Positions 1 through 64,000 of a DNA stretch of 64,000 bases are shown in pieces. Each line of letters starts with the position of its first letter. Position 1 is the first letter of the stretch. The stretch spans positions 4,657-68,656 of the forward strand of contig JBGTUD010000003.1 in NCBI GenBank assembly GCA_041939405.1, in the 5' to 3' direction. The position numbers and the translations under genes were made by a program. The stretch is from Sphingopyxis sp. Its GTDB lineage: Bacteria; Pseudomonadota; Alphaproteobacteria; Sphingomonadales; Sphingomonadaceae. Under the pieces are notes generated by a model. That model saw nothing but the letters and a program-made list of their open reading frames with translations, had not been told where the DNA came from and did no database searches.

Positions 1-632
1 AGGGCTGCGCGCCCTTCCTTGGCGTAAAGTAACGAATTGACCTGCCCGATTACCGAGATGTCAGCCGAGGACAGGCTGCTGCCGACAAGCCATGGCCCCG
101 CATCGAGCAGGGTATCGAGGGCCTCGAAATGCCGGTCGACGTCGGCGATCACCTTCTCGACCGGCTTGCGGCCAAGCCCCTGCGCTCGTGTCAGCGCCCC
201 GACGGCGTCGAGGATCATCTGCCGCAGCTGGTCCCGAGGCACAGCTGGAAATCCTTCCGCGAATTCGTCGAGCGCCGCGTCCAGATTATGCTCCCACGAG
301 AGCCGAAGCGTCATCTCGTAAAAATAGAGGCTTTCATCGGCCCAATCCTCGACGATATGCGCCTGCGCGCGCTCGCGTGCGTCCGCCGGGATCAGCGGCC
401 GCTCCGGAAAGGCGGAATCGAGATAAGCAAGGATGTCGGTGGAATCGAGCACCACCGTATCGCCATGTCGAATGGCTGGAAATTTTCCCGACACGCTGAC
501 GTCGGCATATTCCCCGCCCGCAACGCGCGCCCGATCGACCTCATGGACTTCAAACGGGATCGCCTTGTAGTTGAGCGCCCGGCGAACCTTCTCGGTAAAG
601 GGCGAAGTCGCAAACTGATAGAGCGTAATCAC
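1..632 (-). CDS. Glutathione S-transferase family protein (3' end runs off the window)
   Basis: Manual translation from GTG at 632, overlapping the SDR stop (GTGA): MITLYQFATSPFTEKVRRALNYKAIPFEV...GKFPAI...LDSTDILAYLD. GST N-terminal motifs. Open to the window edge; not in the ORF track. Confidence 0.85.
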   Translation of the reverse strand, partial: MITLYQFATSPFTEKVRRALNYKAIPFEVHEVDRARVAGGEYADVSVSGKFPAIRHGDTVVLDSTDILAYLDSAFPERPLIPADARERAQAHIVEDWADESLYFYEMTLRLSWEHNLDAALDEFAEGFPAVPRDQLRQMILDAVGALTRAQGLGRKPVEKVIADVDRHFEALDTLLDAGPWLVGSSLSSADISVIGQVNSLLYAKEGRAA

Positions 633-1501
633 TGTCTCTTGCTCCCCTCGGCGGTCGCTACCGCGCGCTCGAGCAGCGCGTCCATTTCATAGGCTTCGGC
701 ACCCTCATGCCAGGGCGCGAGCCTGGTCCATGCGTCGCGGACCTCTTCCCATCGCTTCTCGGCAGGGCGCACCGAATGCGCGTGGGTCGGGATGAAAAAC
801 TCGCCCGCCAGCACCCCGTCGACCGCCCGCCGACCGATTTCCGCCGCGGGCTTGCCCATCGACATCACCAAGTCGCCGAAGGCCAGCGTTGCCGCGTCAT
901 CCGCGGGCAAGGAGCTGTTTCGTTTCGAGCGGTTGAGTTCGGTGGCAACGATGCCCGGACACAGGATGCTGACGCCGATTTCATTCGGCAGCTCCGCGCG
1001 CAGCACGTCCGCCAGCCCAAGAACCGCATGTTTCGACGCGGTGTAGAAGCCAAGACCGCTATGCTGCAGCCCGATCGAATGCTCGGACCCTGTCAGGCAC
1101 AGCCGCCCAGCAATGCCCCGATCGACCATGCGCCGCGCAAAGGCGGCAGAGGTTTGCCAGACACCCCGGACATTGACCGCATATACGAAGTCGAACTCTT
1201 CGGGCTTCGCATCGATCAGTGCGCCGCCGACGCTGACACCGGCATTCGCGAAGAGCAGGCCGACCGGTCCGACCAACTGTTCGGACGCGTCGACAAGCGC
1301 GTGGATCGAGGCGGTGTCGGTGACATCGCAGCGACATGCAAAGGCACCAGCCCCGATGTCCCGGGCTGCCGCGGCGGCGCGCTCTTCGTCAATATCCGCA
1401 ACGACGACACGCCCTCCCCTCGCTACGATCTCGGCCGCGATCGCGCGACCGATCCCGCTTGCGGCACCGGTCACAACCGCGCCATATTGGTCCAGGTTCA
1501 T
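629..1501 (-). CDS. SDR family oxidoreductase
   Basis: MNLDQYGAVVTGAASGIG (TGxxxGIG), NAG, YTASK. Start trimmed from ORF 629..2218. Confidence 0.9.
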   Translation of the reverse strand: MNLDQYGAVVTGAASGIGRAIAAEIVARGGRVVVADIDEERAAAAARDIGAGAFACRCDVTDTASIHALVDASEQLVGPVGLLFANAGVSVGGALIDAKPEEFDFVYAVNVRGVWQTSAAFARRMVDRGIAGRLCLTGSEHSIGLQHSGLGFYTASKHAVLGLADVLRAELPNEIGVSILCPGIVATELNRSKRNSSLPADDAATLAFGDLVMSMGKPAAEIGRRAVDGVLAGEFFIPTHAHSVRPAEKRWEEVRDAWTRLAPWHEGAEAYEMDALLERAVATAEGSKRQ

Positions 1502-1539
1502 CGCATCCCTCCTAGATTTGCAGCCGGACGGCTTGCCGA

Positions 1540-2448
1540 TCACATGCCGTAGAGCTCCGCCCGCTTGAGGATATTCCGGGTCAGGCGCAGCACAGCCACG
1601 TCGATCATCACGCCGTCGACCTGCACGGCCCCGAGCCCCTGGGCTTCGGCCTCGCGGTAGGCCGCCTCCTGTTTGCGCGCCCGCTCGACATCCTCGCGCG
1701 AGGGGCTGAAGACATCGAGTGCCGGTTCGATCTGCGACGGATGGATGGCCCATTTTCCCACCATGCCGAGCGAGCGTGCGCGCGTCGCCTCGACCCGATA
1801 ACCCGCTTCGTTGCGAAAATCCGCATAAGGCCCATCGACCGCGTCGATTCCGGCGGCCCGTGCGGCCATCGTGATGCGCCACCGTGCATAATGAAAGATA
1901 TCGCCCGGATAGCCATCGCTCGCGCCGATGGCCTTGACGTCGATACCCTGCGAGCCGGAATAATCGCCCATGCCGAAAACCAGGCACTCCATCCGATCGG
2001 TACAGGTCGCAATCTCTTCGACATTCTGGAGCGCCTGAACTTCCTCGATCAGCACCTCGATGCCGATCCGCTTCTCCAGCCCCAGCTTCTTCTCCAGCTG
2101 CGTCAGCATGCGGTCGAGAAAGAGGACGTCGGATGCACCCAGCGGCTTGGTCAACATGATAGTATCGACATTGGCGCCGGCACCTTCGACGATCTCGATG
2201 ATGTCGCCGTGGCACCATTCGGTCGTTACGTCGTTGATCCGCACGCAGCGCGTCTTCGTGCCCCAGTCCAGATTATTGAGCGCCCAGACGATCTTCTGCC
2301 GCGCCTCGACCTTGGTGGCGGGCGCGACCGCATCTTCGAGGTCGCAAAAAACATGGTCGGCGTTCGATTGCGCACCCTTGGCCAACATCTTTTCGACCGA
2401 GCCAGGCACCGACAATTGGCACCTGCGCGCGCGCAGCGGACGTGTCAT
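1540..2448 (-). CDS. HpcH/HpaI-CitE family CoA-ester lyase, L-malyl-CoA/beta-methylmalyl-CoA lyase-like
   Basis: RRCQLSVPG...DLEDAVAP...VRIN...VDGPYADF...GMVGKWAIHPSQI. Start taken at MTRPLR. Confidence 0.85.
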   Translation of the reverse strand: MTRPLRARRCQLSVPGSVEKMLAKGAQSNADHVFCDLEDAVAPATKVEARQKIVWALNNLDWGTKTRCVRINDVTTEWCHGDIIEIVEGAGANVDTIMLTKPLGASDVLFLDRMLTQLEKKLGLEKRIGIEVLIEEVQALQNVEEIATCTDRMECLVFGMGDYSGSQGIDVKAIGASDGYPGDIFHYARWRITMAARAAGIDAVDGPYADFRNEAGYRVEATRARSLGMVGKWAIHPSQIEPALDVFSPSREDVERARKQEAAYREAEAQGLGAVQVDGVMIDVAVLRLTRNILKRAELYGM

Positions 2449-2593
2449 TCGAAATCCTTCCCATTCACCATTATCGCCGACCGAGGCGAGTATCAGCGTC
2501 ATCTCGACGTATGTGCCCGCGTGTGGTCGATACCCCATCTTGGGGGGCAGCAGACTGTTTCGACAAGCCTGTCCAAGCAATCCGCGCCCAGTG

Positions 2594-2607
2594 ATTACAT
2601 GTGCAAT
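2594..2607. promoter_or_regulatory. Palindromic operator ATTACA-TG-TGCAAT (second copy at 2650-2663)
   Basis: Lies in a divergent intergenic region; the same motif recurs upstream of most genes from 2.5 to 25 kb. Confidence 0.65.
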
Positions 2608-2750
2608 CAGCATCGACCCATTGGATGGCAAAGCGCCCTCCCGGGGTTCATCGCATGCGTAATCAATGCCCATTTTCAGCGGCGCCCGATGGCGCATTGG
2701 TCGGCCTTCGGTCTAGGCTGTCCGAAACCGCAATTCAGGGGATTGGACGA

Positions 2751-3968
2751 ATGGAGAGGCCGCAATTCGGAGCGCTGAGCGATCTTAGGGTCATCGACCT
2801 GACGCAAATGCTCGCGGGTCCCTATGCCACGATGATGCTGGCGGATCATGGAGCCGAGGTGATCAAGGTCGAGCCGCCGACGGGCGACATGACGCGGAAC
2901 GGCGGCCCTTTCCGCGAAGATGACAGCCTTCGCGTGCTCGGCGGCTATTTTCAGAGCATCGATCGCAACAAGCGGAGCATCTGCCTCGATCTTAAATCGG
3001 AGCCCGGACGCAAGGCGCTGCTTACGCTGGTCCGCGATGCCGACGCTGTCGTCGAGAATTTTCGGCCGGGGGTGATGGACCGGCTGGGAATCGGATATGA
3101 AGTGCTGAGCGAGGTCAACCCGCGTCTCGTCTATGGCGCGCTCAGCGGCTTTGGCGACCGCCGCACGGGGGAGTCGCCGTTCGGAACATGGCCCGCCTTC
3201 GACGTCGTCGCGCAGGCGATGGGTGGCATCATGGCGATCACCGGCCCCGACCCCCATACGCCGACGAAGATAGGCCCGGGCGTCGGCGACATCGTCCCCG
3301 GCATGATGCTCGCTTTCGGCGTGCTAGCGGCCGTGCATGAAGCCCGCCGGTCGGGCACGGGCCAGTTCGTCGATGTCTCGATGGTCGATGCCGTTCTGGC
3401 CTTGTGCGAACGCGCAGTGTGGCAGCGCTCGGTTGCCGGCGCCATTCCCGGACCCGAAGGAAATCATCATCCGTTTCTCTGTCCGTTCGGCATGTTCCCG
3501 GCTGCCGATGGCTTCGTTACCGTTGCCGCCCAGCAGGACGGTTTTTTCCGAATTCTGTGCGACGCGATCGGCTCGCCGGAACTGACGTCCGACCCACGCT
3601 ACGCAACCTATGAGGGCCGCTCGGCGAACCGCATCGCGCTCATCGAGGACCTCGGGGCGCAGCTGAGAAAATTCACCAAGGCAGAGCTGACCGACCGGCT
3701 TGGAGGCAAGATCCCCTTCGGCCCGGTGCTCGATATCGGCGAGATCGAGCAAAATCCGCATTTCGCGGCGCGCGAGATGCTCGCAGAAGTCGAACAGCCG
3801 GGCTCGGCAAATCCGATCCGCGTCGCCGGCGTTCCGGTCAAGATGACCCGGACACCTGGCCGGGTCGCGCGCCGGGCCCCTCTTCTTGGCGAAGACACCC
3901 GCGCCTATCTCGAACTTGCCGGCCTCAGCACCTGCGAGATTGATGCCTGCATGGCCGTGCAGGCGTAA
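2751..3968 (+). CDS. CaiB/BaiF family (class III) CoA-transferase
   Basis: LSDLRVIDLTQMLAGPYATMMLADHGAEVIKVEPP, ENFRPG, PAFDVVAQAMGG, APLLGEDT. Confidence 0.93.
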   Translation: MERPQFGALSDLRVIDLTQMLAGPYATMMLADHGAEVIKVEPPTGDMTRNGGPFREDDSLRVLGGYFQSIDRNKRSICLDLKSEPGRKALLTLVRDADAVVENFRPGVMDRLGIGYEVLSEVNPRLVYGALSGFGDRRTGESPFGTWPAFDVVAQAMGGIMAITGPDPHTPTKIGPGVGDIVPGMMLAFGVLAAVHEARRSGTGQFVDVSMVDAVLALCERAVWQRSVAGAIPGPEGNHHPFLCPFGMFPAADGFVTVAAQQDGFFRILCDAIGSPELTSDPRYATYEGRSANRIALIEDLGAQLRKFTKAELTDRLGGKIPFGPVLDIGEIEQNPHFAAREMLAEVEQPGSANPIRVAGVPVKMTRTPGRVARRAPLLGEDTRAYLELAGLSTCEIDACMAVQA

Positions 3969-4075
3969 TGGGAAGCGATGAGGAATGTCGTTCTGGGCGC
4001 TGGAGTCTCGCGCATTCGCACGATGTCCGCGACCCTATGGCATGTTTCGACGCAACCTCTTGATGGAGGGATAAA

Positions 4076-5509
4076 ATGAACAACTGGGACAATTTCATCG
4101 ACGGCCGGGCCGTGCCCCCCGCGCAAGGCCGCTATATCGACGCCTTCGCCCCCGCGACGGGCGCGGTTTCCGGGCGGGTCGCAGCCAGCACGTCCGATGA
4201 TGTCGACCAGGCCGTGAGGGCGGCATCGGCTGCCTCGCCGTCCTGGCGTGGCGGCCGCCCGATCGAACGCGGCAGGATTCTGGCGCGTATTGCGCAATTG
4301 ATCCGCGACAAGGCGCCGCTGCTCGCCGCGATCGAAAGCGAGGAAACGGGCAAGCCGAGTTGGCAATCGCCGATCGAAATCGAGATCGCGGCGCAATATT
4401 TCGAATTCTACGGCGGCCTCGTGAACCTGTTTCAGGGCGAAAAGATCGACCTCGGCAGCGGCTATCACTCATACACGGTTCGCGAGCCCTTCGGCGTCGT
4501 CGGGGTGATCACCCCCTGGAACGCCCCGCTGAACCAGGCAGCCCGGGGAATCGCGCCCGCGCTGGCGGCTGGCAATTGCGTCGTCGCCAAGCCTTCCGAG
4601 TTCACGTCGGGCAGCTTGGTCACGCTCGCAAAGCTTGCGGTCGAAGAGGCCGGACTGCCCGCAGGCGTACTCAATGTCGTGCTTGGCGAGGGCGAGGAAG
4701 CCGGCGCCGCGCTGGTGGCGCACGCCGGTGTCGGCAAGCTAGCCTTCACCGGCAGCGTGCGCGCCGGCAAGGCGATCGGCAAGCTTGCCGCCGACCGTAT
4801 CATTCCGTTGACGCTGGAACTGGGCGGCAAGTCTCCCAACATCATTTTCGCCGACGCGAAACTCGATGAAGCCATTGCCGGCGCGGTGCGCGCATTCGCG
4901 GTCAATGCGGGCCAGGTTTGCCTTGCGGGAACACGCCTGCTCGTCGAACGCAGCATTTATCCCGAAGTGCTCGAAATGCTGAGCGCGGCAGTCAATGCGA
5001 TCAAGGTCGGCCCCGGCGCCGACGCCATCATGGGCCCGCTGACTACACGCGCCCAGTTCGAGCGCGTTCGGCACTTCTTCGGCGTTGCCGAAGCCGATGG
5101 CGCCCGGCTCGTGGCCGGAGGAGAGACCGAAGCCGAACCCGGCTGGGGAGAAGGCTGGTTCGTCCGCCCAACCGTCTATGCCGATGTGTCCAACGACATG
5201 CAGATCGCCCGCGAGGAAATATTCGGCCCCATCCTCTCGGTCATCCCGTTCGATGACGAAGCCGAAGCGATCCGCATTGCCAACGATACCGAGTACGGAC
5301 TGGCCGCGGGACTCTGGACCAGCGATCTGTCGCGTGCCCACCGGGTCGCGGGCGCGATAGAGGCGGGACAGATTTACGTCAACGAATATCAGGCCGGCGG
5401 CGTAGAGACGCCGCTCGGCGGTTTCAAGATGAGTGGCTACGGCCATGAAAAGGGGATCGAGGCGCTGCACCATTATAGCCGCCTCAAATGCATCACGATC
5501 AAGCTCTGA
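4076..5509 (+). CDS. Aldehyde dehydrogenase
   Basis: ITPWNAP, FTGS, LELGGKSP, catalytic Cys in GQVCLAG, EEIFGP. GGAGG RBS. Confidence 0.95.
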   Translation: MNNWDNFIDGRAVPPAQGRYIDAFAPATGAVSGRVAASTSDDVDQAVRAASAASPSWRGGRPIERGRILARIAQLIRDKAPLLAAIESEETGKPSWQSPIEIEIAAQYFEFYGGLVNLFQGEKIDLGSGYHSYTVREPFGVVGVITPWNAPLNQAARGIAPALAAGNCVVAKPSEFTSGSLVTLAKLAVEEAGLPAGVLNVVLGEGEEAGAALVAHAGVGKLAFTGSVRAGKAIGKLAADRIIPLTLELGGKSPNIIFADAKLDEAIAGAVRAFAVNAGQVCLAGTRLLVERSIYPEVLEMLSAAVNAIKVGPGADAIMGPLTTRAQFERVRHFFGVAEADGARLVAGGETEAEPGWGEGWFVRPTVYADVSNDMQIAREEIFGPILSVIPFDDEAEAIRIANDTEYGLAAGLWTSDLSRAHRVAGAIEAGQIYVNEYQAGGVETPLGGFKMSGYGHEKGIEALHHYSRLKCITIKL

Positions 5510-5577
5510 CGGAGCGCCGGTCGGCGACCGGCCAGAGATGGGTGGCGCTGGCTCCCAATAGCAAGAAGGAAAAGCAA

Positions 5578-6762
5578 ATGAGCGAAGCAGCCGATAGCCG
5601 GTGGACTGCCGAACGCGTGATGATACGCGACGTCGCGCGCGATTTCGCGATGAACGTCGTGTTGCCGATCGCCAATCGCCGCGATCCCGAAAAAGGCGAT
5701 ATCCCGCCTGAGATCATCGCCCAGATGGGCGAACTCGGATTCTTCGGCATCCTCATTCCCGAGGAATATGGCGGGCTCGGCCTCGGCGTTTTCGAATATT
5801 GCCTGGTGGCGGAAGAACTGTCGCGCGCCTGGATGAGTGTCGGCAGCATGATCGCGCGGGGCAACTCCTTCTACAAGGCGATCGGCGGCCCCGAGGAGCG
5901 AAAGCGAGAAAAAATCGCCCTTATGGCGCAGGGAAAATATCTGGGCGCGGCGGCACTGTCTGAACCGGGCACGGGTTCCGACCTGTCCGGCGTCGCCTGC
6001 CGGGCAAGGCGCGACGGCGACGAATGGGTGATCAGCGGCAATAAATATTGGTGCACTTTTGCCGACGGCGCCGATTTCATCAGCGTCCTTTGCCGCGTCG
6101 ATGGCGAAGAGCCTGTCCCGGGAGCGCGCCCGAAAACCGTCAGCGTCATCGTCGAAAAACCCCGCGGCGAGCTGCCCGCCGGCGTAACAGGAAGCCCGAT
6201 CCCAAAAATCGGCTATTATGGCTGGAAGACTTGGGAGTTGCGCTTCGACGAGGTGAGGGCTCCGGCCTATACCGAGCGCTCGACCGGGAAAGGCTTCGAG
6301 GAAGCCGCCGCCGGTCTGGGCATTGCGCGGGCCCACACGGCGGCCCGCTCGATCGGCCTCGCACGCGGCGCGCTCGAGGATGCGATCGCCTATGCACGCG
6401 ACCGGCTGCAGTTCGGCGAGCCGATCTCGAATTTCCAGGCTATTCGTTTCAAGATCGCCACGATGGCAACCGAGATCGAGGCGGCGCGAGCGCTCATGTA
6501 CCATGTCTGCATGGAGCTGGACGCCGGACGCCCGGCCCGCGCGGAAATATCGATGGTCAAATATTTTGCCGCCGAGATGGCCGAGCGGGTGACGAGCGAG
6601 GCCCTGCAGATTCTGGGCGGGGCCGGGTACACCACGTTGCACGCGGTCGAGCGCCACTGGCGCGATGCCCGCCTGACCAAGATTTTCGAGGGAACGTCGG
6701 AAATCCAGCAGCGGATCATTGCCGATGTTCTGTTGGGCAAGCCCGTGCCCAAGGCCGGCTAG
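5578..6762 (+). CDS. Acyl-CoA dehydrogenase
   Basis: ALSEPGTGSDL, RLQFGEPISNFQAI, QILGGAGY, KIFEGTSEIQ. Confidence 0.93.
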   Translation: MSEAADSRWTAERVMIRDVARDFAMNVVLPIANRRDPEKGDIPPEIIAQMGELGFFGILIPEEYGGLGLGVFEYCLVAEELSRAWMSVGSMIARGNSFYKAIGGPEERKREKIALMAQGKYLGAAALSEPGTGSDLSGVACRARRDGDEWVISGNKYWCTFADGADFISVLCRVDGEEPVPGARPKTVSVIVEKPRGELPAGVTGSPIPKIGYYGWKTWELRFDEVRAPAYTERSTGKGFEEAAAGLGIARAHTAARSIGLARGALEDAIAYARDRLQFGEPISNFQAIRFKIATMATEIEAARALMYHVCMELDAGRPARAEISMVKYFAAEMAERVTSEALQILGGAGYTTLHAVERHWRDARLTKIFEGTSEIQQRIIADVLLGKPVPKAG

Positions 6763-6772
6763 CCCGCCCGCC

Positions 6773-7693
6773 TCAATCCTTAAGCCGATAACCGGAACCG
6801 CTGGGCACAATAAGACCGCCCGAGCTTCCCGCCCAATGGCTGCCGATCATCAGGGTGCGCCGCGCTGCCGCGTCGTCGAGCATCGAGCGGCGCGTCGCCG
6901 CCGCCATCGGGCCATCCCAGTCGACGAGCGTTCCCCATTCAGGATGCGCGAGTTGGCAGGGATGATGTATCGCGTCTCCCGTGATCACCGCTTCCTCGCC
7001 TCCTGAGGAAATCGAAACCGCGACATGCCCGGGCGTATGGCCGGGCGTTGGCACCAGCCGAACCTCCTCGCACACGCGATAGTCGTCATCGACAAGGTCC
7101 ACGAGACCGGCTTCGACCACCGGCTGGATCGAGTCCGCAAACACGAGCGGAAGCAAGCCGCCCAGCGGGTCATCCGGCTTCGCCTCGGCCAGTTCATCGA
7201 GAGCGTGATGATATTCGCGTCGGCCGAAGAGATAGCGTGCGCGCGGAAAGGTTGGCACCCATTGGCCACGGACACGGTGTGTATTCCAACCGACATGATC
7301 GAGGTGAAGATGGGTGCAAATGACCGTGTCGACCTGATGCGGGCCAAATCCCGCCGCTTCGAGACTGGCGAGAAAGGATATATTGAGGCCGTCCCAAAAG
7401 GGCGCGAGCGGCGCGCGGGCACGCTCGTTGCCGACGCAGGTATCGACGAGAATTTTGCGTGTCGGGGTGCGGATGCCGATCGCATGAACGCTAAAACGCA
7501 TGCGCCCGTCGGGCAGGACATGGTCCGGGCTGAGCCAATCGTGCGCGGCGAGCGCCTCGGCCGTCGCATCGGGTATCAGCCCATCGAGGTCGCCCGCGAT
7601 CGACTGTTCGACGATGCGCGTGAGCGTACAGTCACCGACCTTCCAGATCAGAAACTCATCAACCCTCCGGCAGATCCTATTTCCCTTGGACAT
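6773..7693 (-). CDS. MBL-fold metallo-hydrolase (lactonase-like)
   Basis: THLHLDHVG, TPGHTPGH and TGDAIH zinc motifs. GGAGG RBS before the ATG. Confidence 0.9.
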   Translation of the reverse strand: MSKGNRICRRVDEFLIWKVGDCTLTRIVEQSIAGDLDGLIPDATAEALAAHDWLSPDHVLPDGRMRFSVHAIGIRTPTRKILVDTCVGNERARAPLAPFWDGLNISFLASLEAAGFGPHQVDTVICTHLHLDHVGWNTHRVRGQWVPTFPRARYLFGRREYHHALDELAEAKPDDPLGGLLPLVFADSIQPVVEAGLVDLVDDDYRVCEEVRLVPTPGHTPGHVAVSISSGGEEAVITGDAIHHPCQLAHPEWGTLVDWDGPMAAATRRSMLDDAAARRTLMIGSHWAGSSGGLIVPSGSGYRLKD

Positions 7694-7778
7694 CTTTGCC
7701 TCCCAATTGCCATCAGATATAGGGAGAATTGATGAAAGAAATAATATTACGACACATCTGACTTTAGTTTCCTAAAAC

Positions 7779-7825
7779 AATACATATGCAATTTTTGCTG
7801 CCGACTCCCATATTATCTTTGTAAT
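7779..7825. promoter_or_regulatory. Two operator copies (AATACATATGCAAT; ATTATCTTTGTAAT) in an AT-rich divergent promoter
   Basis: Copies at 7779-7792 and 7812-7825 match ATTRCA-N2-TGYAAT with 1-3 mismatches. Confidence 0.55.
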
Positions 7826-7919
7826 ATTGTTTCTCGATAATTGCCTGTTCCCAAGCGTCCCGCCATGAATCGGGCGATCCGCGCACATATGCCGCGGAAA
7901 GACCCAGGGAGGGATAAAG

Positions 7920-10562
7920 ATGGCTAAAGGCATCACGAAATACGCGCACCTGTTCGGAACCGCCGCTGCATTCACCGTGCTCGCTTATGGCACGGCGGCC
8001 CGAGCGCAGGACACAGCGACGGAGCGGCCCGCCGAGGAGGAGGACAAGGGAGTCGCGCTTGGCGACATCGTGGTCACTGCGCAAAAGCGTTCGCAGGCGA
8101 TCATGGACGTTCCGGTTGCCGTAACCGCGCTCGACAGCGCTGCGCTCGACGCAACCGGAACAACCGATATCAAGGCGCTGAACTTTGTCTCGCCGAGCTT
8201 CAATATTTCGGTGCAGCAGAGCAAGGTATCGAATAACCCGGTAAGCATCCGCGGTGTCGGAACGACAGGAACCAACCCCGCATTCGAAGGGGCGGTTGGG
8301 GTTTACATCGACGGTGTCTATCGCAGCCGGGCGGGTCTGGCCCTGTCGACGTTCAACGACATCGATAGCGTCGAGCTGCTGCGCGGGCCGCAAGGAACGC
8401 TGTTCGGCAAGAATACGTCGGCGGGCGCGGTGCTCTTCAGCTCAACCAAACCCTCAACCAGAAGCGAAGCTGGCGCAGAACTCACTGTCGCCAACTATGG
8501 TGCGGTGCGCGCATCGGCGTTCATGAACCTGCCCGCGAACGACACGCTCTCGCTGCGCATCGCCGGCGTATATGACCGGGGGGATGGCTATTACAAGGAT
8601 CCGCAGACCGGCGAAAACGGCAACGACCGCGACAATTCTGCGCTGAAGTTCCAGGCGCTGTGGGAGCCGACCGCGAACGTGAGCGCTCGTCTGATCGCCG
8701 ATTATGGGCGAACGTCGGAGACCTGCTGCTACGCGATGGTGGGACGCACGGGACCCGTGCTGATCCCCGCTCTCGAACCGATCTACGCCGCGATGGCGCA
8801 GTCGCTCGGTCGTCCCTATTATGGAGATCAAGGCATCACTCGTTTCAGCCGAGACTCGCTTCTGAACATTTACGGCCCGGACTCGACGCGGGACTATGGC
8901 GTCAGTCTCGATCTGAACGTCGATTTCAGCCAGGCCTTCTCGCTGCGGTCGATAACCTCCTATCGCCGGTTCAAATATTCGCAGCTGAACGGGGATTGGG
9001 ATTTCGGGCCGGTCGACATCGGCCAGGACCTCAACGAACGGTACAGCATCAAATCCTTCAGCCAGGAACTGAACGGCACACTCGAACTGCCGTTCCTCGA
9101 CGATGGCTCGATCACATCGTTGTTCGGCGGCTATTATTCGAACGAAACGATGGATTATGAACGGTCGATCAGCGCCGGCAGCCAGCTGGGCTTCGACTGG
9201 TCGCTTGCCTTCGCCGGAGCGCTCGGCCCGGCGCTGGGCCTGTTCACCGCTGACGCACCCACGATCCAGGCGGCCCTTGCTGGCGATCCTGCCGCGTTCC
9301 AGAGCCTTTATGCCCGCCAGTTTACCATCGCGCCGGGCCCGATCGGGTCGCTGGCAACGCAGGGCCTGCCATTCGACCACAGCATCTTCAACTCAAGCGA
9401 TGAGGTGCTCGCAGCTTTCACCCACAACACGCTGAAGTTCAACGACAAGTTCAGCGCGGTCATCGGCCTGCGCTATTCGCGTGAGGTCAAGAAAGGCGAT
9501 CATACCAACGGGCTGTTCCCTGGCGATCGCAATGCCTATTTCAATTATATTCTCGCCAATCATGCCGGTTTCGGACTGCTCGGCGCCTCGACAAGCGGTA
9601 ATGACTTCGACGCCCGCCAGAAGGATAGCGAATTCACCTACAATCTCAGCCTGCAATATTTCCCGACCGAAGATATCCAGATCTACGTCACCCATGCGCG
9701 CGGCTTCAAGGCAGGCGGCATCACGTTGAATCCCGATGCCGCGGGCGGCAGTCCCAATGTCGCGCTCTGGCTCGCCCAGCCGCAAACGCAGCAGTTCCTC
9801 GCGAATGCCGCTGCCGGCGACTTCGGCCCAGGCGCTCCCTTCCCCGGGGTGACAACGCCGGCCGGACCGCAATTCTCGCCAAGCCAGTCGCCCAATTATG
9901 CCCCCGAACGCGTCCGATCCTACGAGCTTGGGATCAAGGCGAAATATCTCGACGGACGGGGACGGATGGCGCTCACCGGATTCATCCAGAATTATTCGAA
10001 CATCCAGTTTTCTGTCTTCACCGGCACCGCGTTCGTAACGGCGAACGGCCCGACGGCAACGACGCGCGGATTCGAACTCGAGAACAGCTTCCAGGTGACG
10101 CCGTCACTTCGTTTCGACACCTCGGCGACCTGGCTACCCGACGCGTCCTTCGGCAAGCCCGATCCCGGTTCCGCGTTCGCGGCGGGCTTCCCCAACCTGC
10201 TGAACGGCCGTCGACTTACGCCGGCTTCGAAATTCGCCGGAACCGCAACCATGGTCTTCGACACGCCCGTCACCGACCGGATCAATCTGTTTGCCAACGC
10301 GAACCTCAACTATGTCAGTTCCTTCTATGGCGAGGTCGGCCGCAACGACAAGCAACCGAGCCGCACCGTCATCAACCTCAACTTCGGACTTCGCGACTCC
10401 GACGGTCGCTGGTCTGCCGGCCTGTTCGTGCGCAATCTGACGAAGGAAAACTGGTTCGCATCGACGTTCAGCCAGCCCCTTCTCTTCAGCAGCCCGTCGA
10501 TGGGCTATACCGGCGAACCGCGCACGTTCGGCGCGACGGTCTCTGTACGTTTCGGAGACTGA
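7920..10562 (+). CDS. TonB-dependent receptor
   Basis: Signal peptide, DIVVTAQKR, plug motif VELLRGPQGTLFGKNTSAG, C-terminal PRTFGATVSVRF. Confidence 0.95.
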   Translation: MAKGITKYAHLFGTAAAFTVLAYGTAARAQDTATERPAEEEDKGVALGDIVVTAQKRSQAIMDVPVAVTALDSAALDATGTTDIKALNFVSPSFNISVQQSKVSNNPVSIRGVGTTGTNPAFEGAVGVYIDGVYRSRAGLALSTFNDIDSVELLRGPQGTLFGKNTSAGAVLFSSTKPSTRSEAGAELTVANYGAVRASAFMNLPANDTLSLRIAGVYDRGDGYYKDPQTGENGNDRDNSALKFQALWEPTANVSARLIADYGRTSETCCYAMVGRTGPVLIPALEPIYAAMAQSLGRPYYGDQGITRFSRDSLLNIYGPDSTRDYGVSLDLNVDFSQAFSLRSITSYRRFKYSQLNGDWDFGPVDIGQDLNERYSIKSFSQELNGTLELPFLDDGSITSLFGGYYSNETMDYERSISAGSQLGFDWSLAFAGALGPALGLFTADAPTIQAALAGDPAAFQSLYARQFTIAPGPIGSLATQGLPFDHSIFNSSDEVLAAFTHNTLKFNDKFSAVIGLRYSREVKKGDHTNGLFPGDRNAYFNYILANHAGFGLLGASTSGNDFDARQKDSEFTYNLSLQYFPTEDIQIYVTHARGFKAGGITLNPDAAGGSPNVALWLAQPQTQQFLANAAAGDFGPGAPFPGVTTPAGPQFSPSQSPNYAPERVRSYELGIKAKYLDGRGRMALTGFIQNYSNIQFSVFTGTAFVTANGPTATTRGFELENSFQVTPSLRFDTSATWLPDASFGKPDPGSAFAAGFPNLLNGRRLTPASKFAGTATMVFDTPVTDRINLFANANLNYVSSFYGEVGRNDKQPSRTVINLNFGLRDSDGRWSAGLFVRNLTKENWFASTFSQPLLFSSPSMGYTGEPRTFGATVSVRFGD

Positions 10563-10676
10563 CCCCGGAGGGGAGTGGGCGCCGGTGGGGAAGCCGGCGT
10601 CCATTCTTCCCGATTTTGATCTGTTGATATTATCTCTTATTTTCAAATTGTTATATCGCGCCCCTCCTTCCAAATA

Positions 10677-10690
10677 ATTGCATTTGTAAT
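10677..10690. promoter_or_regulatory. Operator ATTGCA-TT-TGTAAT
   Basis: Perfect match to the consensus, upstream of the second TonB receptor. Confidence 0.65.
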
Positions 10691-10770
10691 GCCGGTCGCG
10701 GTCATATTGCCGACCCCGCATCGCCTTCGGTAGCCCCTGTCCGAACAATAAAATCGAGGGAGTTGGAACC

Positions 10771-13062
10771 ATGAAGGCAATGTTACTGGCCGCGACAGCG
10801 GCCCTTGCAATTCAGCCGATAAACGCGCGGGCGCAGCAGTCCGAGGCCATGCAAGGTGGACGCGAGGACAATTACGATGTGAACGAAATCCTCGTCACGG
10901 CGACCAAGAAGGGGACCGAGGAGCGCGCGCAGGACGTCCCGGTCGCCATCACGGCATTCGGCGATCAGCAGATCAAGGAGTTGAATGTTCGCGACATCAG
11001 CGACCTCAACAGCGTGATCCCCAACGCCGTCCTCGATACAGTGGGGACGTTCAAGGGCGTCGCGGGCTTTTCGATCCGCGGCAATCCGCAACAGGATTCC
11101 ATCCCGACCATCGATCCCACCGTCGGAACCTTCATCGACGGCGTTTATCTCGGCGTCAATTCGGGGGTGATATTCGATACTTACGACCTTGGCAGCATCG
11201 AGGTCCTGCGCGGCCCTCAGGGTATTCTCTTCGGACGAAATGTTGTCGGCGGTGCTGTTCTGGTGAACACGCGGCGCCCCAGCGAAACCTTCATGGCCGA
11301 GGCGAACGTCGACGTGAATTCGGGCCTTCGCGGCACCGGCGCCGAATATATGGCCAACGCCACCATCTCGGGACCGCTCAGTGACCGGATCCAGTTCAAA
11401 GTGGGTGGCTATTACAATCGCGATAATGGCTGGTTCGAGAACCTTGCCAAGAACAAGGCCAATTTCGGCAAATCGCGCACCTGGCTCGCGCGTGCCGCGA
11501 TCCAGGCGCAGCCGACCGACGGCATCGACCTGCTGCTCCGCTACGAACATGGCGACATCGAAGGCGACGGCGCCGTTGCCCAGTCGCAGCCGCGGCGCGA
11601 CGGCACAATCGGCAACGGCGCAGGCTATCGCCGCGGCACCTTCGACGTCGCGGCCGACAATGTCGGCGGGAATTTCACCGACTGGGACCAGTTGACCTTC
11701 GAGACCAATATCGACGTCGGCCTCGGCGACAACGGACAAATCACGAATATTTTCGGATGGCGGCGCGTCGCCCAAGCCGAATGCGCGGACTTCGATGCCA
11801 CCGGGTTCGACCGGGCCAACTCGTCCCAATGTTTGCAGAATCCGGTGGACGCGGCGCCGGTGTTCCTGAAAGACGCTGGGGTACGTCAGGAGCAATTTTC
11901 AAACGAACTTCGCTATTTCGGCCGATTTTCCGATGTCGTAGATCTCACCACGGGTCTCTATTATTTCCATCAGCAGATCGATTACGCCGAAACGCAGTCG
12001 GTGCTGGGGGGCCGGTCACGGCTCTCGGGCGGCGGCGCGCAGGACCAGGATGTATTCGGCGCATTCATCAATCTCGACGCCAGCGTCACCGAACGCCTTA
12101 CCCTGTCGCTGGGCGGACGCTTTACGCATGAAGAAAAATCGATCGAGGTTACGAAGCTGAACGCGCCCAAACCGGGGGCGGCGATCCCGGGATTCTGCAA
12201 TTTCCTGAAGGGCGACTGCCCGATCAATTTCACGGACAGCCAAAGCTGGAACAGTCTCGACCTCAAGATCGGAGCCAAGTACGAGATCAGCCCGACGCTG
12301 CGCCTCTACGGCCATTGGACCACGGCGACGCGCGCGGGCGGCTACAGCGTTCGCGTGAGTGCACCCAACGACCAGCCGGGTCCGGTCAATCCGGAGCAGC
12401 TCAGCAGTTTCGAACTCGGCATCAAGTCGGAGCCGTTCCGCAACAGCCGGTTTAACCTGACCGGCTTCTATTCCAAGGCAAAGGATCTGCAGCGGACGGT
12501 CATCGCGGCGCTCGTCGTCGATGGCGTGCCCTTCGTTGCCCAGACGCGCGCCAACACTGCCGACGCGACCATCTGGGGCATCGAAGCCGAAGGGCTGATC
12601 GGCCTAACCCGCGCCTTCAGCATCAGCGGCACGTTCGGCTATACCAACGCATCCTACGACCGCGTGCTCTACGATCTCAACGGCGACCGACTGATCGACG
12701 CCCGCGACCTTGCACTCGAAATCCCGCGCACACCGAAATATACCTATTCGGTCTCGGCAAGCTATAACTTACCGCTCGGCAACGATGCCGAACTCGCCTC
12801 GCGGGTGACTTACAGCTATGTGGGGTCGCAATTCGCCTCGGATGCCAACCTCGCCTTCCTGCCTTCGCGCAAGACGCTCGACTTCAATCTCGGTTATCGG
12901 CCCGGCAGCGACGCCTGGGACATCGCGCTTTACGGCAAGAACATCCTGAACCAGGCGCAATATACCAGCGACCTCCAACTCCCTGCCGCGCTCGGGACGA
13001 CCTACACCACGATCAAGAAGGGTCGGCAGTTCGGCCTACGCGCCAGCGTCCGCTTTAACTGA
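10771..13062 (+). CDS. TonB-dependent receptor
   Basis: EILVTATKK, IEVLRGPQGILFGRNVVGG, C-terminal GRQFGLRASVRF. Confidence 0.95.
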   Translation: MKAMLLAATAALAIQPINARAQQSEAMQGGREDNYDVNEILVTATKKGTEERAQDVPVAITAFGDQQIKELNVRDISDLNSVIPNAVLDTVGTFKGVAGFSIRGNPQQDSIPTIDPTVGTFIDGVYLGVNSGVIFDTYDLGSIEVLRGPQGILFGRNVVGGAVLVNTRRPSETFMAEANVDVNSGLRGTGAEYMANATISGPLSDRIQFKVGGYYNRDNGWFENLAKNKANFGKSRTWLARAAIQAQPTDGIDLLLRYEHGDIEGDGAVAQSQPRRDGTIGNGAGYRRGTFDVAADNVGGNFTDWDQLTFETNIDVGLGDNGQITNIFGWRRVAQAECADFDATGFDRANSSQCLQNPVDAAPVFLKDAGVRQEQFSNELRYFGRFSDVVDLTTGLYYFHQQIDYAETQSVLGGRSRLSGGGAQDQDVFGAFINLDASVTERLTLSLGGRFTHEEKSIEVTKLNAPKPGAAIPGFCNFLKGDCPINFTDSQSWNSLDLKIGAKYEISPTLRLYGHWTTATRAGGYSVRVSAPNDQPGPVNPEQLSSFELGIKSEPFRNSRFNLTGFYSKAKDLQRTVIAALVVDGVPFVAQTRANTADATIWGIEAEGLIGLTRAFSISGTFGYTNASYDRVLYDLNGDRLIDARDLALEIPRTPKYTYSVSASYNLPLGNDAELASRVTYSYVGSQFASDANLAFLPSRKTLDFNLGYRPGSDAWDIALYGKNILNQAQYTSDLQLPAALGTTYTTIKKGRQFGLRASVRFN

Positions 13063-13082
13063 AGTCTCTCTTCCCCCTGAAC

Positions 13083-13117
13083 GGAAGGACCAGCGCCAGC
13101 CGGTCCTTCCCCTTTTT
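13083..13117 (+). terminator. Rho-independent terminator
   Basis: GGAAGGACC-loop-GGTCCTTCC followed by CCTTTTT, just after the receptor stop codon. Confidence 0.6.
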
Positions 13118-13148
13118 CGTCCGGCGCGCAGCGGGCTGTCGGCCGCAT

Positions 13149-13162
13149 ATTACATGGGCAAT
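13149..13162. promoter_or_regulatory. Operator ATTACA-TG-GGCAAT
   Basis: Matches the 2594 copy at 15 of 16 nt including flanks. Confidence 0.6.
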
Positions 13163-13255
13163 CAAACCGCTCCCGACCTTGTGGACACGCCAAAGCGCCA
13201 TAGAGAAGCAGTGTTCGACGGCCCCGACGGCCCGCATCAGCCAAGGAGGCGCCCC

Positions 13256-14443
13256 ATGAACCTGGAATTCACCCCGGCCCAGCTTGCCTTGCGGGAAGAA
13301 ATCCGAACTTTCGTCGCGGAAGAATATCCCCGCGAATTCCTCGAAAAGAGCCGAAATGGTGAAGAGTTCTCGCGCGAGGATCATATGCGATGGATGAATA
13401 TCCTCGCGCGCAAGGGATGGCTCGCCGCAGGCTGGCCCAAGGAATATGGCGGTCCCGGGTGGAACGATGTCGAGCGTTACATCTTCAAGGAAGAACTGGG
13501 ACGCGCCGGCACCATCGTCCCCTTTTCCATGGGAGCCTCGATGTGCGGCCCCGTGATCATGAAGTTCGGTACGGAAGCGCAGAAGGCGCGGTTTCTTCCG
13601 CCCATCGCGCGCGCCGAAAGCTGGTGGTGCCAGGGCTATAGCGAACCCAATGCCGGTTCGGATCTCGCGGGTCTCAAAACGCGTGCCGAACGCTTCACCG
13701 ACCGCGACGGCCGCGAATATTATCGTGTCAACGGGCAAAAGACCTGGACGACCTACGCGCAGCACGCCGATTGGGGCTTTTTTCTGGTCCGTACCGATCA
13801 GGCCGCAAAGCCGCAGCGGGGTATCAGCTTTCTTCTGATCGACATGGCCTCGCCCGGCATAACGATCCGCCCGATCGAAACGCTGGGCGGCGAACATGAG
13901 GTTAACGAGGTCTGGTTGGACGATGTCATCGTGCCGGTCGAAAATCGCATTCACGGCGAAAATGAAGGCTGGACCTGCGCCAAATATCTGCTCGAGCATG
14001 AACGCTCGAACATCGCCGAGGTCGCGCGCTCGAAACATAATCTCGCCGCGATCGCCGATCAGGTAACAGCTCTCGACGATCCGGCCGATCACGCGATGTT
14101 CGAAGAGCGAATCCTGCGCCTCGAGGTCGCCCTCGCCGCCCTCGAGTTTACCGAACTTCGCGCCCTTTCCGATATCTCCGCCGGCCGCGACCCCGGCCCC
14201 TTGCTGAGCATGCTCAAGACCCGGGGCAGCGAGCTTCAGCAGGAGATCAGCGAACTGGCGCTTGATGTCACCGGCATGGACGGATGCATCGCGAAGGCCG
14301 GCGTGTCCCGCCATAATGCGTCGCGGTCGTCGCACGGCGGCCACGCGGCCGACCGCTACCTCAACATCCGCAAAGTCTCGATCTACGGCGGCTCCAACGA
14401 GATTCAACGCGGGATCATCGCGAAGCACGCGCTTGGCCTCTGA
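13256..14443 (+). CDS. Acyl-CoA dehydrogenase, PimC-like large subunit
   Basis: WCQGYSEPNAGSDLAGLKT, NGQKTWTT, SIYGGSNEIQ. AGGAGG RBS before ATG 13256. Confidence 0.9.
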   Translation: MNLEFTPAQLALREEIRTFVAEEYPREFLEKSRNGEEFSREDHMRWMNILARKGWLAAGWPKEYGGPGWNDVERYIFKEELGRAGTIVPFSMGASMCGPVIMKFGTEAQKARFLPPIARAESWWCQGYSEPNAGSDLAGLKTRAERFTDRDGREYYRVNGQKTWTTYAQHADWGFFLVRTDQAAKPQRGISFLLIDMASPGITIRPIETLGGEHEVNEVWLDDVIVPVENRIHGENEGWTCAKYLLEHERSNIAEVARSKHNLAAIADQVTALDDPADHAMFEERILRLEVALAALEFTELRALSDISAGRDPGPLLSMLKTRGSELQQEISELALDVTGMDGCIAKAGVSRHNASRSSHGGHAADRYLNIRKVSIYGGSNEIQRGIIAKHALGL

Positions 14444-14472
14444 CACGGCATTTTTTTCAAGGAACGGATTCC

Positions 14473-15570
14473 ATGGATTTCGAGTTCAGCGACGAGCAGA
14501 ACATGCTTCGCGACAGCCTCGCCTCCTATCTTTCGGCGCATTATGATTTCGAGGCCCGCCGAGCGGCGGCAAAAGTGCTACCGGGCTGGCGTCCCGACAT
14601 CTGGACCGGTTTCGCCAGGCGGCTGGGGCTGCTGGGCGCGACCTTCGCCGAGGAGAGTGGAGGTCTCGGCGGTGGCCCTATCGAAAATCTCGTCATCATG
14701 GAGGAGCTCGGAAAATGTCTCTCGCTCGAACCATGGCTCGAGACGATCATCATGGCGCGCCCGCTTCTCGAACGCGGCGGCGCGGAGGCTGAGCGGCTGC
14801 TGAGCGCGGTTATCGCCGGAACGGCCATTGTCATTCCCGTTCTTCCGCAAAGGTCCGGAACCGGCGCCCGGTCCCTGCGCATCGTGAACGGCAAACTGAC
14901 CGGCTCGGCAAACGCGGTGCGCCAAGGCGCGATCGCCACGCATTTTGTCGTTGCCGCGCTTGCGGACGATGGAGCTCTTCGCCTTCATATCGTTCCTGCC
15001 GAGGCGGCGGGAATTATTCGCCGCGACCAGCGCGGCGTCGATAGCGGCTGGATTTCGGATATCGACTTTGAAGGAGTCGCCCTGTCCGATACCAGCCGCA
15101 TCGCGGGGGCGGACGCGGCCGAACGGGTGGAAGCCGCATTCGACGCCGGGACTGCGGGGCTTTGCGCGGAAGCGCTCGGCATTCAGCGCCGCTTGCTCGA
15201 CCTCACCGTCGCCTATGCGAAAGAACGCAAGCAGTTCGGCCGGGCGATCGGCGCGTTCCAGGTCTTGCAGCATCGAATGGCCGATATGTTCATGCGCGTC
15301 GAGGAAAGCGTATCGATGACCTATATGGCCGCGATGCGGCTCGATCAGGCACCGCGCCAGCGCGCCGCGGCGGTTGCGATGGCAAAGCTGGCGGTCGACG
15401 AGGCGGCAAGGTTTGTGGGGCAGTCGGCAATCCAGATCCACGGGGGCATGGGAATGACGAAGGAATTGCCGGTCGCCGACTATGTAGCGCGCCTCACCGT
15501 CATCGCGTTCCAACTCGGTTCCAGGGGCGCACAACTGCGCCGCTACAGCGCCAACCGCCTCGCAGCCTGA
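14473..15570 (+). CDS. Acyl-CoA dehydrogenase, PimD-like small subunit
   Basis: MDFEFSDEQNMLRDS, RKQFGRAIGAFQVLQHRMADM, QIHGGMGMT. Shortened C-terminus typical of the partner subunit. Confidence 0.87.
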   Translation: MDFEFSDEQNMLRDSLASYLSAHYDFEARRAAAKVLPGWRPDIWTGFARRLGLLGATFAEESGGLGGGPIENLVIMEELGKCLSLEPWLETIIMARPLLERGGAEAERLLSAVIAGTAIVIPVLPQRSGTGARSLRIVNGKLTGSANAVRQGAIATHFVVAALADDGALRLHIVPAEAAGIIRRDQRGVDSGWISDIDFEGVALSDTSRIAGADAAERVEAAFDAGTAGLCAEALGIQRRLLDLTVAYAKERKQFGRAIGAFQVLQHRMADMFMRVEESVSMTYMAAMRLDQAPRQRAAAVAMAKLAVDEAARFVGQSAIQIHGGMGMTKELPVADYVARLTVIAFQLGSRGAQLRRYSANRLAA

Positions 15571-15575
15571 ACAGG

Positions 15576-15606
15576 AAAGGGGAGCGGCACTGCCGCTCCC
15601 CTTTTT
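15576..15606. terminator. Bidirectional terminator between convergent genes
   Basis: AAAGGGGAGCGGC-ACT-GCCGCTCCCCTTTTT, a perfect stem. Confidence 0.8.
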
Positions 15607-15629
15607 CGTTCCCGCCGTCGATGGCAGGG

Positions 15630-16124
15630 TCAGCCGCCCCAATGCGAACGCCGCTTGGACAGCACGGTGCGATCGATCTGCGCTATTTGCTGGCGTTCCT
15701 GGTTCACACCATAGTGCCGGAACACGACGATACCGGCATCTTCGCGATCTGAATCGCGCTTCTCCAACACCTCGCTATAGGCATAGATCGTGTCGCCGTG
15801 TGTGACCGGGCGCGTCAGCTTCACATTGTCGAGCCCGAGCTCGGCGAGCGCGTTTTCGCAGCAGTCCTGGCTCGCAAGCCCCAGGACCATCGAAAAATTC
15901 ACGCCGCCATAGGAAACGATCTTCCCGCCGCCGAAATTCTTGCCGAGGCGCGCCATCCGATCCTCGTTGAAATGGCCGTCGGCTGTGTTCAGGACCATGT
16001 TGGTAATGAGCACATTGTCGAGGGCGGTAATCGTCTTTCCGCGGGCGTGCTGGTAGACGGCACCGACCTCGAAATCCTCGAAATAATTGTCGCTGCCCGT
16101 GAGCCTTGCCAATTCGGTCATCAT
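15630..16124 (-). CDS. MaoC/hot-dog acyl-CoA hydratase
   Basis: YFEDFEVG...GKTIT..DN...PVTHGDTIYAYSEVLEKR...GIV. Confidence 0.88.
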   Translation of the reverse strand: MMTELARLTGSDNYFEDFEVGAVYQHARGKTITALDNVLITNMVLNTADGHFNEDRMARLGKNFGGGKIVSYGGVNFSMVLGLASQDCCENALAELGLDNVKLTRPVTHGDTIYAYSEVLEKRDSDREDAGIVVFRHYGVNQERQQIAQIDRTVLSKRRSHWGG

Positions 16125-16612
16125 TGGATCTCCTTGCGCACCGCGACCAGGTTCGAGCGGCGAAAGGAGACGACCAGTTCGCCGTCATCGTCGCGACCTT
16201 CGGTCTCCCAGGTTACGATGCCGTTGTCGGGATTGCTGTTCGACAGGCGGGTTTCGACGGTCCTGCTGCGCGCGGTCAAGGTCGTGCCGGGATATACCGG
16301 CCGATGATAGACGAGCTCGAATACGCCGAGGAACGGCCCCCCGATCTCGCTGCAATCCTGGACCGACATGCCGAGGACGATATTGAAGACGAGCTGTGGG
16401 TTCACCACGATATCGGGATGGCCGTGTGCCTTCGCATAGGCGCGATTGAAGTACATCGGATTATAGGACAGCGTCAGCGTCGAAAAAAGCACGGCATCGT
16501 GGTGAAAAATGGTTCGCCCCCAATGATGATCGAAGGTCTGGCCGACCTCGAAATCCTGAAAGAGATGTCCCTTCGGCCACAATTTTGCCTTGTCGAGAAA
16601 TTCGAGACTCAT
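16121..16612 (-). CDS. MaoC/hot-dog acyl-CoA hydratase
   Basis: LFQDFEVGQTFDHHWGRT...GMSVQD...PVYPGTTL...GIVTW. ATGA overlap with the next gene. Confidence 0.88.
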   Translation of the reverse strand: MSLEFLDKAKLWPKGHLFQDFEVGQTFDHHWGRTIFHHDAVLFSTLTLSYNPMYFNRAYAKAHGHPDIVVNPQLVFNIVLGMSVQDCSEIGGPFLGVFELVYHRPVYPGTTLTARSRTVETRLSNSNPDNGIVTWETEGRDDDGELVVSFRRSNLVAVRKEIQ

Positions 16613-16642
16613 CGGAGGTTCCTTTCTTTCGCGCCTGCCCAA

Positions 16643-17515
16643 TCAGGCCCGCGCGTTGATCGCCTCAGCGATCGCCACCAGGCGTCGGGCCTGGTCGAGA
16701 TGGAGGAGCTCTGCCATCTTGCCTCCGACCCGGATGGCACCCTTGCCGGCATTCTCGGGGAGAGCGAAGGCATCGATCACCTGCCCTGCCCATGCCAGTT
16801 CGTCGGCGTCGGGACTGAATATTTCATTGCAGGGTGCGATCTGATCGGGGTGGATGAGCGTCTTGCCGTCGAACCCGAATTCGAGACCCTGGGCCGCTTC
16901 CGCACTGAAAAGATCGACATCCCTGAACTCGTTACAAACGCCGTCGATGACCGAAAGTCCGTTCGCCCGCGCCGCTGCAACTGCAAGCGAGAGGATGGGC
17001 AGAAAGGGTGCGCGGCCCGGAAGCAGTCGCGCCCGGCTCTCTTTCGCCAGGTCGTTCGTCCCCATGATGAACGCCGCGAGCCGGCTCGTTCGGGCGCTGG
17101 CAGCAATTCCATAAAGATTGCCGACCGAGGCACAGGTCTCGATCATGGCCCAAAGCTCGACATGCTCCGGCGCTTTCGAAAGGCGCGCATCGTAAAGCGC
17201 GACATCCGCGTCGCTGCCCACCTTGGGCACGAGAATTGCGTCGGGCCCCGCTACCGCTGCCGCTGCGAGATCATCCTCTCCCCAGGGCGTATCGATGCCG
17301 TTCACCCTGATCACGACTTCGCGATCCCCGAACCCGCCTTCGGCAACCGCGGCGATGGCGGCGTCGCGCGCCGCGTCCTTCGCCTCGGGAGCGACAGCGT
17401 CCTCAAGATCGAGAATGATGCAGTCGGCAGGAAGCGACCGTGCGTTCTCGAGTGCCCGCGCATTCGAGGCCGGCAGGTAAAGGAGGCTGCGCCTCGGGCG
17501 GTCGATCTTCGTCAT
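16643..17515 (-). CDS. CitE-family CoA-ester lyase/thioesterase
   Basis: RPRRSLLYLPASN...DLEDAVAP...MIET...GTNDL...GFDGKTLIHPDQI. Confidence 0.9.
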   Translation of the reverse strand: MTKIDRPRRSLLYLPASNARALENARSLPADCIILDLEDAVAPEAKDAARDAAIAAVAEGGFGDREVVIRVNGIDTPWGEDDLAAAAVAGPDAILVPKVGSDADVALYDARLSKAPEHVELWAMIETCASVGNLYGIAASARTSRLAAFIMGTNDLAKESRARLLPGRAPFLPILSLAVAAARANGLSVIDGVCNEFRDVDLFSAEAAQGLEFGFDGKTLIHPDQIAPCNEIFSPDADELAWAGQVIDAFALPENAGKGAIRVGGKMAELLHLDQARRLVAIAEAINARA

Positions 17516-17623
17516 ATCCTGTCCCCTAGCGGACGCCGTTCGTCCGTCTGCCTCGACTAATTCCCCTGCCCCGGCGGCTCAAGCCGCAGTCGGCGGTCAT
17601 TTCGCTTGTAATATGCGCGTACA

Positions 17624-19270
17624 TCACCGGGCCGTGAACCTCGCATCCTCGATGATCATCTGTGCAGCCTTTTCACCGATCATGATCGCGGGGGCATTGG
17701 TATTGCCCGACACGATCGTCGGCATGATCGAAGCATCGGCAACGCGCAATCCCCGCACCCCGTTCACCCGGAGACGGGGATCGACGACCGCATTGGGTCC
17801 GCTTCCCATCATGCAGGTGCCGACGGGATGGAACATCGTGTTGCCATGTCCGCGGACATAGGCCTCAAGTTCGGTGTCGTTGCCCATGTCGAGACTTTCC
17901 ACCGGCGCAAGACGCTTGACCCATAACGCCTTCATTGCCGGGGTCTGGTAGATGCGGTCCACAAGACGCAGCGCCTGCATCAGCGCCCGAAGATCATCGG
18001 GATGGTCGAGATAATTGGCGTGGATCGCCGGCGCCTCGGCAGGGTCGGCTGAGCGCAGGCGGATCGCGCCCCGCGATTTGGGACGCAGATAGGAGACCGA
18101 GGCCGACCAGCCTGGAAAGCGATGTTCACCCGGCGCGCCGGAGACCATCTCCTCGCTCGAATAGGCACGAAATCCGACCTGCGTGTCCGGCGTGGCTGCA
18201 CCCGGCAGCGATTTGCAGAAGATATAGGCGCTCGACGAACCCGTGGTCAAAAGCCCGTTGCCCCGCCCGTAGAAGCGCAGGATGTGCGGAAGGAGCTTCA
18301 GCCCGCTTGTCTCGCCGTTGAAGCTATACCCCTTGCGCACCTCGTGGACCCAATAGAGATACATATGATCCTGAAGGTTCCGGCCCACCATGGGGCTCGC
18401 GACCCGCGTTTCGATTCCGGCGGAACGCAGCGCTTCACCATCGCCGATCCCCGAGAGCATCAGGATTTGAGGCGCGTTGATCGCACCCGCACTGACGATG
18501 GCCTCGGCGCCGACGTCCACGCGCTTCGTCTCGCCCCTATGCCTGACGATCACCGCCGCCGCGCGCCCATCTTCGATCGCGATGCGCTCGACAAGCGCTT
18601 CGGTCCAGACAACAAGATTGGGGCGCCCCATGGCGGGCCGCAGGAACGCGCTCGCGGTGCTGTGCCGCCGGCCGCGCCGGTCGATCGTGTGATCGATCCA
18701 CCCGATGCCTTCCTGCACGGGGCCATTGAAATCGTCATTATAGGGCAGGCCCGCCGCCACGCCGCCATCGATGAAGGCCCGTGTGGCGCAATGGATACGA
18801 CTTCCCTCTGGCTGTCGCTTCTGCGTGTTCGATACGTGGAGGTCGCCGCCATGACCGTGAAGTTCGGCCCCGGAATTCCAGTGGTCTTCGGATTTTCGAA
18901 AGAGAGGAAGGACATCCTCCCAGCCCCACCCGGTGTTACCGGCCTGCGCCCATTGATCATAATCCTCGGGCTGACCGCGTACATAGGCCATGCCGTTGAT
19001 TGCGCTCGATCCGCCGAGCGTCTTGCCGCGCGGCCAATAGATGCGGCGCCCGCCCAGCGCCGCCTCGGGTTCGGTCCGATAGGGCCAGACAATTTGGGGA
19101 TCGGCGAATATCTTCGCCATGCCGGCCGGAACATGGATCCACATGTTGCGATCTGCGGGTCCCGCCTCAAGCAGAAGGACCGATCGCCTTGGGTCCTCCG
19201 ACAAACGGTTCGCCAGCACGCATCCAGCCGAGCCTGCCCCGATCACCACATAATCAAATTTCATCTTCAT
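17624..19270 (-). CDS. GMC family oxidoreductase (choline/alcohol dehydrogenase-like)
   Basis: [41 protein letters not shown]. Confidence 0.93.
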
Positions 19271-19388
19271 CCATCCTAGAGAGCCACGGCCGCTCCAAGA
19301 GGCCGGAGCGCGCCGATTGCGTCGGTTCATTCACCCGCTGCATATTTTCACGCCAATGGACACAGCCACCCCTGCTCTGCCCCTTTCA

Positions 19389-20774
19389 TTACAGGTGTAA
19401 GTGAAGTGCGGCGCTGCGGCGCGCCGCATCCGGTCCCCCGCCCATCGGGGATCCCGGTGCGGACGGGGGCGCCACCAGCGCCATGAGCGGCGCCAATGTC
19501 TCAAGGTGGGCGAAACGGGCAAACTCGGCGAGGATTGCATCCCTGTCGAACCCGCTATCGACGATGCTGCGGAATTTGGCCTCGAGCTTTGCCTGCTGGC
19601 GGCCGAGGTCGCTGAGCGGCACGGCAACGTCATGGCCGGCCATCCGCAAGCCTCCTCCTCGGCAATGAACGCGCGCCTCTGCGTGCGTTCCCTGCGACCG
19701 GGTCACGACCGTGACGCGGTCCCGCAGCGCAAGAATACGGGGCGTGAAGGCAGCGCTGCCTCGAAAAACGGCTGGGTCGGCGGTATCGACGCCTTCCAGC
19801 GTCAGAGCCGCCAAATGCCGAAGCGAGAATTTCACCTGAAGCCCATCCTGGGGTTCGGCGATATTGCAGACGCCGAGGTGCTCCGGGGCGACCGACAATT
19901 CCACCGCCTCGACCTCGTCGGCCGCCAGCCCCTCCGACCGCAAGAAAAGAAGCGCCTCGATCGACGAGTGGGTGAGATAACAGGCCGCGTGATATTTGAA
20001 GAGATTCCCGAAAATATGAAATCCCTGCGGTGGATCTGCAAGGGCAGCATCGGTGTCGGTCGCTTCGGACTGGGTGGCGCCGAAGCCTTGCTCTGCCTCC
20101 AATATATCCGGACTGCTGGTGAATCCGCGCGCGGCCAGCATGGCGGCGCAAAGCCCCGTTTCGGCGGCATGGCCGGCGTGGAGCGGTTTCGCCATGCTCC
20201 CGAACACCGCCTTCAGCCCTGCCGCTTGCGTCCCTGCGATACCGAAGGCATGGCGCGTTCGTAATTCGTCGAGGCCCAGCAGACTCGCGGCGGCTGCGGC
20301 GGCTCCAAAGGCTCCGAAAGTCGCGGTCGAATGCCAGCCTCGGGCATAGTGTGACGGACCCATGAAGCGGCCGATCCGCGTCTCGGTTTCATAACCCGCG
20401 ACAAAGGCATTGATGATGGCCGAGCCGCTCGCACCGATCCGTTCGCCAAGCGCGAGCACTACCGGCGCGAGCGGCGCCGTAGGGTGTCCGATCGCGCTGA
20501 CATCGTCATAGTCGATCGCATGGCCCGCTACACCGTTGAAAAAGGCCGCACGGGTCGCCGGAAACCGGCCCGGCCGTCCAACAAGTCCCGACTGCGCCGC
20601 ACCGCCTTCGTCGAGAAGCAGGTCGTATATCATATCGACCGCTGGCTCCGTCCGCGCCGCCAGCGTTACGCCCATCCAGTCCAGGAGGCATTGCGCCGCA
20701 AGGCGCACGACGTCGGGGGGCAGCCCCTCGAAGCGCTGCGCGCTTGCCCGCTGCGCCAGTGCGCGCGTTATCAT
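19389..20774 (-). CDS. MmgE/PrpD family protein
   Basis: HAIDYDD...GHPT...RGWHST...KPLHAG...KYHAAC. Start trimmed to MITRAL. Confidence 0.9.
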   Translation of the reverse strand: MITRALAQRASAQRFEGLPPDVVRLAAQCLLDWMGVTLAARTEPAVDMIYDLLLDEGGAAQSGLVGRPGRFPATRAAFFNGVAGHAIDYDDVSAIGHPTAPLAPVVLALGERIGASGSAIINAFVAGYETETRIGRFMGPSHYARGWHSTATFGAFGAAAAAASLLGLDELRTRHAFGIAGTQAAGLKAVFGSMAKPLHAGHAAETGLCAAMLAARGFTSSPDILEAEQGFGATQSEATDTDAALADPPQGFHIFGNLFKYHAACYLTHSSIEALLFLRSEGLAADEVEAVELSVAPEHLGVCNIAEPQDGLQVKFSLRHLAALTLEGVDTADPAVFRGSAAFTPRILALRDRVTVVTRSQGTHAEARVHCRGGGLRMAGHDVAVPLSDLGRQQAKLEAKFRSIVDSGFDRDAILAEFARFAHLETLAPLMALVAPPSAPGSPMGGGPDAARRSAALHLHL

Positions 20775-20888
20775 CCTTATCCTCCGCCCATTCCCCGGCC
20801 CTGGCCTTGCCTTCTTCATCCGATGGAAGCAGCCCCCGGCCGGGCAATCAATCGGAAGCGCCGCAAGCGGCGGCGCGCAGGCCCAAGC

Positions 20889-20902
20889 ATCACAGATGCA
20901 AT
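20889..20902. promoter_or_regulatory. Operator ATCACA-GA-TGCAAT
   Basis: In the divergent region between MmgE/PrpD and the MFS gene. Confidence 0.6.
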
Positions 20903-21015
20903 CAATTCCTGCCGGGCTTGTGCCTCGGCCCGGTTCGGCGATGCTGACAATCAAGAGGCGAGCGCCGGACGCGCCGCGATAAAAAATTGGGAGAGGTTCG
21001 ATCAGCCGACATGCC

Positions 21016-22365
21016 ATGCCGGAAGGCCCGACGTCCGCCGCCTACGCCGCCGCGACTGCCAAGCAGGTCGAGGCAACCACGGCGCTTGCCCGCGCCGACG
21101 GACTGCAACCCGTCCTCGCCGTCGGGCTCCTTTGTCTCCTCACCATTGTTTCTTATGTCGATCGTTCGATCATTTCGCTGCTTGCCGAACCGATCCGGGG
21201 CGACCTCGGGATCAGCGACGTCCAGATCGGTCTGCTTTCGGGCTTTGCCTTCATCATGCTCTATTGCTCGGCAGGCATCCCGCTTGCGCGGATCGCCGAT
21301 GCCGGCAATCGCAAATGGCTGATCGGCCTCGGGGCATTGCTCTGGGGAAGCATGACGGCCTTGTCCGCCACGGCCGACGAATTCACCCTGCTCCTTATCT
21401 ATCGGCTGGGCGTGGGCCTCGGCGAAGCCGCCCTCGTACCGGCGACCATTTCGCTCCTTGCCGACATGTTCCCTGTTGAAAAGCGGGCAACGCCGCTCAG
21501 CCTGTTCTTCGGCGCGAGCATTCTGGGGGGCGCCTTGTCCCATGCGATCGGCGCCGGCGCCCTGTCCTGGTCGGCGAACCTGATCGCGTCGGGCCGGATC
21601 GGGGGAAGTTTCGAGCCTTGGCAACTGACCTTCGCGATCGTCGGAATACCCGCGGTGCTCCTGGGGTTGGCCTTCATTCTGTTCGTGAGCGAGCCGCCTC
21701 GCATCGACCGGGACCACGGGCGCGAAGTTCGCTTCGGCGATACGCTTCGCCACTTCTTTGCAAACTGGCCGCTGTTCGGGCGCTTCTACCTCGGGATCGG
21801 CATTTTCCAGATCTCGTTGTTCGGCATCAGCCTCTGGACGCTTCCCTATCTCGTGCGCGCCTTCGGGTTCACCCCAAGCGAAGCCGGGCTCCTGATCACC
21901 TCGACCGCTGGGCTCGCGGCGGTTCTGAGCGCTACCGCAATGCCCTATGCCGCCTCGAAACTCATCGCCCGCGGCCGCATCGACCTGGTTCCGCTCCTCG
22001 CCGCCGCGGCGATGGCGCTATCGGTACCTGCGATCGGCATCGCTTTCATGTCCTCGTCTCTCCCGATTGCCATCGCGGCAGCTTGTGTCGCCTTCTTCTG
22101 CATCGCAGGTTCCTACACGCTGCCTCAGGTGGTGGGTCAGCATCTGGCGCCCGCCACGATGCGCGCGCAATTCTCGGCGATCTATTTTCTCGTCGGCAAT
22201 GTGATCGGCGCGGGCCTCGGCGGGATCCTTATACCCTGGACGGCGAGCTTCCTGTCCGGCGAAGCGGCGATCGGCACCGGACTGTTCATCGTCTGTGCCG
22301 CCGTAGCGCCTGCCGCCCTTTATCTTGTGCTCAGGTCACGGAGTGCTTTTCCCGTCCAGACATGA
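21016..22365 (+). CDS. MFS transporter (spinster-like)
   Basis: SYVDRSII, ARIADAGNRKWL, GVGLGEA. About 12 hydrophobic segments. Confidence 0.92.
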   Translation: MPEGPTSAAYAAATAKQVEATTALARADGLQPVLAVGLLCLLTIVSYVDRSIISLLAEPIRGDLGISDVQIGLLSGFAFIMLYCSAGIPLARIADAGNRKWLIGLGALLWGSMTALSATADEFTLLLIYRLGVGLGEAALVPATISLLADMFPVEKRATPLSLFFGASILGGALSHAIGAGALSWSANLIASGRIGGSFEPWQLTFAIVGIPAVLLGLAFILFVSEPPRIDRDHGREVRFGDTLRHFFANWPLFGRFYLGIGIFQISLFGISLWTLPYLVRAFGFTPSEAGLLITSTAGLAAVLSATAMPYAASKLIARGRIDLVPLLAAAAMALSVPAIGIAFMSSSLPIAIAAACVAFFCIAGSYTLPQVVGQHLAPATMRAQFSAIYFLVGNVIGAGLGGILIPWTASFLSGEAAIGTGLFIVCAAVAPAALYLVLRSRSAFPVQT

Positions 22366-22418
22366 GCCTGCCCCATTTGGATCGCCTCTCACCATTCCAC
22401 CATAACCAGCGAGGAAGA

Positions 22419-23207
22419 ATGATGGCCGTTGTTTGTGTTTCGCGCGCCGATGCCGTCGCTACCGTGACGATGAACAGGCCGGAGGCCATGAATGCGCTTT
22501 CCCGCGCGCTGCGCGTCGGCCTCGCCAGGATCCTGCGCGATCTCGCGTCGGATCCTTCCGTGCGCGCGATCATCCTGACCGGCGCGGGGACGCGTGCCTT
22601 TTCGGCAGGACTCGACCTTAAGGAACTGGGGGAGGATATTAGCATCCTCAAACCAGCGGGCGCCGACGATATCGACGACGATCCGGTGCGCGCGATCGCG
22701 CAGTGCCCCCAGCCCGTTATCGCCGCCGTAAATGGTGTGGCGATTACCGGCGGCTTTGAACTGGCGCTCGCCTGCGACATAGTCATAGCGTCGACCAACG
22801 CACGCTTCGCGGACACGCACAGCCGGGTCGGTGTACTGCCCGGTTGGGGATTGTCGCAAAGACTGTCGAGAAGCATCGGTCTCGCTCGCGCGAAGCATTT
22901 GTCGTTGACCGGCAGCTTTCTCGACGCGCTCACAGCCCGGGACTGGGGCCTCGTCAGCCGCGTCGTATCGCCCTCGGCGCTGCTGGAGCAGGCCCAAGCG
23001 ATTGCCAGCGACATCGCCTCTGCTGCCCCGGACGTCGTGCAGAATTACAAGCGGCTGATCGATGACGGTTTCGCATTGCCACTCGGGGAAGCGCTGGAAC
23101 TGGAAACGGCGCGTTCGGCTGCCGCGAACAGCGAAGTGCGCGCAGCGGACGTCGAAGCCCGCAGGCAAAGCATAATCGACAGAGGCCGAGGGTTTTCTCC
23201 CTCCTGA
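22419..23207 (+). CDS. Enoyl-CoA hydratase/crotonase family
   Basis: NRPEAMNALS, AFSAGLDL, VNGVAITGGFELALACD, PGWGLSQRL. Confidence 0.93.
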   Translation: MMAVVCVSRADAVATVTMNRPEAMNALSRALRVGLARILRDLASDPSVRAIILTGAGTRAFSAGLDLKELGEDISILKPAGADDIDDDPVRAIAQCPQPVIAAVNGVAITGGFELALACDIVIASTNARFADTHSRVGVLPGWGLSQRLSRSIGLARAKHLSLTGSFLDALTARDWGLVSRVVSPSALLEQAQAIASDIASAAPDVVQNYKRLIDDGFALPLGEALELETARSAAANSEVRAADVEARRQSIIDRGRGFSPS

Positions 23208-23279
23208 AGGCTAATCACAGCGCCCCGGCCAACCCCCATTTTCAGGACGCTCAAATCTCTCCACGCCGGCCCGTGCAAC

Positions 23280-24731
23280 CTACCGTCTGGCTGCGGCGTG
23301 CGCCCCGGCAAGGCGGCCGAATACCAGCGCGCGAAGCACCGATGTCGCTCCAATATAGTCACCATACATCATGCCGACGGTTTCGCCCGCCGCGTAGAGG
23401 CCAGGAATGGGAATACCGCTGGCGTTCAAGACCTGTGCGTCGGGGGTGACCTTGAGGCCGCCCATGGTGAAGGTGTTCGAGGCAATTATGGGATAGCAGC
23501 CGAACGGGCCTTCCGCGATCGGGCGCGCCCAGTTCGACTTCACGGGCTCAAGACCGCTGGTCCGCTTTCCATCCAGGATGGAAGGAGCGATCGGCCCCGC
23601 GGGACAGCCCGCATTGTAATTCGCGATGGTCGCCATCAGCGCATCGGTCGGCACACCGATCTTTCCGGCCAGTTCGGCAACCGTATCCCCAAGGATCGCG
23701 GGTTGGTCGGATCGTATCATTCCGCGCCAGCCGGGGATGTCCTCGATCTGTTGGTCGTATATGAAATAGGCAATGCCGCCCGGCTGGCGCGATAGCCGGC
23801 GCAGCGGCTCCTCAAGATAACCCTCGAACGCATCGGGTGCCTCGTCGACAAAACGCTGCCCCTTGGCGTTGACCAGAATACCGAAGGGATAGGCATGGAC
23901 GAGTGCTTCCGCCCGGCTCGATCGCGGATCGATGGGCTGGCGATGACACTCGGCCCAATCGCCGGCCGGTGCCGCGTTGACCTCAAGCGCCATCCGGATG
24001 CCCTCCCCGCGATTATACCAGCCGCCGCGCGCAACCGGCCGCAGATAACGGGCCTCGGATCCCATATACTGGACCGTCATCGCGGGGTTCCCCTGGAAAC
24101 CTCCGCTCGCCAGAATAACCGATCGCGCCTGGATCGAGATGCCCTCATGCGTCTGGTCGGTGGCGAACAGTCCCACGACATGATCATCATCGTTCCGGAT
24201 CAGGCGTGTAGCGGTGGTTTCATAGAGGATTGTTCCTCCCATCGTCTCGATATGAGGACAAAGTGTTTCAATCATGGCAAGGCCGCCGCCAGCGACTGCC
24301 GGAAGGTCACCGCCGAGCGCGGGCGGCAGCGGATATCGCGTCGATGTCATTCCGACGCCGTAGTTGGCGAGCCACCGGACGACTTCGGGCACGCCACCGA
24401 AGAATGCGGACAGCAGTTCGGGATCGTTGAACGGCAGCGCCTTTACCAGCCCCGGCCACGAGGCATAGTCTGCCATCGACGCTTCGAGAAACTCGGGCAT
24501 GATATGATAACCACCGCGCTGGCTGTATAGATCGACAAAGTCGGGGTAGAGATCGCCATCCCCGGTCATGCGGAACAGCGCCTCGGTCCACCGTGTATTT
24601 CCTCCACGATCCTCGATCGGCGAGCGCTCGAGGACCAGCACGGACGCGCCGGCCTCGAGGCCGGCCATCGCGGCGGCGATACCCGCAGCACCGCAGCCCA
24701 CGACGGCAATATCCGCATTCATTATTTTCAT
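23280..24731 (-). CDS. FAD-dependent oxidoreductase, tricarballylate dehydrogenase TcuA-like
   Basis: VVGCGAAG, RGGNTRWT, SGGFQGN, GQRFVDE, TFTMGGLKV, GLYAAGE. No tcuB beside it. Confidence 0.75.
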   Translation of the reverse strand: MKIMNADIAVVGCGAAGIAAAMAGLEAGASVLVLERSPIEDRGGNTRWTEALFRMTGDGDLYPDFVDLYSQRGGYHIMPEFLEASMADYASWPGLVKALPFNDPELLSAFFGGVPEVVRWLANYGVGMTSTRYPLPPALGGDLPAVAGGGLAMIETLCPHIETMGGTILYETTATRLIRNDDDHVVGLFATDQTHEGISIQARSVILASGGFQGNPAMTVQYMGSEARYLRPVARGGWYNRGEGIRMALEVNAAPAGDWAECHRQPIDPRSSRAEALVHAYPFGILVNAKGQRFVDEAPDAFEGYLEEPLRRLSRQPGGIAYFIYDQQIEDIPGWRGMIRSDQPAILGDTVAELAGKIGVPTDALMATIANYNAGCPAGPIAPSILDGKRTSGLEPVKSNWARPIAEGPFGCYPIIASNTFTMGGLKVTPDAQVLNASGIPIPGLYAAGETVGMMYGDYIGATSVLRALVFGRLAGAHAAARR

Positions 24732-24839
24732 TGGCACGCACCTCTATCCACAAGCAGGTCCGGCAGGGCGGAACCTGGTGAGAGGCTGTTGGCAAGCGGC
24801 CCTGGCTGTCAATCGAGAGCGGGCCGCGAAGGCAGGGTT

Positions 24840-24853
24840 ATTGCAGATGTGAT
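24840..24853. promoter_or_regulatory. Operator ATTGCA-GA-TGTGAT
   Basis: Upstream of the TcuA-like gene. Confidence 0.6.
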
Positions 24854-25044
24854 GACCATCCCCCTGCCCAGCAACCGAAAAATTGCATGTCGCCGACGCC
24901 GTCAGCACCCGAAAAGCACCCCGTCCAAGCCGCCGTCAGACTTTGCACCGACAACTCGCTCCAAACGGATATTCACCCCCGCTCCACTCGGATCGATTCC
25001 CGATGTTTCGACCGATCGGACCAGACCGCGCTCGCAATCATCCC

Positions 25045-26085
25045 TCAATCGGGCGTGAGCACCATCTTGAGCGCCCCTGCATCGCGGGTATCGAACAAGC
25101 GATAAGCCTCTGCTCCTGCGCTCAGCGGCAGCCGATGGCTGATAAATTTTTCGGGTCGCAAGCGCCCCGCCTGCACCAGCGGGAACAACGTCGGCAGTTC
25201 CTCGGGGACCGAACAGGTGCCGGCGCGGAAAGTCAGGCCCGCGGTAAAAAAGCGTTCGAGCGGGAAGGCATAGCGTCGCGACTGCTGCACTCCGATCACC
25301 GACACGGTGCCGCGTGCCCGGACGAGGCGAAGCGCCAGATCGACCGTTTCGTCGCGTCCGACGACCTCGATCGAGCAGTCGAGCTTACGTCCCTTGGTGG
25401 CCTCGCGGATCGTCTCGACCGCCTCGCCCGGATGGAGCGCGATTGCGCCCGCTTCTTCGGCGAGTGCGCGGCGTTCGGTGATCGGGTCGATCGCATAGAC
25501 GACATGCGCGCCCATGACGAAGGCGCTTTCAACCGCCATCAGGCCGATCGGCCCCAGCCCGATCACCGCGACGCTGCTGCCCGGCGCGATGTCGGCGTTT
25601 CTCGCGCCGAACCAGGCCGTCGCGAGCGCGTCGGTCATCAGCAGCGCCTGTTCCTCCGTGACGCCATCGGGGATCAGCACCGCATTAGCGTCGGCAGCGG
25701 GTACGCGCACCGCCTCGGCCTGCGATCCCTGCAGCTTTGCCGACAGGCCGTAGCAGGAGCCCATCCCATACTCGCAGAGGTTGACGACGCCGGCGAGGCA
25801 CTGGCGGCACGATCCGCAGCCGACCGCGCCCGGTATCATCACCTTGTCGCCGACCTTCAGCCGCGACACGCCGCGGCCGATTTCGACGACCTCGCCCACC
25901 GCCTCATGCCCGACACAGAAGCCGACATCGTCCGAAAAGCCGTGGCCGTGATAGATATGCAGGTCACTGCCGCAGATCGAGCAGGCGGTGACCTTGACGA
26001 TCGCGTCGCGATCCGCCTGCGGCGTCGGGTCGTCCATGTGTTCGTAGCGGATGTCGTGTGCGCCGTAATAGCGGAGGGCTTTCAT
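25045..26085 (-). CDS. Zinc-dependent alcohol dehydrogenase
   Basis: CGSDLH, GHEAVGEV, CGSCRQC...C, GLGPIG. Confidence 0.93.
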   Translation of the reverse strand: MKALRYYGAHDIRYEHMDDPTPQADRDAIVKVTACSICGSDLHIYHGHGFSDDVGFCVGHEAVGEVVEIGRGVSRLKVGDKVMIPGAVGCGSCRQCLAGVVNLCEYGMGSCYGLSAKLQGSQAEAVRVPAADANAVLIPDGVTEEQALLMTDALATAWFGARNADIAPGSSVAVIGLGPIGLMAVESAFVMGAHVVYAIDPITERRALAEEAGAIALHPGEAVETIREATKGRKLDCSIEVVGRDETVDLALRLVRARGTVSVIGVQQSRRYAFPLERFFTAGLTFRAGTCSVPEELPTLFPLVQAGRLRPEKFISHRLPLSAGAEAYRLFDTRDAGALKMVLTPD

Positions 26086-26106
26086 CGATGTGGCTCCCCT
26101 TCCCGT

Positions 26107-27333
26107 TCAGCGCCGGTTTGCGGCGACATATTCGGCGATTTTCTGCTTGCCGAGCTGCGACATATGCACTTCCTCGGGTCCGTCGGTGAGACGGACGTAG
26201 CGGTTGAGCGTGAAGAAATAGGCGATCGGCGTATCCTCGCTGACCCCCATGCCGCCATGCGCCTGAATCGCGCGGTCCGACACGGTCTGCGCCATCGTCG
26301 GCGCGACGACCTTGATCGCCGCGATCAGATCCTTGGCCTGCTTGTTGCCATAGCGGTCCATCGCATCAGCCGCTTTCAGCGTCAGCAGCCGCGCCATTTC
26401 GACTTCGCAGAAGCTTTTTGCGACATCCTGCCGGATGCTGCTCTGATCGGCGAGTTTCTTGCCGAAAGCGACGCGGCTGTCGACGCGGCGCGCCATATAT
26501 TCGAGCGCGCGCTGCGCCTGCCCGATCGAGCGCATGCAGTGATGAATGCGGCCCGGCCCAAGGCGCCCCTGCGCGATCTCGAACCCGCGGCCTTCGCCGA
26601 GGATCAGATTTTCCTTCGGTACGCGGACATTGTCGAAGCGCAGCTCGGCTTCGCCACCGGGCGAATTATAAGAGCCGAACACCGTCTGGTGGCGCACCAC
26701 CGTGACGCCAGGCGTGTCGCGGGGGATGAGAATTTGCGAATGCTGCGCGTGGCGCGGCGCGTCGAAATCGCTCTTCCCCATCACGATGAAGATGTCGCAG
26801 CGCGGGTGCATCGCATTCGAAATCCACCATTTGCGCCCGTTGATGACATAATCGTCGCCGTCAGGAATGATCGACAGTTCGAGGTTGGTGGCGTCGGACG
26901 AAGCGACCTGCGGCTCGGTCATCACATAGGCCGAGCGTATTTCGCCATTCAGCAGCGGCTTCAGCCATTTTTCCTTTTGTTCGGGCGAACCGAATTTCGC
27001 GAGCACCTCCATATTACCGGTGTCTGGCGCCGAACAGTTGAACACCTGGCTCGACCAGGGAACGCGGCCGAAAAGTTCGGCGACCGGCGCATATTCGAGG
27101 TTGGTGAGGCCCGGCGAATATTCGCCATATTCGTGCGGCAGGAACAGGTTCCACAGCCCCTGTTCGCGCGCCTTTCCTTTCAGCGCCTCCATCCCCGGCC
27201 ATTCCTGCCAGCGATTATTCTGGTCGTGGACGAAGTCGTAATAGGCCTGCTCGTTCGGATAGATATGTTCGTCCATAAAGGCTTCGACCTGCGCGATCAG
27301 CCCGGCGACCTTGTCGCTATATTCGAAATTCAT
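26107..27333 (-). CDS. Acyl-CoA dehydrogenase, ACAD10/11 / LvaC-like
   Basis: [47 protein letters not shown]. Confidence 0.92.
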
Positions 27334-27347
27334 CTGTCTGCCTTTCG

Positions 27348-28085
27348 TTACAGGGAGAGCCCGCCATCGACGATGAGCGTGTGGCCGGTGACATAGGAAG
27401 CGAGCGGCGATGCGAGGAAGATTGCGGCGCCCGCCATATCCTCGGGCGTACCCATCCGCCGCTGGGGAATATTCGCCAGCGCGCCGTCGAGCCGCGCCTG
27501 ATTCTGCGTCGTCACCTTCGTCAGCTTGGTGTCGACGAGGCCGGGCGCGAGACCATTGACGCGGATGCCGTCGACGGCGAACGCCTGCCCCAGCGTCTTG
27601 GTCAGGCTGATCGCCCCCGCCTTCGACGCGGCATAAGCGGGGTTGCCGATGTTGGCCTTCAGCCCCGAGATCGAGCTCACAATGACGATCGAGCCGGCCG
27701 CGTCGGCAAGCTGCGAGCGGAACTTGCGCGAGATATGCATGAGGCTGTCAAGATTGACCGCCATCACGCGGTCCCAGCCCTCGCGCTCGAACTCGCCGCG
27801 ACGATAGACGACGGTGCCCTGGCACAGGATCAGCACGTCGAGCCCATCGAACGGCAGCGGCGCGGCGTCGATCGCATCGGGATCGCCGACATCGACGCAG
27901 GTGTAGCCGAGCCCGGTCAGGTCCGATCCGTCGGCCGCGTCATAATCCGCCGCCGAGGCGCGCGTGCCCCAGACATGGACCTCGGCGCCGCGCAGCCGGA
28001 AACCGTGCGCGATGCCGTTTCCGATGCCGCTTGATCCGCCGACGACCAGCACCCGCCGGTCCTTGAAATCGGTATCGTCCTTCAT
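27348..28085 (-). CDS. SDR family oxidoreductase
   Basis: GGSSGIG, YAASK, VDGG. Confidence 0.92.
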
Positions 28086-28095
28086 GTCATTTCCT

Positions 28096-29124
28096 TCAGC
28101 TTATGCGGCGCAGCGCGCGGTCGAACAGGTCGAGCGTGTGGGCGTGGAGACGGTCGCCGGTTTCCTTCGGCGCCTTGCCGGCACAGGCGCGCGCATGGGT
28201 GCCCTCGAGGATGATGCCGAGCTTGTAGCAGGCAAGCACGACATACCAGTCGAGGGCCGACAGATCGCGCCCGCTCACTGCGCCGTAATGCGCGACCAAC
28301 TCGTCCGGGGTCGCGAACCCCTCCCACGGCGTGATCGCCACATCGGTCGCGCGGGGTACATCATCCTCCGGCCAGGTCGCGAGCAGCCAGCCAAGGTCGA
28401 GCAAGGGATCGCCGATCGTACTGAGTTCCCAGTCAACCACTGCCGCCAGATCGCCGCTGTCGGGTCGAACCATGACGTTCGAAAGATGAAAATCGCCGTG
28501 GATGATACCGGGGCGGAAGTCCGCCGGGCGATGCGCGTCGAGCCAGTCGGCGACGCGCTCGACGCCGGGGATCGCCGCGGGCCCGGGCCATTCGGCGAAA
28601 TCGGCGTAGCTGGCGAGCTGTGCTTTCCACCGTCCGACCTGCCGTTCCAGATAATTGTCGGGCTTTCCAAAGCCGTCGAGCCCAACCGAGCGATAATCGA
28701 TGGCGCCGAGCGCCGCGATCGCCTCGACCATCGACAGCCCGATCCGGTGGCGGGCCGCCGCGTCGTTCGCATGGAGGGCGGGCAGCCCCTCAGTCGGGTT
28801 AAAGCCCTCGACGGGTTCCATCAGGTAGAAGGCGACGCCCAGCACATCCTCTTGACCGTACGCCGCCACCAACCGCGGATGCGGAACTTGTGTGCCGTCG
28901 AGCGCGGCAAGCACACGCGCCTCGCGGCGCATGGTGTCGTTCGAATTGGAGCGGGGAACCGGCGGCGGGCGGCGGAGCACATAGACCGCATCGCCGCGGC
29001 GAAACCGCATCAGAATATTCTGGGTCCCACCCGACAACAGCCGCGCGTCGGCAATTGGCCCCGCCCCGACGCCCTGACTTTCCATCCAGCGTTCGAGCGC
29101 CACGAGGTCGACTCCCTCGATCAT
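28096..29124 (-). CDS. APH/phosphotransferase family kinase (ACAD10/11 N-terminal / LvaA-like)
   Basis: GGTQN, VLRRPP, HGDFHLSN, VDWELSTIGDPLLDLG. Start is 29124 or 29148. Confidence 0.9.
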   Translation of the reverse strand: MIEGVDLVALERWMESQGVGAGPIADARLLSGGTQNILMRFRRGDAVYVLRRPPPVPRSNSNDTMRREARVLAALDGTQVPHPRLVAAYGQEDVLGVAFYLMEPVEGFNPTEGLPALHANDAAARHRIGLSMVEAIAALGAIDYRSVGLDGFGKPDNYLERQVGRWKAQLASYADFAEWPGPAAIPGVERVADWLDAHRPADFRPGIIHGDFHLSNVMVRPDSGDLAAVVDWELSTIGDPLLDLGWLLATWPEDDVPRATDVAITPWEGFATPDELVAHYGAVSGRDLSALDWYVVLACYKLGIILEGTHARACAGKAPKETGDRLHAHTLDLFDRALRRIS

Positions 29125-29139
29125 TCCCAATCCTCTCTT

Positions 29140-29157
29140 TTTATCCATTTGGATAAA
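29140..29157. promoter_or_regulatory. TetR operator-like palindrome TTTATCCA-TT-TGGATAAA
   Basis: Perfect 8-bp arms between the divergent kinase operon and tetR. Confidence 0.7.
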
Positions 29158-29188
29158 TGCATTTGACGCGCCCTGCTGTCAATGGCAA

Positions 29189-29833
29189 ATGCGGCCCATG
29201 GCCCGCCCCCCTTCGACCGCGCATTCCGAAGCACCGCAGCATCTGAAGGCGGTCGCGCTCAAACTCTTTGCCGAGCGCGGGATCGACGGGGTCACTGTCC
29301 GACAGATCGCCGAGGCGGCGGGGCAGAAAAACCATGCCGCGATCACCTATCATTTCGGGTCGAAGGACACGCTCATCCGCGCACTGGTCGTCGACGGCGC
29401 GCGGGCCATCGACGAGCGGCGCAACGCCGCGCTCGACCGTGCCAGAGCCGCGGGGGGTCCGCATAATGTGCTCGAAGTGATGGAGATATTGGTCGAAACC
29501 TCGGTCGATCCCAACCCTCCTGCGGGGGGTGAATGCTATAACCGCTTCATTGTCGGGCTCCAGTTGTCGAACCGCGCGCTGTTCATGGATGCACTGGAAG
29601 GGCGCTGGAACTCGGGCTATCAGCGCTGCCTCGACGAGGTCCGGCGCCTGATGGCGCACGTTCCGGCTGACCTCCTCAACCAGCGCCTCGTCTTCATGGG
29701 CGGCGCGATCGGCGGGATATTGGCCGGACGCGAAACCGAGCTTTCCGACCGCTCGCGCGAGCATCCGATGTGGTCGCATCCCGAAACGCTGCGTCGTGTC
29801 GCGCGGGCGCTGGCGTCGATTATCGAAGGCTGA
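29189..29833 (+). CDS. TetR family transcriptional regulator
   Basis: LFAERGIDGVTVRQIAEAAG...AITYHFGSKD. Confidence 0.92.
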   Translation: MRPMARPPSTAHSEAPQHLKAVALKLFAERGIDGVTVRQIAEAAGQKNHAAITYHFGSKDTLIRALVVDGARAIDERRNAALDRARAAGGPHNVLEVMEILVETSVDPNPPAGGECYNRFIVGLQLSNRALFMDALEGRWNSGYQRCLDEVRRLMAHVPADLLNQRLVFMGGAIGGILAGRETELSDRSREHPMWSHPETLRRVARALASIIEG

Positions 29834-29920
29834 CTTCAGCCGTGCAACGGCCTGACGCCCAAACGGGGCGGAAAGAGACGGCCGCCAAGGTTTGCCGCTA
29901 CGCGGCTGGTCGAAATAGAA

Positions 29921-30724
29921 TCATTTCCTGATCGTCAGGACGCGCATCTCGATCAGGGCACGGCTCTTGCGCGAAATCCCCCACAGCACACCCGGCTGGC
30001 TTTCGTCCCAGTCGATTGCCTGCCCCTCCGCCTCCATCGGCACAGTCGCGATATGGTCGAGTGTCGCGCCGCCCTTTGGCAGCCGCGTGACATAGAGTTC
30101 CGGCAAATCATGCCCCGACAGCCACAGGTTGCCGTCGGGTCCAAAGCCGCCGCCCGAAATGCTCATCGGCGCGATGCGGCCCAGGATCGTCGCGGGCAGC
30201 GCCCAGCTTTCGGTACGGCGCCATTCGGGATCGAATTTGACCAGCGTAGTGTGGCGATGGTCGCGCGGCGGCTCGCCGCCCTTCGCATCATAATTGGCGA
30301 ACATGCCCCACCAGTGGCCGTCGTGCCAGTCGATCCACGTCAGCGAGCCCGTCCCCTGCCCCAGCGACACGGTGCGTTGGTGAACGAGCGTGACGGGATC
30401 GAAGATTTCGACCGAACTCGCCTGCGGCACGGCGGGGAAATTCGACGCCGCGCACACCAGTTCGCCCTTGATGAGCGCACAGCTGTTGATGTGCGGATAA
30501 CGCACGGGATCGCCCTCCCACACATTGATGCGCTCGCCGGTCTTGCGGTCGTAGCGGGCGATCGTCCAGTTGGCGACGGCGTAGATGCCGGCGGGGCCGA
30601 CCGCCACACCCTGCCGCGCTTCGGCGGCGGGAATGCGGCGGACGGTCTCGGCCGCCTCCCCCTGCGGAACCGGGGAGGAAGGCGGCGCGGCAATCGAGGC
30701 GAGCAACAGGATGGCGCCCAGCAT
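29921..30724 (-). CDS. Secreted hypothetical protein (possible beta-propeller)
   Basis: Signal peptide MLGAILLLASIAA. TGATG coupling to the receptor stop. Repeated beta-rich segments. Confidence 0.7.
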   Translation of the reverse strand: MLGAILLLASIAAPPSSPVPQGEAAETVRRIPAAEARQGVAVGPAGIYAVANWTIARYDRKTGERINVWEGDPVRYPHINSCALIKGELVCAASNFPAVPQASSVEIFDPVTLVHQRTVSLGQGTGSLTWIDWHDGHWWGMFANYDAKGGEPPRDHRHTTLVKFDPEWRRTESWALPATILGRIAPMSISGGGFGPDGNLWLSGHDLPELYVTRLPKGGATLDHIATVPMEAEGQAIDWDESQPGVLWGISRKSRALIEMRVLTIRK

Positions 30725-33345
30725 CAGAAATTCGCCGCCACGCCGAACCAGAAGGTGCGGCCATATTCGGCCGATTCCTGGAGATAGGCCTGTCCCGGCC
30801 CGACAAGTTCGCGGCGGCCCTTGTTCGTGAGGTTTTGCCCTTCGGCATAGAGGGTGAAATTGGGCGTCAGGCGGAAGTTGACGTTTGCGTCGAGCGTGCC
30901 GCGATCCTTCCAATATTGGTCGGCGTTCGGGATCGTGTCGTTGATCGTTTCGAGGAAGCCGCCGATATAATTATACGACAGCCGCGCCTCGAACCGGTCC
31001 TTCTGGTAATAGACCGACGCGTTCCACACCGTATCTGGCTGGAGGAACAGGCCGGTCACCCTTGGGCCCACGCTGGTCAGGAAGGTGAATTTCGTGTCGA
31101 GGAAAGTCGCATTCGCGCTGACGCCGAGGCCGTCGAACGGATCGGGCAGGAAGGTCAGCGCCTGCTGGAGATTAAGCTCCAGGCCCTTGATCGTCGCGCT
31201 TTCGGCGTTGCGCGGTTCGGATACCAGCACATCCTCCACCCCGCGACCGACGTCGATTGCCTCGACGCTCGACAGGGTGAAAATCTCGTTCTTGATCTTT
31301 TTGTGAAAGAGCGCGGCCGAGATGACGCCGTCCTTGGGATAAAATTCGAACGACAGGTCGAAGCCGCGGCTTTCGCGGGGGTTCAGCCCCGGATTGCCAC
31401 GCGCCAGCGTCGGCTGGCTACCGTCGAAACGGAGCGTTTCGGTCGCGGCGATCGATCCATAATCAGGGCGGCCGATCGTGTTTGTATAGGCGCCGCGGAT
31501 GACGAAGCGGTCGGCGACGTCCCAGCGAACGTGGAAGCTGGGCAGCCAATTGTCGTAGCTGCCGTCGGCCGTGATCTCGGCCAAGGCCGAGCCGACCGCG
31601 CGATAGGCATTAGACGACACCTCGGTGCGTTCGTAACGAAGTCCTCCGAGCAGGGTGACGTTGCCGATGCGTGTGCTGCCCTGAAGATAGGCGGCAAAGA
31701 CATCCTCGCTGACGTCGTAATTGCCCGCCACCGAGGCGACCGTCGTGGTGAAGCTCGCCTTGTTCGCTTCGTAGAAGGCGGGGAAAGCATCGGCGTCGAT
31801 CCGGATCGGGATAGGGAATTGGCCGCGGATCGGCTTGCTCGGACCGTTGGTAACGACCTCGTCCAGCGTGTAGGTAAAGCCGCTCGCCGCGCGATAGTCG
31901 GTACGCGGGTTGCTGTTCTCGCGGTCCGTCAGGCGGATGACACCTCCCGTCTTGAGCTTGACCCCGCCGTCATCGCGGTCGTCGCCCCAAGTCAGATTGA
32001 GGCGGAACTGGCCGCTCTTCTCGAGCGACTTCTGCAGATCGCTGCGCTGCTGCTGAAGATAGAAGTTCGTCGGGTCGACGGCAGCCGCCGCATTGGTCGG
32101 CGTGAACACCGGATAGAAATCGGACGTATCGTAATGGAAGGCGTAGCGTGCGCCGTCGGCGTCGCGCGTGCGGAACTCGATGCTTTCGTTGGGAACGCGG
32201 AGGCGGCCGAGCGAAAAGACCGCGTCGCCGTCCACCTTCAGTTTTTCGTCGGCATCCCATTCGAACGCCGTGCGGCCGAGCGCAACGAGGCGCTTGGTGA
32301 TCGGCTGGTTGAGCTGGACGATAATGCGGCCGCGCGCGAAATCACCGCTGGTCGGCGTCTGGTTCGCGACATTGCCGAGCGGTTCGATGCGATATTCGAT
32401 GCGCTCCTCGTCATCCTCTGTCCGCGCAACCACGCCCGAAAGCTCCCAGCGGAACCGGTCCGACGGGCGCCATTCGATCTTCACATTGCCACCGGTGCGC
32501 TGCTTGGTATTGTTGTACCAGAAGAGGCGGTGCTGCGTCGGCACCTGGATGCCGTTGCCGTTCGCCGCGCCCGAATTCACCGGCGCGCCGCCCGCCGTAT
32601 ATTCGCGCACCGACGGGCTCGCGACCTCGATCTGCGGAATGTCGTAATCGAGCTGTTCATGGCTGGCACCGACCACGATGCCCCATTCGTCGTTCGCGCC
32701 GAAGGTCGTGCCGGCGGCGAAGGCGATGCGATACGACGGCTTGCTGTTCCGCACGTCGCCATTCTGTTCATAGATGCCGTAGGAGGCAACGCCGTTGAAG
32801 AAGGCGCGCCCCGCATCGAAGGCGCTGCGCGTCGCGATGTTGATGATGCCGCCGATGGCGTTGGCATCGTTTTCGGGTGTCACCGTCTTGATGACCTCGA
32901 TCCGCGCCGCCATCACCGAAGGGATGATGTCGAGCGGCACGGTACGCCCCGACGAGTCGACGCCCGATACCAGCGCGCCGTCGACGGTCGTGCGATTATA
33001 GGTCGACTGAAGCCCGCGCAGCACGGGAAATCGCGGTTCGCCCTGGTCCTCCTGCACCGACAGCCCCGGGATACGACGAAGCGCGGCCGCGGTATTATGG
33101 TCAGGCAACTTGCCGATATCGTCCGACGAAATCGCGTCCATCACGATAAAGGCGTCGCGCTTTTCGGCGGTCGCTTCATATTGCGCGCGGCGCTGGCCAG
33201 TGACGACGATCGTGTCGCCATCGGCGCCCGCTTCGCTCTCCAGCGCGGGGTCGACCGGTGGTTCGGACTGAGCCAGCGCCGGCGCAGAGAAGAAGACGGC
33301 CGAGCACAGCAAAGCGGCCCGGAAATTCGGGAGAGACGGTTTCAT
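30724..33345 (-). CDS. TonB-dependent receptor (Caulobacter/Xanthomonas type)
   Basis: TIVVTGQR, DAISSDDIGKLPDHN, RIEVIKTVTPENDANAIGGIINI, GNPGLNP, C-terminal F. Confidence 0.95.
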   Translation of the reverse strand: MKPSLPNFRAALLCSAVFFSAPALAQSEPPVDPALESEAGADGDTIVVTGQRRAQYEATAEKRDAFIVMDAISSDDIGKLPDHNTAAALRRIPGLSVQEDQGEPRFPVLRGLQSTYNRTTVDGALVSGVDSSGRTVPLDIIPSVMAARIEVIKTVTPENDANAIGGIINIATRSAFDAGRAFFNGVASYGIYEQNGDVRNSKPSYRIAFAAGTTFGANDEWGIVVGASHEQLDYDIPQIEVASPSVREYTAGGAPVNSGAANGNGIQVPTQHRLFWYNNTKQRTGGNVKIEWRPSDRFRWELSGVVARTEDDEERIEYRIEPLGNVANQTPTSGDFARGRIIVQLNQPITKRLVALGRTAFEWDADEKLKVDGDAVFSLGRLRVPNESIEFRTRDADGARYAFHYDTSDFYPVFTPTNAAAAVDPTNFYLQQQRSDLQKSLEKSGQFRLNLTWGDDRDDGGVKLKTGGVIRLTDRENSNPRTDYRAASGFTYTLDEVVTNGPSKPIRGQFPIPIRIDADAFPAFYEANKASFTTTVASVAGNYDVSEDVFAAYLQGSTRIGNVTLLGGLRYERTEVSSNAYRAVGSALAEITADGSYDNWLPSFHVRWDVADRFVIRGAYTNTIGRPDYGSIAATETLRFDGSQPTLARGNPGLNPRESRGFDLSFEFYPKDGVISAALFHKKIKNEIFTLSSVEAIDVGRGVEDVLVSEPRNAESATIKGLELNLQQALTFLPDPFDGLGVSANATFLDTKFTFLTSVGPRVTGLFLQPDTVWNASVYYQKDRFEARLSYNYIGGFLETINDTIPNADQYWKDRGTLDANVNFRLTPNFTLYAEGQNLTNKGRRELVGPGQAYLQESAEYGRTFWFGVAANF

Positions 33346-33410
33346 TTTGGTGATTCCCCAAGAAGGTGTGTTGTCGGGGGCTGCGGATAGGCTCGTGTGG
33401 CGTCAGCGAG

Positions 33411-33461
33411 GTGACGGGACCGTTGCACCACGATGAAAGCAACATCTCATTTCAATGACAG
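33411..33461 (-). promoter_or_regulatory. Pho-box-like array of half-sites with 11-bp period
   Basis: Minus-strand half-sites CTGTCAT, ATGAGAT, CTTTCAT, GTGCAAC, CCGTCAC at plus positions 33455, 33444, 33433, 33422, 33411. Confidence 0.55.
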
Positions 33462-33524
33462 CTTCCACTGTCAGCAGTGGCCGATTTCAGACTGACAGCT
33501 GTTCAGAACCGCTACCGTTCCAAG

Positions 33525-34553
33525 TCACAATTCCCGGGCTTTCGCGGCAGCTCGAACATCCTGCGAACAGGCGAGCGAGATGACGAGGATGTCGTCGCCA
33601 TCCACAACCACCGCGACGTCGTTCATCCCAACGATAGAGACCCGTCGCCCCCCGGCGCGAACTAGGTTGTTACTGCTGCCATGCAGGAAGACGTCGCCGA
33701 CCGCGGCATTGCCCATCTCGTCCTTCGCGGCGAGCAGCTGGACCGCCTGCCAACTGCCCAGATCGGACCAGCCCATTGCAACGGGCACAACCGCAACGCG
33801 ATCGTCCTTCTCCATCACCGCATAGTCGATCGAGTCATTCGGCGCATGCCCGAACTCGCGCGCGTCGGCGTGGATCGCGTCGCGATCCACGAAGCCCGCG
33901 CGAATGGCGTCGACGGCAGCGCCGAAGATCGCCGGACATGACGCCAGCATCGCATCGCGCATGCGTCCGGCGCGGAACAGAAAGATGCCCGCGTTCCAGT
34001 TGTAACCACCGGCGGCAAGCATCCGATTTGCTTCCTCAAAAGGCGGCTTCTCGATGAAACGCTCGACGATGAACCCGTGTTTGGTCAGGGCTTTGCCACT
34101 CGCGATATATCCAAATCCCGTGTCGGGCCGATCAGGTGCGATACCGAAGGTGACGATCCAGTCCCGGTTGGCGAGTTCGACCCCGCTTTCGATTGCGGCG
34201 TGAAAGGCGGACAGATCGAGAATGACCTGATCGCTCGGCATGACGAGCAGCAGCGTGTCGGGGTCTGCCTGCGCGACCGCGAGAGCGATAGCGGCGGCGG
34301 TTCCGCGCGGCATCGGTTCAACAATCAACATAGCGTCGCGGCGACCGAGCTGCTCGCGCACCACCGGGACATGCGCGCCACCGCACAGAATCATCGGCGG
34401 TGCGAAAGATGGCCCCGCCGGAGTGCGCTTGACCGTTTGCTCGAAAAGACTTTCCGAACCTGCAAGCGGCAGGAACTGTTTTGCACGATGCCCGCGGGAT
34501 TCCGGCCACAGCCGCGTCCCCGCACCACCACAGAGAATAACCGGTTGAATCAT
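33525..34553 (-). CDS. manC: Mannose-1-phosphate guanylyltransferase
   Basis: MIQPVILCGGAGTRLWPESR...KQFL, EKP, WNAGIF, SIDYAVME, GWSDLGSW. No PMI domain. Confidence 0.93.
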   Translation of the reverse strand: MIQPVILCGGAGTRLWPESRGHRAKQFLPLAGSESLFEQTVKRTPAGPSFAPPMILCGGAHVPVVREQLGRRDAMLIVEPMPRGTAAAIALAVAQADPDTLLLVMPSDQVILDLSAFHAAIESGVELANRDWIVTFGIAPDRPDTGFGYIASGKALTKHGFIVERFIEKPPFEEANRMLAAGGYNWNAGIFLFRAGRMRDAMLASCPAIFGAAVDAIRAGFVDRDAIHADAREFGHAPNDSIDYAVMEKDDRVAVVPVAMGWSDLGSWQAVQLLAAKDEMGNAAVGDVFLHGSSNNLVRAGGRRVSIVGMNDVAVVVDGDDILVISLACSQDVRAAAKAREL

Positions 34554-34647
34554 CGGGCAGGCTCCGATCCAATCTAGGTTGGCCAGAAAGCACGCCTCTC
34601 CTTGTTTGCGAACATAAGGGCAAAAAAGGGCCGGCTTCAACCCATTT

Positions 34648-34662
34648 TGCTGCATGTGCGAA
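34648..34662. promoter_or_regulatory. TGCTGCATGTGCGAA box (EPS/lasso motif)
   Basis: Related to the boxes at 41531, 51197, 61862 and 61886. Confidence 0.5.
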
Positions 34663-34847
34663 GAGAAACTTGATCGTTCCGATTTTCGCGGCAATATCGT
34701 TAATGTCGGCGCCGCCGCGAGGTGGTCCGAATCCCGGTCGGCCCGACCGATCGGACCCGGGGGGATGTCACGACCGTTTCGGATCTCGATGCTGTCGAAA
34801 GGCCGTGGGTGAAAATGTCCGCGCGTCCATCCCGAAGGAGTTTTCCG

Positions 34848-35597
34848 ATGAAGCAGCTTGTCGCATTCGACCTCGATGGAACGCTCGCCGAAAGCAAACA
34901 GCCACTTGCCGATTGGATGGCCGAGGCAATCGCCAGCCTTTTACAGGTCGCCCACGTCGCCGTCATCTCCGGCGGCGACTGGCCCCAGTTCGACAAGCAG
35001 GTCGCAAGCCGATTGCCGCCCCACGCCGACCTGTCTCGGCTGTGGCTGATGCCCACCACAGGCACCAAGCTTTTCACGCACCGCGGGGGTGCCTGGGCAC
35101 CCGTTTACGCCGAATTGTTCGACGCAGTTCAGAAGCAAGCGATTCTTGATGCCTTCGACGCATCGCTCGAGGCCACCGGGTTCGTTCCCGAGGAGACCTG
35201 GGGGAATCGGATCGAGGATCGCGGAAGCCAGATCACCTTTTCGGCGCTGGGTCAGGAGGCACCGATCCATGCAAAGGAAATCTGGGATCCCGACTTCGCC
35301 AAACGCAAGGTCATCCAAGCCGACCTGCGCACCCGGCTGCCGGGCCTGTCGATCAATATGGGCGGCGCGACGTCGATCGACATCACGCGCGAAGGGGTCG
35401 ACAAGGCCTATGGCCTCAAGAAGCTGCGCGATGCGAGCGGGGTTCCGCTGGAGGCGATGATGTTCATCGGCGACGCGATCTTTCCCGGTGGCAACGACTA
35501 TCCGGCGAAGGAACTAGGCCTCGACACCGTCCGGGTTCGCGACCCCAAGGAAACACTGGCTGTGATCGAAGCCATCGTCGCATGCCAGAAGGATTAG
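34848..35597 (+). CDS. HAD-IIB family, eukaryotic-type phosphomannomutase
   Basis: LVAFDLDGTL, IEDRGSQITFSALG, GGATSIDI, DKAYG, FIGDAIFPGGNDYP. Divergent from manC. Confidence 0.85.
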   Translation: MKQLVAFDLDGTLAESKQPLADWMAEAIASLLQVAHVAVISGGDWPQFDKQVASRLPPHADLSRLWLMPTTGTKLFTHRGGAWAPVYAELFDAVQKQAILDAFDASLEATGFVPEETWGNRIEDRGSQITFSALGQEAPIHAKEIWDPDFAKRKVIQADLRTRLPGLSINMGGATSIDITREGVDKAYGLKKLRDASGVPLEAMMFIGDAIFPGGNDYPAKELGLDTVRVRDPKETLAVIEAIVACQKD

Positions 35598-35608
35598 CGC
35601 GAGATCGG

Positions 35609-35872
35609 TTAAATCGCGTTCCAGATCAGATATATAACGATCCAGAGTGATAACGAAATGGCCAGTCCGACCAGCCATCCCGACCAGCGGATCGGGTTCG
35701 AGCCAGCCGTCCGCTGGGCCGCATCGATCGTCGAACTACGCATGTCTTGCCCCCGATTGCGGTCCCCAGGGCCAATTGCCGATTCGCCGGTTAAATTGTC
35801 GTGAATATCACGGACGCGCGGCGCCGAATTTGTCCCTTCCCGGGACTCCGGACTGTCGCGCGATCCGTCCAT
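35609..35872 (-). CDS. Small hypothetical protein with a C-terminal transmembrane helix
   Basis: GAGAGGA RBS. Ends WSGWLVGLAISLSLWIVIYLIWNAI. Confidence 0.5.
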   Translation of the reverse strand: MDGSRDSPESREGTNSAPRVRDIHDNLTGESAIGPGDRNRGQDMRSSTIDAAQRTAGSNPIRWSGWLVGLAISLSLWIVIYLIWNAI

Positions 35873-35931
35873 GAGCGTCTTCCTCTCGCGTCATCATCGG
35901 CATCTTCTGCCGAGATGCCCACGAGAGTATT

Positions 35932-37692
35932 TTAGATCGCGATACGGCCGCCGTCCATCCATTCGAGGCTGGGCCGCCTCGAGGTGGTTCGTCCAGCTTC
36001 GAGCCCGATAACATGGTCCGCAGCGGCGAGCATTGCCGGGCGGTGCGTCACGATAACGATGGTCATGTGATCGCGCAGCGATCGCATCGCTTCGACGACG
36101 CGCGCCTCACTCGCATGATCGAGCGCACTGGTCGCCTCGTCGAGGATGAGCAGTTGGGGACGTCGCAGCAACGCGCGCGCAATCGCAATGCGTTGCCGCT
36201 CACCGCCGGAGAGCGCCTGGCCCCGGTCGCCCACGGGGGTTTCGAGTCCCGCGGGTTTCGTCCGGACAAGATCGGCTGCATCGGCAAGTTCGAGCGCTTC
36301 CCACAATCGCGCATCGTCGATGTCCGCGTCGGCAAGCCGGAGGTTGGCGGCAATGCTGTCGTTGAACAGAAAGGTTTCCTGCGGCACCAGCGCGACGTGG
36401 CGCTGCCACAGCGGCATCAGTTTCTGGTCGAGCGCAAGGCCGTCGACGGCGATCCGTCCGCTCGACGGCGGCAACAACCCCGAGATGATGTCGAGCAGGG
36501 TCGATTTGCCGCTCCCGCTCGGGCCACTGATCGCGGTAATCGCGCGGGCCGGGATGACGGCCGAAATGCGATCGAGCGTCGGCATGCCTTCATCGCCATA
36601 GTGAAAACGGATCTGCGAAAGTTCGATACCGCGGTCGAGCCGTATCTCGCGTCCAGCGGGGGCATGCGCCGGTTGCTCGGCGTTTTCGCGACAGGTCTTG
36701 AGAAGGTCGACGACGGCGCTGACCGGCCCGAGGCTGGCGGCCAGTTCCTGACTGACCGAGTGAAGCGCCATGATCCGCGGCGCGAGCCGCATGAACAGAA
36801 AGAGCATTGCCAGAAGCACCGGCAACTCCATCGTCTGGAAGGTGAGCGCGACGAAGATGAAGCTCGCGACGGCGATCGCGGTCAGCGTTTGGTATATGGT
36901 CGCGCTGCGCGCGCGCGCCGAAGCAAAGCGGATATTGTGACGATAGATACGGAACAGCACATCATCCATCGCGGCGAGATGCTGCTTTTGCAAACCGAAA
37001 AGCTTGGCCGTGCGCAGCCCCCCGAGGAATCCGTCGACGAGCCGGAATTCGTCGCGCCGTTGCCGGCCGACAGTCTGGCCATGCTCGAACGAGCGCCGCC
37101 GGGCGCGGTAGGTGAAAGCGAAAACCGCAACACCGATCACGATCGCCGCGAGCGTCATGCGCCACGATATCGCAAGCGACGCGAGCGCGAATATTGCCGC
37201 CATCAACGCCGACTGCACGAGTTGGAGCAACTGGTGCGTTGCCAGCAGCAGCCGGTCGATGTTCGACGTCAGTATCTGGGCGAGGTCGGCCGTGCGATAA
37301 CGGCCGAGGACCTGCCAGCGCGTCAATGTCACCGCCTTGAACAAGCGGTGCTGGAAATCGGCGACAAAGCCGAACATGACGCGCGCATTATAGCGCTCCT
37401 TGGTTTCAAGAAGCAGCGAACGGATTACGGTCGCGACCACGAAAGCGCCGATGATCATCGGCAGCGTGATCGCCACGGTCTGGTCGGTCACGACAAAGGG
37501 GATGCGGTCGAAATCGATAAGAATTTCCTGACGCGCCGGATCCAGCAACCGAAGCAGCGGGATCAGCAGCAGGATCGAGACGATCTCGCTGAGGCTGCCG
37601 AGAGTCTGGAGGATCGCAGCCTTTGCAAAGGCGCCACGGGTGCCCGCCCAGACCAGCCGAACGAAATCGGCTATGCCGTCATGCGACCGCAT
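35932..37692 (-). CDS. ABC exporter (fused TMD-NBD), lasso cluster D protein
   Basis: N-terminal TM region, GPSGSGKS, LSGGERQR, ILDEATSALD. Start MRSHDG overlaps the kinase end. Confidence 0.92.
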   Translation of the reverse strand: MRSHDGIADFVRLVWAGTRGAFAKAAILQTLGSLSEIVSILLLIPLLRLLDPARQEILIDFDRIPFVVTDQTVAITLPMIIGAFVVATVIRSLLLETKERYNARVMFGFVADFQHRLFKAVTLTRWQVLGRYRTADLAQILTSNIDRLLLATHQLLQLVQSALMAAIFALASLAISWRMTLAAIVIGVAVFAFTYRARRRSFEHGQTVGRQRRDEFRLVDGFLGGLRTAKLFGLQKQHLAAMDDVLFRIYRHNIRFASARARSATIYQTLTAIAVASFIFVALTFQTMELPVLLAMLFLFMRLAPRIMALHSVSQELAASLGPVSAVVDLLKTCRENAEQPAHAPAGREIRLDRGIELSQIRFHYGDEGMPTLDRISAVIPARAITAISGPSGSGKSTLLDIISGLLPPSSGRIAVDGLALDQKLMPLWQRHVALVPQETFLFNDSIAANLRLADADIDDARLWEALELADAADLVRTKPAGLETPVGDRGQALSGGERQRIAIARALLRRPQLLILDEATSALDHASEARVVEAMRSLRDHMTIVIVTHRPAMLAAADHVIGLEAGRTTSRRPSLEWMDGGRIAI

Positions 37693-38611
37693 GGTCGCGC
37701 CTGTCGGCCGGGCAGAGGAAGTCAGCAAGCTCGGGAAGTGCGTCGAGGTCGTTGCGGACGATAAGCCGCCCGACACGCGCGCTCCGCGCGAGCGTGGCCG
37801 CCTTCGCAAACAGCGCCGCGGCCTCCCCTCCGCCCATTGCGGCCCTTCCTAGGCGCGGGAAGTAGGAAAAACGGATAAGCGCCCGAAGCGCATCCGCCGC
37901 AGCGAACGCCCGGTATTCATTCGCGGCACCGCGATCAAGGACATGGACGCGGCCAAGCGGCAACGGCCAACGCGGGTTTGTACGCGCCAGCCGGAAGCGG
38001 ATTTTGCCGTTCGTGAAGAGCCCGTCGGACGGCTCGACGACATAGCCTGGCACAGGCCCGAACCGCGTCTGCATATCGGCGTCGAGCTTCATTGCCTGAT
38101 AGCCTGCGGCGACGACAGGCGCCCCCGCCCCGAGGCGAATCGCGACGACATCGTCGGCCACGAGCCGGAAGCCGCCTGCAACCAGGCTGGCAGCCGTGGT
38201 CGACTTGCCCGCCCCCTTGTCGCCCAGAAATATGGCCGCCTCGCCATCGATCTCGATCGCACTGCCGTGCAGGACCAGATAACCGCGCCGGTGTAGCAGG
38301 ATTGCGAGCACCGGCCCGAGCAGCGGCAAGGCCAGAAGGCGCTCGTCGAAGCCCGGATCGAGATCCACCGCAATCTCCCTCCCGCCTGCGCGCACGAGGA
38401 AGACGCCCACGTTGCGGAAACGAAGCAGGTCCCCTTCGGGCAGCACCGCGAAATGCCGGAATCCTTCGAAGGGCTGCGAATAGCGGGAAAGATCGGCCGC
38501 GACGATGTGGAGATCGATCTCGCCTGCCGAACAGATGTCAGCCTCTTCCAGCCGGAAATCGGAGCATACCGCCAGATCGTAAATCCGGTACAGGAAAGCT
38601 CCGCTGCTCAC
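37679..38611 (-). CDS. HPr-kinase-like lasso peptide kinase (PadeK/SyanK type)
   Basis: LHGSAIE, Walker A GDKGAGKSTT, LVADD. Coupled to the cyclase by a 4-nt overlap. Confidence 0.85.
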   Translation of the reverse strand: MSSGAFLYRIYDLAVCSDFRLEEADICSAGEIDLHIVAADLSRYSQPFEGFRHFAVLPEGDLLRFRNVGVFLVRAGGREIAVDLDPGFDERLLALPLLGPVLAILLHRRGYLVLHGSAIEIDGEAAIFLGDKGAGKSTTAASLVAGGFRLVADDVVAIRLGAGAPVVAAGYQAMKLDADMQTRFGPVPGYVVEPSDGLFTNGKIRFRLARTNPRWPLPLGRVHVLDRGAANEYRAFAAADALRALIRFSYFPRLGRAAMGGGEAAALFAKAATLARSARVGRLIVRNDLDALPELADFLCPADRRDHAVA

Positions 38612-40485
38612 GCCGCTTCCTCGATATAGGGGGGGCGTTCAGGCGGATTCTCCATCGCAAGCCAGCGCGACAGCATCACCGCGCGCCAAAGGCGCATCAG
38701 CGCCGTGCCGTCAAGTTCTCCGCTATTCCGCAAATCGGACCAGTCGGCGCGAAGTTGGGCAAGGTTGCAATAGGGCAGGATCAATTCGGGCCGCTTTAAA
38801 ATCGCCTCGTCGATAACGTCGCGATCGAACCGGAGCAGCGACTGCCGCAGATGGGTCGCGAAATCATGCTTGTCCGTCCGTAGGCGGATCTTTTCCGGCA
38901 ACACACCTTCCATCGCATCACGAAGCACGGAGCGGGGCCGGCCGTCCTTCCATTTTTCCTGCGCCTCGACCGTCACGCAGAAGCGGACGACATCGAGGTC
39001 GAGGAAGGGCATCCGGAGTTCGACGCCGGCGCAGGCGGCTTCGATGTCGATCACCTCGAGCGAATGGGCAAAGATCGGCGATGCCAATTTTTTGAGATGC
39101 GCCTGCTGCTCGATCGGACGCTCACGGCCGTCGGGGGCGGTGACCAGCGGATCGCGCTGGACGGAAGTGCCGCGGACGAGGAAGCTGGCCGGTAGGTCGA
39201 GCAGCTTGCCGACGCTGCGCCGGATGCCTCGCCGCCAGACGAGACGCCGGAAATGCGGCCATGGCGCCCCTGTGACGTGACGAACGGCCTGCAGCTCCCT
39301 CCACAGCTTGCGCCACTGGCCCGACGCGGCCAATTCGCCGAACAGCCCACCGCCATGCGAGATCACCTCGTCGCCGCCGTGCCCATGCAGGATGACGCGC
39401 CCGGAGAAATCTGCGGCCACCTGTTTCAGGAAATAGCGGAAGATGCCGCCATTCGGGCCGGCCGGGGGCTGGTCCTGCTCGCCCAGAATCGCATCGGCGT
39501 GGCCAAGACCGGAAACTCCGCTGCAATCGACCGTGGTATGTCCGATCGCATATTGGTCGACCACCGACGCGATGAAGTCGCGTTCATCCTCGACGTCAGG
39601 GTCGGAGAATATCAGTGAGAAAGCCTGCACAGGCGGATCGCCATCGGCGCGACCTGAAGCGAGTGCGCTAACGATCGAGGACGAGTCGAGCCCCCCGCTG
39701 AGGAAGGATCCGACCGCCGAATTGCCGCGAAGGCGGCGACGGATCGCCTCGACGAACAGCGCGCGGAATTCGCCGCCCACATCCTCGCGCGCGACCGGTG
39801 CCTCGGTATCGAGACGCCAGTAACAGTGCGTCGCGAATGCATCGCGCCGGGCGATCGCATAATGGCCTGGAAGCAGGCGGTAGATGTCCTCGAAAAAAGT
39901 ACGGTCGCGGTCAGCCTCGGGAAAGTCTCCCCGGACAAAATCCGCCATCGCCGCATCGCGCCGTTCCCCCGGGATGTCGGGGCGCATCGCCAGCAGCCCC
40001 TTGATCTCGGACGCAAACAGCAGTTCGTCGTCGATGACGCGATAGTAGAGCGGCTTTACCCCGATATGATCGCGCGCCAGATAGACCTGCTGCTTTATGG
40101 GATCCCAGATCGCGATGGCGAAATCCCCCAGCAGATGTTGCGCCAGCTGGTCGCCAAGCGAACGATAGGCCGCGAGGAGCAACCGGGTATCGGACATGGC
40201 GTCCGGCAGCGGCGCATGCAGTCCTGCCGCGTCCCGCAACATGGCCCGCAATTCGTCGCCATTGTCCAGCCGGCCATCAAAGGCGACAACATAGCCATCG
40301 TCGTCGAGCGCGAAGCCGTTGCACCCTGTGTCAAGCAAACCATGGCCGATGAACACATATTCGTCATGGTAACAGGACATGCCGTCGCGGCAGCGATGGG
40401 CCATCGCGTCGAGCGCCCGCTCGAGCATCGCTACGCCGCGCGCACCATCGCTTTTGGCAGGGACGATGCCGCATATACCGCTCAT
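38608..40485 (-). CDS. Lasso peptide cyclase (C protein; asparagine-synthetase-like)
   Basis: MSGICG lacks the Cys2 of a true AsnB. RDHIGVKPLYY, LSGGLDSS, GHGGDE, RMPFLD. Adjacent to B1/B2. Confidence 0.92.
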   Translation of the reverse strand: MSGICGIVPAKSDGARGVAMLERALDAMAHRCRDGMSCYHDEYVFIGHGLLDTGCNGFALDDDGYVVAFDGRLDNGDELRAMLRDAAGLHAPLPDAMSDTRLLLAAYRSLGDQLAQHLLGDFAIAIWDPIKQQVYLARDHIGVKPLYYRVIDDELLFASEIKGLLAMRPDIPGERRDAAMADFVRGDFPEADRDRTFFEDIYRLLPGHYAIARRDAFATHCYWRLDTEAPVAREDVGGEFRALFVEAIRRRLRGNSAVGSFLSGGLDSSSIVSALASGRADGDPPVQAFSLIFSDPDVEDERDFIASVVDQYAIGHTTVDCSGVSGLGHADAILGEQDQPPAGPNGGIFRYFLKQVAADFSGRVILHGHGGDEVISHGGGLFGELAASGQWRKLWRELQAVRHVTGAPWPHFRRLVWRRGIRRSVGKLLDLPASFLVRGTSVQRDPLVTAPDGRERPIEQQAHLKKLASPIFAHSLEVIDIEAACAGVELRMPFLDLDVVRFCVTVEAQEKWKDGRPRSVLRDAMEGVLPEKIRLRTDKHDFATHLRQSLLRFDRDVIDEAILKRPELILPYCNLAQLRADWSDLRNSGELDGTALMRLWRAVMLSRWLAMENPPERPPYIEEAA

Positions 40486-40487
40486 CG

Positions 40488-40919
40488 CTATTCGATCCTC
40501 AAGAGCGGACGAAAGGCAGCAATATTTTCGCTGTCCCCCCCGATCACGACTTTGCCATTGCTCGTCAGCCAGGCATGAGCGCCGAAAGTCGTGCCGCTGC
40601 GCCGGACGCCGACTTCAATCTCCGATCCATAGCCTCGCAGCATCAGCATCAGCTTGACCGCCAGCGCCTGAACAAGACAGGTCGGCTTTGGCACCAGCAC
40701 CGAAGCCGCGCGAACGGCGGTAGCAACACGCAGCGCAAGCGCATCGCTCGGAAAAGGCCGGGGTGGATGGAGCGACGCGCGACGGATCATCCGGTTATAG
40801 CCCGCAAGGGAGAGGGAGAGCCTCACAAACCACAAAATTATTAACGACAGTAAAAGCAGCCATTTGTCGCGCCACAGGGCCGCGATGCGTCGGCTGCCAT
40901 TCCATTTTCCGCTACGCAT
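40488..40919 (-). CDS. Lasso peptide leader peptidase B2 (transglutaminase-like)
   Basis: PTCLVQAL (Cys), IEVGVR, GAHAWL (His). Confidence 0.92.
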   Translation of the reverse strand: MRSGKWNGSRRIAALWRDKWLLLLSLIILWFVRLSLSLAGYNRMIRRASLHPPRPFPSDALALRVATAVRAASVLVPKPTCLVQALAVKLMLMLRGYGSEIEVGVRRSGTTFGAHAWLTSNGKVVIGGDSENIAAFRPLLRIE

Positions 40920-41178
40920 CGACCGAGACGATCAGGCCGGCAGAGGAAAGTTTATCGAGCAACGCCGCGACGTCGGCGCGCGCGACCGCATCGGAGACAT
41001 CGTAATTGCGGGTCACCGCACCGCAGATCTCGTCGGCGCTCGCGCCCTCGCGCAGACTGTCCCAAACGAATGGCCCGATGCCCGAGAGGCAATAATAGAT
41101 GTTCGCCTGCGTATCGAGCAGCGCAGTCACCCCGTCGAGATCGCTATAGACCGCCGAAGGGCTCGCTATCCATTTCAC
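40912..41178 (-). CDS. Lasso peptide B1 / PqqD-family RiPP recognition element
   Basis: AGGAGG RBS then GTG 41178. LLD...YYCLSGIGPFVW...YDVSDAVARADVAALLDKLSSAGLI. Confidence 0.9.
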   Translation of the reverse strand: MKWIASPSAVYSDLDGVTALLDTQANIYYCLSGIGPFVWDSLREGASADEICGAVTRNYDVSDAVARADVAALLDKLSSAGLIVSVDA

Positions 41179-41199
41179 GTCTGTCCTCCTGACGGATGC

Positions 41200-41286
41200 G
41201 ACCCGATCAGGTAATGGAGGACGGGCGACCCTTCCGCCCCCCACTATTTCGGTATCCCAAACGATCCTTCCTTTCCTGAACGGGTC
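41200..41286 (-). other. Long imperfect RNA stem-loop between precursor and B1
   Basis: Arms 41200-41223 (GACCCGATCAGGTAATGGAGGACG) and 41262-41286 are near reverse complements. Confidence 0.6.
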
Positions 41287-41434
41287 AGGAGAAGGTGAGG
41301 TCGCTGAAAGGGGTGCCCGAGGGAAAATCGGCGTCCAGATTGGACCCCGATGCGCCGCCGAGAGTCACTTCTTCGAAAGAACCGACTTCGACGAGTTCCG
41401 GCTTCGTATAAGCCGATTTCGGAAGTGTATGCAT
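41285..41434 (-). CDS. Lasso peptide precursor A (49 aa): MHTLPKSAYTKPELVEVGSFEEVTL|GGASGSNLDADFPSGTPFSDLTFS
   Basis: GGAGGG RBS. Leader has YxxPxLxxxG and Thr(-2). Core Gly1...Asp9 with a C-terminal Ser. Directly upstream of B1-B2-C. Confidence 0.93.
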   Translation of the reverse strand: MHTLPKSAYTKPELVEVGSFEEVTLGGASGSNLDADFPSGTPFSDLTFS

Positions 41435-41504
41435 GGATACCCTCCATCATCATTCGACGGGCGGAAGTGCCCGCCTATCGAAAATTTTCACGAATCCTTA
41501 ACCA

Positions 41505-41544
41505 AGTCAATATGTTGCGGCGCACAAATTTGTGCAGTTGCTAA
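41505..41544 (-). promoter_or_regulatory. Precursor promoter: TTGACT -35 next to ATGTTGCGGCGCACAA and TGTGCAGTTGCTAA boxes
   Basis: AGTCAA on the plus strand at 41505-41510; boxes at 41512-41527 and 41531-41544. Confidence 0.55.
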
Positions 41545-41683
41545 CTAAACAACTAAACATATCCAGACACTTACGGCTATGAAGATGCGTGGCTTTCCAG
41601 TTTCGCCTTACGCAACTTAACGGATATCGTCCCATTTTCGGTCGGCCACCAAGGAAGCGCGAGCGAGCAAAATTAGCTTTTTC

Positions 41684-42829
41684 CTAATTCCGCGAACGCG
41701 AGTCGAACCCTGCCTTGCGCCGCAGCCACCGACCAATCCGCCCCGCGACGCCCGATGTCCCTGCCTCCGCTGCGCCATCGCGCGAACTGTCGGACAGATC
41801 GTAACCAAGCTCGGCGGTCCAATAGCTTGGCCGCATCGATATGAGATAATGACTCATATTCTTGATGGTCGTCCCGAATTTTGTCGCTTCCAGCTCATTT
41901 GCGCCGCCGCCGATCATGGCTGCGAGCGAGGATCTGACCAGTATCGATCGTCGCCCGTAACCCCGCTCAACCGGTGCCGCCGCTGAGGGCATAAACAGCA
42001 GATCGCCCAGCCGGTCCGCTACGCGCACCGCGACCGACGGCGCGGTTTCGCCGGCCTCGGAACGGACAAGTTCATAGTCGATCAGCCATTTCAGACGCGA
42101 CCAGCTATGCAATAGTCCGTGGAGAGCCAGATAGGAGCGGAGTGCGCCGCCTGTCAGTGTCAGCATCCGATGCTGGTCGAAGAGGTCGATCATCTCAAGC
42201 TCGCCCAGGTCGACTTCGGCGCACAGCGGGACATTGTCGAACAAGCGATAATGAAGCTCGACGATCGTGCGACGGGTTCGATGGATATAGACCCAGTCTT
42301 TGTGCGACCGGCACCAGCGTTCGATCTGTAGTTCGTCGAGGAGAGGGTCGGGCTCGACACGTGCATAATCCATCGCCGCGAGCAGCCGGTCGCAAGTCGC
42401 GATCTGCGTCGGATCGATCAGCAGGTCGATATCGTGATTGGTCCGCCAGCCAATCTTGCCGAAACACAGCTGCGACAGGGCGAGCCCTTTGAGCAATATG
42501 GGTGCCACCCCCTCCCCGCCGAAGCGCGTGCATATCCGCTTGAGTTCGGCAAGCGACGCGAGTTCGGCAAACGTCGCAGCGCGGATCGCCCCTTCGAGGC
42601 TTGCCTGCGTCGCCGCATCGACGGCCGCGCCCGTGCCCTCCATCCAGCCCAGCGCGCGCAGCCGGTTGGCAAAGAGCGGCAGGACGCGGTGGCGCTCGGC
42701 ATATTCGACAAGCCTTGGCCATCCGCCGACGCCGCCGGCACGGTGCATCTGTGCCTCGACAGCGCGGACATCGGGAACGCCGCGCGGATTTATCACTGCG
42801 AGCAGCGCGAAAAAAACCTCGTCACGCAT
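41684..42829 (-). CDS. Nucleotidyltransferase family protein (NTP_transf_5 type, lasso-associated)
   Basis: AERHRVLP, ILLKGLALS, R...DIDLLI, IVELHYRL, H...HSWSRLKWLID. Confidence 0.87.
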   Translation of the reverse strand: MRDEVFFALLAVINPRGVPDVRAVEAQMHRAGGVGGWPRLVEYAERHRVLPLFANRLRALGWMEGTGAAVDAATQASLEGAIRAATFAELASLAELKRICTRFGGEGVAPILLKGLALSQLCFGKIGWRTNHDIDLLIDPTQIATCDRLLAAMDYARVEPDPLLDELQIERWCRSHKDWVYIHRTRRTIVELHYRLFDNVPLCAEVDLGELEMIDLFDQHRMLTLTGGALRSYLALHGLLHSWSRLKWLIDYELVRSEAGETAPSVAVRVADRLGDLLFMPSAAAPVERGYGRRSILVRSSLAAMIGGGANELEATKFGTTIKNMSHYLISMRPSYWTAELGYDLSDSSRDGAAEAGTSGVAGRIGRWLRRKAGFDSRSRN

Positions 42830-43766
42830 GACACTTCCCCAAGCGCGCGCTCATGACCAGGGGATGATGGTCGGACCAGATTTCGGGCCCGCGCGACAGG
42901 CCAATCACATCGATACAACCCCGCGCGTAAATATTGTCGATCGGAAGCATGGCACCCGGCCCCGCCGTCGGCCAGGTCGGTGTGGCGCGGCTCATCAAGC
43001 GCACGTCCATGTCGACCGCCAGGCGGTTCATCGCGAAGCTCCATGGCACATTGTTGAAGTCACCGGCGACAATCTGATTGCTGCTCGGCCTTGACGCCAC
43101 GTCGGCCAGTTCGCGCAGCCGCAATGCCTGACGCCCCAGCGGCCATGGCCGCGGCATATGCGCCGCCGTAAGGGACAGGTCGCGGCCGTTGCGTCGGAAA
43201 TGCGCGGTCAGGGCCGAAATCGACTTGCGGTTTTCCGCATCGCCCCGGGCGTGAGGGGTCACAGCGCGCGCGGGTGTTCGCGACAATATCAGCGTCGAAC
43301 AGCTTCCATCGCCGCGACAGTCATATTGATGGGGATAGTGCGCTTTCAAAAGGCGCGATGCCGATCCGGGCCCGTCACGCGCTTCGAGCAGGATGATGAA
43401 ATCGGGCGATTGGCTCTCGATCCATCGCGCGACTTCTCCCTGATCCGGGTTATCCTTGTTCACATTGAAGCTGACGATTCGGAAGCTGTCCCCCCCTCGC
43501 GCTACGAGCTTCGGCCTGTCCCATAGCGGACGAAAAATGAGAAGAGCGAAGGCAGCGTAGCAGACCGCAAGCGTCGCCATGACGATCGCATGCGCCCGGC
43601 GCCCATCCCGCCAACAACGCCAGAAGCGATAGAGAAGGTAGAAGAGTGCAGGGCCGATCCACGCCGGCGCGACGATATTGATGCTATCCAATATCTCGAT
43701 ATCCGCGCCCAGAAATGCGCCGAGCAGTAACAGGGCAAGGATCGACGGGCCGGCAAAACCGGCCAT
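42822..43766 (-). CDS. Membrane-anchored endonuclease/exonuclease/phosphatase (EEP) family protein
   Basis: N-terminal TM helices, IVSFNV, LLEA, AGDFN, PIDNIY, SDHHP. 8-nt overlap with the nucleotidyltransferase. Confidence 0.85.
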   Translation of the reverse strand: MAGFAGPSILALLLLGAFLGADIEILDSINIVAPAWIGPALFYLLYRFWRCWRDGRRAHAIVMATLAVCYAAFALLIFRPLWDRPKLVARGGDSFRIVSFNVNKDNPDQGEVARWIESQSPDFIILLEARDGPGSASRLLKAHYPHQYDCRGDGSCSTLILSRTPARAVTPHARGDAENRKSISALTAHFRRNGRDLSLTAAHMPRPWPLGRQALRLRELADVASRPSSNQIVAGDFNNVPWSFAMNRLAVDMDVRLMSRATPTWPTAGPGAMLPIDNIYARGCIDVIGLSRGPEIWSDHHPLVMSARLGKCHA

Positions 43767-43838
43767 TTTTCGCCGAGACTTGCGGTGGGGGCCGTGCCCC
43801 TTCCCTATTTTCTGCACAGCTAATGATGCTTCAGCTTT

Positions 43839-43854
43839 TTGTGCATTGCAACAT
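43839..43854. promoter_or_regulatory. TTGTGCATTGCAACAT box in the divergent promoter (lasso tailoring genes vs EPS export operon)
   Basis: TGC-N3-GCA core, nearly identical to 56204-56219. Confidence 0.6.
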
Positions 43855-43902
43855 ATCCGTATTCGGTTACGATCAGCATATCGGTTTTTCGGAGGCGTTG
43901 CG

Positions 43903-45222
43903 GTGCACAAGGCGGCCGGTTTCCAGAAAGCTATCGCCGGCGGTCGGCGGGCCGGCGGACCGGGAAGCGCGAGCTGGCGCCATGTGATCGCTATCGCAAT
44001 TCTGAGCATCGGCTGGGGCGCGCAGACCGCGCTTGCGCAAACGCTCGATGTCGAACCGACCGACGTTGCCGGCAATCGACCACAGCCTGCTTACGACCCT
44101 GTCGGGATCCGGGTGGGCAAGTTGATGATCCGGCCCAGCCTGACCATCTCACCCGATTTTTCTTCCAATCTGTTTACGACCGCCGACGATCCCCGATCCG
44201 ACGTCAGCGTGTCGGTCGTTCCCGCAATCGCAGCGACGATCGCCGAACCCGGCGCCAATTTCTCTCTCTATGGCGAAGCACGCCTGCGGCGCTACGCCAC
44301 CTATGGTTCGCAGGACGACGAACAGTACCGCATCGACGCCAGCGGATCGACGGAGTTATCTTCGGGCCTTGTCCTCAACGCCGGGATCGGCTGGGCCGAT
44401 ACGACCGCGGCGCGCGGCACCGTCGAAAACGACCTCTCGATCGGCGACCCGCTGAAGGTGCGCGAACTTCGCTCGCGCCTGTCGGTGCGCAAGAGTTTCA
44501 ACCGTCTTTATGCCTCGATTGGCTTCTCGGCATCGCGATCGACTTACGACGACGTCCAACTCGAAGACGGCTCGGTTATCGATCAGAGCTTCCGCAACGG
44601 ACGACGCACAGGCGGCACGGTGACGCTGGGTTACGAGGTTAGTCCCCTGCTCGCGCTCGAAACGCGGGCTACTTACGATATCTATCGCTACGGGGATCCG
44701 CGCCCGCTTTTCGACCGGGACGCCAAAAGCTACGCGATCGGGATCGGCTTGCGCTATCAGATCACGCAGCTGCTGACGGCCGAATTCAACGCAGGCATTC
44801 GCCAGCACAGGTTCGAGAACCCCCTGTTCGCGAAAATCAAGGGCGTCGCGCTTTTCGGGCGCCTCCGATGGTATCCGACACCGCTGATCAGCGTTCGCGC
44901 CGACCTGGCGCAATCCACCACGACAAGCACCCTCGACCAGGTGAGCGCCGTGACCGTCACCGATTTCAGCCTCGGTGCCGATTACGAATTTCGCCGCAAT
45001 ATTCTGGTCACCGCCGAAAGCGCGCTTGCCTTTGAAGATTATGGACAGATCGGCCTGGAAGCGAAGCGCCTATCTCTCACCGGGCGCGTCGAATGGAAAG
45101 TGAACCGCTGGCTCCGGCTTGGCGGCTACGCGACGTTCAATAGCCGCTTCGGCTCAGGTTCCGGCCTGATCCGCGATTATTCCGCAGTGCAGACGGGGGT
45201 TCGCATGACGCTCGCGCTCTAA
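43903..45222 (+). CDS. Outer-membrane beta-barrel protein of an EPS locus
   Basis: GGAGG RBS before GTG 43903. Signal-like segment, YDPVGIRVG, amphipathic strands. Upstream of wzc. Confidence 0.8.
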   Translation: MHKAAGFQKAIAGGRRAGGPGSASWRHVIAIAILSIGWGAQTALAQTLDVEPTDVAGNRPQPAYDPVGIRVGKLMIRPSLTISPDFSSNLFTTADDPRSDVSVSVVPAIAATIAEPGANFSLYGEARLRRYATYGSQDDEQYRIDASGSTELSSGLVLNAGIGWADTTAARGTVENDLSIGDPLKVRELRSRLSVRKSFNRLYASIGFSASRSTYDDVQLEDGSVIDQSFRNGRRTGGTVTLGYEVSPLLALETRATYDIYRYGDPRPLFDRDAKSYAIGIGLRYQITQLLTAEFNAGIRQHRFENPLFAKIKGVALFGRLRWYPTPLISVRADLAQSTTTSTLDQVSAVTVTDFSLGADYEFRRNILVTAESALAFEDYGQIGLEAKRLSLTGRVEWKVNRWLRLGGYATFNSRFGSGSGLIRDYSAVQTGVRMTLAL

Positions 45223-45263
45223 TCGACAGCTCACGCCCGCAGAAAATAAGCGAAAGGCACGAA

Positions 45264-47513
45264 ATGACTCTCCCCGCCACGCATGCCCAGCCCCAGGATC
45301 TGGCCAACGGTCCGGGCGCAAGGAGCCTCCGCGAGAGCACCCCCTCGCCAGCCGGCGACCGGCTCAGCCTGTCCAAGCTGATCAACATCCTGCGGCGACG
45401 CTTGTGGCTGGTGATCGCGGTTTCTTTCGCGATATTCCTCATCGGGCTGCTCGTCACGCTGTGGCAACCGAAAATCTATACTGCCGATGCCATCGTCCGA
45501 CTCACGGGATCGAACCGCGAACTGGCGGCAAAGGTCGGCGACCAAAGCGAACTTACCATGGCGGGGGACGCCGACGTCGCGACCGAGATTCAGGTGGTCG
45601 GTTCGCTCGGGATGGCCCGCCAGATCGTCCGCAAATATGATCTTGTCGACAATCGCCGGTTCAATCCCTTCGTCAACCCGCCGACCTCGACGCTGTCGCG
45701 ACTGCTGGGAGGCGGAGGATCGTCGATCGATCCCCGCCGGCTAACGCCCGAGCAGCGGCAAAAGATGGAGGAGCAACTTATCCGCTATCTTCGCAGCGGA
45801 CTGGGCGCAACGCGGATCGGAACATCCTATTCGCTCGCGATTTCGTATCGGCACCATGATCCCGAAATGGCGGCGATGCTGGCCAATGCCTACGCCAATG
45901 AATATGCCCAGTCGCAGGTCAACGAAAAGAAGACTGCAACGTCAGAGGCGATCGCCTTCCTCGGCAACAAGGTGGAGGAACTTCGGGCGCAGGCGACCGC
46001 CGACTTTGCCGAGGTGCAGAACTACCGCATCCGTAACGGCCTTCCCAGCACCACCGGTGCGTCACTCACCGAACAGGACATCTCCGTCTACAACCAGCAG
46101 GCGGCGACCGCGCGGGCCGAGGCGGCGGCCGACGCCGCCCGCCTTGAAACCGCACGCGCGCAGCTTCGTCGCGGCTCGGCGGGAGACGATGTCGGCGAGG
46201 CGCTCGAATCATCAGTGATCTCGGCTCTGCGCGCGCAGCGCGGACAATTGGTGGTCAAGATGGCCGACCTTCGTGTGCGCTATGGCGACCGTCACCCCGA
46301 TCTTCAACGCGCGCGCCAGGAGATGGCCGATCTCGACAAACAGATCCAGGAGGAGATCGACCGCGTCATCTCCAACCTCGAGGCAAAGGCCGCCGTTTCG
46401 TCGCAGCGCCTAGCTTCGCTTTCGGGCACATTGAGCTCGGCAAAAGGACAATTGCTCAACAACAACAAGGCGATGGTCGCCCTCGATGACCTGCAACGGC
46501 GCGCCGAGGCTTCGCAGGGCCTGTATGAATCCTATCTTGCGCGTTATCGCGAAACGTCGGCGAGCAGTGGTACAGAGCGATCGGACGCGCGCGTGCTGAC
46601 CCTCGCGTCGCCGCCCACCATGCCGACCAGTCCCAACATCATCCTCAACCTGCTGTTCGCATCGATTTGCGGCGTGGGACTGGGTCTCATTGCGGCCTTT
46701 GTGGTGGAAATGCAGTTCCGCGGATTGACGACAGCCGCTGACGTCGAGAAGCGCACCGGCCTCCCCTATCTCGGCATGGTTCCGGAAAACGGCACGGCGC
46801 GGCACCATGCGCCCAGCCCGATCGAAACGATCACCAGCATGCCCAATTCGATTCTCGCCGAATCGCTCCGCAACATTCACGCCTCGATTCAGATTCCGGG
46901 GCTTGATCGCGCGCAGGTCATCGCGGTGACGTCGGCGCTGCCGTCCGAAGGAAAAAGCATCACCTCGGCCCTGCTGGGATTGATCTCTGCCCAAATGGGC
47001 CATCGAACAATCGTCGTCGATTGCGACATTTTCCGCCGCGGCCTGTCGCACGAATTCCGGATCGACGAGGGGCCCGGGCTGATCGAAGTCGGTGGCGGAC
47101 CGAACGCGCTCGACCCCGCCATCCGCACGGTCGGCGGAGGATTGCACGTTCTTCCGATTGTGGCGCGCGGCAGCCAGGGCGACCGATTGACCGACAAGGG
47201 TTTGATCCAGGCGGCCGTGGCGCAGCTCAAGGAGCGCTATGACCTGATCATCCTCGACTGCCCGCCGCTGCTGGCAGTTGCCGAAGCACGCGAGATCGCC
47301 GGCCTGTCGGACGGCGTTATCCTTGCGGCAAAGTGGCGTTCGACGTCCGACGACGCGATCGCGACGGCGGCGCGGCTGCTTCCCCCGCGTCTCGCGCACT
47401 ATATGGGGGTCGCGCTAACCCGCGTCGATCTGCGCAAGCAAAACCGCTATGCTCCCGACGATTCGACCAGCTACTACACGCATTATCAGCAATATGTGTC
47501 GGCGCCCGCATGA
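45264..47513 (+). CDS. wzc: Polysaccharide co-polymerase / BY-kinase (Wzc/GumC/ExoP)
   Basis: Two TM helices, periplasmic coiled coil, TSALPSEGKS, IILDCPP, Tyr-rich tail SYYTHYQQY. Confidence 0.92.
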   Translation: MTLPATHAQPQDLANGPGARSLRESTPSPAGDRLSLSKLINILRRRLWLVIAVSFAIFLIGLLVTLWQPKIYTADAIVRLTGSNRELAAKVGDQSELTMAGDADVATEIQVVGSLGMARQIVRKYDLVDNRRFNPFVNPPTSTLSRLLGGGGSSIDPRRLTPEQRQKMEEQLIRYLRSGLGATRIGTSYSLAISYRHHDPEMAAMLANAYANEYAQSQVNEKKTATSEAIAFLGNKVEELRAQATADFAEVQNYRIRNGLPSTTGASLTEQDISVYNQQAATARAEAAADAARLETARAQLRRGSAGDDVGEALESSVISALRAQRGQLVVKMADLRVRYGDRHPDLQRARQEMADLDKQIQEEIDRVISNLEAKAAVSSQRLASLSGTLSSAKGQLLNNNKAMVALDDLQRRAEASQGLYESYLARYRETSASSGTERSDARVLTLASPPTMPTSPNIILNLLFASICGVGLGLIAAFVVEMQFRGLTTAADVEKRTGLPYLGMVPENGTARHHAPSPIETITSMPNSILAESLRNIHASIQIPGLDRAQVIAVTSALPSEGKSITSALLGLISAQMGHRTIVVDCDIFRRGLSHEFRIDEGPGLIEVGGGPNALDPAIRTVGGGLHVLPIVARGSQGDRLTDKGLIQAAVAQLKERYDLIILDCPPLLAVAEAREIAGLSDGVILAAKWRSTSDDAIATAARLLPPRLAHYMGVALTRVDLRKQNRYAPDDSTSYYTHYQQYVSAPA

Positions 47514-48655
47514 CGCCCCCACGGACTGTCATCGTTCATTACTGGCTCGTTGCGATGCGTGGCGGCGAGCGAGTCCTCGAGCGGTTGCTGCGGCTCTACC
47601 CCGGCGCGGATATCATCACCCATGTCTACGACCCGGCGGCCGTTTCGGACTTCATCGCGTCGCACCGGGTGCGCACCACCTTCATTAACGACCTGCCGGG
47701 CGCGAAGAAACATTATCAGAAATATCTCCCGCTGATGCCGCGCGCGCTCGAGCGGATGGATCTCAGCGATTATGATCTGGTGATCAGTAGCGAGTCGGGG
47801 CCGTCGAAGGGGGTTATCGTCCGGCCCGACGCTTTCCACCTCTGCTACTGCCACTCACCGATGCGTTATCTGTGGGACCATTATCATCAATATCGCGCGA
47901 GCGCCGGTCCGCTCTCGCGCGCCGCGATGTCGGCGCTTTTCCCGGCGCTGCGGCGGTGGGACGTCACCTCGGCGCAGGGCATCGACCATATCGTCGCAAA
48001 CAGCCATTTCATCGCGCGCCGCATCCGGAAAAGCTGGGGGCGGACAGCCGATGTCGTTCATCCGCCGGTGGACGTCGGCATGTTTCGAAAATCGGATACG
48101 GTCGGCGACCATTATCTCTGGGTCGGCCAGATGACGCCGTATAAACGCGCCGACCTTGTCGCAGACGCCTTCACCCGGCTTGGGCTGCCGCTGCTGATGG
48201 TCGGCACGGGTGAGCTTGCGGCCGATATCGCACGGCGGGCAGGCGACAATATCCGTATTGTCGAGCGCCTCGACTATGCCGCGCTGCGGCGCGCCTATGC
48301 CGATTGCCGCGCGCTCGTCTTTCCGGCCGAAGAGGATTTCGGCATCGTCCCCGTCGAGGCCAATGCCGCAGGGCGTCCGGTGATTGCCTTCGGACGCGGC
48401 GGGGTGCGCGATTCGATCATCGACCAGCAAACTGGATTATTCTTCGACCGGCAGGAAACCGAATCGCTGATCGCGACGATCGAGCGGTTCGAAAACTGGC
48501 TCCCCGCGTTCGATCCCGACGCCGCGGTCGCCAACGCCCGGCGCTTCGCACCCGAAAATTTCGATGCGGGGATCGCGCGCATTGTCGCGCGCGCGCTGGA
48601 TCTCGCGCCGCCCGCAACCGATTCTGTCGCAGGGCTGATGGAGGCGGTGCAATGA
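47510..48655 (+). CDS. GT4 glycosyltransferase (mannosyltransferase-like)
   Basis: HYWLVAMRGGERV, CHSPMRY, EEDFGIVPVEA. ATGA overlap with wzc. Confidence 0.9.
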   Translation: MTPPRTVIVHYWLVAMRGGERVLERLLRLYPGADIITHVYDPAAVSDFIASHRVRTTFINDLPGAKKHYQKYLPLMPRALERMDLSDYDLVISSESGPSKGVIVRPDAFHLCYCHSPMRYLWDHYHQYRASAGPLSRAAMSALFPALRRWDVTSAQGIDHIVANSHFIARRIRKSWGRTADVVHPPVDVGMFRKSDTVGDHYLWVGQMTPYKRADLVADAFTRLGLPLLMVGTGELAADIARRAGDNIRIVERLDYAALRRAYADCRALVFPAEEDFGIVPVEANAAGRPVIAFGRGGVRDSIIDQQTGLFFDRQETESLIATIERFENWLPAFDPDAAVANARRFAPENFDAGIARIVARALDLAPPATDSVAGLMEAVQ

Positions 48656-50100
48656 CACCGACGCTGATCGGCGTCGCGACGATCCTGCTTGGAGGATGGC
48701 TCCTGCTCCGCCGCGGTCCGATGGAATTGCTCTGTGCCGTCCTCGCATTCGGATTGTTCGATGGATCGGCGGCTATCATTCTGACAAGCCTCGGCGGATC
48801 GTCGATTCCGCCTGGCCGGATCATGCTGGGTTTCCTGATCTTGTCGTGCATCGGTCTGATCAGGAATGACGCTGCCCTGTTCCGCCAGGCGATCGCGGAC
48901 AATGGCTGGTTGGTCATTTTCTGCCTTTACGGCTTTATCGGCGCCTTTCTGCTGCCGCGGATATTCGCGCGATCGATGGAGGTTTTTCCGTTGCGGCCGG
49001 TGGGACTCCAGCACCAGTTCGATACGATCCCGCTCTATTTTTCGTCCCAGAACATTACCACCGCCATATATTTGATCGGTACCGGTCTCGGCGCGCTCTG
49101 TTGCTACATTGCCGTCCTGCGTTCGCAGAAGCTGGGCGCGATCGTAACCGCTGCGGTTTACATTGCCGTCATCCATTCGGCCCTTGGCATTCTGGGCGTG
49201 GCGCTGCGAGGAACACCATGGGATCAGGTCGTCGAATTCTTCCGAAACGGCTCCTATGCGCAGCTCGACCAGCACACCAAAAGCTTCATCCGTATCAACG
49301 GCATCATGCCCGAGCCATCGGTCTACGCCGATTTCGGGCTTCTGTGGTTCATATTGTGCTTTGAACTCTGGCTCCGTCATATCCGCCCGACAGCGACCGG
49401 ACTCGCCGCAGCGTTGATGGCGATCGTGCTGATGCTGTCGACATCGTCGACGGCCTATGTGGGATTTGCAGGCTACGCACTCGTTCTCGCCTGTCGTGCC
49501 GCTCTAATGCCCCCCTATCTTCGCGGCGACAAGCTTATCGCGATCGGCGCCGTTGCGCTGCTCGGCGTCGCCTTTGCCGCGCTGTTGATGATCACATCGA
49601 GCGAGGCGGCACAGGCGTTCGAAGAGATGATACGCCAGATGACGGTCGACAAGGCCAGCTCCGATTCCGGGCTGCAGCGCGCTTTCTGGGCGCGGCAGGG
49701 GCTCGACGCCTTCTTTGCTTCCTACGGTCTTGGCATCGGCGCCGGCAGTTTTCGTTCTTCGAGTATCGCGACCGCCATCCTCGGCGGCATGGGCGTGGTC
49801 GGAATTGTCAGTTTTGCCGCCTATCTTCTGCGCGTCGGATGGCCGCGGCGCCCCACAGACCCGCAATCCGAGGCGGCGGACATCGCCGATTCGATCGGCT
49901 GGGCCGCCATTGCGTCGCTGATTCCAGCGCTGCTCACGCAACCATCGCCCGATCCCGGCGTGGATTTCGGCTGCTTTGCCGGCATCGCCATCGCGCTCAA
50001 GGTGCGGGCGACGATGCTGAACTTATCATCCGAACGGCCCACGGACCTCAAAGATTCAGCAATTCCTCCACCAACTGGCTGGCGGCACGTCTCCAGGTGA
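48652..50100 (+). CDS. Polytopic membrane protein, probable Wzy polymerase
   Basis: More than 10 hydrophobic segments, RINGIMPEPS, SSDSGLQR, YGLGIGAGSFRSSS. Confidence 0.7.
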   Translation: MTPTLIGVATILLGGWLLLRRGPMELLCAVLAFGLFDGSAAIILTSLGGSSIPPGRIMLGFLILSCIGLIRNDAALFRQAIADNGWLVIFCLYGFIGAFLLPRIFARSMEVFPLRPVGLQHQFDTIPLYFSSQNITTAIYLIGTGLGALCCYIAVLRSQKLGAIVTAAVYIAVIHSALGILGVALRGTPWDQVVEFFRNGSYAQLDQHTKSFIRINGIMPEPSVYADFGLLWFILCFELWLRHIRPTATGLAAALMAIVLMLSTSSTAYVGFAGYALVLACRAALMPPYLRGDKLIAIGAVALLGVAFAALLMITSSEAAQAFEEMIRQMTVDKASSDSGLQRAFWARQGLDAFFASYGLGIGAGSFRSSSIATAILGGMGVVGIVSFAAYLLRVGWPRRPTDPQSEAADIADSIGWAAIASLIPALLTQPSPDPGVDFGCFAGIAIALKVRATMLNLSSERPTDLKDSAIPPPTGWRHVSR

Positions 50101-51142
50101 AAGATGCCGATTGCCGCGCCGCGGCGGCACGCAACCCCTCTCGATAATCGTCATCGTCCTTAATCCGGCCGATGGCGGTGGCCCATGCCTCTGGATCGTC
50201 CGCCGGCGCATAAACTGCCGCGTCGGCGCATATTTCGGGAAGCGCACCGTGCGGGGCAACGATCGCGGGGCAACCCGTGGTCATCGCCTCGAGCGGCGGC
50301 AGCCCAAAACCTTCGGTCAGCGATGGAAAGGCGATACAGAGCGCATGGCCGTATAAGGAACGCAGCTCGGCATCGCTTACGCGCCCCGCGAAAACGACGT
50401 TGTCCGGAACCATATGGCCCGCCGCGGCGAAGTCCCCGGCGTGCGCAGAGCCGAACAGCACCAGCCGGACCTGCTTTAGCTCGTTCCGCGAAAAAGCCCT
50501 GAGCAGCAGGCCGACATTCTTGTGGGGCTGCGTATTGGCGAGCGCGACGACAAAGGGGTCGCCGCCGAGCGCGAGACGATCGAGAATCCGATCGTCGGGC
50601 GCCGTCGACAGCACATGATCGACGCCGTTATGAACCACGGCGGTACGATCGAGACCCGCGACGCCGACCCGCTCAAGCTGCTCGCGCGAAAAATGTGACA
50701 CGGTCAATATCCGGCGATGGCGGCGCCCGCTGATCGGCTGGTGCAGCCGGTACCAGATCCGGAATGGACGTGAATAGCTGTCGGGGGCCAGATGCACTTG
50801 CGCATCGTGAAACATCGTAACGGCGTTGCGGGTCAGCATCGGCCCGACGTTGCAGAGGCTGACGACCGTTCTGCCCCGCGCACGCACGGGCAGCGTCAGC
50901 TGTTCCCAGAGGTTTCCGGTCAGGGGTCGGACGATGCGGTACGGCATGCCCATCCGCTTGGCGTTCACTTCCGCATTACGGGGAATCCAGATCATCAGAT
51001 CGATCCGTCGCGCGATTTCCGGGTCCTCATCGATCAGGCGCTTGGCGTGACGGATCAGTTCCTCGGCCACCCGGTGCACGCCCGTGGGGATGCCGGACAG
51101 AAACTTGCCGTTGATGACCACTTTCCGGGGATTTGAAGCCAA
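50048..51142 (-). CDS. GT4 glycosyltransferase
   Basis: INGKFLS..TGVHRVA, WEQ, PHKN, EGFGLPPLEAM. Confidence 0.9.
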   Translation of the reverse strand: MASNPRKVVINGKFLSGIPTGVHRVAEELIRHAKRLIDEDPEIARRIDLMIWIPRNAEVNAKRMGMPYRIVRPLTGNLWEQLTLPVRARGRTVVSLCNVGPMLTRNAVTMFHDAQVHLAPDSYSRPFRIWYRLHQPISGRRHRRILTVSHFSREQLERVGVAGLDRTAVVHNGVDHVLSTAPDDRILDRLALGGDPFVVALANTQPHKNVGLLLRAFSRNELKQVRLVLFGSAHAGDFAAAGHMVPDNVVFAGRVSDAELRSLYGHALCIAFPSLTEGFGLPPLEAMTTGCPAIVAPHGALPEICADAAVYAPADDPEAWATAIGRIKDDDDYREGLRAAAARQSASFTWRRAASQLVEELLNL

Positions 51143-51196
51143 GGCCTGCTCCGTCGTTTCGACTCGCCGATGGCGCGGCGGCGCCTGCCGAGATTA

Positions 51197-51253
51197 TGCT
51201 GCACCTGCGAAATGATGCAACCGCCTGAGCCGAATTATGTTGCAACGCAACAT
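51197..51253. promoter_or_regulatory. TGCTGCACCTGCGAAATGATG plus palindrome ATGTTGC-AAC-GCAACAT
   Basis: The 21-mer is identical to 61886-61906. Perfect 7-bp arms at 51237-51253. Confidence 0.65.
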
Positions 51254-51299
51254 CGCTGTGATAGCGTTGAAACCGGCGTTTCAGGAGTGTCTCGCGATC

Positions 51300-52766
51300 G
51301 TGTTTCAAGCGGCGGGCAGCATATGGCGGCAGCTTCGATCGACGGCAGGCCGATCGACCCTTGCCGGCGGCCTGTTCCTCGCTCGCGTCTATGCCCAGAT
51401 CGTACAGTTCGCCTTCTTTCTCGTCGTCGCGCGTTTTATCGGCGTCGCCGATTTCGGTACCTTCAGCCTGCTCTTCGCTTTTGCGCTCGGTCTGTCGCTG
51501 CTCGCGGAGGGCGGGTGGCGCGAATATCTGATCTGCCACGACGAAGAGCCGCTGATACGCCGAAGCTATGGCTTGGCGATCACGATCTCGACTGCAATCT
51601 TCGTCCTGATCGCAAGCATCGCCATCCTGTTCTGGCTGATAGGCCCGCACGCGCGCCTCGCCCCGACGATATTCGCGCTTGCGCTCTGGGTCCCGTTCCG
51701 CAGTCTCGCGACGCTCGAAGCCGGACGGCTGACCAAAGCGGGGCATATTCACCGGATCTCGATCGCTTCGATCGTTTCCGAAACCGCCGGCTGCCTCGCG
51801 GGTCTCGCCGCACTCTGGGCGGGTCAGGGCATATTGGCGCTCGGCGTATCGAAACTCGTGCTCGAAGCGACCGCGCTGATCTGGCTGATGCGTGGGCAGG
51901 AGCGCGTCCGATGCCAGTGGCGACGGCAACCGCATGACCGCGAGATGATGGCGTTTGCCGGCCAGATTCTCGTCGGGCGCTTTGCCTCCTTTCTCAGCGG
52001 CAATTCATCGGTCTTTGTCATCGGTTTCGGGCTCAGCCCCGTCGCGGTCGGTTTCTATCGCGCGTCGACCCGCGTGGCCGGCGCTGCGGCCGAAGCGCTG
52101 CGCGAACCGGCGCGCGTGATCTTCTGGTCGACGATGAAAAAGGCCGATGGCGAGGATCGCCGCGCGGCGCGAGTGCGGAGCGCGGAAAACTCGGCCTGGT
52201 ATCTTTTCTGCGTCGCGGCGCCGGTTTTCGTCCTGATGGCAGAATTGTCCGAACCGCTGATCCTGACGCTGCTCGGTGAGCGGTGGGTGCCCGCCGCCCC
52301 GATCATTTCGATCCTTGCCGTCGCCTATCTCATCGGCTTCATCACGACGCTGAGCGAACCGGTCTTTTCGCTCGACAATCAGCCGGGCCGCGCGCGCGAG
52401 CTCGCTATCTCCGCCGCGATCATGTCGGTCGTGGCAACGATACTTGCTGTCCCCTTCGGACTCCATGCCGTCGCGTGGGCACAACTCGGGGCAAATGTGC
52501 TGATCGCAACGGTCACCCTATGGTCGCTCCGCGTCCATGGCGACTTTGCTTCCTATCGTTTGCTGAGGCGGCTGGCCGCGCCGGCGGCGGGTGTCTTTGC
52601 GATGGTGCTCGCACTCTGGTTCCTTGAAAGCCGTGGCGCGGTAAACGCGTTGCCGCATATCCTCCAGATACTCGCGCTCGGCACCGCGGGAATCCTTATT
52701 TACGCGGTCGTCACAGGCGTATTCATCCTGAACGCAGTCCACCGGCGTACCGTCCCCGCCCGCTGA
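51300..52766 (+). CDS. wzx: Oligosaccharide flippase
   Basis: Polytopic; ARFIGVADFG, VGFYRAS, LLGERWVPAAPII. GTG 51300 preferred because ATG 51237 lies inside the operator. Confidence 0.85.
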   Translation: MFQAAGSIWRQLRSTAGRSTLAGGLFLARVYAQIVQFAFFLVVARFIGVADFGTFSLLFAFALGLSLLAEGGWREYLICHDEEPLIRRSYGLAITISTAIFVLIASIAILFWLIGPHARLAPTIFALALWVPFRSLATLEAGRLTKAGHIHRISIASIVSETAGCLAGLAALWAGQGILALGVSKLVLEATALIWLMRGQERVRCQWRRQPHDREMMAFAGQILVGRFASFLSGNSSVFVIGFGLSPVAVGFYRASTRVAGAAAEALREPARVIFWSTMKKADGEDRRAARVRSAENSAWYLFCVAAPVFVLMAELSEPLILTLLGERWVPAAPIISILAVAYLIGFITTLSEPVFSLDNQPGRARELAISAAIMSVVATILAVPFGLHAVAWAQLGANVLIATVTLWSLRVHGDFASYRLLRRLAAPAAGVFAMVLALWFLESRGAVNALPHILQILALGTAGILIYAVVTGVFILNAVHRRTVPAR

Positions 52767-52775
52767 CCCCATGCC

Positions 52776-53720
52776 TCAAAGCCTGACGAGAATATCGTCG
52801 ATGCCAAGCCTTGCCGAGGTCGCAACCGCGAAGTTCGCGGGATAATGCCCAACCGCAATATAGACGATGATATTCTGGGTTGGCGGCAGGCGCATCAGCT
52901 TGCGAGCCGCGATGTCGCGACTGGGATCGACACTCCAGTTGAGCATACAGGTGCCAAGGCCCTGCGCATGCAATGCGTAGACGAGTGACATGGCGAACAG
53001 GCCGCCGTCGATCCAGCATTGATAGCGCTCGGCCGCGCTGACGAAATTGCGCAGTTCGGAAGTCACGATCAAAAGTTCGGCGATGTCGTCGCCAAAGCCG
53101 CGGTTCCCGCCCTGCACCTCGAGCAATTGCCGACGCAGATCCGGGTCGACGATGTGATAGGCTTTGGCCGACTGCCGGTTACAGACCGACGGCGTGCGTT
53201 CGGCCGCGCGAACGGCAGCGTCGATCGCCGCCGGATCGACGGCTTCCTTCGAAAACTGGCGCAGCGAATGTCGCGAATGCGCGAATGCCGCAAAATCGAT
53301 CTGCGCACGCTCCCGGACCGACGCCGCATCGAGCTGGATCGTCGCGCGCTCGGCTTCGGCGAAATCGTCGGCGGCCAGGAATTTTCCGAGATCGTCATGC
53401 GGCACGCCATGGCTGCGCCCGGTTTGCTCGTAATCGGCGAGCGCCGCGCGCGCGAGCCGCGTGACCCGATCGGCACCGAAACGCCGTTCATAGATGGCGA
53501 TATCACGGATCAGACGGGCGACGACATCCTTCCCGAAGCCGGGTCGCGATTGGGGCAGTGCCAAGCCCTTTTCGATCCGATGCGCGTCCATCTTTATCGA
53601 CGCCGCCAACCGCGCACTTTCGGACTCGCGATCGAACATCGACGAAAAGCGGAAATAGCGAAACGCATCGTAAAAGAGGTTGCGGTTCAATTTCGCGAAG
53701 GACTTGGCGACGGCAAGCAT
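52776..53720 (-). CDS. Nitroreductase family protein
   Basis: AHRIEKGL N-domain, SRHSLRQF, TPSVCNRQ, IDGGLFAMSL, GLGTCMLNW. TGATG-coupled to the upstream gene. Confidence 0.85.
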   Translation of the reverse strand: MLAVAKSFAKLNRNLFYDAFRYFRFSSMFDRESESARLAASIKMDAHRIEKGLALPQSRPGFGKDVVARLIRDIAIYERRFGADRVTRLARAALADYEQTGRSHGVPHDDLGKFLAADDFAEAERATIQLDAASVRERAQIDFAAFAHSRHSLRQFSKEAVDPAAIDAAVRAAERTPSVCNRQSAKAYHIVDPDLRRQLLEVQGGNRGFGDDIAELLIVTSELRNFVSAAERYQCWIDGGLFAMSLVYALHAQGLGTCMLNWSVDPSRDIAARKLMRLPPTQNIIVYIAVGHYPANFAVATSARLGIDDILVRL

Positions 53721-55099
53721 CAGGCACCGGCTCCGAAATTCTGCTCCGCAGCCGTACGCACGAGCGGTTTGGCCTCGGCCACCCGAGCCCGGATCATGTC
53801 GAGGCGATCGACGAAATCGGCAAGGCGCGCGGGGATGTCATGTCCCGGCTGCATGATCTCGGCAGCGGTGCACAGCGTATCGGTCGGGAGGCCGAAATGG
53901 TTGAGCAGCCCCTCCATCTTGTCCTTGTAATCGATACCGAAAACCGGTGTCCCCGCCCCCATCGCAGCTATCATAAGGTGCATCCGCCCTGAAATAACGC
54001 CGTCGAGATCGGCAACCACGGCCTTGATCTCGTCGGCCGAAAGCCGATCATCGGGATAGTAGATATGCGCCGCGCCCAAGCGTTCGACCAGCCGATCATG
54101 GGCCGGGCGCAGGCAAATGGCGTCGGCCGACGATCCGCGATTGTCGTGGTCGACCATCAGCAAGGCGACTTCGCGCTGTGCGGCGAAATCCGCGACCGCC
54201 TCGACGAAGGTGCCCAGAAACCGATCGAGCTCGTGGCGCTCTGCCAGTTCGAGCAGCAAGGGGTGACAATTGAGCCCCAGTATGACGCGCCCCGCCTGCC
54301 GCTGCGCCGCGATCCAGCCGCCGATACGCTCGGTCAGTTCCGACGCTCTTGGCTCGAGCAGGAAAGCGACATCGGCGACGAGGTTCGCGGGCGCGGTCGA
54401 GGCCGCCCTGAACCGGGCGAACGACACGGGATCGCGCAGGTTGATCCGGACCGATCGATCGAGCGCATCGAACAGGCGCACAACGCGCGGATGGAAATCC
54501 TGACTGACGCTGAAACCGGTGATGTAGCTGTCCGCCCCGCCGCGCGCGAGGAGGTCGAGGAGCATGAGCTGCCGTCCGGAGAAGGCAACATTGTAACTGC
54601 CGTCGAGCACGTCCGCGCCCATCACGACGACCGTTCCGATATCGCTCGCCCGAACCTGTTCAAGCGCCGATTCAAAGGTCGAGGCCGGAGTCAGAAGTCG
54701 TAGTGGAACGAGGCCGAGGGCGTGCGCTGCGCCGGCCGCCCGATCGGTGGCGACCGCCACGCTGAACCGCGCCCGCGGAATCGACTGGCGCCAGTAGGCG
54801 ACGATCGCGCCCAGCATTGCCTGATCGCCGGTTGACGAAGTGAGCAGTTCTGGATCGGAGGGGATGATCAGGATGTTCGCGACGTTCCCCGCTGCACGCA
54901 CCACCTTCGCCTGCGCCGCCTGCCATTCCTGTTCGAGCATCCGGAAGCGCCGTTCCAGCACCAGCTTGCGGATCCCGAAATTGCGCCAGGCATATTTCAG
55001 CAGACCGACTTTCTCGGCTTGCGGAGCATTGCTTTTCGGCTGGAGCAACATCGGATCGGCTACCTTTGAATCGGTGGTGGTTGGTACGGACGGCCCCAT
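53720..55099 (-). CDS. Polysaccharide pyruvyl transferase family protein
   Basis: STGDQAM, NLRDPVS, ADVAF, SGRMH, IDYKDKM. Confidence 0.85.
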   Translation of the reverse strand: MGPSVPTTTDSKVADPMLLQPKSNAPQAEKVGLLKYAWRNFGIRKLVLERRFRMLEQEWQAAQAKVVRAAGNVANILIIPSDPELLTSSTGDQAMLGAIVAYWRQSIPRARFSVAVATDRAAGAAHALGLVPLRLLTPASTFESALEQVRASDIGTVVVMGADVLDGSYNVAFSGRQLMLLDLLARGGADSYITGFSVSQDFHPRVVRLFDALDRSVRINLRDPVSFARFRAASTAPANLVADVAFLLEPRASELTERIGGWIAAQRQAGRVILGLNCHPLLLELAERHELDRFLGTFVEAVADFAAQREVALLMVDHDNRGSSADAICLRPAHDRLVERLGAAHIYYPDDRLSADEIKAVVADLDGVISGRMHLMIAAMGAGTPVFGIDYKDKMEGLLNHFGLPTDTLCTAAEIMQPGHDIPARLADFVDRLDMIRARVAEAKPLVRTAAEQNFGAGA

Positions 55100-55124
55100 T
55101 GGTCGCGACCGGCGCCGCGGGAGG

Positions 55125-56012
55125 TTACAAGGCTTCGATCCTTTCCGGTGTCAGCCTGCCGCGCAGCGCGTCGAATAGGCCGAGCCAATTGCCGCGCACG
55201 CGCCCTGCCCGGTCAACCCATGGCTCCGGATTTAGTACGCGCGCGTGATTCGCCAATAAATTGCCGATGATGATGCGCAGGGCAAAGCCGGTACGCATCG
55301 TTCCCTTGTCGGCGAGATAAAGGGGGTTGATGATCTGCGAATAGCCAAGACGAACGCCCGATGCGCGGCCTCCCTTGACCCCTTGGTGTACCCCGGCGAA
55401 CGCGTGAGTCTGGACCAGCCTGCCCCGCCCGAGCAACTGCGCCGCGAAATCGATATCTTCCTGCCAACCATAAAGTTTGAGCCGTTCATCGAACCAGATG
55501 CCCTCGATCATCCGGCGGCGATAGGTCATGTTACAGCCGTAGAGTCCTTTCAGATCCCTGCGGATGGACATGTCGGGCGCAGACGTCGCGCTATCGTGGC
55601 GGGATATGAGTTCTTCCGCCTGCGCGGTGGCGATGCCGGACGTATTGATCCCGTCGGCGAGAAGAAGCCCGTTTGCTCCCGCGACATCGGGATGGGCAGC
55701 AAAGAAGCTGGCGACATGTTCGATGCAGCGTCGCGACGGGATATAATCATCATCGAAAAAGGCGACGATGTCGGCATCGGCGCCCAGGTTCCGCAACCCC
55801 GTGTTCCGCTGGGCAGGAAGGCCCTTGGGGCCGATAACATGCGAAACGCCGGGATAGGCGTCGAGATCGGGCGGCAAATCTTCCCTCGATGCGACCGACA
55901 ACAGGATCGCGGCGGGAGATTGGCTCTGGCTCGAAAAATGACGAAGTGCGGTAGCGAGATTGGCAGGTCGCCCGGTGCTGGCGATGATAACAGCAACCTC
56001 GAGCCGGGCCAT
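55125..56012 (-). CDS. GT2 glycosyltransferase
   Basis: VIIASTGRP, GLPAQRN, FFDDD, YGCNM, EDIDF. Confidence 0.88.
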   Translation of the reverse strand: MARLEVAVIIASTGRPANLATALRHFSSQSQSPAAILLSVASREDLPPDLDAYPGVSHVIGPKGLPAQRNTGLRNLGADADIVAFFDDDYIPSRRCIEHVASFFAAHPDVAGANGLLLADGINTSGIATAQAEELISRHDSATSAPDMSIRRDLKGLYGCNMTYRRRMIEGIWFDERLKLYGWQEDIDFAAQLLGRGRLVQTHAFAGVHQGVKGGRASGVRLGYSQIINPLYLADKGTMRTGFALRIIIGNLLANHARVLNPEPWVDRAGRVRGNWLGLFDALRGRLTPERIEAL

Positions 56013-56203
56013 CGCTTCAGCCCTCCCGCACCGACGGGAGGGGGACGCGTTGCCGGTACGAGATCGCGCAATGGGCGCGCGGAACGGTGTGATCTGCGCG
56101 AACCGAGAAGGGCCGCATGGGCCCATTTTCCACCTGGGTTATCATGGCCTGGTTCAAGGGGAGAGCTCCCAGACGACTATCGCCTCATGCTAATGCCGAC
56201 TCG

Positions 56204-56219
56204 TTGTGCGATGCAACAT
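56204..56219. promoter_or_regulatory. TTGTGCGATGCAACAT box (second copy TTGTTGCATTGCAATAT at 56378-56394)
   Basis: TGC-N3-GCA cores in a divergent intergenic region. Confidence 0.6.
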
Positions 56220-56484
56220 ATTTATGCGCGTCGGGGCGATCGAAGCCCGCTGGTACCGGATCGGGACAAATCTCTCTGAACCAGATATCATCTCAAGCAT
56301 CTGAATCATTGAGTTAAATTATTCAACTTATATTCCCCGGCGATCAAATTTTGGGCAGCGGCCGCTCCGGACGCATTTTGTTGCATTGCAATATTTTTTT
56401 GGATGTGTCACACTCCTGGAGTGATCTTGAAGGGGGCTCTCCGCACGGGTGGAGGGCCGGAATTTTTTGGTCGATCGGGGTCCG

Positions 56485-57726
56485 ATGGCACGATTTGCGA
56501 TCCAGAACCGGAGATTTCACGTGGCAGCGGCGCTAATCCTGCTTGTCGCGCTCACCAGTTTTACGAGCGGGCCCGCTCCAATATCGCCCAGCCTTTCCCC
56601 CGCGCCCGCCTGGGTCGATACGGACAAGCGGCGCGCGCGGGATCTTCCGCTTCCCGAGCCGCTCCTCTTCAGCGACATCGATCCGCAATCTGCGCGTACG
56701 ATCAATGCCGCCATCCCCTTCAGCACCAACCCGTTGCACGCGGCTCGCGCCTTCGCTTTCGCGGGCGACAATGCCAGTCGCGACAAGGCGGTCGACTGCC
56801 TTGCCGCCGCAATGTGGTACGAGGCGGGCGACGACGACGCAGGCCAGCGCGCAGTCGCTCAGGTCGTGCTCAACCGTGTCCGGCATCCCGCCTTCCCCGC
56901 GACAATCTGCGGCGCGGTCTTTCAGGGCAGCGAGCGGACCACGGGATGCCAATTCACTTTCACCTGTGACGGGGCACTGCGGCGTGTGCCGTCGGATCGG
57001 GCCTGGACCGAAGCGCGTGCGCGGGCGCGGGCGGCGCTGACCGGCGATGTTTATGCACCGGTCGGCCTTGCCACTCATTACCACACCGACTGGGTTCATC
57101 CGATCTGGAGCGCAAAGCTTGAAAAGATCGCACAGGTCGACACCCATCTTTTCTTCCGCTGGAGCGGAAAGTGGGGCCAGCCCGGGGCGATGCGACAGAG
57201 CTATGCCGCGCACGAGATGCCGGTTGCCAGACTCGCTGCCATTTCCTTGCCGCACCGTGCAGCTCTCTCTGATGCGGAGATCCTGCTCGCCGAGGCGCAG
57301 TCGAGTTTGGGAACTGCGGGGCCCACGGGCTCCGAAAGCGCGGATAGCCTTGCCTCATCCTCGCCTGCCGACCCGGTACCGGTACCCGAGGGCGTGTATT
57401 TCATAAATGCCCGCGGCGAAGGCCATGGCGGCGCGCTCGCGATGCAGGCGCTGAATGTCTGTGGCAGTCAGAATTTCTGCAAGGTCATCGGCTGGTTGGA
57501 CAACAGCGGACGCAGCCATGCCGTGCCCATGTTGGCGGCGGACCGCGAGGCGATCGCCTTTCTCTATGTCCGCGATCGCCGCACCGGTGTCGATCGCGCT
57601 TTCTGGAATTGTTCGCATTTCGAGCGGCAGAGCAGCAATCAGTGCCTGGGCGCCGACCGCGCCAGATGGATAGACTTCAACGGAAATTTCCAGTCGGACC
57701 GACGATCCGGCGCGCAGAATATATGA
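56485..57726 (+). CDS. Cell wall hydrolase (SleB/Hydrolase_2 family)
   Basis: CLAAAMWYEAG, AVAQVVLNRVRHP, CQFTFTCDG, ATHYHTDWV. Confidence 0.88.
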   Translation: MARFAIQNRRFHVAAALILLVALTSFTSGPAPISPSLSPAPAWVDTDKRRARDLPLPEPLLFSDIDPQSARTINAAIPFSTNPLHAARAFAFAGDNASRDKAVDCLAAAMWYEAGDDDAGQRAVAQVVLNRVRHPAFPATICGAVFQGSERTTGCQFTFTCDGALRRVPSDRAWTEARARARAALTGDVYAPVGLATHYHTDWVHPIWSAKLEKIAQVDTHLFFRWSGKWGQPGAMRQSYAAHEMPVARLAAISLPHRAALSDAEILLAEAQSSLGTAGPTGSESADSLASSSPADPVPVPEGVYFINARGEGHGGALAMQALNVCGSQNFCKVIGWLDNSGRSHAVPMLAADREAIAFLYVRDRRTGVDRAFWNCSHFERQSSNQCLGADRARWIDFNGNFQSDRRSGAQNI

Positions 57727-57771
57727 GAGAGGATCCAAGAGGCGGATAGATCATCAGGAGGTGTCCGCGTC

Positions 57772-58683
57772 GTGAAAAAGATCCGCAAGGCCGTCTTCCC
57801 CGTTGCCGGGCTGGGCACGCGCATTCTGCCTGCCACCAAGGCCATACCGAAGGAGATGCTCACGATCGTCGACAAGCCGCTGATCCAATATGCGGTCGAG
57901 GAGGCGCTGGAAGCCGGCATCGAACATTTCATCTTCGTCACCTCACGCGGGAAATCGTCGCTCGAGGATCATTTCGACATCGCTTTCGAACTTGAAGCGA
58001 CGCTGAACGCACGCGGAAAATCGCGTGCGCCGCTCGCACAGACGCGGCTCGAACCGGGAAGCGTTTCCTATGTTCGCCAACAAGAGCCGCTCGGCCTCGG
58101 CCATGCTATCTGGTGCGCGCGCGAGCTGGTCGGGAACGAACCCTTTGCCGTTCTCCTACCCGATGATCTGATGATCGGCGAACCCGGTTGCCTCGCCCAG
58201 ATGACGGCCGCGCACGCGGTACATGGCGGGAATATCATCTGTACACAGCGGATCGATCCCCAACATAGCCCGCGATACGGGATCGTCATTCCCGAAGAAA
58301 AAATCGGCATGGTGACGCGGATCAGCGGCATGGTGGAAAAGCCGGCGCCTGCCGAGGCCCCTTCGGACATGGGAATCGTCGGACGATATATCCTCGAACC
58401 CGACATCATGTCCTTGCTCGCGACACAGGAGCGCGGCTCCGGCGGCGAAATCCAGTTGACCGACGCGTTGGCGCGCGCCGCGGCGAAGGGCAGCAGCTTC
58501 GGATATAATTTCAGCGGCCGGCGATATGATTGCGGCGATGCGACCGGTTTCGTCATCGCCAATCTCGCGGTCGCCTTGTCACGCCCCGGAATGACCGGGC
58601 CGGTCGAGGATTTCTGGTCGGCGCAAATGCGCAGTCCCCTCGCCGACGCGATGGAAGCGGGGCAAAGCCATGCTGCATTATAG
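57772..58683 (+). CDS. galU: UTP-glucose-1-phosphate uridylyltransferase
   Basis: KAVFPVAGLGTRILPATKAIPKEML, GLGHA, VEKP, GEIQLTDA. Confidence 0.95.
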   Translation: MKKIRKAVFPVAGLGTRILPATKAIPKEMLTIVDKPLIQYAVEEALEAGIEHFIFVTSRGKSSLEDHFDIAFELEATLNARGKSRAPLAQTRLEPGSVSYVRQQEPLGLGHAIWCARELVGNEPFAVLLPDDLMIGEPGCLAQMTAAHAVHGGNIICTQRIDPQHSPRYGIVIPEEKIGMVTRISGMVEKPAPAEAPSDMGIVGRYILEPDIMSLLATQERGSGGEIQLTDALARAAAKGSSFGYNFSGRRYDCGDATGFVIANLAVALSRPGMTGPVEDFWSAQMRSPLADAMEAGQSHAAL

Positions 58684-59572
58684 CGGCATACCCATCGCGT
58701 CGTTGAAGCTCGACGCGCTCCGCGTCGAAAAGCCATGGGGCCGCCGCAACCTCCCTGCACCCTTCGCTGCGCCCGCGGGCGCGCTTGCCGAGCCTGTCGG
58801 CGAAATCTGGTTCGCGTTGCCCGGTCGGCCGCTGGACCTGATGGTCAAATATATTTTCACCAGCGAAAAATTGTCGATCCAGGTCCATCCATCGGACGAC
58901 CAAGCGCGCCGCGCCGGCCACCGGCAAGGCAAGGAAGAATGCTGGTATATTCTCGACGCCGAACCGGGGGCCAGCGTCGGCATCGGGACGAAATATCCGC
59001 TTGATGCGCAGGCACTTGCCGACGCCTGCCGCAGCGGCGAAATCGAGGGCCTGATGGATTGGATTCCGGTCAAACCCGGCGACTTCTTCTATATTCCCGC
59101 GGGCACCGTCCACGCGATCGGGGTCGGCATCTCGCTCGTCGAGATTCAGCAGAACGCCGACCTTACCTATCGGCTTTACGACTATGGCCGTCCACGCGAA
59201 CTGCATCTTGATCAGGGCGTCGAAGTCGCGGATGCACGCCCCTATCCGGCCGCCCTGCGCCGCAGAGTTTCAACCGCAGCTCCGGCGCTTCTGGTCGATG
59301 GTCCCAAGTTCAAACTCTCGATCGCACACGACGAAATCCCGCGGCTCGACGGCCGGGGCCCCTATTATGTCGTTCCGATTGAGGGGGAGCTGGAGACCGA
59401 CAACGGCGTGGCACGACCAGGAGACTGCGTCGTGACAGGCGACCCATCGCGTCTCGCGCCGTGCGACGGCGCGCGGATGTTTGTCGCGCGCAGCTGCGTC
59501 AGCGACGCAATGACGGCTTCGCTGACCATGAACAACAAGCGTTGGGAGGAACGACGAATATGCGAAGAATGA
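58670..59572 (+). CDS. manA: Type I mannose-6-phosphate isomerase
   Basis: EKPWG, GEIW, LSIQVHP, KEECW, PAGTVHAIG, EIQQ, TYRLYDYGRPRELH. Confidence 0.92.
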   Translation: MLHYSGIPIASLKLDALRVEKPWGRRNLPAPFAAPAGALAEPVGEIWFALPGRPLDLMVKYIFTSEKLSIQVHPSDDQARRAGHRQGKEECWYILDAEPGASVGIGTKYPLDAQALADACRSGEIEGLMDWIPVKPGDFFYIPAGTVHAIGVGISLVEIQQNADLTYRLYDYGRPRELHLDQGVEVADARPYPAALRRRVSTAAPALLVDGPKFKLSIAHDEIPRLDGRGPYYVVPIEGELETDNGVARPGDCVVTGDPSRLAPCDGARMFVARSCVSDAMTASLTMNNKRWEERRICEE

Positions 59573-60108
59573 TCCTGGCCATTGCCCTGCTTTTGCCGGG
59601 CTGTACATCCGCGGGCGCTCTGCCAACGCTCACCATGTCGCCCGAACAGGCGGTGTATCGGCTTGGAAGCGGTGACCAGCTGAAAATCACGGTATATGGC
59701 GAGGAACGGTTGACCGGCCTCTATCCGGTGAACGGCGAAGGCAAGATTTCCTTCCCGCTGGTGGATCAGGTCACGGCGGCCGGTCTATCGATCAGCGAGT
59801 TCGAAGCGGCGTTGACAAAGGCGCTCAGCGACGGACTGCTCAACAATCCCAATGTCGTCGTCGAAGTCACCAACTATCGCCCCTATTATATTCTGGGCGA
59901 GGTAGGAAAACCCGGCGAATATCCTTATGTCGATGGCCTGACCATCTTCAGCGCGGTCGCACGCGCGGGCGGATTTTCTTATCGTGCCACTCAAAAGAAA
60001 GTGTTCATTCGGCACAAGTCCGAACAGGAAGAAAAGCTCTATGCCGTCGACGGGGGTACGCCCGTCCAGCCCGGAGACACGATTCGCGTTCCGGAACGTA
60101 TTTTCTGA
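59560..60108 (+). CDS. wza: Polysaccharide export lipoprotein (Wza/GumB-like)
   Basis: Lipobox LLPGC, YRLGSGDQLKITVYGE, PYYILGEV..PG, AGGF. Confidence 0.9.
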   Translation: MRRMILAIALLLPGCTSAGALPTLTMSPEQAVYRLGSGDQLKITVYGEERLTGLYPVNGEGKISFPLVDQVTAAGLSISEFEAALTKALSDGLLNNPNVVVEVTNYRPYYILGEVGKPGEYPYVDGLTIFSAVARAGGFSYRATQKKVFIRHKSEQEEKLYAVDGGTPVQPGDTIRVPERIF

Positions 60109-60182
60109 ATGGTTTCATTGCCTCGCTTTGGGGCAGTTTACGGCGAAAATATTTAGAATCGGGCCTGCTCGGAGCACAAAAT

Positions 60183-60209
60183 ATGGTGCAGTGCAAAAAA
60201 ATGTTGACG
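60183..60209 (+). promoter_or_regulatory. ATGGTGCAGTGCAAAA box just upstream of a TTGACG -35
   Basis: Same box-then-TTGAC arrangement as at the precursor promoter. Confidence 0.5.
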
Positions 60210-60317
60210 GCCAGTTAGCTTTCCATAGAGTTGACGCTGCCAGCAAGAAATGGCCCGAGATGAAAAGGGACTGGGAGCGGACTTAAGCATAGCGTCATCT
60301 TCGACAGGGGAACGTTT

Positions 60318-61070
60318 ATGTCACTCGATAGTCCGATGAGTACCGCAGATTTGCCGCGGTCAAGCGTCGAGCGTTTCGGCGATTCGGTACTCGGCGCGCT
60401 TCACCATCCGAAAGCTGCACCGGCCGCGATCGACATGGGCCTTTGGGATCGCGACGAGGCGGAAGATGCGATCATTCGCCTGTTCGATTTTCTGGTGAGC
60501 CTGTCGGCGATCCTGCTCTTCCTCCCACTCCTCGTCGTCATCTTCGTCATCATAAAAGCGACCGACGCGGGCCCCGCGCTGTTCGTGCAGCAACGCATCG
60601 GCAAGGATGGCAAAAGCTTTCCCTGCATGAAATTCCGCTCGATGGCGGTCGACGCCGAACAACGGCTGGCGACTTTGCTCGCGACCGACGATGATGCGGC
60701 GCGCGAATGGGCCGCGGACCAAAAGCTGCGTAACGACCCGCGGATCACCGCGATCGGCGGCTTTCTCCGCAAGACCAGCCTCGACGAACTTCCGCAGCTC
60801 TTCAACATTCTGGCTGGTCAGATGAGCGTCGTCGGTCCGCGACCGATCGTTGCTGGCGAGGTCCCGCGCTATGGACGCAGCTTCGAATATTATTGCGCCG
60901 TACGGCCGGGTTTGACCGGGCTTTGGCAGATCAGCGGCCGCAACGACACCACCTATGACGAACGGGTCGCCCTCGACGTGCGCTACGTCCAGACGCGAAA
61001 CCTCCATTCGAATATCGAGATTTGCGCCAGGACGATCCCCGCGATCCTCGGCGCGCGCGGCTGCTATTAA
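60318..61070 (+). CDS. Priming undecaprenyl-phosphate sugar transferase (ExoY/WcaJ C-terminal type)
   Basis: KFRSM, DPRIT, RKTSLDELPQL, MSVVGPRP, PGLTGLWQISGR. Confidence 0.93.
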   Translation: MSLDSPMSTADLPRSSVERFGDSVLGALHHPKAAPAAIDMGLWDRDEAEDAIIRLFDFLVSLSAILLFLPLLVVIFVIIKATDAGPALFVQQRIGKDGKSFPCMKFRSMAVDAEQRLATLLATDDDAAREWAADQKLRNDPRITAIGGFLRKTSLDELPQLFNILAGQMSVVGPRPIVAGEVPRYGRSFEYYCAVRPGLTGLWQISGRNDTTYDERVALDVRYVQTRNLHSNIEICARTIPAILGARGCY

Positions 61071-61161
61071 GTCTGCCGCCCGCCGGTGGGGATCGTGCCT
61101 ACGAAGGCGGCGACCGGCTATCCCGTCCGGTTGCCGCCTTCGACTAACCTAGGGTCAGGCT

Positions 61162-61578
61162 TCAACGCCTGATCGATATGCGCACGTTGCGGGCGTCGAC
61201 CCCGGCGAGAGCCGCAATCACCAATTGCGCCGCGTACACGATGAGGCTCAACCGATGAGCGTTTCCGGCTCCCGCGGGCACGCCGAGCGTGCGCCATGCA
61301 GAAAGGCCCATCGCATCCATTTCACGCCACACAGGGTCGCCATGCTCGCTGCCGGTCAATTCCTGCGTCGAGATTCCGAGCACCTGAGCGAGCGTTTCGA
61401 GATTGCTCTGGCGGGGTATGCTCTTACCCGATTCCCACGCCCATATCGTTGGCCGGCTTAAGCCCGTTCGATCGGCCAATTCGGCCCGGCTGAGACCGCT
61501 CTGCTCGCGAAAGCGGCGCATACGCGCCGAAAGCGGCTCCGACGCATTCAGGACGGTCGAATCCGCCGCCCCGCTCAT
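61162..61578 (-). CDS. XRE family HTH transcriptional regulator
   Basis: RRFREQSGLSRAELADRTGLSRPTIWAWESGKSIP. Confidence 0.85.
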   Translation of the reverse strand: MSGAADSTVLNASEPLSARMRRFREQSGLSRAELADRTGLSRPTIWAWESGKSIPRQSNLETLAQVLGISTQELTGSEHGDPVWREMDAMGLSAWRTLGVPAGAGNAHRLSLIVYAAQLVIAALAGVDARNVRISIRR

Positions 61579-61861
61579 ATGCCGGAAGCTCCGGTGAGAA
61601 TCGCTGGCTGCCGGGCAGCCCCGTCACAATAGACCACGATACGCGCTAGGCACGCTGCGGTTCGAGATAATATCCCGGTCCCACGGGCAACAAAGACATT
61701 CATTTGTCGCACCCCTCAGCAGGCGACATTCTCTCCCGTCTTTGTATTTGATTCCATTCATGCCTCCTATTGTTCGCTATTGCAACATATCTGACATGGG
61801 GGCCCGCCCCTTTTCCGGGAAAAAATTGCGGAGTTTCACTTTCATCCCGCTACCGAAAAAA

Positions 61862-61906
61862 TTGTGCAGTTGCGAAAAGAGAAATTGCTGCACCTGCGAA
61901 ATGATG
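61862..61906. promoter_or_regulatory. Tandem TGTGCAGTTGCGAAA / TGCTGCACCTGCGAAATGATG boxes
   Basis: Upstream of the acyltransferase. The second box is identical to 51197-51217. Confidence 0.65.
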
Positions 61907-61994
61907 GCAGCTTTGCGGGGTCACGACTCGATGGAGTTATGGACCATGGAACCTCTCGCGCGGATCGCGCATCTACCGCTGGCGGATAGCTCCG

Positions 61995-63098
61995 ATGTCC
62001 GATAGCCGGCCGGCGTCAAGGCGACATTATGTCTTCCTCGACGGTCTCCGCGGCGTGGCGGCTATCATGGTCCTGCTTCTCCACTGGTTCGAGGGCCATG
62101 GGCGTGATTGGTTCGGATCCGGCCTGCTGGCCGTCGATTTCTTCTTCATCCTCAGCGGCTTCGTCGTAGCATTCGCCTATGAACAGCGGCTCCTCCGCGA
62201 AGGCAAATCGGCGCGCTTCGTCCGCCAGCGCTTCATCCGGCTCTATCCGCTGATCGCAGCCGGCGTTCTGCTCGGTTTTGTCCGCTTCGCGATGCTCGCC
62301 TTCCAGGAAGGCGCCTCCCCCTTCAATGCATCGCTCTTGGCGCAGTTGGCGCAGGGGCTTGCGATGATTCCGTTTGATTGGAGCGGAGGCGTCTCCGACT
62401 TTTTTCCGCTCAACAACGCGCTCTGGTCGCTCCATTTCGAGTTCATCGCCTATCTGGCCTTTTGGATGATTCTCTACCGGATGAGCACCGCCGGCCTGGC
62501 CGTGATTGCCGCCGTCGCAGCCGCCGGATGCTATGCCTGGGCGGCAATGACCTTCGGCAACGCAGACCCGGGCGATGGCACCACCGGTTACATTCACGCG
62601 TTCAGCCGCGTCGCCTTTTCCTTCACGCTGGGCATGATCGTCTATCGGCTACGGGACCGGATCGCGAAGGCCGCGCTGCCCGGCGGAAGATGGCTCGCGC
62701 TCGTCCTGGTCGCAGCGCTGATCCTGCCCCGAACACTGCTGCCACCGCTGGCCGTCATGGCCCTGCTCGCCCTGGTTTTTCCCTACATCATCGCGGCAGG
62801 GACCAAGGTGGAAACAGGATCGCGCGCCGGCTTTGAAAAGCTACTCGGCGACCTGTCATACCCGCTCTATGCGCTCCATGTCCCGCTGATCTGGACCATG
62901 AGCGGCGCCTGCAAGGCGCTCGGCATCGGATTTGCTGCCGATCCGTTGCTCAACGGGATATTCATTTTACCCGCGACGCTCATCATCTCCTACGCCGCCT
63001 TCATTCTTTACGACAGGCCGCTCCGCCGTTGGCTCACCGCGCATTTTGCGCGCGCGCGCAAGCCGATCCCTCCGGTCGCAGGCGAAGCGGTATTTTGA
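61995..63098 (+). CDS. Acyltransferase family 3 (polysaccharide O-acyltransferase)
   Basis: [46 protein letters not shown]. Confidence 0.92.
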
Positions 63099-64000
63099 CC
63101 CGCGCGCGAAGAAAATCCCTATCGCAATATCTGGTCGAGGCCGAAAGATCCGGCCATATCCCTGCCGATCTGGGCCTGTTGATCGAGTTGGTCGGACGCG
63201 CGTGTAAGTCGATCAGCCATCGGATCAGCCAAGGGGCACTCGGCGACGCTCTCGGCACCCTCGCGACCGAAAATATACAGGGCGAAGTCCAGAAAAAAAT
63301 GGACGTCATCGCGAACGAGATTTTTCTGGAAGCCAATGAATGGGGCGGACAAGTTGCCGCGCTCGCTTCGGAGGAGATGGAAACGATCCATCCGGTTCCG
63401 AACCACTATCCAAAGGGTGATTATCTTCTCGTTTTCGATCCAATCGATGGATCATCGAATATCGACGTCAATCTGTCTGTCGGAACAATCTTCTCGGTAC
63501 TGAAGGCACCCGAGCACCTTGGCCGCGAAATAGAAGAAGCCGACTTTTTCCAATCGGGCCGTCGCCAAGTGGCCGCAGGCTACGCGATTTACGGACCGCA
63601 GACGATATTGGTCCTGACCTGCGGCCGGGGCGTCTCCGGCTTCACCCTCGATCGGGACATCGGTTCTTTCATCCTGACCGACGAGCAAATGGAAATACCC
63701 GACACGAACAGGGAATTTGCGATCAATGCATCGAACCGGCGCCACTGGCCCGACGCGATCCGGCAATATTTCGACGATTGCATTGCCGGTTCGGCCGGGC
63801 GACTTGCCCATGATTACAACATGCGATGGACGGCATCGATGGTAGCGGATGTGCACCGCATCCTCACTCGCGGCGGTGTCTTTCTGTATCCGGCAGACAG
63901 TCGCCCAGGCATGGCAAACGGAAAGCTGCGCCTGCTTTACGAAGGAGCCCCGATGGCATTTTTGATTGAGCAAGCGGGCGGGCTGGCTTGGAGCGATGGG
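63095..64000 (+). CDS. fbp: Class 1 fructose-1,6-bisphosphatase (3' end runs off the window)
   Basis: TTG start overlaps the upstream stop (TTGA). [57 protein letters not shown]. Not in the ORF track. Confidence 0.92.

Follow-up and report, generated by a model that had tools for sequence, protein, structure and literature searches.

Six intact ORFs were found on the minus strand of the window (the whole 64,000-nucleotide stretch of Sphingopyxis sp. DNA analysed), in the order A, B1, B2, C, kinase and ABC, just as the original prediction had listed them. They are embedded in a Wzy-type exopolysaccharide (EPS) locus of about 30 kb (Table 1). The ABC ORF extends to 37809, with a likely start at 37692, and the endonuclease/exonuclease/phosphatase-family (EEP) ORF extends to 44075, with a likely start at 43766. 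B1 begins at a GTG preceded by an AGGAGG site, and a GGAGGG ribosome-binding site lies 5' of A. No sigma-70 promoter or intrinsic terminator was found upstream of A, and GC content showed no anomaly that would mark a recent insertion of the cassette. The region of the stem-loop between A and B1 gave a z of -2.09, and a hairpin was found 3' of the precursor stop in most relatives. This stem-loop likely tunes the transcript level of A relative to that of the enzymes. The isopeptidase and FecIR families had no match in the 16 + 29 window ORFs scanned, in agreement with the absence of both that had been predicted. The signal-peptidase family had no match among the scanned neighbour ORFs.

Table 1. 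Position of the cassette, the neighbouring genes and the EPS flanks in the window.
Feature	Position	Strand	Basis or remark
Precursor A, 49 aa	41285..41434	-	ORF and NF033521 match
A leader, 25 aa (YxxPxL, Thr(-2))	41360-41434	-	
A core, 24 aa (Gly1, Asp9, terminal Ser24)	41288-41359	-	
B1, RiPP recognition element (RRE), 88 aa	40912..41178	-	PqqD family PF05402
B2, leader peptidase (Transglut_core3)	40488..40919	-	Family match, invariant Cys81 and His115
C, lasso cyclase (Asn-synthase fold)	38608..40485	-	Best NCBIfam match NF033535
HprK-like peptide kinase	37679..38611	-	PF07475
MsbA-like ABC exporter (putative)	35932..37692	-	PF00005/PF00664
N, NTP_transf_5 nucleotidyltransferase (PsmN-like)	41684-42829	-	PF14907
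EEP-family gene	42822..43766	-	Overlaps N start
Stem-loop, 13 bp, -20.5 kcal/mol	41211..41248	-	Between A and B1
ManC, left EPS flank	33525-34694	-	
HAD-type phosphomannomutase, left EPS flank	34722-35597	+	
Right EPS flank, part 1: BBP2 beta-barrel, Wzc, GT4, Wzy-like, GT4, Wzx, nitroreductase	within 43678..63098		
Right EPS flank, part 2: pyruvyl transferase, GT2, cell-wall hydrolase, NTP-transferase (GalU-like)	within 43678..63098		
Right EPS flank, part 3: cupin, Wza, priming sugar transferase, acyltransferase	within 43678..63098		

Related loci were retrieved with an alignment of kinases as the query; a single-kinase query retrieved none. Kinase trees were built with a quick method and with FastTree. 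The window kinase fell in an alphaproteobacterial clade (37 rows) that was monophyletic (SH-like 0.86) and separate from the Bacillota kinases. Among the 36 clade loci, N was present in 34, C in 34 and at least one EPS marker in 34. Counts over the clade are not independent, because 14 of the 36 loci are from Mesorhizobium.

Peptide A matched the NCBIfam lasso leader model NF033521 at 32.7 bits (cut-off 19), and this model already names it. The leader motif and Thr(-2) were found where they had been predicted. As in class II lasso precursors, YxxPxL and Thr(-2) in the leader are followed by a small first core residue (Gly1) and by Asp9, which falls within positions 7-9, where such precursors have an Asp or Glu. 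The core has Asp at 9, 11 and 20, no Lys or Arg and a Ser at its end, which is the composition first described. Its cyclised mass, previously calculated by hand at about 2328.0 Da, was recomputed as 2328.018 Da (2407.985 with one phosphate). A six-frame scan of the 64 kb window gave a single match to a lasso-precursor pattern. Compared with the L267 ortholog, A carries eight synonymous and two non-synonymous codon differences, which indicates purifying selection. The readable clade cores (22-30 aa) end with Ser in 34/34 cases and have Asp9 in 33/34. These counts, together with the intact kinase motif described below, support the predicted Gly1-Asp9 ring and the terminal Ser as the kinase target.

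B2 scored 84.6 bits against NF033537 (cut-off 33), and its Cys81 and His115 were invariant in seven aligned homologs. The cluster thus contains, as class II lasso clusters do, an RRE and a transglutaminase-like peptidase with a catalytic Cys and His (two triad residues), and also an Asn-synthase-like cyclase with an ATP motif. This motif (SGGLDSS) is intact in C and invariant in the alignment. C matched the lasso cyclase model NF033535 at 438.8 bits (E 4e-131), under the model's cut-off of 525. AsnB has its catalytic Cys at residue 2; in C, residue 2 is a Ser. An assignment of C as an ordinary EPS amidotransferase was rejected, since C scored 439 bits with NF033535 versus 185 with TIGR03108 and its presence tracks Asp9. 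The best NCBIfam match of the ABC protein was the HepA family, below cut-off. In the kinase, His115, Lys136, Asp153 and Asp154 were invariant in eight aligned homologs. This is the His-Lys-Asp-Asp motif as defined in PMC9266682, and it is combined, as in phosphorylated lasso systems, with a precursor C-terminal Ser.

N, 250 bp upstream of A and outside positions 35932-41434, matched NTP_transf_5 (PF14907) at 123 bits (cut-off 31). Its KG and D133-x-D135 motifs were invariant (D133/D135 in 8/8), and the DxD corresponds to D134/D136 of PsmN. The cluster therefore holds an NTP transferase with a metal-binding DxD, as the pseudomycoidin subtype does. N has a pol-beta NTase fold whose best matches were antibiotic nucleotidyltransferases (ANT(2''), Z 12.7); weaker ones included FKRP (polyol-phosphate transferase, Z 7.6). 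No solved structure related to N by sequence was found. D134/D136 of PsmN are required for hexose addition, deletion of psmK abolishes all hexose species of pseudomycoidin, and the substrate of PsmN is the phosphopeptide (PMC6993621). Transfer of hexose-1-phosphate onto a free Ser by N (LicD/FKRP-like) was rejected, as the kinase deletion removes all those species. Heterologously expressed LppN was without effect (PMC13381572).

N adjoins the cassette in 34 of the 36 clade loci, where three arrangements occur: N lies upstream, either in tandem or divergently, or it is placed between the kinase and ABC genes. The description of positions 35932-41434 as 'complete' did not hold, as this PsmN-like gene lies outside them. 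The original prediction stood as to lasso-type biosynthesis; the N gene had been overlooked, and so had the EPS setting, which is the feature that tells most about the cluster. We consider it probable that N acts on peptide A. Since a PsmN-like gene lies just upstream of A, the product is likely phospho-glycosylated (pseudomycoidin type), and since this gene travels with the cluster, the mature mass likely lies above the phospho-series alone.

Both clade loci lacking an EPS marker were truncated. As controls, the same markers were found in 0/36 lasso loci of the same family free of kinase and N, in 3/30 other kinase loci of the family and in 85/753 20-kb windows of the own genome. Among non-clade loci, they were present in 1/30 non-Bacillota and 8/22 Bacillota loci, the markers being less sensitive at that distance. 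Of the 120 genomes of the genus, four carried a kinase ortholog, and the same four carried a close Wzc ortholog (73-87%), the next Wzc being at 37%. Within the family sample, G174, G175 and G245 were the only genomes with Wzc at 53-56%, and likewise the only ones with kinase matches of at least 48%. The Wzc proteins adjoining the cassette span 29-73% identity, and the gene order takes several distinct forms; many Wzc-type EPS loci have no lasso cassette. An even class-wide sample gave kinase matches in 4/400 genomes, all four outside the clade; three of the four carried N, and none had EPS genes within 10 kb. A general rule that every kinase + N cluster sits in an EPS locus was consequently rejected. 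The plasmid search gave no close kinase: of 11 records, none reached 80% coverage. The co-inheritance of cassette and EPS may be plain linkage. A functional tie between them is put at slightly less than even odds.

The original prediction amounted to a stand-alone (poly)phospho-lasso peptide; N and the EEP gene would then make polysaccharide and the cassette would hitchhike in the EPS island. N and the EEP gene overlap and likely form an operon, the EEP gene stays beside N among the closest relatives, and N, with 250 bp of intergenic sequence between it and A, could serve EPS alone. The existence of kinase + N clusters without EPS genes and of paeninodin, which has no N (PMC6993621), fits this explanation as well, and co-occurrence in kin is no proof of function. 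The association of N with the cassette through three arrangements and the phosphopeptide substrate of PsmN argue against it, and we regard it as unlikely.

In two clade loci, L033 and L036, C is absent, while A, B1, B2, kinase and N are kept within EPS loci and B2 runs directly into the kinase. L033 is nested among cyclase-bearing loci (support 99). Searches of both genomes for a lasso cyclase gave only generic AsnB-like matches. The sole readable clade core without Asp9 is that of L036. These loci bear on an explanation in which the phosphoserine tail would act as a carrier or anchor. On it, N and the neighbouring glycosyltransferases would assemble a phospho-linked glycan, or they would attach EPS to it, and the ring would only stabilise the carrier. 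The invariant Ser end with a dispensable cyclase, the FKRP match of N and the linear phosphopeptides of Bacilli, which are encoded in capsule loci together with K, N and ABC (PMC13381572), are consistent with it. However, both cases come from drafts (100% and 86% complete), the L036 contig stops before any ABC gene could appear, and no second cyclase-less case was found in the small genera to which G174 and G157 belong (1/4 and 1/3 genomes), so these may be decaying clusters. The best fold matches of N are antibiotic enzymes, and the reported hexoses number at most two (PMC6993621). This explanation is judged improbable. Its extension to the whole clade is likewise improbable: the clade would be a peptide arm of EPS biogenesis with a tail bearing or anchoring phospho-linked glycan and an optional ring lost at least twice, a design that would also explain the role of paeninodin and linear polyphosphorylated peptides (LPPs) in Bacilli.

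Similarly improbable is a kinase acting on internal Ser/Thr, or a branched cycle instead of a threaded lasso: BsfK (PMC10368454) and LppK (PMC13381572) target Ser3 and unmodified pseudomycoidin was isolated as an unthreaded branched cycle (PMC6993621), and Thr16 and Thr22 occur in 29/34 and 27/34 clade cores, but position 3 is Ser in only 11/34 (Ala3 in the window peptide) versus a terminal Ser in all, and the core offers bulky Phe18, Leu21 and Phe23 as plug candidates.

We favour, with a probability of about 0.65, an intact seven-gene kinase + nucleotidyltransferase lasso cluster in an EPS locus, whose predicted 24-residue macrolactam would be phosphorylated, hexose-capped and exported with a polysaccharide role. 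By homology, B1 would bind the leader, the kinase would phosphorylate the precursor at Ser24, once or several times, B2 would cleave after the leader and C would close Gly1-Asp9 in an ATP-dependent manner; these four steps are highly probable. N, alone or with neighbouring glycosyltransferases, would place at least one hexose on the phosphate, and the ABC protein would export the finished product, again by homology. The product would likely serve with the polysaccharide and not as an antibiotic. A threaded topology is an assumption here. The clade offers a Gram-negative test bed: its hosts can be cultured (Sphingopyxis, Sphingomonas ursincola and many Mesorhizobium), inheritance of the cassette is closely coupled to that of a defined Wzy EPS locus, and variants lacking the cyclase occur naturally. 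Should the peptide turn out to carry or anchor glycan, RiPP chemistry would be tied to capsule and biofilm assembly; if it has no glycan role, it would be another pseudomycoidin-like product.

In Bacilli, lasso genes lie close to EPS genes and the two sets are induced jointly, so that EPS co-location is already published (PMC13381572); in that 2026 paper, phosphorylated lasso peptides and LPPs are stated to have no known role. LPP clusters of Bacillota (PMC13381572) share the RRE, HprK kinase, NTP transferase, MsbA-like ABC protein and polysaccharide loci (capsular in LPP), but use a SipW-like peptidase and Ser3, whereas the window cluster has B2 and a cyclase and does not qualify as LPP; L033 and L036 are linear analogs of LPP, yet retain B2. 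The bsf cluster of Bradymonas sediminis (PMC10368454) shares A, B1, B2, C, D, K, N and a Gram-negative host; it has Ile(-2) and Ser3 phosphorylation, in contrast to Thr(-2) and the terminal Ser here. Classic sphingomonad lasso clusters (astexin/sphingopyxin type) have a fused B and an adjacent isopeptidase, whereas B1 and B2 are split here and the scanned neighbours include no isopeptidase. The paeninodin (PadeK/ThcoK) and SyanK clusters (PMC9266682, PMC8498205) share the HprK-like His-Lys-Asp-Asp kinase and the terminal Ser; unlike paeninodin, the window cluster has N. The SyanK cluster, from Sphingobium yanoikuyae ATCC 51230, places the type in sphingomonads, and SyanA/SyanK, compared here by description only, may be a member of the clade that has already been characterised in part. 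Pseudomycoidin of Bacillus pseudomycoides (psmCAKB1B2ND, PMC6993621) shares the seven gene types, split B1/B2, a 9-residue ring, a Ser at the C-terminus and an NTP transferase whose DxD is equivalent; the window cluster differs by its alphaproteobacterial host, the order N-A-B1-B2-C-K-D, a separate kinase clade and its position inside a Wzy/Wzc/Wza EPS locus. The kind of cluster is already known from Bacillus relatives, and the EPS-embedded alphaproteobacterial cluster is an added member.

The original prediction of six genes in the order A-B1-B2-C-kinase-ABC was confirmed, all being intact on the minus strand, and the cluster is real and of the pseudomycoidin type. Its description as complete overlooked an NTP_transf_5 nucleotidyltransferase gene (N) and the exopolysaccharide (EPS) surroundings. 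Precursor A scored over the NCBIfam lasso-leader cut-off and the leader peptidase B2 over the lasso B2 cut-off. B1 is an RRE of the PqqD family, the kinase carries an HprK C-terminal domain and the final gene encodes an MsbA-like ABC exporter. The lasso cyclase was the top model for C, with a score below the cut-off of that model. The lasso-precursor pattern gave a single match in the whole window. The leader of A is 25 aa long and the core, as foreseen, 24 aa, with Asp at positions 9, 11 and 20, a terminal Ser and no basic residues; its cyclised mass, put at about 2328.0 Da, was recomputed as 2328.018 Da. Comparison of A with a genus ortholog gave 8 synonymous and 2 non-synonymous codon changes. 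From B1 through ABC, neighbouring genes abut or overlap. A hairpin sits between A and B1, and hairpins also lie 3' of the precursor gene in most relatives (16 folded; z -0.6 to -6.1). An 87-aa ORF with a C-terminal hydrophobic stretch and no family matches is kept at 64-76% directly after the ABC gene in 4/4 genus orthologs.

The 3' end of N lies 250 bp upstream of A, on the same strand. The KG and D133-x-D135 motifs of N show no variation across 8 homologs. In the structure model (pLDDT 70, poor towards the C-terminus), N adopts a pol-beta nucleotidyltransferase fold with ANT(2'') as top match (Z 12.7), a match also reported for PsmN, the nucleotidyltransferase of the pseudomycoidin cluster (PMC6993621). 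Phosphoesterase genes recur next to the cassette (A to ABC plus N): an endonuclease/exonuclease/phosphatase-family gene (EEP) overlapping N in the closest relatives, a calcineurin-like metallophosphoesterase in others. They could serve phospho-sugar removal or recycling.

Coordinates of the features in the window and in related loci (L-numbers) or other contigs (C-numbers) of the same genome
Feature	Sequence	Coordinates	Strand
Genes A to ABC	window	35932-41434	minus
N, NTP_transf_5	window	41684-42829	minus
EEP phosphoesterase	window	42822-43766	
87-aa ORF	window	35609-35872	minus
Phosphoesterase	L034	2762-3520	
Phosphoesterase	L035	14828-15571	
Phosphoesterase	L102	15305-16066	
Phosphoesterase	L151	12754-13557	
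Cyclase-less cassette	L033	10187-12058	
Cyclase-less cassette	L036	597-2400	
Divergent N and kinase	L038	8001-10425	
Eight precursor-like ORFs	L119	6988-19486	
Classic lasso cluster	C4	22199-29881	
Classic lasso cluster	C59	2002-9221	

The whole cassette is embedded in ~30 kb of Wzy-pathway EPS genes, with ManC/PMM on one flank and BBP2, Wzc, glycosyltransferases, Wzy, Wzx, pyruvyl transferase, Wza, priming transferase and acyltransferase on the other. For comparison, 80 genome loci, 36 family regions and 6/80 metagenome loci were mapped, the remaining metagenome loci being mostly short or weak. Duplicates (L067, L089, L114) were removed and only kinase matches of at least 120 bits entered the tree. 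Among named kinases, those closest to the window's come from Sphingopyxis (73% and 59%). In a quick tree the window fell in a 37-row clade of nearly all alphaproteobacterial kinases, distinct from those of Bacillota (FastTree support 0.86). Among the 36 other clade loci, of which 14 are from Mesorhizobium so that the counts overstate independence, B1 and B2 were each found in 35, and C, ABC and N each in 34; 34 had at least one EPS marker gene and 28 at least two. Both marker-free loci (L148 and L094) are truncated. Pfam analysis of the flanks of ten loci gave several differing polysaccharide gene sets, and Wzc neighbours at clade loci are 29 to 73% identical to that of the window. Relative to genus orthologs, the kinase, B2, N and EEP (67-74%) diverge faster than C, ABC and Wzc (82-88%), whereas the precursor is nearly identical.

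Forty same-family lasso B loci with long B frames, hand-chosen from a list rather than at random, were used as a control. Thirty-six carried neither kinase nor N, and none of these had an EPS marker within 10 kb; a marker was found at 3/4 of those with N. Markers occurred at 3/30 other family kinase loci and in 85/753 20-kb windows of the window's own genome. Among 120 genomes of the genus (including the kinase-negative G397, flagged as unpublished, on which no claim rests by itself), kinase orthologs were found in 4, and these are also the 4 with a Wzc ortholog (73-87%); the next Wzc is at 37%. The ManC-to-GT4 order is identical in three of them; in the fourth (G326) the contig stops inside B2 and Wzc is on a separate contig. 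Wzc matches at 53-56% were obtained three times in 300 genomes of the family, in just the three genomes with a kinase at 48% or more. An even class-wide sample gave kinase matches in 4/400 genomes, all outside the clade, with a sulfotransferase partner, without EPS genes and with N in 3/4. Non-clade loci had markers in 8/22 Bacillota and 1/30 others, the markers being less sensitive at such distance. These results speak against a general link: the association with EPS genes belongs to the window's kinase clade, and shared descent may be its cause. A separate kinase clade (L271-L274) has a sulfotransferase, C and RRE, often N and ABC, and no EPS genes nearby; the lasso-precursor pattern found no precursor there.

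By homology, Ser24 would be phosphorylated under guidance of the RRE, the leader removed, the ring closed between Gly1 and Asp9, the phosphate capped with a hexose in an N-dependent manner and the product exported by the ABC protein. The kinase motif was taken from PMC9266682; in pseudomycoidin, hexose addition requires both kinase and N (PMC6993621). Phosphorylation of an internal Ser, as in the Bradymonas sediminis cluster and linear polyphosphorylated peptides (LPP), is less likely because of the conservation pattern of the cores: a terminal Ser is present in 34/34 readable clade cores (29 distinct), and no conserved Ser was found in their N-terminal region. Asp9 occurs in 33 of them, Phe12 and Pro17 each in 31 and Thr16 in 29. 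A threaded topology is not assured for the predicted product.

The sole readable core without Asp9 is that of L036, where, as in L033, the kinase directly follows B2 and C is absent. Genome-wide cyclase searches (G157 and G174, respectively) returned generic AsnB-like matches only. Both loci, from single draft genomes, retain N and EPS neighbours, and no second cyclase-less case was found in their genera. L033 is nested among cyclase-bearing loci (support 99); its precursor, cut by the contig end and read by eye outside the 34, has a 14-residue core with a terminal Ser. The products of L033 and L036 are possibly linear phosphopeptides processed by B2. L038 (= L114, Blastomonas aquatica) has divergent N and kinase genes within an EPS locus; a search of their surroundings found no precursor, B or C, and the locus is possibly an eroded cassette. 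Porphyrobacter-type precursors (L088, L092, L094, L098, L150) have 29-30 aa cores that are extended at the C-terminus, still end in Ser and contain two Cys, one each in ring and tail, which makes a disulfide-bridged lasso possible. L098, labelled Synechococcus, nests among Porphyrobacter rows, suggesting bin contamination or transfer. The alphaproteobacterial L119 has its precursor-like candidates around one kinase, C and B2. The window's genome also holds two further lasso clusters of the classic sphingomonad type, in which B is fused; C4 has two precursors and C59 has one. Each cluster adjoins a large TonB receptor-like ORF and a 530-660 aa ORF that, from its position and sequence start, may be an isopeptidase.

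A role in the matrix or capsule would suit an acidic phospho-sugar peptide co-inherited with EPS genes better than antibiotic activity; pseudomycoidin was inactive against the three strains tested (PMC6993621). A lasso-EPS link in Alphaproteobacteria was not found in a literature search short on subscription papers, including the study of the Sphingobium yanoikuyae kinase SyanK, and the accessible text of PMC13381572 lacks the word 'proteobacteri'. In Bacilli, paeninodin and LPP clusters lie in capsular polysaccharide loci and are co-regulated with an EPS gene, the role of their products being stated as unknown (PMC13381572). With a well-sampled clade, the functional question on such peptides becomes testable.
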